This document shows positions 1 to 27,512 of a stretch of DNA of 27,512 nucleotides, piece after piece; position 1 is the first letter of the stretch, and each line of letters starts with the position of its first letter. The stretch comes from Candidatus Methanomethylophilaceae archaeon. GTDB taxonomy: Archaea; Thermoplasmatota; Thermoplasmata; Methanomassiliicoccales; Methanomethylophilaceae. A program made the translations under genes and the position numbers. The notes under the pieces were generated by a model, which was given only the letters and a program-made list of their open reading frames with translations, was not told the DNA's origin and ran no database searches. The stretch spans positions 1 to 27,512 of the forward strand of contig JBMNQN010000013.1 of the NCBI GenBank assembly GCA_050944155.1, in the 5' to 3' direction.

Positions 1-110
1 TCCTGCGACCATGCCCACCCGTTCTTCAGGAAATTATCCGGCAACACAGACAACGCTATAATTACAAGCGCTGCGAATACATTCACTGCAGATATTTTCC
101 AGACGGACAC
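1..110 (-). CDS. Partial (runs off window) putative membrane protein, 5' end only
   Basis: Manual translation from GTG at 110 gives (M)SVWKISAVNVFAALVIIALSVLPDNFLKNGWAWSQ..., open to the window edge with one hydrophobic segment. A GTTAATA TATA-like box lies 21 nt upstream. Not in the ORF track. Confidence 0.4.
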   Translation of the reverse strand, partial: MSVWKISAVNVFAALVIIALSVLPDNFLKNGWAWSQ

Positions 111-149
111 GGGGGTTTATAGACCGAGAGATATTAACTGTTTGGTGCA

Positions 150-1133
150 TTATCCCAGTATTCTTTTGCCGTAAGTAGGGAAATACCCTCCGAAAAGGGC
201 GTAAACCGCAACGTTGGAGGCGGAATAATTTATGCTCCCCGATACCGTACCCCTGAACGTTCCCGATTTTATATCCAAAAGCTACGAATCGTAAGTGACT
301 CCGGCGGCAACCAGAATCGAAAGATCGTAATACTGTTTGTCTCCCGGTACTCCGGCTATAACGAAAAACGTTCCCGGACCGTCCTTGACCGAGGAAATCG
401 ACGCGTGTCCGTTCTCGGCGGAGAATCCCATGGTTTTTACACCGGGATACGACGGAGAAAGCGAATATTTGGTATCAATCGATACGAAAGTCAGAGCGGA
501 ACACATGGGTTCCAAAGGAGTCGCCGCCATACACCTGTTTTCCGAAGCTCCTTCGACAAAGGGAAACAGGGTTTCCGGGGATTCTATTTTCTCGGCGGTT
601 TCTCCTTCGGAAACTGTGTACGCACCCGGAACGCCGCCCATCCAATAGACCGTGCCGCCTTTGGCCGTCCAGGTCAGAAACGGATCCGACGGATTTCCCG
701 TATAAACCGTTGAAGGCAGAGTTCCCAACGGTATCAGAATTCCTTTTCCGGTGGCGGAAGAAGCCGAAACTATCAAATCCCGTAATCCGTCCGCGCCGAC
801 CCTTTCGAAATTTCCGAATCCTCTCTGAAGAAGCTCCTTCTCCACTTTGCTTACGAAACTGTCGGCGGACTGGGCGGACGCACAGTAGGGAACGTAATCA
901 TCGTCTATGAAAATATAAAGTTCAGATACCGGAATCTCGGCTCCGTTATCTAGTGCCAGTACTCTGTATTCCGTACTTACGGAAGACTTCAGTGTGTAAT
1001 CCGCACCGTATGCGGTTGACGAACCTTCGGCATCGTACGACGCGGGGTTTCCGAAAACTACAGCGACCTCGCCTAAAAGAACAAGTGCCAGTATCGCGAC
1101 CGCAACGATTGTGAGCATATCCGGTTTTTTCAT
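150..1133 (-). CDS. Uncharacterised membrane-anchored/secreted protein; 283 aa under the standard code (282..1133), 327 aa if the in-frame TAG at 282-284 is read through
   Basis: N-terminal hydrophobic anchor (LTIVAVAILALVLLGEVAVVFG) and ATGA overlap with the upstream GT-C gene. After TAG the frame stays open for 43 codons (LLDIKSGTFRGTVSGSINYSASNVAVYALFGGYFPTYGKRILG) to TAA at 150-152. Confidence 0.75.
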
Positions 1134-2503
1134 ACCGGCTCACCTCTCGGATGTTTGCGTGAGTATTTTTTGTAAGTGACGTAATAAATCGAGTATAATC
1201 CGATAGTTTCTGCCGCCCCCAGTATGACGTTGATTACAAACTGTCTCGTAACTCCCAGCAACGGAGCGTCCAGCCAAAGAACGCCGGTCCTGAGGAAATC
1301 CGCACCGACCAGTCCGAAGTATCCGTACAGCTGGAACAGCAGGGAATAATTGTGCATAGCTATCGAATAGAGCAGGGCAGACACGGAAATGATGACGTAA
1401 GAAATTGCGTATTCTTTCCTACCCGTCGCGATAACGTAAGCCAAAAACGGAATCAGTATTACCAGATACGTCGGAGTGGGAGTCCAAAGGAATATAACCG
1501 CAGTGCAGATCATAAGCCTGAACATGTACTTAGACAGGAACTCGCTGCCTTCTTCTTTGAGTTTCAGCGTTTTATAAGCCAAGTAGAAGATTATCGAAAT
1601 CGTCAGTACCTGTACGCATAAAACGACGGCATAACCGACCGAAAGTATGGAGCTCCACATTCCTTCGCTTTCCGGTTCCGAACCTATTACATCGATGCGT
1701 GTAGTTACGAAATTGAACGTGTCGACAAACGAACCGGTCAAAATATGAGGCAGAAATATCAGAACAAACATCAGAACGAATCCCAGAATAGCAGCTAAAA
1801 CGGATTCGTTACGTTTTTTGGATTCTTTTTCCTGTTTGATGATGAGAACCAAAAAAATAGGAAGCAAATACGCTGGAAAGAATTTAGTAAAAACCGCAAC
1901 CGAATATACCGCACCACCGAGGAAATATCTGCGCCTCAGCAGAAGGAACAGCGTGAGTACCGTGGTAAGAGCGGAAAATACATCGAACATTGCATGTACC
2001 GCCGTAGTGTAAATAACGATGGGGCACAGAAACCACAGAGCAAAAGCCAGAGATGCTTTCCTGGAATCGTCGGTGTGTTCCTTCACCATGGCATAGATTA
2101 AACAGCCCGTAATAAAATCAAAAACCGTCAGTACCGATTTTACGAGAATCGTATAGGCGGGGGAACACATAACCGCCCTGAGATACTCCCAATCGATGTC
2201 TTCGACGAAAAGAAGAGGAGGAAACAGCCGACCGAACTCGGCTATACCCAGTACCTCCGCGGCTGCGCCTATGACGGCCAAAAGATACCCCCATACGGGT
2301 GTGTAATAATATCCGGGAAGTCCGTAAAGTCCGTTTCCCGATCTGAGATGTTGCGTTACCAAAGCCCAGTGATAAACGTCGTAGGAATAAGTGAAAAGAG
2401 GAATCAGAACTGCTCTTATGATAAGTCCGACTGCAGCTATAATCAAAAAAGGATGTTTGGACACAGAATCCTTTATGCGGACATATCCATCGGAAACATT
2501 CAC
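1130..2503 (-). CDS. Multi-pass membrane glycosyltransferase, GT-C superfamily (GT87/PIG-M-like)
   Basis: 457 aa with many TM segments. First-loop acidic motif (YSYDVYHW...YYYTPVW) and TKFFP motif typical of polyprenyl-phosphate-sugar-dependent GT-C enzymes. GTG start. Confidence 0.75.
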   Translation of the reverse strand: MNVSDGYVRIKDSVSKHPFLIIAAVGLIIRAVLIPLFTYSYDVYHWALVTQHLRSGNGLYGLPGYYYTPVWGYLLAVIGAAAEVLGIAEFGRLFPPLLFVEDIDWEYLRAVMCSPAYTILVKSVLTVFDFITGCLIYAMVKEHTDDSRKASLAFALWFLCPIVIYTTAVHAMFDVFSALTTVLTLFLLLRRRYFLGGAVYSVAVFTKFFPAYLLPIFLVLIIKQEKESKKRNESVLAAILGFVLMFVLIFLPHILTGSFVDTFNFVTTRIDVIGSEPESEGMWSSILSVGYAVVLCVQVLTISIIFYLAYKTLKLKEEGSEFLSKYMFRLMICTAVIFLWTPTPTYLVILIPFLAYVIATGRKEYAISYVIISVSALLYSIAMHNYSLLFQLYGYFGLVGADFLRTGVLWLDAPLLGVTRQFVINVILGAAETIGLYSIYYVTYKKYSRKHPRGEPV

Positions 2504-2525
2504 GCGCGTCAGATGTGTTCCCGTC

Positions 2526-2532
2526 TATTAAC
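2526..2532 (-). promoter_or_regulatory. Putative archaeal TATA box for the GT-C gene
   Basis: GTTAATA on the minus strand, 22 nt upstream of the GTG start, in a divergent intergenic gap. Confidence 0.4.
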
Positions 2533-2594
2533 AGTTACTAGTTTTACCGGGTGCCGATACCAAAGTTATCTATTATATCGGCGATACGAGTGAT

Positions 2595-3737
2595 ATGAAA
2601 ATAGCCATGCTCACCGACAGCTACTACCCCACCAGAGACGGGGTCGTCACGTCGGTGACCACGCTCAGAACGTCTTTGGAAAAAATGGGACACGAGGTCT
2701 GGGTAATCGCACCCGACCCCGGGAAAAAACTTCGTACCAACGACGGGAGAGTGATATGGATCCGGGCCGTGGAATTCAGAAGCTACGAAGGATATTACGT
2801 TCCCATGCTTCCCGCACTGGATTCCGAAAACATAAGAAAACACGATTTCGATATCCTGCATATACACGGGGTGGCGACAATGGCCGTGCGCGGAATACTT
2901 CTGGCACACGCTCTCGAACTGCCCAAAATCATGACTTTTCACACCATGGTCGACGAGGTCGCCGAACGCTATTCGCCGATAAAAATTCCGGACAAATACA
3001 TGAGAAGACTGGTCTGGATATATCTCAGAAAAATACTCAAAAGAATGGATGCCGTCGTCGTTCCCACGGATGCAATCGGGAAAGAACTGGAAGGACATAC
3101 CGATGAAATCAGAATGCTGAGGACGATTCCCACCGGAATCGACGCGGGACTTTTCCGTCCGGGGTTGGACGGAACAGCTTTCAGGGAAAGATACGGCATC
3201 GGGAACTGCAGAATGGTCATTCACGTGGGTCGCATATCTTTCGAAAAAGAAATCGGCATGGCCATACGGGCAATGAAAGACATAGACGCAAAACTCGTAA
3301 TCGTGGGGAAAGGTCCCCAAGCCGAAGAACTGAAAACGTTAACTAAGGATCTGGGTCTTTGCGATAAAGTGATTTTTACCGGATTTATTCCGAACAAAGA
3401 GCTGCCCGAAGCCTACGCGGCCGCGGACGCGGCAGTATCATGCTCGCGGTTCGAAACCCAGGGGCTGTCGATTCTGGAAGCGATGTCTTCCGGTCTTCCG
3501 TGCGCCTGCAGAAACGCGCGTGCGTTTACCAGCATCGTAAAAGACGGGGAAAACGGATTTCTTTTCGACGGGGAAGAAGACTGCAGAGAAGCGATCGAAA
3601 AATGTCTGTCCGCCGGAGAGAAAATAAAAAGAGCCTCCCGCGAAACGGCACTTTCCAACTCCGACGAGGCGTCCGCTTTAAAAATGGCCGCACTTTACGA
3701 GGAAGTCATCGCATTAAAGAAAGAAAGGAGAAACTGA
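2595..3737 (+). CDS. Glycosyltransferase family 4 (GT-B; 1,2-diacylglycerol glucosyltransferase-like)
   Basis: MKIAMLTDSYYPTRDGV N-terminus, GRISFEK, and the E-x7-E motif ETQGLSILE. Confidence 0.9.
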   Translation: MKIAMLTDSYYPTRDGVVTSVTTLRTSLEKMGHEVWVIAPDPGKKLRTNDGRVIWIRAVEFRSYEGYYVPMLPALDSENIRKHDFDILHIHGVATMAVRGILLAHALELPKIMTFHTMVDEVAERYSPIKIPDKYMRRLVWIYLRKILKRMDAVVVPTDAIGKELEGHTDEIRMLRTIPTGIDAGLFRPGLDGTAFRERYGIGNCRMVIHVGRISFEKEIGMAIRAMKDIDAKLVIVGKGPQAEELKTLTKDLGLCDKVIFTGFIPNKELPEAYAAADAAVSCSRFETQGLSILEAMSSGLPCACRNARAFTSIVKDGENGFLFDGEEDCREAIEKCLSAGEKIKRASRETALSNSDEASALKMAALYEEVIALKKERRN

Positions 3738-4322
3738 ATGGGACTCAGCGAATGGATGTACGGGCTGCTCGGGGACCAGGGAGAACTCGGAGTAATAGTA
3801 TTCGTTTTTCTTATCTTCTTCATAGATGCCCTGATATTTCCCACGCTTCCGGAAGTTTTCTTCATTCTCGGCTATATGTACAAACCGAACAACCTGGTAT
3901 TCGGAGCAGAACTGCTCGTGACGGCCTCCATAGGGGAGATAGCCGGAATCTTCCTGCTCTATCTCATCGTGAAAAAAATCCGCCTTCCGGAAAAAATAAA
4001 ACGGGTCGCGGACAAATATATCGATTTTCTGATGGTCAGCGATGAAAAAGTATTCCTTGTCAACCGCTTCGCGCCTATGATTCCTTTTGCGGGCGCGTTT
4101 ATTTCGCTTGTTGACAGGTGGAGTCTCAAAAAATGCATGTTCTACATTATCATCGGGTGTTACATCAAATACGGAATCATACTGATGTTCAGCGACTTCT
4201 TCTTCACCTTCTTCGATTCGGGAACCGCTGAGACTTTTACGATAATCATGGTTTTGACGGTGATGGCTATTAGTTTCGTTCTGTCATTCCGCAAGAAAAA
4301 GAGAGAGGGACTGAGTTCATGA
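3738..4322 (+). CDS. DedA/VTT-family membrane protein
   Basis: 194 aa, hydrophobic, with DALIFPTLPE and RFAPMIPF re-entrant-helix-like motifs characteristic of DedA. Translationally coupled to both neighbours. Confidence 0.7.
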   Translation: MGLSEWMYGLLGDQGELGVIVFVFLIFFIDALIFPTLPEVFFILGYMYKPNNLVFGAELLVTASIGEIAGIFLLYLIVKKIRLPEKIKRVADKYIDFLMVSDEKVFLVNRFAPMIPFAGAFISLVDRWSLKKCMFYIIIGCYIKYGIILMFSDFFFTFFDSGTAETFTIIMVLTVMAISFVLSFRKKKREGLSS

Positions 4323-5398
4323 AAATAGTAGATGTAAATCCATTCTTCTATCCGTATAAAGGCGGAATAGAACGCCGCATGCACGATACGTCCAAGCTGC
4401 TGGCACAGCGCGGGCATGACGTTACCGTCCTGACCGGCAGGCTTCCGGGCACGGAATCCGAAGAGATTACGGAAGACGGATACCGCATCATCCGTCTGGA
4501 ATCCAGACTTGTCAACGTCTACAACCCGCCGTTCATTTCTTCGAAAAACGTTCTCGAAACGCTGAAGTCCCTGGATGCGGACGTCGTGAACTACAACTAC
4601 CGCTGGGCTCCTTCGTACAACAAAGATCTTGCCAAATACGACGGAAGAAAAATTTTCACGTACCACAACATGTGGGGCGAAGGCATAGGATGGCAGGCCA
4701 AACTGTCGGAAATCAACGACAACAGGTTCAGGAAAACCCTATGCACGTTTGAACGCATCGTGTGCGTCAGCAATTTCGTAAGAAACGATCTGATTTCCAG
4801 GGGAATACCAAAAGAAAAAACGGTGACCGTTCCTTCGTGTCTCACGTCTTTTCCGGAAACGACCGACAAGGAAGAAGATTTCATCCTGTCGCTGGGAAGA
4901 CTTGTAAAAACCAAAGGCCTAAAATATTTAGTAAAAGCGATGGAAAACGTAAACGGGAAGCTGATAATCTGCGGAAAGGGTCCCGAAGAAAAAAATCTGA
5001 AAAAACAGATTTCGAAACTCGGTCTGGAAGATAAGATAGAAATGCGCGGGTATGTGAGCGAAGAGGAAAAAGCCGAACTGATGAGTACGTGTAAATTCTT
5101 CGCCATGCCTTCGCTTTTCGAATCGCTGGGTCTTGCCGCGATAGAGCTTATGTCTTACGGAAGGCCCATAATCTGCACAGACGTGAACGGACTTCCCGAT
5201 ACCGTCGGAGACGCCGGCATCATTGTTCCGCCCAAGGATTCTGATTCGCTGGCACGTGCCATGAACTCCCTGCTGGAAAACGATTCGGAAAGAAAATCCA
5301 TGGGTCTTAAGGCGAGAACCCAGGCCGAAACCTACGACTGGAAATATCACATCGAAAAATTGGAAAACATTCTGTCCGGAAAAGACAAGTTAGAATGA
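4319..5398 (+). CDS. Glycosyltransferase family 4
   Basis: MKI...FYPYKGGIE, GHDVTV, GRLVKTKG, ESLGLAAIE (E-x7-E). ATGA overlap with the DedA gene. Confidence 0.9.
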   Translation: MKIVDVNPFFYPYKGGIERRMHDTSKLLAQRGHDVTVLTGRLPGTESEEITEDGYRIIRLESRLVNVYNPPFISSKNVLETLKSLDADVVNYNYRWAPSYNKDLAKYDGRKIFTYHNMWGEGIGWQAKLSEINDNRFRKTLCTFERIVCVSNFVRNDLISRGIPKEKTVTVPSCLTSFPETTDKEEDFILSLGRLVKTKGLKYLVKAMENVNGKLIICGKGPEEKNLKKQISKLGLEDKIEMRGYVSEEEKAELMSTCKFFAMPSLFESLGLAAIELMSYGRPIICTDVNGLPDTVGDAGIIVPPKDSDSLARAMNSLLENDSERKSMGLKARTQAETYDWKYHIEKLENILSGKDKLE

Positions 5399-5414
5399 CC
5401 CAGAAGGAAAAGAG

Positions 5415-6977
5415 ATGGAAGAAACAAAACCGAAAGAGGATCTTTCCAAGAGATTTTTACCCAATGCCGCAATGAACATTCTGTCCCTTGCCGTAACGGG
5501 AATCATCGGGCTTCTGATGGTTCCGTATTACATCGATTCTCTGGGCATAGCCGCATACGGAATCGTGCCCGTCGCACTGTCGATGACTGGATATGTGACT
5601 ATAGTCGCAGACTCCATTGTCAATGCCACATACCGGTATCTTGTCATTTCCATTCAGAAAGGAGACTACGAAGATGCGAACCGTACCTACAGCACCGCCG
5701 TATACGGTCTTCTTCTGATTGTGGCCGCAGCGGTTCCGATTACGGCTCTGTTTTCCTATATGACCCCGGAACTCCTGGACATAACCGGCAACGACGCCCG
5801 TTCTGTCAGAATACTGTTCATATGTATCCTGGGTTCGGTTCTGACAACCGTCTGGAGCAACGTGTTCGCGGTTGTGCTTATGGCCAACAACCGCATGGAT
5901 CTTCAGAGTCTGACCCGCATTGTGCAGTCGGTATCCCAGGTTGTTCTGATTATCATCCTGTTCACCGCATTTTACCCGTCGGTCGTCGGAATCGGAATAT
6001 CGTATCTTCTGATTGCGCTTGCCACGATGGGCCTGTACCACACCTTTTCCAGGAGAATTTCTCCGGAACTCAGATCGTCGCGCAAAGATTTCTCCGCCGG
6101 CAGGTTCAGAGAAATAGCCAGAGTCAGCGGATGGAACCTTGTGACAACCATCGGAAATCTTCTTTTCGTACAGATGTCGCTAATTTTGACAAACGTATTT
6201 TTCGGTTCGGCGGCAGGGGGAGAGTTTTCCCTGGTGGTGTCGATAATTTCGATAATCGTTGCTTTGGGAACCGCGGTTACAAACGCTTTCTCTCCGATAA
6301 TCTACAACAGATTTGCCTTAGGATCCCTGAAAGATATGACGGACATTGCCCGTTCGGCCGTGAAGGTCGTGGGAATATTCATGGCACCCGTCTTGGCTTT
6401 CGTATGCGTGTTTTCCCCTCAGGCCCTTACGATATGGGTGGGCGGGGAGTTCTCGCATCTCAGCAGAATATTCTGGATTATGATGATTTTTATGGTGGGA
6501 TTCGAAGCGGTCGCACCGTTAAACACGATATCGCTGGCACATCTGAAAATCAAAATTCCGGCCGTCATGACCGTAGTCTTCGGAATTCTGAATATCGTTC
6601 TCGCATACGTCTTTTTCCGCATGGGATACGGATTGGAAGGAGTGGCCGGAGCATGGGCGGTTTCCATGTTCGTCAAAAACTGCGTATTCTATCCGTGGTA
6701 TCACGCAAAAATATGCGGATTGAAAAGCTATGCTTTCCATAAACCTCTGGTTTACGGTTTTGCCGGTTTTGCGGTTTCCGCCGCAGCCTTTTACGTGCTG
6801 AACAGTTTAGCAGACATACCCGCAAACCTTGCCGTGCTGGCCGTTCTGTTCGTTGTTCTGGTATCTGTTTATTCTCTGATTGCCGTCAAATATTCCCTGA
6901 GCGACAGAGAAAAATCACTGGTGAAATCCTGTATTCCGGAAAAAATATCCAATAAAATACCGGAATGGCTGCTGTGA
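5415..6977 (+). CDS. Wzx/MOP-superfamily oligosaccharide flippase
   Basis: 520 aa with about 14 hydrophobic segments. PYYIDSLGIAAYG is a typical flippase N-terminal signature. Lies in a GT operon. Confidence 0.85.
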   Translation: MEETKPKEDLSKRFLPNAAMNILSLAVTGIIGLLMVPYYIDSLGIAAYGIVPVALSMTGYVTIVADSIVNATYRYLVISIQKGDYEDANRTYSTAVYGLLLIVAAAVPITALFSYMTPELLDITGNDARSVRILFICILGSVLTTVWSNVFAVVLMANNRMDLQSLTRIVQSVSQVVLIIILFTAFYPSVVGIGISYLLIALATMGLYHTFSRRISPELRSSRKDFSAGRFREIARVSGWNLVTTIGNLLFVQMSLILTNVFFGSAAGGEFSLVVSIISIIVALGTAVTNAFSPIIYNRFALGSLKDMTDIARSAVKVVGIFMAPVLAFVCVFSPQALTIWVGGEFSHLSRIFWIMMIFMVGFEAVAPLNTISLAHLKIKIPAVMTVVFGILNIVLAYVFFRMGYGLEGVAGAWAVSMFVKNCVFYPWYHAKICGLKSYAFHKPLVYGFAGFAVSAAAFYVLNSLADIPANLAVLAVLFVVLVSVYSLIAVKYSLSDREKSLVKSCIPEKISNKIPEWLL

Positions 6978-7043
6978 CTGCAGAACCGTACCGATAATGA
7001 GGGTAAACAAACGTTTAAGAAACCTTCGTTAATACATTGACAC

Positions 7044-8339
7044 ATGGGGTTCGCTTTCGGAATTTCCGAAAAACTGAAAAATATCAAAGAGAAAATCGCA
7101 GCGAAAGCATCCTCGGATCCCATGAGATTTCTGTTTTACACCGTATGTCTCGTGTGCGTTACCCTTGTTACGATACTCCGCTTGCTCACGAGGGGGTGTA
7201 CGCTTGATGCCGTTCTTTTCAGCGACAGAGAGTATTTCTTTACGGATTATTTCGACAGCGTATTTTACAGTCTGAACGGACCCTACCAAAATTATAACGT
7301 GATATATCCCGCATTGATCACTCTCGTTTACGAAGGAATAGGCATAATCCTGGAATACTTCAGCGGCGAATTCCAGAACAGTTTCGAAATAAGAGATTCG
7401 GTGCCGGGCTATGCATCGTATGTTATTTCGGTTATCATCGGTCTGATAATACTGTACGCTATTATCAGCAAAAGCAGCAAACTCTCCAAGACGGCCACTT
7501 ATCTTTCTTTTGCCGTTTTTGCCACATCGTATCCGATGCTTTACTGCCTGGATCGCGGGAACAGTATGCTGTTTTCCGTCCTGTTTATTGCCCTTTTTGT
7601 AATGCTTTATGACTCCGAAAACAAAAAACACAGATATCTTTCCTATATTTTCCTGGGCCTGGCAACGGCGACAAAAATCTATCCGATTCTTTTCGGGACT
7701 TTGGTTCTGAAGAGGACGCTTGAAGAAAAAAATTATCCGGAATTGATCGGATGCATTGCCATATGTTCGGCGCTTCTGTTTCTGCCGTTTCCGCTTACCG
7801 ACGGTTCGTTTATGGACATGTTTCATAATGCCTTCGGCTACAGCAGCAGTACCGAGGCCTACTACGGACGGGTAAACATCGTAGCCCTGATTACCGGCAC
7901 CGCGGAAATGCTCGAAGCAGAGAATTTCAGCCATTATACATTGCTTTCCGCGATATCTTACGCTTTCATGATTGTCGTCCTGATTGCGGCTTTATTGGAC
8001 AGAAAAGCTCCCGCATGGCAGACGGTATGTCTGCTTGCCGGAACTCAGGTACTGTGCGCCGGACTTGGGACGGAGTACCTGCTTCTTTACATGATAATAC
8101 CCGCCTGGTACTTCATCAATTCAGAAATCGAAAATACACGGAAGAACATGATATACTGCCTTCTGTTCATAGGAATTCTCATCTCCATCCCGGGAAGCAA
8201 GGGAATAGGGAATACATTCACTTTTGTCAAGGGCATACTTACCCTGATTATTACGATTCTGATACTGTCGGAAAGTTATTCCCGCCTGAAGGAAGAATAC
8301 GGAAATAAAAAAGAAAGCGGCGCGGAATACGCCGCATAA
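7044..8339 (+). CDS. GT87/DUF2029-like membrane glycosyltransferase (GT-C)
   Basis: 431 aa multi-pass protein with motifs FTDYF, YPAL, LDRGN and ATKIYP typical of GT87. TTTAAG box 24 nt upstream. Confidence 0.75.
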   Translation: MGFAFGISEKLKNIKEKIAAKASSDPMRFLFYTVCLVCVTLVTILRLLTRGCTLDAVLFSDREYFFTDYFDSVFYSLNGPYQNYNVIYPALITLVYEGIGIILEYFSGEFQNSFEIRDSVPGYASYVISVIIGLIILYAIISKSSKLSKTATYLSFAVFATSYPMLYCLDRGNSMLFSVLFIALFVMLYDSENKKHRYLSYIFLGLATATKIYPILFGTLVLKRTLEEKNYPELIGCIAICSALLFLPFPLTDGSFMDMFHNAFGYSSSTEAYYGRVNIVALITGTAEMLEAENFSHYTLLSAISYAFMIVVLIAALLDRKAPAWQTVCLLAGTQVLCAGLGTEYLLLYMIIPAWYFINSEIENTRKNMIYCLLFIGILISIPGSKGIGNTFTFVKGILTLIITILILSESYSRLKEEYGNKKESGAEYAA

Positions 8340-8343
8340 ATGT

Positions 8344-9267
8344 TTAATTCACGTAGTCAAGCCATTTCTCGTATTTGAGATCCTGACCGGTAACGACTTC
8401 GTGGAACTTTTTACCGATCTTTTTGGCCGTTTCGCCGATTTTGCCGTTTCCTACGGCTCTTCCGTCTACGGTCGTAACGGGCGCGACTTCCGCCGCGGTT
8501 CCGGTCATCCAGACTTCGTCGGCGGTTATCAGCTGGGTCCTTGAAATCGTAGTCTCTTCGACTGTGTATCCCATGTCCCTGGCAACTTCGATTATGGAGT
8601 TCCTTGTGATTCCTTCGAGAATGCTTTCTGACGGGAGGGGGGTCATTATCTTTCCTTCCCTGTAGATGAAAATGTTCTCTCCAGTGCATTCGGCTACGTG
8701 TCCGTTGGAGTTGAGCATGAGCGCTTCGTTGGCACCCTGGCGTATCGCCTCTCTTTTTGCAAGACACGACGTAACGTAAGCGCCGTTGACTTTCGCGCCT
8801 GCTGGCCCGCACAGATTATCGGGCCTGTGCCAGGACGACGTAATGAGTTTCATTCCGTTGTCGCTTTCTCCCAGATAGTTGCCCATGAAAACTGCGGTTA
8901 TGGCCATGCTTGCGGGAACGTTTACTGGGTTGAGTCCCACCTCTTCGCCGCTCAGGAATATGCAGGGTTTGACGTAATCCACTTTTTTATTGACTCTGAC
9001 GGTTTCGATTATCGCATCGTATATTTCCTTCTCGCCGTACTCTTTTCCGCCGAAAACCATGTCGAAACCCATGACTTTGCATCCGCCGACCATTCTGCGG
9101 ACGTGATCTTTAAGTCTGAACACCGACGGTCCCTTCGGCGTGTCGTAGACGCGTATCCCTTCGAACACTCCGGTTCCGTAGTTCAGCGCATGAGACATTA
9201 CATGAACTTTCGCATCTTCCCACTTAACCATCTTTCCGTTAAGCCAAATAAACTCGTTCTTTTCCAT
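8344..9267 (-). CDS. ilvE: Branched-chain amino acid aminotransferase (class IV PLP)
   Basis: HALNYGTGVFEGIR, AKVNGAY (PLP lysine), ECTGENIF, ILEGITR, TGTAAEVAPV. Confidence 0.95.
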   Translation of the reverse strand: MEKNEFIWLNGKMVKWEDAKVHVMSHALNYGTGVFEGIRVYDTPKGPSVFRLKDHVRRMVGGCKVMGFDMVFGGKEYGEKEIYDAIIETVRVNKKVDYVKPCIFLSGEEVGLNPVNVPASMAITAVFMGNYLGESDNGMKLITSSWHRPDNLCGPAGAKVNGAYVTSCLAKREAIRQGANEALMLNSNGHVAECTGENIFIYREGKIMTPLPSESILEGITRNSIIEVARDMGYTVEETTISRTQLITADEVWMTGTAAEVAPVTTVDGRAVGNGKIGETAKKIGKKFHEVVTGQDLKYEKWLDYVN

Positions 9268-9290
9268 ATGCGCTCATCTCGATGGAACGT

Positions 9291-9653
9291 TCACAGTGCG
9301 TTCAGAGCCGCTACGTACTTTTTGGGTTCGCTCATGTCGATAATTTCGTCGACCTGACTGGAACTGCCGAACACGCCGACATTTCCCTTAGCCGTACCCA
9401 AAAGAGCGAATGCATACTGCCCATCCTCCGGAACCAGTTCCGAATGGTAAATATCCTGAAGCTTGTCGAGTTTGCCCAGAGCGGTTTTTGCGTCCGCTTC
9501 CGACACTACGGAGAGAACCATACGGGATTTTCCGGGGTGTTCGCACTTTCCGACGACGATCGTTTCGACGTTGATTTTGTTGCGCGTGAATTCTCCCATG
9601 ACTCTCTGCATGACTCCGAACTCGTTTTTTACCAACAGCGATATTACGTACAT
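9291..9653 (-). CDS. ACT-domain protein resembling the acetolactate synthase regulatory subunit (IlvN/IlvH-like)
   Basis: ISLLVKNEFGVMQRVMGEFTRNKINVETIVV...SRMVL matches the IlvH ACT pattern. Co-oriented directly upstream of ilvE. Confidence 0.75.
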   Translation of the reverse strand: MYVISLLVKNEFGVMQRVMGEFTRNKINVETIVVGKCEHPGKSRMVLSVVSEADAKTALGKLDKLQDIYHSELVPEDGQYAFALLGTAKGNVGVFGSSSQVDEIIDMSEPKKYVAALNAL

Positions 9654-9724
9654 AGCTCACGCTCCGCCCGCGTAATAAACGTGCGTATATATGATATAGT
9701 CGTTTATATGATGGGGACGTCGGA

Positions 9725-10453
9725 ATGGGAAGCGGTTCCTGCACTGTCATCCTGCCTGTTTACAAAGAGGCAGAAAATATCGGGAAAATGGTTACGTGTC
9801 TCAGAGAACTCTATCCCGATTTTAAAATTCTCGTAATGGATGACAATTCCAAAGACGGCTCCAAAGAAATCATAGAATCTATGAAAGATCCGGCGGTCAG
9901 ATTCGTCGAACGCGACCCGTCGGAAAAAGGACTTTCTGCAAGTATTCTTCAGGGAATAACTGAAACGGATACGGATTATTTCGTCAACATGGACTGCGAT
10001 TTCCAGCATCCTCCCGAAACAGTCGGACTTATTTACGAATGCCTGAACTCCGGAGCGGATTTCTGCATAGGAGTGAGAAAAGAAAGAAGCGCTCTGTCTC
10101 CTTTCAGGCTTCTGGCTTCGTGGTTTGCGCATTTTTTTGCGGCCATGACTCTCTGGCTGCGTAACAAACCCCTTTCGAAAGACATAATGAGCGGATTTTT
10201 CGGAGGGAACACAAAATTGTGCCGCAGAATAATAAAAGAAAACAGGGACCGCATGGATTCGAAAGGGTTCAAAGCTCTCTTCGACCTTCTGAAATACTGT
10301 CCCGAAGACGCCGATGTCCGCGAGGTGGAATTCGAATTCGGAAAACGGGCCGCAGGAGAATCCAAACTCAGTCCCATGATAATCGTTTCCGTCATGAAAC
10401 AGTGCGAACCGTTCGGAAAAACAATCGCCCGGATTGCGGAGAAATTCGTATGA
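9725..10453 (+). CDS. GT2 polyprenyl/dolichol-phosphate glycosyltransferase (DPM1-like)
   Basis: VILPVYKEAENI, MDDNSKDGS, MDCDFQHPP, DIMSGFF, RAAGESKL are DPM-synthase family motifs. Confidence 0.88.
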   Translation: MGSGSCTVILPVYKEAENIGKMVTCLRELYPDFKILVMDDNSKDGSKEIIESMKDPAVRFVERDPSEKGLSASILQGITETDTDYFVNMDCDFQHPPETVGLIYECLNSGADFCIGVRKERSALSPFRLLASWFAHFFAAMTLWLRNKPLSKDIMSGFFGGNTKLCRRIIKENRDRMDSKGFKALFDLLKYCPEDADVREVEFEFGKRAAGESKLSPMIIVSVMKQCEPFGKTIARIAEKFV

Positions 10454-11337
10454 ATTCCGTTCCCGTAACCGTCGGCATCTGCGCTTATAACGAAGAAGGA
10501 AACATAGAACGTTCAATACGTTCGGTTTATGAACAGAAAACGGAAACCGCCGAAATAAAAGAAGTGATTGTGATTTCCAGCGGCAGCACCGACCGGACCG
10601 ACGAAATCGTACGCAGTCTTCTGCCGGAATACAGAAATCTCAGATTCATTCCCCAAGAAAAAAGAGAAGGAAAAAATTCTGCGGTGAATCTTCTGCTGGA
10701 TAGCAAAAACACCGAAATCATTGTGCTTCTCAACGCCGACAACGTACTGGGAGACGGAAAAACGCTGGATTATCTGATATCCCCGTTCCTGGATTCCAAA
10801 GTCGGAATAGCCGGAGGCCGTCCCGTGCCTACGAATCCCAAAAACACCTTTGTCGGTTTCGCTTCCAACTTCCTGTGGACCATGCACCATTACGTCGCCG
10901 TGAGATATCCGAAAATCGGGGAACTGATAGCGTTCAGAGACATAGGTACCAGGCTGTCGGAAAATACCCAGTCCGACGAAGACACCCTCAGAATGGAACT
11001 GGAAAAGAAGGGGTACACGGGAGTTTACGTTCCCGAAGCCGTGATTTACAACAGAGGGCCGGAAACCGTCAGAGATTTCGTGAAACAGCGCACCAGAGTA
11101 AATATCGGCGAGCGCTACATGAAAAAAGATTACGATTACGACATACCCAGCTGGGACAAAAGTCTTCTCGTCGGTGCTTTCGCCGATTCGGTGAAAGAGC
11201 TCGGGTTCAGACCCGCCAAAATAATGTTTGCCGCGTCTTTAGAGATATGTTCCAGGCTCAGAGCCGTCGGCTACGTCCATGCGGACAGGGGAGACATGAA
11301 CGTCTGGGATCAGGTGTCTTCAACCAAAAAATTATGA
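10450..11337 (+). CDS. Glycosyltransferase family 2 (GT-A)
   Basis: True start is ATG 10450 (ATGA overlap with the upstream gene). VGICAYNEE, SSGSTDRT, NAD in place of DxD, QRTRV (QxxRW-like). Confidence 0.88.
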   Translation: MNSVPVTVGICAYNEEGNIERSIRSVYEQKTETAEIKEVIVISSGSTDRTDEIVRSLLPEYRNLRFIPQEKREGKNSAVNLLLDSKNTEIIVLLNADNVLGDGKTLDYLISPFLDSKVGIAGGRPVPTNPKNTFVGFASNFLWTMHHYVAVRYPKIGELIAFRDIGTRLSENTQSDEDTLRMELEKKGYTGVYVPEAVIYNRGPETVRDFVKQRTRVNIGERYMKKDYDYDIPSWDKSLLVGAFADSVKELGFRPAKIMFAASLEICSRLRAVGYVHADRGDMNVWDQVSSTKKL

Positions 11338-12363
11338 TCCGAGTATTTCGTCGACCGCGTCGGCAAACGTGAAATTATCATCCACGGTTATGCATCTGCA
11401 TCCGAGCCTTCTTCCGAATTCGGCATCGCTTTCCGTGTCGCCTATCATAAACGAAGCCGCCGTGTTTATTCCGTATTTTCTCACGGCATCGATTCCCATT
11501 CCGATTTCCGGTTTTCTGCAGTTACATCCGTCTTCAGGATGATGGGGGCAGAAGAAAACGTCGTCTATTCTGCCTCCGCCTTTCTCCGCCTCGGATTTCA
11601 TTTTATCATGTATCGCCGAAAGGGTCTTTTCGTCGAAGTATCCGCGGCCTATTCCGGATTGATTTGTTATAACTATTACAAGATATCCTGCTTTGTTGAG
11701 TCTGGCTATCTGTTCCGGAACGTAATCGTACAGCCTGAAATCATCGGGACTGCTGCAGTAAGGAACGTTTGGGGCTATGGTATCGTCTCTATCGATGAAC
11801 ACGGCTTTAGGACCGTACATCTCCCGTTCGATTATTCCGCAAATGGTGTGACAGGCGGCCATATATCCTTCCTGGATTCTGGGAGTTTCTTCCGACGGAA
11901 CGGTGACGGCAACATCTGCAATGTCTTTCAGAGAACCTCCGGGCCCGGTGAAAGATACGGTTGCTGCTCCGATCTTCTTGGCGGCTTCGAGTGCCAGTAT
12001 TACGTTTTTGGAATTTCCGGAAGTGGAAAAACCGACCGCGGTATCGCCCTTTCTGCATATCGCTTCGATCTGTCTTTCGAAGACTTTGTCGTAACTGTAA
12101 TCGTTCCCTATGGCAGTCACCGGAGCTATGTTGGAAAGACAGACTCCTGCCATCGCGGGACGTTCCATCAGGTAGCGTCCGGACAGTTCCGCCGCGATGT
12201 GTTGTGCATCGGCGGATGAACCTCCGTTTCCCATGAAAATAACCTGACCGCCGTTTTTCAGCGTTTTTATCATTGTGTCCGCGGCTCTGTGGATTTGGTC
12301 CGGGTCTATGGCCGCGATTGCATCCGCGCTTCTCTTCAGTTCGCTGGCTATCAGATTCCGCAT
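11332..12363 (-). CDS. gmhA: Fusion of sedoheptulose-7-phosphate isomerase (GmhA, SIS) and heptose-1,7-bisphosphate phosphatase (GmhB, HAD)
   Basis: N-terminal GNGGSSADAQH, NDYSY, STSGNS, TPRIQE. C-terminal FIDRDDTI, TNQSGIGRG, CPHHPEDGCNCRKP, MIGD. Start taken as ATG 12363, 2 nt after the upstream stop. Confidence 0.9.
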   Translation of the reverse strand: MRNLIASELKRSADAIAAIDPDQIHRAADTMIKTLKNGGQVIFMGNGGSSADAQHIAAELSGRYLMERPAMAGVCLSNIAPVTAIGNDYSYDKVFERQIEAICRKGDTAVGFSTSGNSKNVILALEAAKKIGAATVSFTGPGGSLKDIADVAVTVPSEETPRIQEGYMAACHTICGIIEREMYGPKAVFIDRDDTIAPNVPYCSSPDDFRLYDYVPEQIARLNKAGYLVIVITNQSGIGRGYFDEKTLSAIHDKMKSEAEKGGGRIDDVFFCPHHPEDGCNCRKPEIGMGIDAVRKYGINTAASFMIGDTESDAEFGRRLGCRCITVDDNFTFADAVDEILGS

Positions 12364-12365
12364 GA

Positions 12366-13367
12366 TTATCCCTTCCACGCGGAAACGCCTCTGCCGTCGA
12401 ACATAAAGTCGGTAACGGCGGCCCCGCATTTCGTCAGTTCCTGAGATACTTTGAATTTTTTATCGTAATCGCATATGAAAAACATGAAGCCTCCTCCGCC
12501 CGCACCGGAGACTTTGCCTCCTACGGCACCGGCGGAAATCGCCGCATTGTACAGCTTATCTATCTTAGGATTCGTTATTTTGTCGGAAAACTGTTTTTTG
12601 TACTGCCAACCCAAATCCAGAAGTCTTCCGGTTTCGTCCAAATCGCCTTTTTCCATGGCAGTTGCCATTTTTTCGGCTATTTCCTTAGTCTTGTCCAAAG
12701 CTTCTTCGTTGTCCCCTTTTCTGAAAGATTTGACCTGGGACTCGATGATATTGGAAGAATCTCTGGTGTTTCCCGTATAACATAAAACGGACCTGCACTG
12801 CAGTTCGTCGATTGTCCTTTCGCTTATCCTGATACGGTTGACGTCCACCCCGTCCCGTCTGAATCTCATAAGATTGAATCCTCCGAACACGGCCGCATAT
12901 TGGTCCTGTCTTCCGCCTTTCAGACCTATGTCTTCTCTTTCCAGAACGTAAGCGAGTTCGGACATTTCGTGGCCGGTGAGCTTCTGATCCATCCATTCCG
13001 CTACGGCGGCTATCGCCGATACTATAACGGTAGAAGAACCCCCCAACCCCGATCCGGGCGGAGCATCGGACTGAAGCAGCATTTTGAACCCTTCTTTGAT
13101 TTCGAAATGGTTGGTTACCGCTTTTACGAGGTCCATATTTCCGTCCAAAGGCAGCGGTCCGCCGTCCAGCGGAGCTTCGAATTTTCCGTAATTCGTGGAC
13201 TCAATGGACATTACATTGGAATCGTTGGGCGTTATCGTACAGTAAGCATATTTGGAAATGGTCGTGTTGAAAACAGAACCGCCTTTTTCCGACGCATACG
13301 GGTCTACGTCTGTACCTCCTCCTGCCATGCCTATTCTGAGCGGGGCTCTCGCCCTTATGTATTTCAT
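12366..13367 (-). CDS. hddA: GHMP kinase, D-glycero-alpha-D-manno-heptose-7-phosphate kinase-like
   Basis: RAPLRIGMAGGGTD, PPGSGLGGSS, GGRQDQYAA, GKVSGAGGGG. Adjacent to gmhA/gmhB. Confidence 0.85.
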   Translation of the reverse strand: MKYIRARAPLRIGMAGGGTDVDPYASEKGGSVFNTTISKYAYCTITPNDSNVMSIESTNYGKFEAPLDGGPLPLDGNMDLVKAVTNHFEIKEGFKMLLQSDAPPGSGLGGSSTVIVSAIAAVAEWMDQKLTGHEMSELAYVLEREDIGLKGGRQDQYAAVFGGFNLMRFRRDGVDVNRIRISERTIDELQCRSVLCYTGNTRDSSNIIESQVKSFRKGDNEEALDKTKEIAEKMATAMEKGDLDETGRLLDLGWQYKKQFSDKITNPKIDKLYNAAISAGAVGGKVSGAGGGGFMFFICDYDKKFKVSQELTKCGAAVTDFMFDGRGVSAWKG

Positions 13368-14389
13368 CTTTTTACCCCGTTGTCAACAATCACGGAACCG
13401 CTTTTCACAACGGTACCGTCTCCCAAAACGGAATTCCGGATTTCGGAACCGCTTTCCACCGTACATCCTTCTCCGATTATACTGTCCGATACAACGGAAG
13501 AATCGATAATACTTTTTTGCATAACCAGAGAGTTTTTCAGTCTGCTGGACGACACCCTGCAGTCCTTCAGTACTATCGAACTTTCGGAAACGGAATCCGT
13601 TATAACCGAAGAACCACCCAGATAAAACGGTCCGGTTATTTCCGTTCTTTCTGCATTCTTAAACTCCGTATCGATGTGTTTTGCAACATCCTGATTCGCT
13701 TTCAGAAGATCCGACGGACGACCTACATCCCGCCACAGACCTTTCAGCCTGTAGCCCTGCACCTTAACGCCTTCTTTAACAATCATCGGAAGCAAATCTT
13801 TCGAAAAATCGTACGGAACCGTGTCTATTCTGCCGAGAATTTCCTTCTGAACGACGTAAACTCCCGCGTTTATCAGATTGGAAAACACTTCCTCGGGTTT
13901 CGGCTTTTCTTTGAATTCGGATATCCGTCCGTCTTTTTCCATACGGACGATGCCGAATTCGCAGGGGTTTTCTATTTCCGTCAAAGCCACCGTTACCGTC
14001 GCTCCCGATACGAAATGTGTCTCTATCTCCTCTTTCACCGAAATATCGGCAAAAACATCCCCGTTCGCCGCCACAAATGTCTCATCCAAACGGTCGGCGA
14101 CGTTTTTGATTGCACCTCCGGTTCCCAGCAGGGTGTCTTCATAGGAATAGGAAATTTCGATTCCGAGATCGGAACCGTCCCCTATGGCTTCCGTAAGCAG
14201 TTCCGATTTGTATCCGCACGCCAAAATGACCTCTTCTATGCCTGCAGAAACCATGGATTCTATGAGGTACATCAGACACGGTTTGTCCAAAACCGAAAGT
14301 ATAGGTTTCGGTTTATTTTCGGTCAGAGGTCTGAGCCTTGTGCCCTTGCCCCCTACCATTATGACTGCCTGTCTGACTTCCGCTGACAT
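13364..14389 (-). CDS. NDP-sugar pyrophosphorylase (mannose-1-P guanylyltransferase/HddC-like) with C-terminal left-handed beta-helix
   Basis: GGKGTRLRPLT-x2-KPKP, LGTGGAI, NGD, FKEKP, INAGVYV, WRDVG. Hexapeptide-like repeats at the C-terminus. Confidence 0.88.
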   Translation of the reverse strand: MSAEVRQAVIMVGGKGTRLRPLTENKPKPILSVLDKPCLMYLIESMVSAGIEEVILACGYKSELLTEAIGDGSDLGIEISYSYEDTLLGTGGAIKNVADRLDETFVAANGDVFADISVKEEIETHFVSGATVTVALTEIENPCEFGIVRMEKDGRISEFKEKPKPEEVFSNLINAGVYVVQKEILGRIDTVPYDFSKDLLPMIVKEGVKVQGYRLKGLWRDVGRPSDLLKANQDVAKHIDTEFKNAERTEITGPFYLGGSSVITDSVSESSIVLKDCRVSSSRLKNSLVMQKSIIDSSVVSDSIIGEGCTVESGSEIRNSVLGDGTVVKSGSVIVDNGVKR

Positions 14390-14421
14390 TATGGGACCGT
14401 GATGAACGTGACGTATATTAA

Positions 14422-15291
14422 TCAGACGCGAACCGCCTTAACTACGTTGGTTCCGATGGGAACATTCAGAGAATCCGCTACCGGAACGCACTTCGCGCGG
14501 AGCATGAAAACAACCGGAGACACGAGTTTTCTTTCCGACAGAGACTCGTAATTGGCCATTCCTTTGGCGATAACTGCGCATGCTCCGTTCAGCGCATTTT
14601 CCGAATCTTCGGGAAGAACACCCGGAATGCCCACGAAGAAACCTCCCGTATCCGTGACCGAATCCAATTCTTTATCCAGACCGATGCGCGCAGCGTCTTC
14701 CCGCGTTACGTCGTTGAGAACGGGTTTTCCGCGGACTATGCCCGTCACTTTCTTTCCGGTTTTCTTAAGCTCCCGTATAAGCAGTATATCCATCTGGCTC
14801 TCTCCGCAGTTGTCGAAAATGTAAACTATATCTCCGTCCTCTTTCAGAAGTTCCCTCAGAATATCGGTATCGTCGTATCCGATGCCCTGCGTGAGAAGAT
14901 TTTCGAACACAGACGAAAATTCTTCCGGACTGTCTATCGCCGTTCCGGAACCGAAATCCATTATGTTTCCCGCAATCGCCGCCGAAATTGCCGCTCTCAG
15001 TCTGTCTTCCGAATTTTCGATGAATTTCTCGGCCTCCGGCAGAAGTTTTTCCGCGGCCGCGTCGGACCTTATTTTAAGAGCCAGATAGGGATCTTCCGTC
15101 CCCATGGCACGGTAGGCGCTTCCGTGCACCGCCGAGGCAACTTCGGCGGAAATCCTGCCTTCGGCAAATTCTTTCGATAACGTCTCCGCAGCCGCACGCA
15201 CGGCTGCGAACTCCGTTCCGTTATCCGCGAGTTTTGCCTGGAACGATACACGTTTCAGAAAACAGGAAGCGCATTCGGGCCTGATTTTCAT
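14422..15291 (-). CDS. DUF89/ARMT1-like damage-control metal-dependent phosphatase
   Basis: MKIRPECASC, AIAGNIMDFG, DNCGE, NDVT, KGMANYESL, AKC. Start chosen at ATG 15291. Confidence 0.88.
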   Translation of the reverse strand: MKIRPECASCFLKRVSFQAKLADNGTEFAAVRAAAETLSKEFAEGRISAEVASAVHGSAYRAMGTEDPYLALKIRSDAAAEKLLPEAEKFIENSEDRLRAAISAAIAGNIMDFGSGTAIDSPEEFSSVFENLLTQGIGYDDTDILRELLKEDGDIVYIFDNCGESQMDILLIRELKKTGKKVTGIVRGKPVLNDVTREDAARIGLDKELDSVTDTGGFFVGIPGVLPEDSENALNGACAVIAKGMANYESLSERKLVSPVVFMLRAKCVPVADSLNVPIGTNVVKAVRV

Positions 15292-15346
15292 GATGTACCA
15301 TGAGCGGGCACGTAAATACCGTTTTTGCATCCGCGCGATAGTACTC

Positions 15347-15353
15347 TTATATA
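15347..15353 (+). promoter_or_regulatory. Putative TATA box for the Zn-ribbon/EF-1beta operon
   Basis: TTATATA 22 nt upstream of ATG 15376. Confidence 0.55.
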
Positions 15354-15375
15354 CGAAGAAAAGTATCGCGACCCC

Positions 15376-15540
15376 ATGGCAGACAAAACGTGCTCTTCTT
15401 GCGGTATAAGACTCACCGGCAAGGGCAACACATTCTTCAAATGCCCCAAGTGCGGGGAATACGAAATCGGCAGATGCGATCAGTGCCGCGATCAGGGTGT
15501 AAAATACGAATGCAAAAAATGCGGATTCGTGGGTCCCTGA
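15376..15540 (+). CDS. Small archaeal Zn-ribbon protein (DUF1610/COG2888, HVO_2753-like)
   Basis: 54 aa with four CxxC motifs (CSSC, CPKC, CDQC, CKKC), ending in GFVGP. Conserved neighbour of archaeal EF-1beta. Confidence 0.9.
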
Positions 15541-15549
15541 GGTGAACGA

Positions 15550-15816
15550 ATGACTATCGCCGCCGCCTACGAACTTTTCCCGTCTGACGCCGACGCGGAC
15601 ATGGACGCCATATCTAAAGCCGTATCGGGAGTCATACCCGCCGGCGTCAAGATTACCGAAACGGAAATCAGACCTGTCGCATTCGGCCTCAAAAAGGTCT
15701 TTGTCGGATTCGTGATAGACGATTCGGACGAATCCGTGGGTACGAAACTCGAGGAAGGACTCCGCTCCATACCCGGAGTGGAGAACATCGAGTGCGTGGC
15801 ATCCACGAACCTCTGA
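15550..15816 (+). CDS. ef1b: Archaeal translation elongation factor 1-beta
   Basis: 88 aa with PVAFGLKK motif and GVENIE tail. GAGGTGA Shine-Dalgarno at 15539-15545. Confidence 0.93.
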   Translation: MTIAAAYELFPSDADADMDAISKAVSGVIPAGVKITETEIRPVAFGLKKVFVGFVIDDSDESVGTKLEEGLRSIPGVENIECVASTNL

Positions 15817-15836
15817 AACTTTTTACCGTCCGCCGG

Positions 15837-16916
15837 TTATTTTTCTGCCGAATCATAGACGGCGAAAAGCGATTCCGCATAATTTTCGGAAAACGACGCC
15901 GAATGTTTTATTCCTCTTTCTGTTACGCAATTCAGTTTTTCTCTGTCTTCCAGAAGTCCGACCGCCTTGGCCGCCATGTCTTCGGCATCTTTGCACAGAA
16001 CGGTTTCCCGCAGTGTTTCGGAAGGTATTTCCGCCCCTTCGAGACAGAACACGGGGGTGCCGCATGCCTGGGACTCCAGTATCGGAGCGCCGAATCCTTC
16101 GAAGAGGGAAGTGTTGAAACAGAGAGACATCCGGTTGTACAGATCGCACAGTTCTTCTTCGGACAGATTGCTTACGAATCCGACGGAATCGGATATACCC
16201 AGCTCTTCCGCCAATGCATTCAGTTTTTCCCGTTTCGGTCCCGTGCCGCATACGACAAACCGCCAGTCTCCGTAACCGGCGTACTTTTTCATTTCTGCAA
16301 AAGCTTTCATCGCCGTTTCGGGATTCTTTCTGTCAATCAGCGAACCCACGAATCCTACGCATTTTTCTTTCTGCGCGCCGGTTCTGCGGAATACCGGTTT
16401 TGTTTTATGGAGTATCACCGTAATTTTTTCTTCCGGAATTCCCAATTTTTCGACCATGTCCTTCTTGGTGGCAGGAGATATCGCTATGAAACGGTCGGCG
16501 AATATTTTTGCGGTCAATACCGATAATTTCCACAGAAGCGTCCAGGACTTTGTTTCGAATTCCCCGTCTCTTATGACATGATGCAGGGTGACGATTTTTC
16601 TTCCGCGGAAAAACGGAAGCAGCAGAGAACAGTGTTCGGCTGCGGCATGCATAACGTCCGCGTCTCCGGATTTCAGTATTCTGACCGCCGATCTGCCGAG
16701 GCCGTCTACCGTAATTTCCTTCAGAGTTCTGCCTCTGCTGAGATCGAGATATACGGGCTCGCATTCCCGGCCGTTTTCTTCCAAAACCGATTTCACGGTA
16801 TCGGCATAGCTTCCGATGCCGCTTTTATTGTTCTCCGTCTCTTCCTGGGTCCTCAGAAGCAGAACTTTCATGGGCTTCGGATCTCCGCTGCGGCGGCCGA
16901 TGCGTTTTCCTCCCAT
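15837..16916 (-). CDS. Glycosyltransferase family 4
   Basis: GSLIDRKN and EGFGAPILE (E-x7-E). GGAGG upstream of ATG 16916; alternative start 16871. Confidence 0.88.
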   Translation of the reverse strand: MGGKRIGRRSGDPKPMKVLLLRTQEETENNKSGIGSYADTVKSVLEENGRECEPVYLDLSRGRTLKEITVDGLGRSAVRILKSGDADVMHAAAEHCSLLLPFFRGRKIVTLHHVIRDGEFETKSWTLLWKLSVLTAKIFADRFIAISPATKKDMVEKLGIPEEKITVILHKTKPVFRRTGAQKEKCVGFVGSLIDRKNPETAMKAFAEMKKYAGYGDWRFVVCGTGPKREKLNALAEELGISDSVGFVSNLSEEELCDLYNRMSLCFNTSLFEGFGAPILESQACGTPVFCLEGAEIPSETLRETVLCKDAEDMAAKAVGLLEDREKLNCVTERGIKHSASFSENYAESLFAVYDSAEK

Positions 16917-16919
16917 TTA

Positions 16920-18182
16920 TCAGACCTCCGTTTTTACGGTTCTGAATTTATACAGCGGAATAAGAACGACACCCAGAGAAATAAGCAGTCCGAACTGACT
17001 GTAAACGGCAGTCAGGCTGTATACTGCCCCGTCCATTCCGTATGCCGGTATGGCATACAGAAATACGGGAACACTGACAATCATCGCTATTATCGAAAGT
17101 ATCGCCGCGGCACGTCCCTGTTCTTTTGTCATCAGAACAGTTATGCCGCACATTCCCACGCTGTACAGCGTGATTCCGGCCAGAAGCATACAGAAGTAAT
17201 GAACGTAAGGCACAATCTGCTCCCCGTACAGCCATCTGAACGCATATTCGGCACCGATTGCTCCCGCCGCAACGCATAAGGCCCCGAATCCGAGAATAAG
17301 CCCCGCGGTCTTCGCATAATCTCTGCGGAGCGATTTCATGTCTCCCGCCCTGGAAATATCCGAAAAATGTATTATGAACGGAACAAAAACTCCGGTCACA
17401 ATCGTAGGAACGATGATGGTCGGTGCAGAAAGAGTGCTGAATATTCCGACAGTTTCGTCTCCGCCGTAAATCTGAAGAATAAGTTTCGGAAGCGCGGTAA
17501 TCACTATCGGAGCGACAACCGCCAGAAGAAGCGGAACGCCCAGACGTATCAGCGACTTGACGGCGCGCGGATCCGCCCTGTGCACGGAAATACTGTCTCC
17601 GACGTATTTTTTGTAACCGGCGATGACCGAAAGCAGAAACAGTCCTCCGCCGAAGACTGCCATTACCGCCACCGAAAGTACGAGATTCTCCGTCAGATAA
17701 TAGACAATCAGGAACGAAACAAGGCTTTCTATTCCCTCTGCAATCGTACATTTTCCCGCATAATCCAGATGGTCTTTTATCTGCAGCGCTGCCGTGTAAA
17801 GATACGCGAAATGAAGCAGATTGCGGTACACCATGTACATGATGATAACCAGATTCTGTTTCGGAGAATATCCCATAAAAAGCACGACGGGAATACAAAG
17901 GGCGAAACTGAACGCTATGGTGATGATTCTTGCGACCCTGTATTCGTTTTCCGAATAATTGACGTGCTGATCGGAAATCTGATACTGGTTGAGAGAAAAC
18001 GTTGCAAAAATGTTGATGATCGAACAGATCGAAAGAGCTACGGCAAATATTCCCGCTTCCGAAAAATCGGTCATTCTGGGAATCAGCATTATTATCAGCC
18101 ATTGGCAGAACAGAGAAACTATGCTGCCTGCCGTGTTGTACATCACGTGTTTGGACTGTTTTCTGCTGTAGCTCCATTTCAT
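16920..18182 (-). CDS. Wzx-like oligosaccharide flippase
   Basis: About 420 aa multi-pass protein with a YNTAGSIVSLFCQW...EAGIF N-terminal flippase pattern. Start uncertain (18182, 18209 or 18218). Confidence 0.82.
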   Translation of the reverse strand: MKWSYSRKQSKHVMYNTAGSIVSLFCQWLIIMLIPRMTDFSEAGIFAVALSICSIINIFATFSLNQYQISDQHVNYSENEYRVARIITIAFSFALCIPVVLFMGYSPKQNLVIIMYMVYRNLLHFAYLYTAALQIKDHLDYAGKCTIAEGIESLVSFLIVYYLTENLVLSVAVMAVFGGGLFLLSVIAGYKKYVGDSISVHRADPRAVKSLIRLGVPLLLAVVAPIVITALPKLILQIYGGDETVGIFSTLSAPTIIVPTIVTGVFVPFIIHFSDISRAGDMKSLRRDYAKTAGLILGFGALCVAAGAIGAEYAFRWLYGEQIVPYVHYFCMLLAGITLYSVGMCGITVLMTKEQGRAAAILSIIAMIVSVPVFLYAIPAYGMDGAVYSLTAVYSQFGLLISLGVVLIPLYKFRTVKTEV

Positions 18183-18281
18183 TCTGCACACTGACCGCTG
18201 TTCCGCCATAAAACACACGGCCGTAATAAATTATTGCGGTGTGTATCGGATCAGACTCCCGATTCGGGCCGCACGGTTCTG

Positions 18282-18408
18282 TTCTGTGTGCTTATTTCAG
18301 GGCCGGACCGATTTTTGCCGAATATTTTCGAAAATCCGTACGTAAAAATACAGAAAAAAACAAAAGGAGCCGGGCAGAAATCGAAATGATTCCGTGTACT
18401 TATTTCAG
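18282..18408. repeat. Imperfect 19-nt direct repeat in the divergent intergenic region
   Basis: ttctgtgtgcttatttcag (18282-18300) and ttccgtgtacttatttcag (18390-18408): 17/19 identical, 108 nt apart. Confidence 0.6.
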
Positions 18409-18550
18409 AATCGGCTTTTTCGGACAGCATAAAGGATCAGACCGGAGACGGCAGAAACCGAGGAAACGGCCTAAATCAAATGCGGCCGCCTGGCCCGTAC
18501 TCGATTATACCGTTTATAATTTGTAAGACAGAGCTCGTTTTCTCAAAAAC

Positions 18551-18558
18551 GTTATAAT
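18551..18558 (+). promoter_or_regulatory. Putative BRE/TATA element for the aldolase gene
   Basis: A-run (aaaaac) followed by GTTATAAT, 26 nt upstream of ATG 18585. Confidence 0.45.
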
Positions 18559-18584
18559 CGCAAAATACATGCGTATACCCGGAT

Positions 18585-20183
18585 ATGCCCGGAAAAATTA
18601 TGCTGCTGGATTGCACGCTGAGAGACGGAGGGTATCTCAACGATTGGAAATTCGGCAACGGTACCATCACCTGCATATTCGACCGTCTCAACGAATCAGG
18701 CGTAGACATCATCGAGATCGGATTCCTTGACGAAAGACGGGAAAGAGACCCGGACAGGAGCATACAGCCCGATACCGAGGGCTTTTCCGAAGTTTACAAA
18801 AATATTCTCGGAAAAAAATCCATGGTTGTGGCTATGATAGATTACGGAACCTGCGGTTCCGATAAACTGCAGCCGAAATCGGAAACTTTCATCGACGGAA
18901 TAAGAGTCATTTTCAAAAAAGAAAACAGCCGGAAGGCCATAGAATTCGGAAAGGAAGTCATGAAAAAAGGCTATAAACTTTTTCTGAACATGATTTCCAT
19001 CACATCGTACAACGAAGAGGAAATGATTGAATTCGCCGAAGAGGTGAACAAAATCAAACCTTTTGCCGTAACGCTGGTGGATACATACGGCCTGATGCAC
19101 AAAGAACAGATGGAGTTCTATTTCGGATTGCTGGACAGACACCTGGACAGATCGATTTCAATAGGCTACCATTCCCACAACAATTTCCAGCTGGCATATT
19201 CGAATACCATCGATATGCTCAGACTGAAAACCGAAAGGAATCTCACAGTCGACGGAACGCTTTACGGAATGGGCAAGAGTGCCGGAAACGCTCCCTTAGA
19301 ACTCCTTTCCATGCATCTTAACGAAAATTACGGCAAGTCATACGACATCGACCAGATACTGGAAGCGATCGATGCCAACATACTGCCGATATACGAAAAA
19401 GGGTACTGGGGATACAGTTTTCAGTTCTATATTTCGGCAATGCAGGACTGCCATCCCAATTACGTAAACCTGCTTATGAAAAAGCGCACTCTTTCCGTGA
19501 AGGATATGAATGCCATTCTGAGAAAAATAAAACCGGAACTCAGACTCAGATACAACCAACAGCACATCGAAGAGCTTTATATGGAATATATGCTGGATAA
19601 TGTTGATGATTCGGCATGCGTGGAATCTTTGAAAAAGGAACTGGGCGGAAAAGATCTGCTGCTCATAGGCCCGGGAAAATCCTCGGTTTCCGAAAAAGAT
19701 AAAATAGCGGCATACCGCCGCAGCAGACATCCGATAACGATTTCCGTAAATTTCATTCCTGAACCGTCGGACGTAGACTACGTGTTCTTAAGCAATTCCA
19801 AACGCTACAGTCTTATGACACCGCGCATAATTGAGGAAAAACCCAAGATCATAGCCACATCGAACGTTACGCCCCTGAGGGGAAAATTCGACTACACGCT
19901 CAACTACGCGGATCTCATATCCGACTCCGACGAAATTTGGGATAACGCGTTGGTAATTCTCCTGAATTTTCTGAGAAAAATCGGTGTGAACAACATATCT
20001 CTCGCAGGTTTCGACGGATTCAGAGAAAAAACGGATATGAACTACATCGACGGAAGTTTCGATCTTTCAAAGAATTACGACTATCTTTCGGCCGTGAATA
20101 CACTCCTTACAAAAAAGCTGAAAGAATACCGTAAAGACATGAAAATAGAATTTCTGACCGAATCGCTTTACGAAAAAGAGTAA
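18585..20183 (+). CDS. DRE-TIM metallolyase (4-hydroxy-2-oxovalerate aldolase/HMGL-like) fused to a C-terminal Rossmann-like domain
   Basis: LLDCTLRDGGY, DTYG, HSHNN, GMGKSAGN in the N-terminal ~330 aa. C-terminal LLIGPGKS...ISVNF...LAGFDGF. Confidence 0.8.
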   Translation: MPGKIMLLDCTLRDGGYLNDWKFGNGTITCIFDRLNESGVDIIEIGFLDERRERDPDRSIQPDTEGFSEVYKNILGKKSMVVAMIDYGTCGSDKLQPKSETFIDGIRVIFKKENSRKAIEFGKEVMKKGYKLFLNMISITSYNEEEMIEFAEEVNKIKPFAVTLVDTYGLMHKEQMEFYFGLLDRHLDRSISIGYHSHNNFQLAYSNTIDMLRLKTERNLTVDGTLYGMGKSAGNAPLELLSMHLNENYGKSYDIDQILEAIDANILPIYEKGYWGYSFQFYISAMQDCHPNYVNLLMKKRTLSVKDMNAILRKIKPELRLRYNQQHIEELYMEYMLDNVDDSACVESLKKELGGKDLLLIGPGKSSVSEKDKIAAYRRSRHPITISVNFIPEPSDVDYVFLSNSKRYSLMTPRIIEEKPKIIATSNVTPLRGKFDYTLNYADLISDSDEIWDNALVILLNFLRKIGVNNISLAGFDGFREKTDMNYIDGSFDLSKNYDYLSAVNTLLTKKLKEYRKDMKIEFLTESLYEKE

Positions 20184-20211
20184 AAATCCGAATTGAACCG
20201 CATACCCGGCT

Positions 20212-20232
20212 CCTGCAGCACAGGAATGCAGG
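20212..20232. terminator. Possible hairpin between convergent genes
   Basis: cctgca-N9-tgcagg inverted repeat in the gap between the aldolase stop and the restored DHQS-like stop. Confidence 0.2.
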
Positions 20233-20257
20233 CGGAATCCGCTTACGGAAAAACGAA

Positions 20258-20398
20258 TTATCGGTTTATAAGATATGACGCCACTGTTTCCAGCGCGTTC
20301 TCTATTTCGGAATCCTTAACATCGGTATATTTGGAAATCTCCGTATCCGACAGAAGAATGCAGTTGTGAGTTCCGGTGTATTTTTTGTCGCGCTTCAT
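20258..20398 (-). other. Out-of-frame C-terminal segment of the DHQS-family gene (frameshift; possible pseudogene or sequence error)
   Basis: The -1 frame reads MKRDKKYTGTHNCILLSDTEISKYTDVKDSEIENALETVASYLINR* and contains the DHQS C-terminal DKK motif. The junction is an A6 run (T6 at 20398-20403 on +). Confidence 0.8.
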
Positions 20399-21315
20399 TT
20401 TTTGATGAATCCGCCGGGTTCGAAAAATTCCTTTTTCAAAGATTCGGTATCGATTATTTTTATCAGAACTTCGGCAATGCCGTCCGAATATTCCTGCGAA
20501 AGAATCCCTCTGGACACGGAAACCGAATTCGCCATAAGAATGCCTGCCGACACCGCCTGTCCGTGGGGAACCGCGTATCCGGATGCGGATTCCAGAGCAT
20601 GTCCGAACGTATGGCCGTAATTCAGGAGATTCCTGATTCCTCTGTCGAATTCGTCCTCTTCAATCAGAATTTTTTTGTAAGAAAGCGTATTCCGGATTTC
20701 TGCCGTAAGAGCAGTACGGTCTCCGGCCAGAATACCGTCCAGAACGGATGCGAACTCTTCGAATGCCGGTCTTCCTCTCATTATCGCAATTTTGGCAATC
20801 TCTCCGAGCCCGCTGCGGAATTCTCTGGCGGATAGTGTATCCAGGAAAGCGGACGATACGATAATTTTGCTCGGCGGATAGAAAGTTCCGAAAATGTTCT
20901 TGTAGCCCCCATAGTTAATCGACGACTTGCTTCCTATACAGCTGTCGGTCTGCGACAGCAGAGTTGTCGGTACGAAATACCATCTTATGCCTCTGTATAG
21001 TATCGTGGAAACAAAGCAGCAGACGTCCTGCACTATGCCTCCGCCTACAGAAATCAGAACCGTATTCCTTTTGGATTCCATGGGAAACATTTTCTCCGCA
21101 ATCTTCAGCGCCGTACCGACGGTTTTGTTTTCCTCGGCTGCATCGAGAATAAAATGGCTGCCGTCCAGCAGACTGCCGAGTTTATCAGCATATTTTTCGG
21201 CTATGTTACGGTCTGCCACAGTAAACCTGTTGTCAGCCTTTCCTAAATCCTGCAGGAATTCGAGGGAATCGGTAAACGATACGGAATACTCCCCCGCATA
21301 GGATTTGATTTTCAT
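20395..21315 (-). CDS. 3-dehydroquinate synthase (AroB)-family sugar-phosphate cyclase, truncated by frameshift
   Basis: GGGIVQD, VPTTLLSQTDSCIGSKSSIN, KNIFGTFYPP, GLGEIAK, RNLLNYGHTFGHALE, HGQAV. 306 aa as read, 352 aa if the frame is restored. Confidence 0.85.
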   Translation of the reverse strand: MKIKSYAGEYSVSFTDSLEFLQDLGKADNRFTVADRNIAEKYADKLGSLLDGSHFILDAAEENKTVGTALKIAEKMFPMESKRNTVLISVGGGIVQDVCCFVSTILYRGIRWYFVPTTLLSQTDSCIGSKSSINYGGYKNIFGTFYPPSKIIVSSAFLDTLSAREFRSGLGEIAKIAIMRGRPAFEEFASVLDGILAGDRTALTAEIRNTLSYKKILIEEDEFDRGIRNLLNYGHTFGHALESASGYAVPHGQAVSAGILMANSVSVSRGILSQEYSDGIAEVLIKIIDTESLKKEFFEPGGFIKK

Positions 21316-21974
21316 TGTATAGTATATCCTCCGTCGGCTACGATATTCTGCCCGGTGATGTATGTGTTGTCATAGCTGCCGAGAAACAGAATTATACGGG
21401 CGATTTCTTTAACGTCGGCCATTCTTCCCAGCGGGATGTTTTCTTTGATTGCAGCTATTTCTTCTTCGGTGTTGTTCCTATAGGTCATCTCGGTTGCCGT
21501 AAACCCGGGAGATACCGTGTTTACCAAAATTCCGTAAGGAGCGAGTTCGATGGCAAACGTCTCGGTAAGTCCGTGCAGACCGCGTTTTGTTGCCGAGTAA
21601 ATGCCTCTTCCGTGTTTGGATACGACACTCAGTATCGAACCGACGTTGACCACCCTGCCCTGTCTGCGGGATTTCATTCCTTCCGAGAACCCCTGAATTA
21701 TGCGCAGCGGAGAAAGAAGATTCACCGATACTGTTTCTTCCATATCGCTCTCGGAAATTTCTCCCAGATGCCTTATCGGGTTTATGCCGGCGTTATTTAC
21801 TATCGAGTCGAAAACGGCTGTTTTGTTCTCTTTCACGAAATTCATCACAGAATCATAAGAAGACAGATCCAATTCGGACCTTCCGGGCGCAGTAACGTCG
21901 TATCCATTTTCGGTGAATGCCCCGCAGACGGCCCTGCCTATGCCGCGGCTCCCCCCGGTAACTAAAACTCTCAT
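21312..21974 (-). CDS. Classical short-chain dehydrogenase/reductase (FabG-like)
   Basis: TGGSRGIG, NNAG, YSATK catalytic YxxxK, VSPG, DGG. ATGA overlap with the DHQS-like gene. Confidence 0.9.
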   Translation of the reverse strand: MRVLVTGGSRGIGRAVCGAFTENGYDVTAPGRSELDLSSYDSVMNFVKENKTAVFDSIVNNAGINPIRHLGEISESDMEETVSVNLLSPLRIIQGFSEGMKSRRQGRVVNVGSILSVVSKHGRGIYSATKRGLHGLTETFAIELAPYGILVNTVSPGFTATEMTYRNNTEEEIAAIKENIPLGRMADVKEIARIILFLGSYDNTYITGQNIVADGGYTIQ

Positions 21975-22090
21975 ACTCTGTCATGACTTTCTTGGATAAT
22001 AACAAATCCCCCGCAGAAAATTCCGTTCAACAGCCGGACCGATCCGTCAGGCAATCGGCTATCCGATAGGCTGCAAAAACCATACGGACA

Positions 22091-22990
22091 TCACGGCATT
22101 CTGGACACGGTACGTGCGATTCCTTCTTTGAATCCGTATTTCGGAACGAACCCCGTATCTTCAGTGAGTTCGCTTATGTCCGCACATAGGAACATCGCCT
22201 GATGGGGGTAGTACTCTTTAGCTCCGAATTTTATTTCGGCTTTCGGATTCACGGCATCCCTTATGTCGCTGACGAAATCTTTCATGGGACGGCATTTCCC
22301 GCTCCCCACAGGATAAATCTTCCCGTTTTTTCCGTACCTGCCTATAGCCAGCAGAGCGGCGGCGGCATCTTCCGAATAAATGTAATCCCATATCTGCCCG
22401 CATTCGGTGAGTTCCGGTACTTCTCCGGCAGATATCGTTCTGATGAGGTACATCACGAGTGTGTGTTCCGCATCCTTTTCGCCGTAAACGCTCAGAATTC
22501 TTGCCCAGCAAAATCTCATACCCAGACTGGCGCACATAAGTCCCGAAAGCTTCCCTGCCGCATATTTTGCGATTCCGTATCCGCTTTCGGGATTGGCCGG
22601 CGTATCTCCTTTGAGTCTGACGCCTGCCGGTCCGTATTCCGCCTGAGAACCCGCTCCCACGAAAACAGACGCTCCCCAGCTGTGTGCCAGGGCAACGGCA
22701 TCGAGCGTGTATCTTATGTTTTTTTCCTGAACGTAAACATCGTCTCTTCCTGATACGGATGTTTTCTCCCATCCGAGATGGAAAAACATATCGCATTTTT
22801 CCTTTCCTTCCAGCTCTTTCAGTTCCGAAATCCCGCATTCGATTATTTTCAGTCCGGTGGAATCCGGAAGATTCCCTCTTCTGGGAGAATCCGGACGTAT
22901 TACGGCAATTACTTCGTATCCGTTTTCAAGTGCCAGCTCCGCCAGGGAAGAACCTATCATACCCGTTGCGCCGGTGATTGCAATCTTCAT
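22091..22990 (-). CDS. NAD(P)-dependent epimerase/reductase (extended SDR; CDP-abequose/paratose synthase- or YerF-like)
   Basis: GATGMIG, GSQAEYG, YGIAK, WDYIY. Coupled to the ThDP enzyme gene. Confidence 0.85.
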   Translation of the reverse strand: MKIAITGATGMIGSSLAELALENGYEVIAVIRPDSPRRGNLPDSTGLKIIECGISELKELEGKEKCDMFFHLGWEKTSVSGRDDVYVQEKNIRYTLDAVALAHSWGASVFVGAGSQAEYGPAGVRLKGDTPANPESGYGIAKYAAGKLSGLMCASLGMRFCWARILSVYGEKDAEHTLVMYLIRTISAGEVPELTECGQIWDYIYSEDAAAALLAIGRYGKNGKIYPVGSGKCRPMKDFVSDIRDAVNPKAEIKFGAKEYYPHQAMFLCADISELTEDTGFVPKYGFKEGIARTVSRMP

Positions 22991-24801
22991 TTTTCCGGAT
23001 TTCCTGTGTCGATATACATGTTGCTTTCAAGCTCTTCTCTGGACAGAAACGGAGACATATCCTCGAGCGGCGGCGAATAAAGCTTTCCGTCGGGCAGTTT
23101 TTTGGTTGCCGATTTGGGTTCGAATATCTGTTCCTTAGTAACGAAAACCTCGCAGATGAGGTATCCCTCTTTCGAGAGAATTCCGTCGAGTTTGTTCATT
23201 TCGCCGTTGCTCTTTATCGAGTAATAAGGATAGCCGTATGCATATGCCAGCTTACTCAGATCCGGAAATCCCAAATCTCCGCTTTCTTCCCCTATGCCGC
23301 AGAAATTTTTATTGAAAAGATTGGTTTGGGTCAGTCTTATGGAATGGTATCCGCCGTTGTTTATGACAAACAGTTTTATCGGAAGTCTGTTGGTAACCAC
23401 CGTCTGGAGTTCCTGTATGTTCATCTGAAGGCTTCCGTCTCCGGCGATGCAGATTGTATCGGAACCGGACGCAACGCACACTCCTATGGCGGCCGGAAGG
23501 TCGTATCCCATACTGGCTATTGCGGAATTCGTGATAAATCTCTGTCCTTCTTTAACGGTGAATGCGTGGCTTCCCACGGCGCAGGCCGTCCCGTTCCCGG
23601 TTACCACCATCTTGTTTTCCGGAAGTCTGGCACTCAGCTCTTTATAAAAACAGTAAGGGTTGGCGTAACCTTCGGGAACACAGTGTCTTTCCTGAACCAC
23701 CGGGTACTTCTTTTTCCAGATTTCGCACTGTTTGAGCCATTCGGTGTTTTTGAAAACCGTTTTGCCGCCGAGCAGCGAATCCATTGTTTCCAGCAAATCT
23801 TTAGCATCGGCATGAATCGGCATGTCGACATGAAGAGACGGTTTCTTAAGCTCGTTCTCGTCGGCGTCTTCCATTATTACGAACGCTTCTCTCGCCCAGG
23901 TTTTCCAATTGAACCCTACCTGTCTGAGACTCAGCCTGCTTCCCACCGAAAACACTAAATCGCTGTTCTGAACCGCAAAATTTCCGGCACGGTTGCCGAG
24001 GCTGCCCCCTCTTCCCGCATACAGAGGATCGCTGTCGGGAATGAGATCGATGCTGTTCCAGCAGGTTACTACGGGAATGTTTAGTTTTCTGATTACTTTC
24101 CGGAAAACTCCGTAAGCTCCCGCCAGTCTTATTCCGTTTCCTGCGTAAAATACCGGACGCTCCGAAGACCGTATTTTTTCGATTATCTTTTCGACGATCT
24201 TTTTATCAGCCTTAGGAGGGATATCGTTTTCTTCTTTGCCGGGATCGAATTCTTCCAAATCTTCAGTGTCTATATATGCGCCCTGTACGTCCAAAGGGAT
24301 GTCCAGCCAACAGGGCCCCGGACGTCCGTGGGATGCCAGAAACAGCGCCTTGTCCAGACAGTATTTGATGCGTTTCGGGTCGGTGACCATTTCGCTGTAT
24401 TTAGTCATGCAGCCGATTGCTTTCGTTATGTCGAATTCCTGATCGCCCATAGACCTCAGCGGAAGTCCCGTGCTTCTTGCGGTAGTGTCGTACCTGACCT
24501 GCCCGGAAATTACAATCATCGGTATCGAATCGAGCCATCCGCCGACCACTCCCGTGATTGCGTTGGTTCCTCCGGGGCCCGTGGTAACGCAGAGCAGCGC
24601 CATTCTGTTATTAACCCTGGCATAACTTTCTGCGGCGATTGCCGATGCCTGTTCGTGATGATTGTACAGACATTTCAGACGCGGATGGTGTCCGAACGAA
24701 TCGTTTAGATGCATGGCGCCTCCGCCGACCACCGTAAAAACGTCCTTTATTCCGTAATCCGCAAGACGATCCGCAATAAAATCGGAAACTTTGACTTTCA
24801 T
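22987..24801 (-). CDS. ThDP-dependent acetolactate-synthase-like enzyme (YerE-like carboligase)
   Basis: HHEQ catalytic Glu, TTGPGGTN, GRPGP, GDGSLQMNIQEL...NNGGY ThDP motif. Located in the CDP-sugar operon. Confidence 0.85.
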   Translation of the reverse strand: MKVKVSDFIADRLADYGIKDVFTVVGGGAMHLNDSFGHHPRLKCLYNHHEQASAIAAESYARVNNRMALLCVTTGPGGTNAITGVVGGWLDSIPMIVISGQVRYDTTARSTGLPLRSMGDQEFDITKAIGCMTKYSEMVTDPKRIKYCLDKALFLASHGRPGPCWLDIPLDVQGAYIDTEDLEEFDPGKEENDIPPKADKKIVEKIIEKIRSSERPVFYAGNGIRLAGAYGVFRKVIRKLNIPVVTCWNSIDLIPDSDPLYAGRGGSLGNRAGNFAVQNSDLVFSVGSRLSLRQVGFNWKTWAREAFVIMEDADENELKKPSLHVDMPIHADAKDLLETMDSLLGGKTVFKNTEWLKQCEIWKKKYPVVQERHCVPEGYANPYCFYKELSARLPENKMVVTGNGTACAVGSHAFTVKEGQRFITNSAIASMGYDLPAAIGVCVASGSDTICIAGDGSLQMNIQELQTVVTNRLPIKLFVINNGGYHSIRLTQTNLFNKNFCGIGEESGDLGFPDLSKLAYAYGYPYYSIKSNGEMNKLDGILSKEGYLICEVFVTKEQIFEPKSATKKLPDGKLYSPPLEDMSPFLSREELESNMYIDTGNPEK

Positions 24802-26139
24802 TTATTCCCTCAGAGCCTCTTTGATTGTCCTTGCCATGTAATCTATCATTGCATCCGTCATTCCGGGATAAACCCCTACCCAGAAAGTATCGTTCATGAT
24901 TCCGTCAGTAACGGAAAGGTCTCCCACGGTGCGGTATCCTCTGCCTTCCTTTCTCATGACGTCGAAACAGGGATGGCGGATGATGTTTCCGGCAAACAGC
25001 ATTCTTGTCTGTACACCTTTCGATTCCACATATCTTACAACCTTTCTCCTGTCGGCTCCGGATTTGCATGTGATAAGGAATCCGAACCAGCTGGGATCGC
25101 TTCCCGGAAGAGCTTCTGGAAGAATTATTCTATCCTGTACATCCGAAAGCTTCTCTTTCAGAAGAGAAAAGTTATGTTTTCTTTTCTCGACGAAACCAGG
25201 CATTTTCTCGATTTGGGCACATCCGATTGCCGCCTGCATGTCCGTAGCTTTCAGATTGTAACCGAAGTGTGAATAAACATACTTGTGATCGTAACCTGCG
25301 GGCAGTTCTCCGTACTGACCGTCAAATCTGTGACCGCACATATTGTCTTTTCCGGAAGGACAGGAACAGTCCCGTCCCCAATCCCTTAACGAGCGTATAA
25401 TCCGAGAAAGTTCGTGGCTGTTGGTATAGACAGCCCCGCCTTCTCCGGTAGTCATGTGGTGGGGAGGATAAAAACTCGAAGTGCCTATGTCCCCGACTGT
25501 ACCCGTAAATTCGGAGGTTCCGCGGTAGGTGTATTTAGAACCGAGTGCGTCGCAGTTGTCTTCCACGAGCCAAAGATTGTTTTTGTCACAGAATTTTTTC
25601 ACAGCCTCAATGTCGAAGGGATTTCCGAGAGTATGTGCCAGCATTACCGCTTTTGTCTTTTCCGACAGCGCCTCTTCCAATTGGGAAACGTCCGCGTTGT
25701 ACTGCGGAACCGTCATATCCACGAACACCGGAACCGCTCCATATTGAATGCACGGCGTCACCGTCGTAGGAAATCCGCATGCGACCGTTATCACTTCGTC
25801 TCCCGGACGTACGGCTCTTTCTCCGAGACGGGGGGAAGTCAGTGCCATAAACGCCAGAAGATTGGCGGAAGACCCAGAATTGACGAAACAGCACGAAGAC
25901 ACCCCCAGATAGTTTTTCAGAGATTCTTCGAACTTTTCAGTATATCTTCCGGAGGTTAGCCAGAATTCCAAAGACGAATCTGCCAGATTGACCATTTCTT
26001 CGCGGTCGTAAACCCTAGATGCGTAGGATATGCGGTCTCCCTCCGAATACGGTTTTTTAGTGTGATATTTGTCGCAATATTCCGCAACCGATGCCAAAAT
26101 TTCTTCTCTGGCCTGTTTTTCTGTTTTTCCATCAAACAT
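24802..26139 (-). CDS. rfbH: CDP-4-keto-6-deoxy-D-glucose 3-dehydrase (E1/DdhC)
   Basis: NSGSSANL, EDNCDALG, SFYPPHHMTTGEGG (His replacing the PLP Lys) and the [2Fe-2S] motif CSCPSGKDNMC. Confidence 0.93.
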   Translation of the reverse strand: MFDGKTEKQAREEILASVAEYCDKYHTKKPYSEGDRISYASRVYDREEMVNLADSSLEFWLTSGRYTEKFEESLKNYLGVSSCCFVNSGSSANLLAFMALTSPRLGERAVRPGDEVITVACGFPTTVTPCIQYGAVPVFVDMTVPQYNADVSQLEEALSEKTKAVMLAHTLGNPFDIEAVKKFCDKNNLWLVEDNCDALGSKYTYRGTSEFTGTVGDIGTSSFYPPHHMTTGEGGAVYTNSHELSRIIRSLRDWGRDCSCPSGKDNMCGHRFDGQYGELPAGYDHKYVYSHFGYNLKATDMQAAIGCAQIEKMPGFVEKRKHNFSLLKEKLSDVQDRIILPEALPGSDPSWFGFLITCKSGADRRKVVRYVESKGVQTRMLFAGNIIRHPCFDVMRKEGRGYRTVGDLSVTDGIMNDTFWVGVYPGMTDAMIDYMARTIKEALRE

Positions 26140-27210
26140 TCAATCACTTTCCAGATAGTCCCGTATCTGTGCATCCATGCATTCCGTTACGTTCCCGCCG
26201 GATGACCATACCTTGAACCATTCCACTGTTTTCATTACCGCCGTATCAACATTCCAGTGCGGCGAAAAACCCAGCTTTTCCTTTATCAGTCCTGCATTGA
26301 GTTTCAGGTAACCCGCCTCGTGGCGTTCTCCGGTTTCGAATACGGGAGGCTTCGTACCGCCCCAGTATCTGCGGAAAATTTCGACCAATTCGCCTGTGGT
26401 AACGCAGTCTTCTTTGCGCGGCCCCACGTTGTAGTATCCCGCTTTTTCCGGATTGCTTTCCTGTTCGGCGGCAATCATAAGATACGCCGCAAGAGACTCC
26501 AATACATGCTGATAGGGTCTTACGGAACCGGGATTGCGCATGACGACCGGGGCGTCCGCCAAAGCCGCTCTTACGCAGTCGGGAATGATTCTGTTATCGG
26601 AAAAATCCCCTCCGCCGATTACGTTCCCCGCTCTTGCAGTCGAAATGCAACATCTCTCTCCGAAGAAACTGTTTCTGTAACTGTGCGTAACCAATTCCGA
26701 GCAGCTTTTGGAGTTTGAATACGGATCGTATCCGTCTAATGGATCGGTTTCTTTAAACTCCCCTCCGGTTTCGTCGTTTCTGTACACTTTGTCGGTGGTG
26801 ACATTCAGAAAGGATATTACGGAATCCGTATTTCTGACGCATTCCAGAATATTTACGGTTCCCATAACGTTTGTTTCGTATGTTTCGCGGGGATGTTCGT
26901 ATCCGTAGAGAACCAGGGGCTGCGCGGCCAGATGAAACACGAATTCTGGTTTTGCTTCATCTACAAAAGACTGAAGTTTACCGTAGTCTCTTATGTCTCC
27001 CGTCTCCGAGTGCATTCCTTCCTCTGTTTCCGCGATGGTGAAAAGATTGGGATCCGTCGGAGGTTCGAGCGAATACCCGTATACGTCCGCTCCGAAATTC
27101 TTAAGAATATGACAGAGCCAGGACCCTTTGAATCCTGTATGTCCTGTTATCAGGACTCTTCTGTTTCTGAATACGCCCGGAAGGAATTTACCAAGTTTTC
27201 CAGCGGGCAT
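26140..27210 (-). CDS. rfbG: CDP-glucose 4,6-dehydratase
   Basis: VLITGHTGFKGSWL, HLAAQPLV, TTDKVY, DPYSNSK, RAGNVIGGGD, RPYQHVLE. Start at ATG 27210, overlapping the end of rfbF. Confidence 0.93.
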   Translation of the reverse strand: MPAGKLGKFLPGVFRNRRVLITGHTGFKGSWLCHILKNFGADVYGYSLEPPTDPNLFTIAETEEGMHSETGDIRDYGKLQSFVDEAKPEFVFHLAAQPLVLYGYEHPRETYETNVMGTVNILECVRNTDSVISFLNVTTDKVYRNDETGGEFKETDPLDGYDPYSNSKSCSELVTHSYRNSFFGERCCISTARAGNVIGGGDFSDNRIIPDCVRAALADAPVVMRNPGSVRPYQHVLESLAAYLMIAAEQESNPEKAGYYNVGPRKEDCVTTGELVEIFRRYWGGTKPPVFETGERHEAGYLKLNAGLIKEKLGFSPHWNVDTAVMKTVEWFKVWSSGGNVTECMDAQIRDYLESD

Positions 27211-27512
27211 CTCCGGACTCCCACATTGCTTCCAGTTTTTCTTTGTCCCTGGCGGTGTCCATACAATACCAGAACCCCTTATGGCGGTACGCACCCAGCT
27301 TATTCTCCTTGGCGAGTATCCCGAGAGTGTCTTTTTCGAAAACAGACCTGTCATCCTCGATATAGTCCAGGACTTCCGGCTCTACGACCATAAAGCCTCC
27401 GTTGACCCACCCCACGTCTCTGATGTCCTTCTCTCTGAAAGCTATTACGTTGTTTCCGTCGAGATCCATCATCCCGTACTTCCCTTCGGGGTGGACTGCG
27501 GTGAGGGTTGCC
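27188..27512 (-). CDS. rfbF: Glucose-1-phosphate cytidylyltransferase, 3' part (truncated by window edge)
   Basis: ATLTAVHPEGKYG...FREK...WVNGGFMV...GFWYCMDTARDK...ARWKTW is the RfbF C-terminal signature. Confidence 0.92.
   Translation of the reverse strand, partial: ATLTAVHPEGKYGMMDLDGNNVIAFREKDIRDVGWVNGGFMVVEPEVLDYIEDDRSVFEKDTLGILAKENKLGAYRHKGFWYCMDTARDKEKLEAMWESGDARWKTW

Follow-up and report, generated by a model that had tools for sequence, protein, structure and literature searches.

What do an aldolase, an AroB-like enzyme, and an SDR do together in a glycan island of an archaeon with a small genome? In the 27,512-nucleotide stretch of DNA that we analyzed (the window), the aldolase gene lies at 18585–20183 on the plus strand, and the AroB-like gene (20258–21315) and the SDR gene (21312–21974) lie on the minus strand, as the original prediction had it. 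The aldolase and cyclase genes are convergent, their stops 75 nt apart if the interrupted cyclase frame is continued to its end, and the SDR stop overlaps the cyclase start. Pfam and NCBIfam profiles bear out the flanks that had been proposed, namely a CDP-glucose 4,6-dehydratase, RfbH, and, in the downstream context of the island, a Wzx-type flippase (16920–18218, minus strand; Polysacc_synt) and a GT4 glycosyltransferase (15837–16916, minus strand; Glycos_transf_1). The window holds no shikimate gene, also as proposed. GDP-heptose genes are present in it, at a distance of 7–9 kb. The view of the trio as a stand-alone module has to be given up since the conserved cluster that contains it also encodes RfbG, RfbH, a YerE/JanthE-like ThDP enzyme, and a reductase; the trio is part of a larger surface-sugar cluster common to many bacteria.

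The other genes of this cluster are also on the minus strand. A partial glucose-1-phosphate cytidylyltransferase-like gene (RfbF), whose 3′ part occupies 27188–27511 and which extends past the window end, shows 70% identity over 94 aa to an NTP-transferase gene that precedes CDP-glucose dehydratase in a genome of the same family (L137). It is followed by a CDP-glucose 4,6-dehydratase gene of the RfbG/DdhB type (26140–27354), which matches TIGR02622 over residues 61–400 with 415.6 bits (cut-off 278); since the listed ORF has ∼60 surplus N-terminal residues, its true start is probably later. Next come RfbH/E1, a CDP-6-deoxy-4-keto-glucose 3-dehydrase (24802–26139; NF011936 RfbH, 711.8 bits, cut-off 423), and a YerE/JanthE-like ThDP-dependent carboligase with three TPP domains (22987–24801). 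The best solved relative of the latter is 8rph (449.7 bits, E = 1.4e-133), which is JanthE according to PMC12188165, ahead of 5ahk (deposited as acetolactate synthase II) at 231 bits at most, and its homologs are conserved adjoining the cyclase in 18 of 84 related loci. An extended-SDR reductase (22091–22990; Pfam Epimerase, E = 2.9e-35) follows the ThDP gene in the window and in L137, L138, L139, and L141, and directly follows the cyclase in L054, L059, and L061; its position makes it a candidate YerF/ErwF-like side-chain ketoreductase. The SDR of the trio is a classical ketoreductase of 220 aa (adh_short_C2, E = 1.8e-42), in which TGGSRGIG and YSATK are present.

The AroB-like gene is read as an ORF of 306 aa (20395–21315, minus strand), holding the first 304 codons and a premature stop, which matches DHQ_synthase (E = 1.1e-32) and DHQS_C (E = 4.1e-29), the second match ending at profile position 120 of 144. 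Its best-scoring family is TIGR04425, [quoted passage not shown] a hypothetical equivalog that carries neither substrate nor product assignment. The truncated window protein aligns to profile positions 1–291 of 348 with 375.5 bits (cut-off 400), an intact relative with 83% identity (P0002) reaches 394.8 bits, slightly under the cut-off, and relatives from both neighborhood types described below pass it at 418–482 bits. The aroB profile TIGR01357 gives 239.7 bits, under its cut-off of 305, and in a phylogenetic tree the window protein falls within the TIGR04425 clade, which is separate from AroB (SH-aLRT 98).

The NAD and metal motifs of the cyclase are retained, as originally noted; GGGIVQD, PTTLLSQTDS, E172/H235/H251, and LLNYGHTFGHALE are all present. 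Conservation of 90% or more in 34 AroB sequences defines 43 positions, of which 38 carry the AroB residue in 90% or more of 82 family members, including R108, D124, K130, N140, E172, K175, K214, R228, N232, H235, H239, H251, and DKK. These presumably correspond to the residues of Aspergillus nidulans DHQS that bind DAHP, NAD, and Zn, and we take R228 and K214 (window numbering) to be the DAHP-carboxylate binders. A DAHP-type active site is kept, which agrees with the original prediction. By sequence, DHQS is the closest solved relative (E = 1.3e-44), ahead of DOIS (5.5e-29), the EEVS ValA (3.4e-28), and 5tpr (3.1e-21), which we take to be a DDGS, though it is deposited as 3-dehydroquinate synthase.

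The aldolase (532 aa) combines two domains. Residues 5–256 match Pfam HMGL-like (PF00682, E = 4e-20) and represent a DRE-TIM catalytic domain of the pyruvate-aldolase type (18585–19376, plus strand), in which TLRDG and HSHNN are nearly invariant. The best NCBIfam matches are 4-hydroxy-2-oxovalerate aldolases, at 75–81 bits and far under their cut-offs, and the best solved relative is 3dxi, a "putative aldolase" (E = 1.9e-22), followed by 4-hydroxy-2-oxovalerate aldolases. The C-terminal domain (19377–20183, plus strand) has no Pfam match and is found in every full-length relative (525–545 aa). Its AF2 model (mean pLDDT 86.6) has an MptE/Maf/sialyltransferase-like fold, with Foldseek matches to Methanocaldococcus jannaschii MptE-type HPPK (8sd5 and 8sbu), Maf (5mu5), CstII (1ro7), and sialyltransferases at probabilities of 0.9–1.0, yet with TM scores of only 0.33–0.38.

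How conserved is this arrangement? We surveyed the neighborhoods of 84 related cyclase loci, 29 of which are of the CDP-sugar type (type A). Of the 68 loci whose upstream flank extends for 700 nt or more, 59 have an SDR gene as the immediate upstream neighbor of the cyclase, in the same orientation; in seven of the remaining nine, the SDR is in the same cluster, two to three genes upstream past the ThDP gene. A pyruvate aldolase is present in 25 of the 29 type A loci, belonging either to the HMGL type (9 loci) or to the unrelated HpcH/HpaI type (16 loci), and the predicted co-occurrence of the trio in glycan loci is thus upheld. The HpcH gene abuts the SDR–cyclase pair in L096 and L090, and the ThDP gene intervenes in L094. 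In three bacterial metagenome loci (L054, L059, and L061), genes for the NTP-transferase, RfbG, RfbH, aldolase, SDR, ThDP enzyme, cyclase, and reductase are all on one strand, with aldolases of 531–534 aa that are 45–49% identical to that of the window; L053 has the same genes, more loosely spread and minus the cyclase-adjacent reductase. Type B loci encode a KdsB-like cytidylyltransferase (NF003952, 203.8–207.8 bits; cut-off 193), and each neighborhood type has an enzyme that requires a 2-keto acid, the ThDP enzyme in type A and the cytidylyltransferase in type B. Also in type B, a GmhA-like isomerase precedes the SDR–cyclase pair (24 of the 84 loci), and inositol-dehydrogenase-like GFO enzymes lie alongside it. 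In related archaea, the aldolase accompanies the ThDP enzyme in the absence of the cyclase: four of the five aldolase-bearing genomes checked lack the cyclase and keep the aldolase and the ThDP enzyme. Two of these relatives (G303 and G335) have SDR homologs without the cyclase, and in G303 a GmhA-like isomerase precedes an SDR. Since the aldolase is about as similar to its orthologs in cyclase-less G303, G329, and G335 (65–68% identity) as to that in cyclase-bearing G314 (67%), its substrate need not be phosphorylated.

Our best explanation, which we put forward tentatively, is that the window genes may serve one pathway to a CDP-activated 3,6-dideoxyhexose with a long C-4 side chain, an acyl-branched sugar of the erwiniose/caryophyllose kind, with the AroB-like enzyme being non-cyclizing. 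In this scheme, in which all substrates, the sequence of reactions, and the absence of cyclization are inferred, RfbF, RfbG, and RfbH would produce CDP-4-keto-3,6-dideoxyglucose. The aldolase would form a DAHP-like 4-hydroxy-2-oxo acid from pyruvate and an aldehyde, for which a phosphorylated aldose (erythrose 4-phosphate, for example) is the likeliest candidate. Since no PF00793 DAHP synthase was found in the host genome (92% complete), such an acid would have to derive from the aldolase. On this acid, the AroB-like enzyme would carry out a transient oxidation and a phosphate elimination of the DHQS type, and the SDR encoded directly upstream would reduce the newly formed ketone, so that the two would convert the terminal CH2-O-phosphate to CH3 and retain the alpha-keto acid. 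The ThDP enzyme would then decarboxylate this acid and join the remainder to C-4 of the keto sugar, and the extended-SDR reductase would reduce the carbonyl of the side chain. The placement of two unrelated pyruvate aldolases beside the SDR–cyclase pair would make little sense if the genes were not functionally linked. To our knowledge, a non-cyclizing outcome is without precedent in the DHQS family. In DHQS, the later steps proceed largely without enzymatic help, so that a DAHP-type substrate might cyclize regardless, and the complete retention of DHQS residues suits a true cyclase equally well. Also against our explanation are an aldolase substrate that need not be phosphorylated, the SDR homologs without a cyclase, and the isomerase of type B loci, which may indicate a heptose phosphate substrate. 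We further count against it that no E3-type reductase (PF00175) was found in the host genome, that the published caryophyllose and ropiose clusters are described with no AroB-like gene (PMC9306805), and that the C-terminal domain of the aldolase is unaccounted for. The predicted side chain would be C6 and end in a methyl, as in caryophyllose, a known sugar with a C6 methyl-terminated side chain (PMC9306805).

The original prediction had a different end product, in which the AroB-like enzyme cyclizes the DAHP-like aldolase product, the SDR reduces the ring ketone, and a quinate-like unit decorates the glycan, the ThDP branch being a parallel route that uses pyruvate or some other donor. We consider this unlikely. 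The full DHQS residue set, DHQS being nearest among solved relatives, the GFO enzymes beside the pair in type B, and the recurrence of the trio, which in L090 is flanked by 10 kb free of ThDP genes in each direction, would all suit a carbocycle. However, it fits the context poorly because cyclization would destroy the keto acid required by the ThDP enzyme, and the product could not serve the KdsB-like cytidylyltransferase as an ulosonic acid either; type A loci have no conserved ligase, acyltransferase, or other enzyme to activate and attach a free cyclitol acid, and four of the five related archaea with aldolase and ThDP enzyme dispense with the cyclase. It is quite improbable, too, that the SDR–cyclase pair is independent of these two enzymes and acts on a heptose or sedoheptulose phosphate, as an SH7P-like cyclase or otherwise, toward a separate glycan component. 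The GmhA-like isomerases, the GDP-heptose genes in the window, and the occurrence of the pair in two different cluster types speak for such independence, but the presumed DAHP-carboxylate binders R228 and K214 are invariant, solved SH7P cyclases are less similar in sequence than DHQS, and two unrelated aldolases adjoin the pair in type A loci. As for an AroB with the usual housekeeping role in making aromatic amino acids, we give it hardly any credence. The gene is the sole PF01761 match in the host genome, but an archaeal DHQS-II is encoded near EPSP synthase (C18:270–1262, E = 5.5e-100), none of 35 same-family genomes sampled has an AroB-type gene, and the window gene is broken and within a glycan operon, all of which contradicts this reading, as do the profile scores. 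Clustering with housekeeping AroB and being the sole source of dehydroquinate are contradicted by the tree and DHQS-II, and the cyclase is non-housekeeping, as had been proposed.

Is the AroB-like step of our preferred dideoxy-sugar pathway still operating in this host? The cyclase frame is lost at a run of six A (20398–20403, minus strand), where seven would keep it (one A is missing), and the last 46 residues (MKRDKKYTG...INR) and the stop are encoded in the other frame (20258–20398, minus strand, within the stop-to-stop frame 20258–20659). In P0002, intact at 351 aa, FIGKMKRDKK spans the position corresponding to the break, and the remnant aligns with the C termini of 29 relatives, where the DKK motif hardly varies. 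The frameshift is seen in more than one assembly. Contigs from the DNA runs X2 (depth 273) and X9 (depth 614), of two studies, either of which may be the window's own source, match 19900–21400 with zero mismatches or gaps, the identical truncated protein is recorded from 12 contigs, and the same stretch is found in many runs of 16 studies. RNA-library contigs cover 20610–21400, and none crosses the A6 site. Since this one-base frameshift removes a conserved C-terminal piece, the AroB-like step is probably absent in this archaeon. That it is bypassed or reversible, through programmed −1 frameshifting, transcriptional slippage, or phase variation, with cyclase still made in part of the population, seems very unlikely to us. 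The spread of the truncated gene over contigs and studies, its RNA coverage, and the A6 homopolymer immediately ahead of the stop, where a −1 shift regains the frame, would favor a bypass, but the RNA 3′ of the run is no more stably folded than shuffled sequence (z = −1.39), C AAA AAA departs from the X XXY YYZ pattern of canonical slippery sites, the contigs have A6 only (though contigs lose rare variants), and the lack of the cyclase in four of five related aldolase-bearing genomes is consistent with gene decay.

Compared with AroB (EC 4.2.3.4), the window cyclase has the same fold and keeps both the NAD and metal motifs and most conserved positions but differs in the substrate-lysine region (DSCIGSKSSIN in its family versus D-A/S-S-x-G-G-K-x-G-x-N), in its score and clade, and in having a glycan operon instead of shikimate neighbors; its host produces dehydroquinate with DHQS-II. 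DOIS, EEVS/ValA, EVS, and DDGS belong to the same superfamily and have also been recruited outside the shikimate pathway, but the window cyclase is less similar to them than to DHQS, and the position that we take to be that of the special Glu of DOIS is L or M in its family. While these secondary-metabolism cyclases are found in antibiotic or sunscreen clusters, the window family is found in polysaccharide loci.

Among branched-sugar systems, the published scheme leads from an aldolase to a keto acid, a YerE-like enzyme, and a reductase, with enzyme assays for ErwE, MMAR_2332, and MyGE (PMC9306805, Steitz et al. 2022). It covers erwiniose in Pectobacterium atrosepticum (ErwE/ErwF/ErwI/ErwJ), caryophyllose in Mycobacterium marinum (MMAR_2331 aldolase and MMAR_2332 ThDP enzyme), and gastriose (MyGE/MygI/MygF) (PMC9306805). 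The window cluster resembles these in its CDP-4-keto-3,6-dideoxyglucose genes, its YerE-like ThDP carboligase with an adjoining NAD(P)H reductase, and a pyruvate aldolase supplying a gamma-hydroxy alpha-keto acid donor. It differs in its archaeal host and in missing an ErwJ-type acetaldehyde dehydrogenase, and its aldolase is only distant kin of BphI/ErwI (75–81 bits versus cut-offs of 229–286), with an extra C-terminal domain of ∼270 aa. It also adds an SDR and an AroB-like enzyme, neither of which is mentioned in PMC9306805, where the caryophyllose and ropiose cluster descriptions name no AroB-like gene and the supporting information does not contain "dehydroquinate"; the AroB-like enzyme is an uncharacterized add-on to a likely branched-sugar cluster. 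With yersiniose A of Yersinia pseudotuberculosis (YerE/YerF), the window cluster shares the CDP-4-keto-3,6-dideoxyglucose acceptor chemistry and the pair of ThDP enzyme and reductase. YerE takes pyruvate and requires no aldolase, whereas the aldolase, SDR, and AroB-like genes are co-conserved in the window cluster, which implies a longer, tailored donor.

Most of the window, which is the whole of contig C13 in a 1.04-Mb genome of 27 contigs that is 92% complete, is a surface-glycan island containing GT4, GT2, and GT87-like transferases and two Wzx-type flippases. At its right end, closely spaced or overlapping genes run on the minus strand from a cytidylyltransferase through an AroB-like gene. 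This run begins at the window edge with a partial glucose-1-phosphate cytidylyltransferase (RfbF, 27188-27511), 70% identical to its counterpart in a relative, and continues with a CDP-glucose 4,6-dehydratase (RfbG; TIGR02622, 415.6 bits) and RfbH/E1 (711.8 bits), both above cut-off, a three-domain ThDP enzyme, an extended-SDR "epimerase" family protein, a classical SDR (21312-21974), and the AroB-like gene itself (20395-21315). An HMGL-like aldolase is encoded on the opposite, plus strand (18585-20183), convergent with the AroB-like gene. The aldolase, the AroB-like gene, and the SDR, on which the original prediction of a pathway to a quinate-like or other carbocyclic glycan unit was built, were all found in the glycan locus as it had described them.

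Elsewhere in the island, a GDP-heptose set of the GDP-D-glycero-alpha-D-manno-heptose type (11332-15330, minus strand) comprises a GmhA-GmhB fusion, HddA, and a nucleotidyltransferase with a hexapeptide tail. It is followed by an ARMT1/DUF89 "damage-control" phosphatase, and the same phosphatase adjoins the aldolase in L141, a locus from a related genome. Two GT87/PIG-U-like polytopic membrane glycosyltransferases (1130-2503, minus strand, and 7044-8339, plus strand), taken with the two flippases, suggest that more than one glycan is assembled in this 27-kb island. Three ORFs belong to no Pfam family: 282-1133 (minus strand, 283 aa), 3738-4322 (plus strand, 194 aa), and 9282-9836 (plus strand, 184 aa). 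For the first two, homologues stand in glycan islands of relatives (L138, L139, L140, and L141).

We determined where the AroB-like protein belongs. Against the aroB equivalog TIGR01357 (cut-off 305), it scores 239.7 bits and P0002, its intact 83%-identical relative, 251.8 bits. Against TIGR04425, a hypothetical equivalog named by NCBIfam [quoted passage not shown] with a cut-off of 400, the window's truncated copy scores 375.5 bits over profile positions 1-291 of 348, P0002 394.8, a further relative (P0004) 400.9, and the relatives from the two kinds of locus described below 418-482. A quick maximum-likelihood tree of 76 rows, for which 40 of the 116 collected rows were omitted to limit size, separated 58 family rows, the window's included, from 18 archaeal and bacterial AroB with an SH-aLRT of 98. 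Within the family, the window's protein groups with three short metagenome loci (L049-L051). Among 34 AroB sequences, 43 positions reach a conservation of at least 90%; the AroB-like family keeps 38 of them, including all of those that we take to be the NAD, Zn, phosphate, and carboxylate ligands of dehydroquinate synthase (DHQS). Sequence similarity to solved structures from the group of sedoheptulose 7-phosphate (SH7P) cyclases and DOIS (4p53, 2d2x, and 5tpr) is weaker than to DHQS. Kean et al. in 2014 reportedly described a family-specific active-site fingerprint of SH7P cyclases.

For dehydroquinate formation, the genome encodes the archaeal type II enzyme, DHQS-II (PF01959, C18:270-1262, E 5.5e-100), close to EPSP synthase; chorismate synthase is present as well. 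No match to the PF00793 DAHP synthase was found in this 92% complete genome. We rejected a housekeeping AroB role for the window's protein on these two grounds, DHQS-II present and PF00793 DAHP synthase not found, and because its gene is frameshifted. Placed in a clade apart from housekeeping AroB, and with DHQS-II encoded in the same genome, the protein is neither an ordinary AroB nor the sole predicted source of dehydroquinate, and on this point the original prediction holds. AroB-type matches occur in 58 of 301 same-class genomes, the host's included, and in none of 35 same-family or 6 same-genus genomes; the two same-class matches that were scored are both ordinary aroB.

The AroB-like ORF ends after 306 codons, and its last 46 residues lie in another frame, down to 20258, the break being an A6 run at 20398-20403. 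The DKK motif, nearly invariant in relatives, is beyond the frameshift in the window's copy; the intact counterpart, an 83%-identical protein of 351 aa, comes from elsewhere. Since the interval 19900-21400 reads with the same letters in DNA contigs of two runs from two studies (depths 273 and 614), either of which is possibly the source of the window, and since the identical truncated protein is recorded from 12 contigs, the break is real in this lineage and not the mistake of a single assembly. Contigs from RNA libraries span portions of the genes for aldolase, cyclase, and SDR and are uninformative on the frameshift site, because 20104-20609 is uncovered except for an 18-nt fragment. An RNA structure that might stimulate frameshifting is unsupported, the fold downstream of the A-run having a z of -1.39. 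The SDR-cyclase pair is decaying in this genome. Runs from 16 studies, labelled as landfill, sludge, bioreactor, and digester metagenomes, also have contigs that carry the interval 19900-21400 nearly unchanged, and parts of it occur in metatranscriptome libraries.

We then compared the neighborhoods of the family. A metagenome scan returned at least 600 pattern matches, 588 of these 600 encoding a relative of the AroB-like protein, and the best 80 metagenome loci together with four genome loci gave a set of 84 (median length 6.3 kb). A scan of genome contigs with a single protein gave 14 loci, of which 9 are ordinary AroB and 1 is a partial match to the query. Among the best 80 plus four, 68 loci extend 700 nt or more upstream of the cyclase, and in 59 of these an SDR directly precedes it on the same strand; in 7 of the remaining 9, the SDR stands two or three genes before the cyclase within the cluster, on the far side of the ThDP gene. 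The 84 loci comprise 29 that resemble the window in their CDP-sugar genes (type A), 36 with a second neighborhood (type B), and 19 untyped, of which 14 measure less than 3.2 kb. In the tree, the loci of types A and B form separate clades.

Three type A loci (L054, L059, and L061) carry on one strand a cytidylyltransferase, CDP-glucose dehydratase, RfbH, aldolase, SDR, ThDP enzyme, cyclase, and reductase. Their HMGL-type aldolases (531-534 aa) have the same two-domain build as the window's and are 45-49% identical to it. A fourth locus, L053, has the same gene set minus the cyclase-adjacent reductase and is less compact. Overall, a pyruvate aldolase is present in 25 of the 29 type A loci, and it is of HMGL type in 9 and of the unrelated HpcH/HpaI type in 16. 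The HpcH/HpaI aldolase abuts the SDR-cyclase pair in L096 and L090, and in L094 a ThDP gene stands between aldolase and SDR. The recruitment of two unrelated aldolase families to one position provides good evidence for joint action of aldolase, SDR, and cyclase, in keeping with the functional link originally proposed for the three.

Type B loci encode GFO/inositol-dehydrogenase-like enzymes, a GmhA-like isomerase, SDR, cyclase, a 2-hydroxyacid dehydrogenase, a HisC-like aminotransferase, and a KdsB-like cytidylyltransferase, and they lack both the aldolase and the ThDP enzyme. This gene content suggests that their product is a CMP-activated amino deoxy acid sugar. In L079, L083, L088, L068, L007, and about 30 more, the order is GFO-type dehydrogenase, GmhA-like gene, SDR, cyclase, 2-hydroxyacid dehydrogenase, HisC-like gene, second GFO, and KdsB-like gene. 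The setting is bacterial surface-carbohydrate loci, often with TIGR04417 (PFTS) and TIGR04326 proteins.

Within the host's own family, the aldolase occurs in 7 of 60 genomes. It is accompanied by a ThDP enzyme and a reductase in 4 of 6 regions examined (genomes G303, G329, G314, and G173); the stretch from G335 has no ThDP match, and that from G333 shows neither ThDP enzyme nor reductase. Only 1 of 5 aldolase-bearing relatives that were checked has the cyclase (G314, in the order SDR, cyclase, aldolase on one strand). This pattern indicates that the constant partner of the aldolase is the ThDP enzyme and that the SDR-cyclase pair is an accessory, present in some genomes and missing from others. 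Two cyclase-less relatives (G303, L137 at 17829-19186, and G335, L140 at 293-1012) retain an SDR with 54-58% identity to that of the window, a hint that the pair may be lost step by step or exchanged. The SDR of G303 stands between a preceding GmhA-like gene and a following flippase gene.

The aldolase, whose gene is conserved along with that of the ThDP enzyme in both bacteria and archaea, keeps the RDG and HxH motifs in its HMGL-like domain and scores far below the cut-offs for 4-hydroxy-2-oxovalerate aldolase. Its C-terminal domain of about 270 aa (residues about 265-532; 19377-20183, plus strand) has no Pfam match and is conserved in all full-length relatives. An AlphaFold model of this domain (mean pLDDT 86.6) showed Foldseek likenesses to an MptE-type pyrophosphokinase (HPPK) of M. 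jannaschii, Maf, CstII, and sialyltransferases, with probabilities of 0.9-1.0 and TM scores of only 0.33-0.38. These model-based likenesses suggest, as a lead rather than a finding, that the domain may bind nucleotides. Protein atlas matches fall in unnamed clusters only; the atlas also holds stand-alone Bacillota proteins of 285-320 aa with similar features.

A known pathway brings these genes together. For erwiniose, a BphI-like pyruvate aldolase of the cluster forms 4-hydroxy-2-oxopentanoate, which the YerE-like ErwE uses as its donor in place of pyruvate (Steitz et al. 2022, PMC9306805). The same logic has been proposed for caryophyllose (MMAR_2331 aldolase and MMAR_2332 ThDP enzyme) and gastriose (PMC9306805). 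The best solved relative of the window's ThDP enzyme is 8rph (449.7 bits over residues 2-595), identified as the YerE-like enzyme JanthE (PMC12188165). The next match is 5ahk, deposited as acetolactate synthase II, at 231 bits, and other acetolactate synthases score about 200 or less. By sequence, the window's ThDP enzyme is a predicted YerE-like carboligase, and we consider it likely that the cluster as a whole encodes an acyl-branched dideoxyhexose pathway.

How the SDR-cyclase pair might serve such a pathway is suggested by its retained residues, because the kept DHQS ligands point to a DAHP-like 2-keto-3-deoxy acid 7-phosphate as substrate. The pyruvate aldolase would make this acid from erythrose 4-phosphate in a host in which no PF00793 DAHP synthase was found. 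The AroB-like enzyme would then carry out a DHQS-type transient oxidation and phosphate elimination, followed by ketonization, and the tightly linked SDR would reduce the new ketone. The product would be a 3,7-dideoxyheptulosonate-type acid, a C7 donor for a caryophyllose-like C6 side chain ending in methyl. We favor this non-cyclizing course because both locus types hold an enzyme that needs an intact 2-keto acid, the ThDP decarboxylating carboligase in type A and the KdsB-like cytidylyltransferase in type B, and ring closure would destroy that function. Every chemical step is inferred, and we advance the whole chain tentatively, as a reading that could well be right and that we stop a little short of calling probable.

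Several observations weigh against it. Full retention of the DHQS residues would suit a true cyclase equally, and the late steps of DHQS are largely spontaneous. The window's aldolase is no closer to that of the cyclase-bearing relative than to the orthologues of cyclase-less ones, SDR homologues are found without a cyclase, and published cluster descriptions are silent on an AroB-like gene. The GmhA-like gene of type B may indicate heptose phosphates, and an E3-type (PF00175) reductase was not found in the host genome (92% complete), though RfbH/E1 is present. If TIGR04425 enzymes do close the ring, the surface glycans of archaea and of many bacteria would incorporate a quinate-like carbocyclic sugar acid (a carba-ulosonic acid), made in one cluster type from the aldolase-derived DAHP-like acid and handled in the other by the KdsB-like cytidylyltransferase. 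We regard this outcome as unlikely, and as clearly less probable than phosphate removal without ring closure.

Either course would matter. Removal of phosphate without cyclization would add a new type of outcome to the reactions of the dehydroquinate-synthase family, and ring closure would mean glycans bearing a carbocyclic acid not yet described. How long-branched bacterial sugars obtain tailored keto-acid donors, such as methyl-ended ones, is not stated in the published scheme, and the AroB look-alike with its SDR, an uncharacterized and widespread pair in such clusters, is a candidate for the missing supply step. The window also puts a cluster of the predicted acyl-branched type in methanogen-related archaea of digesters and landfills, and archaeal acyl-branched sugars are not known to us from any description. 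Krug et al. in 2024 reportedly surveyed more than 200 YerE-like clusters in silico, and that work may already describe AroB-like genes. Our literature search found no paper linking TIGR04425 or dehydroquinate synthase with caryophyllose or YerE-type branched sugars and none that names the ligand residues of DHQS, and PMC5706390 does not contain the terms "dehydroquinate," "aldolase," or MMAR_2328-2330/2334. The original prediction is partly supported: it was right about the genes, their link has good support, and it missed the published acyl-branched scheme around them, into which the window's aldolase-like, ThDP enzyme, reductase, and CDP-4-keto-3,6-dideoxyglucose genes would fit (PMC9306805). 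Whereas published descriptions of acyl-branched clusters do not mention an AroB-like gene (PMC9306805), the cluster in the window has one.
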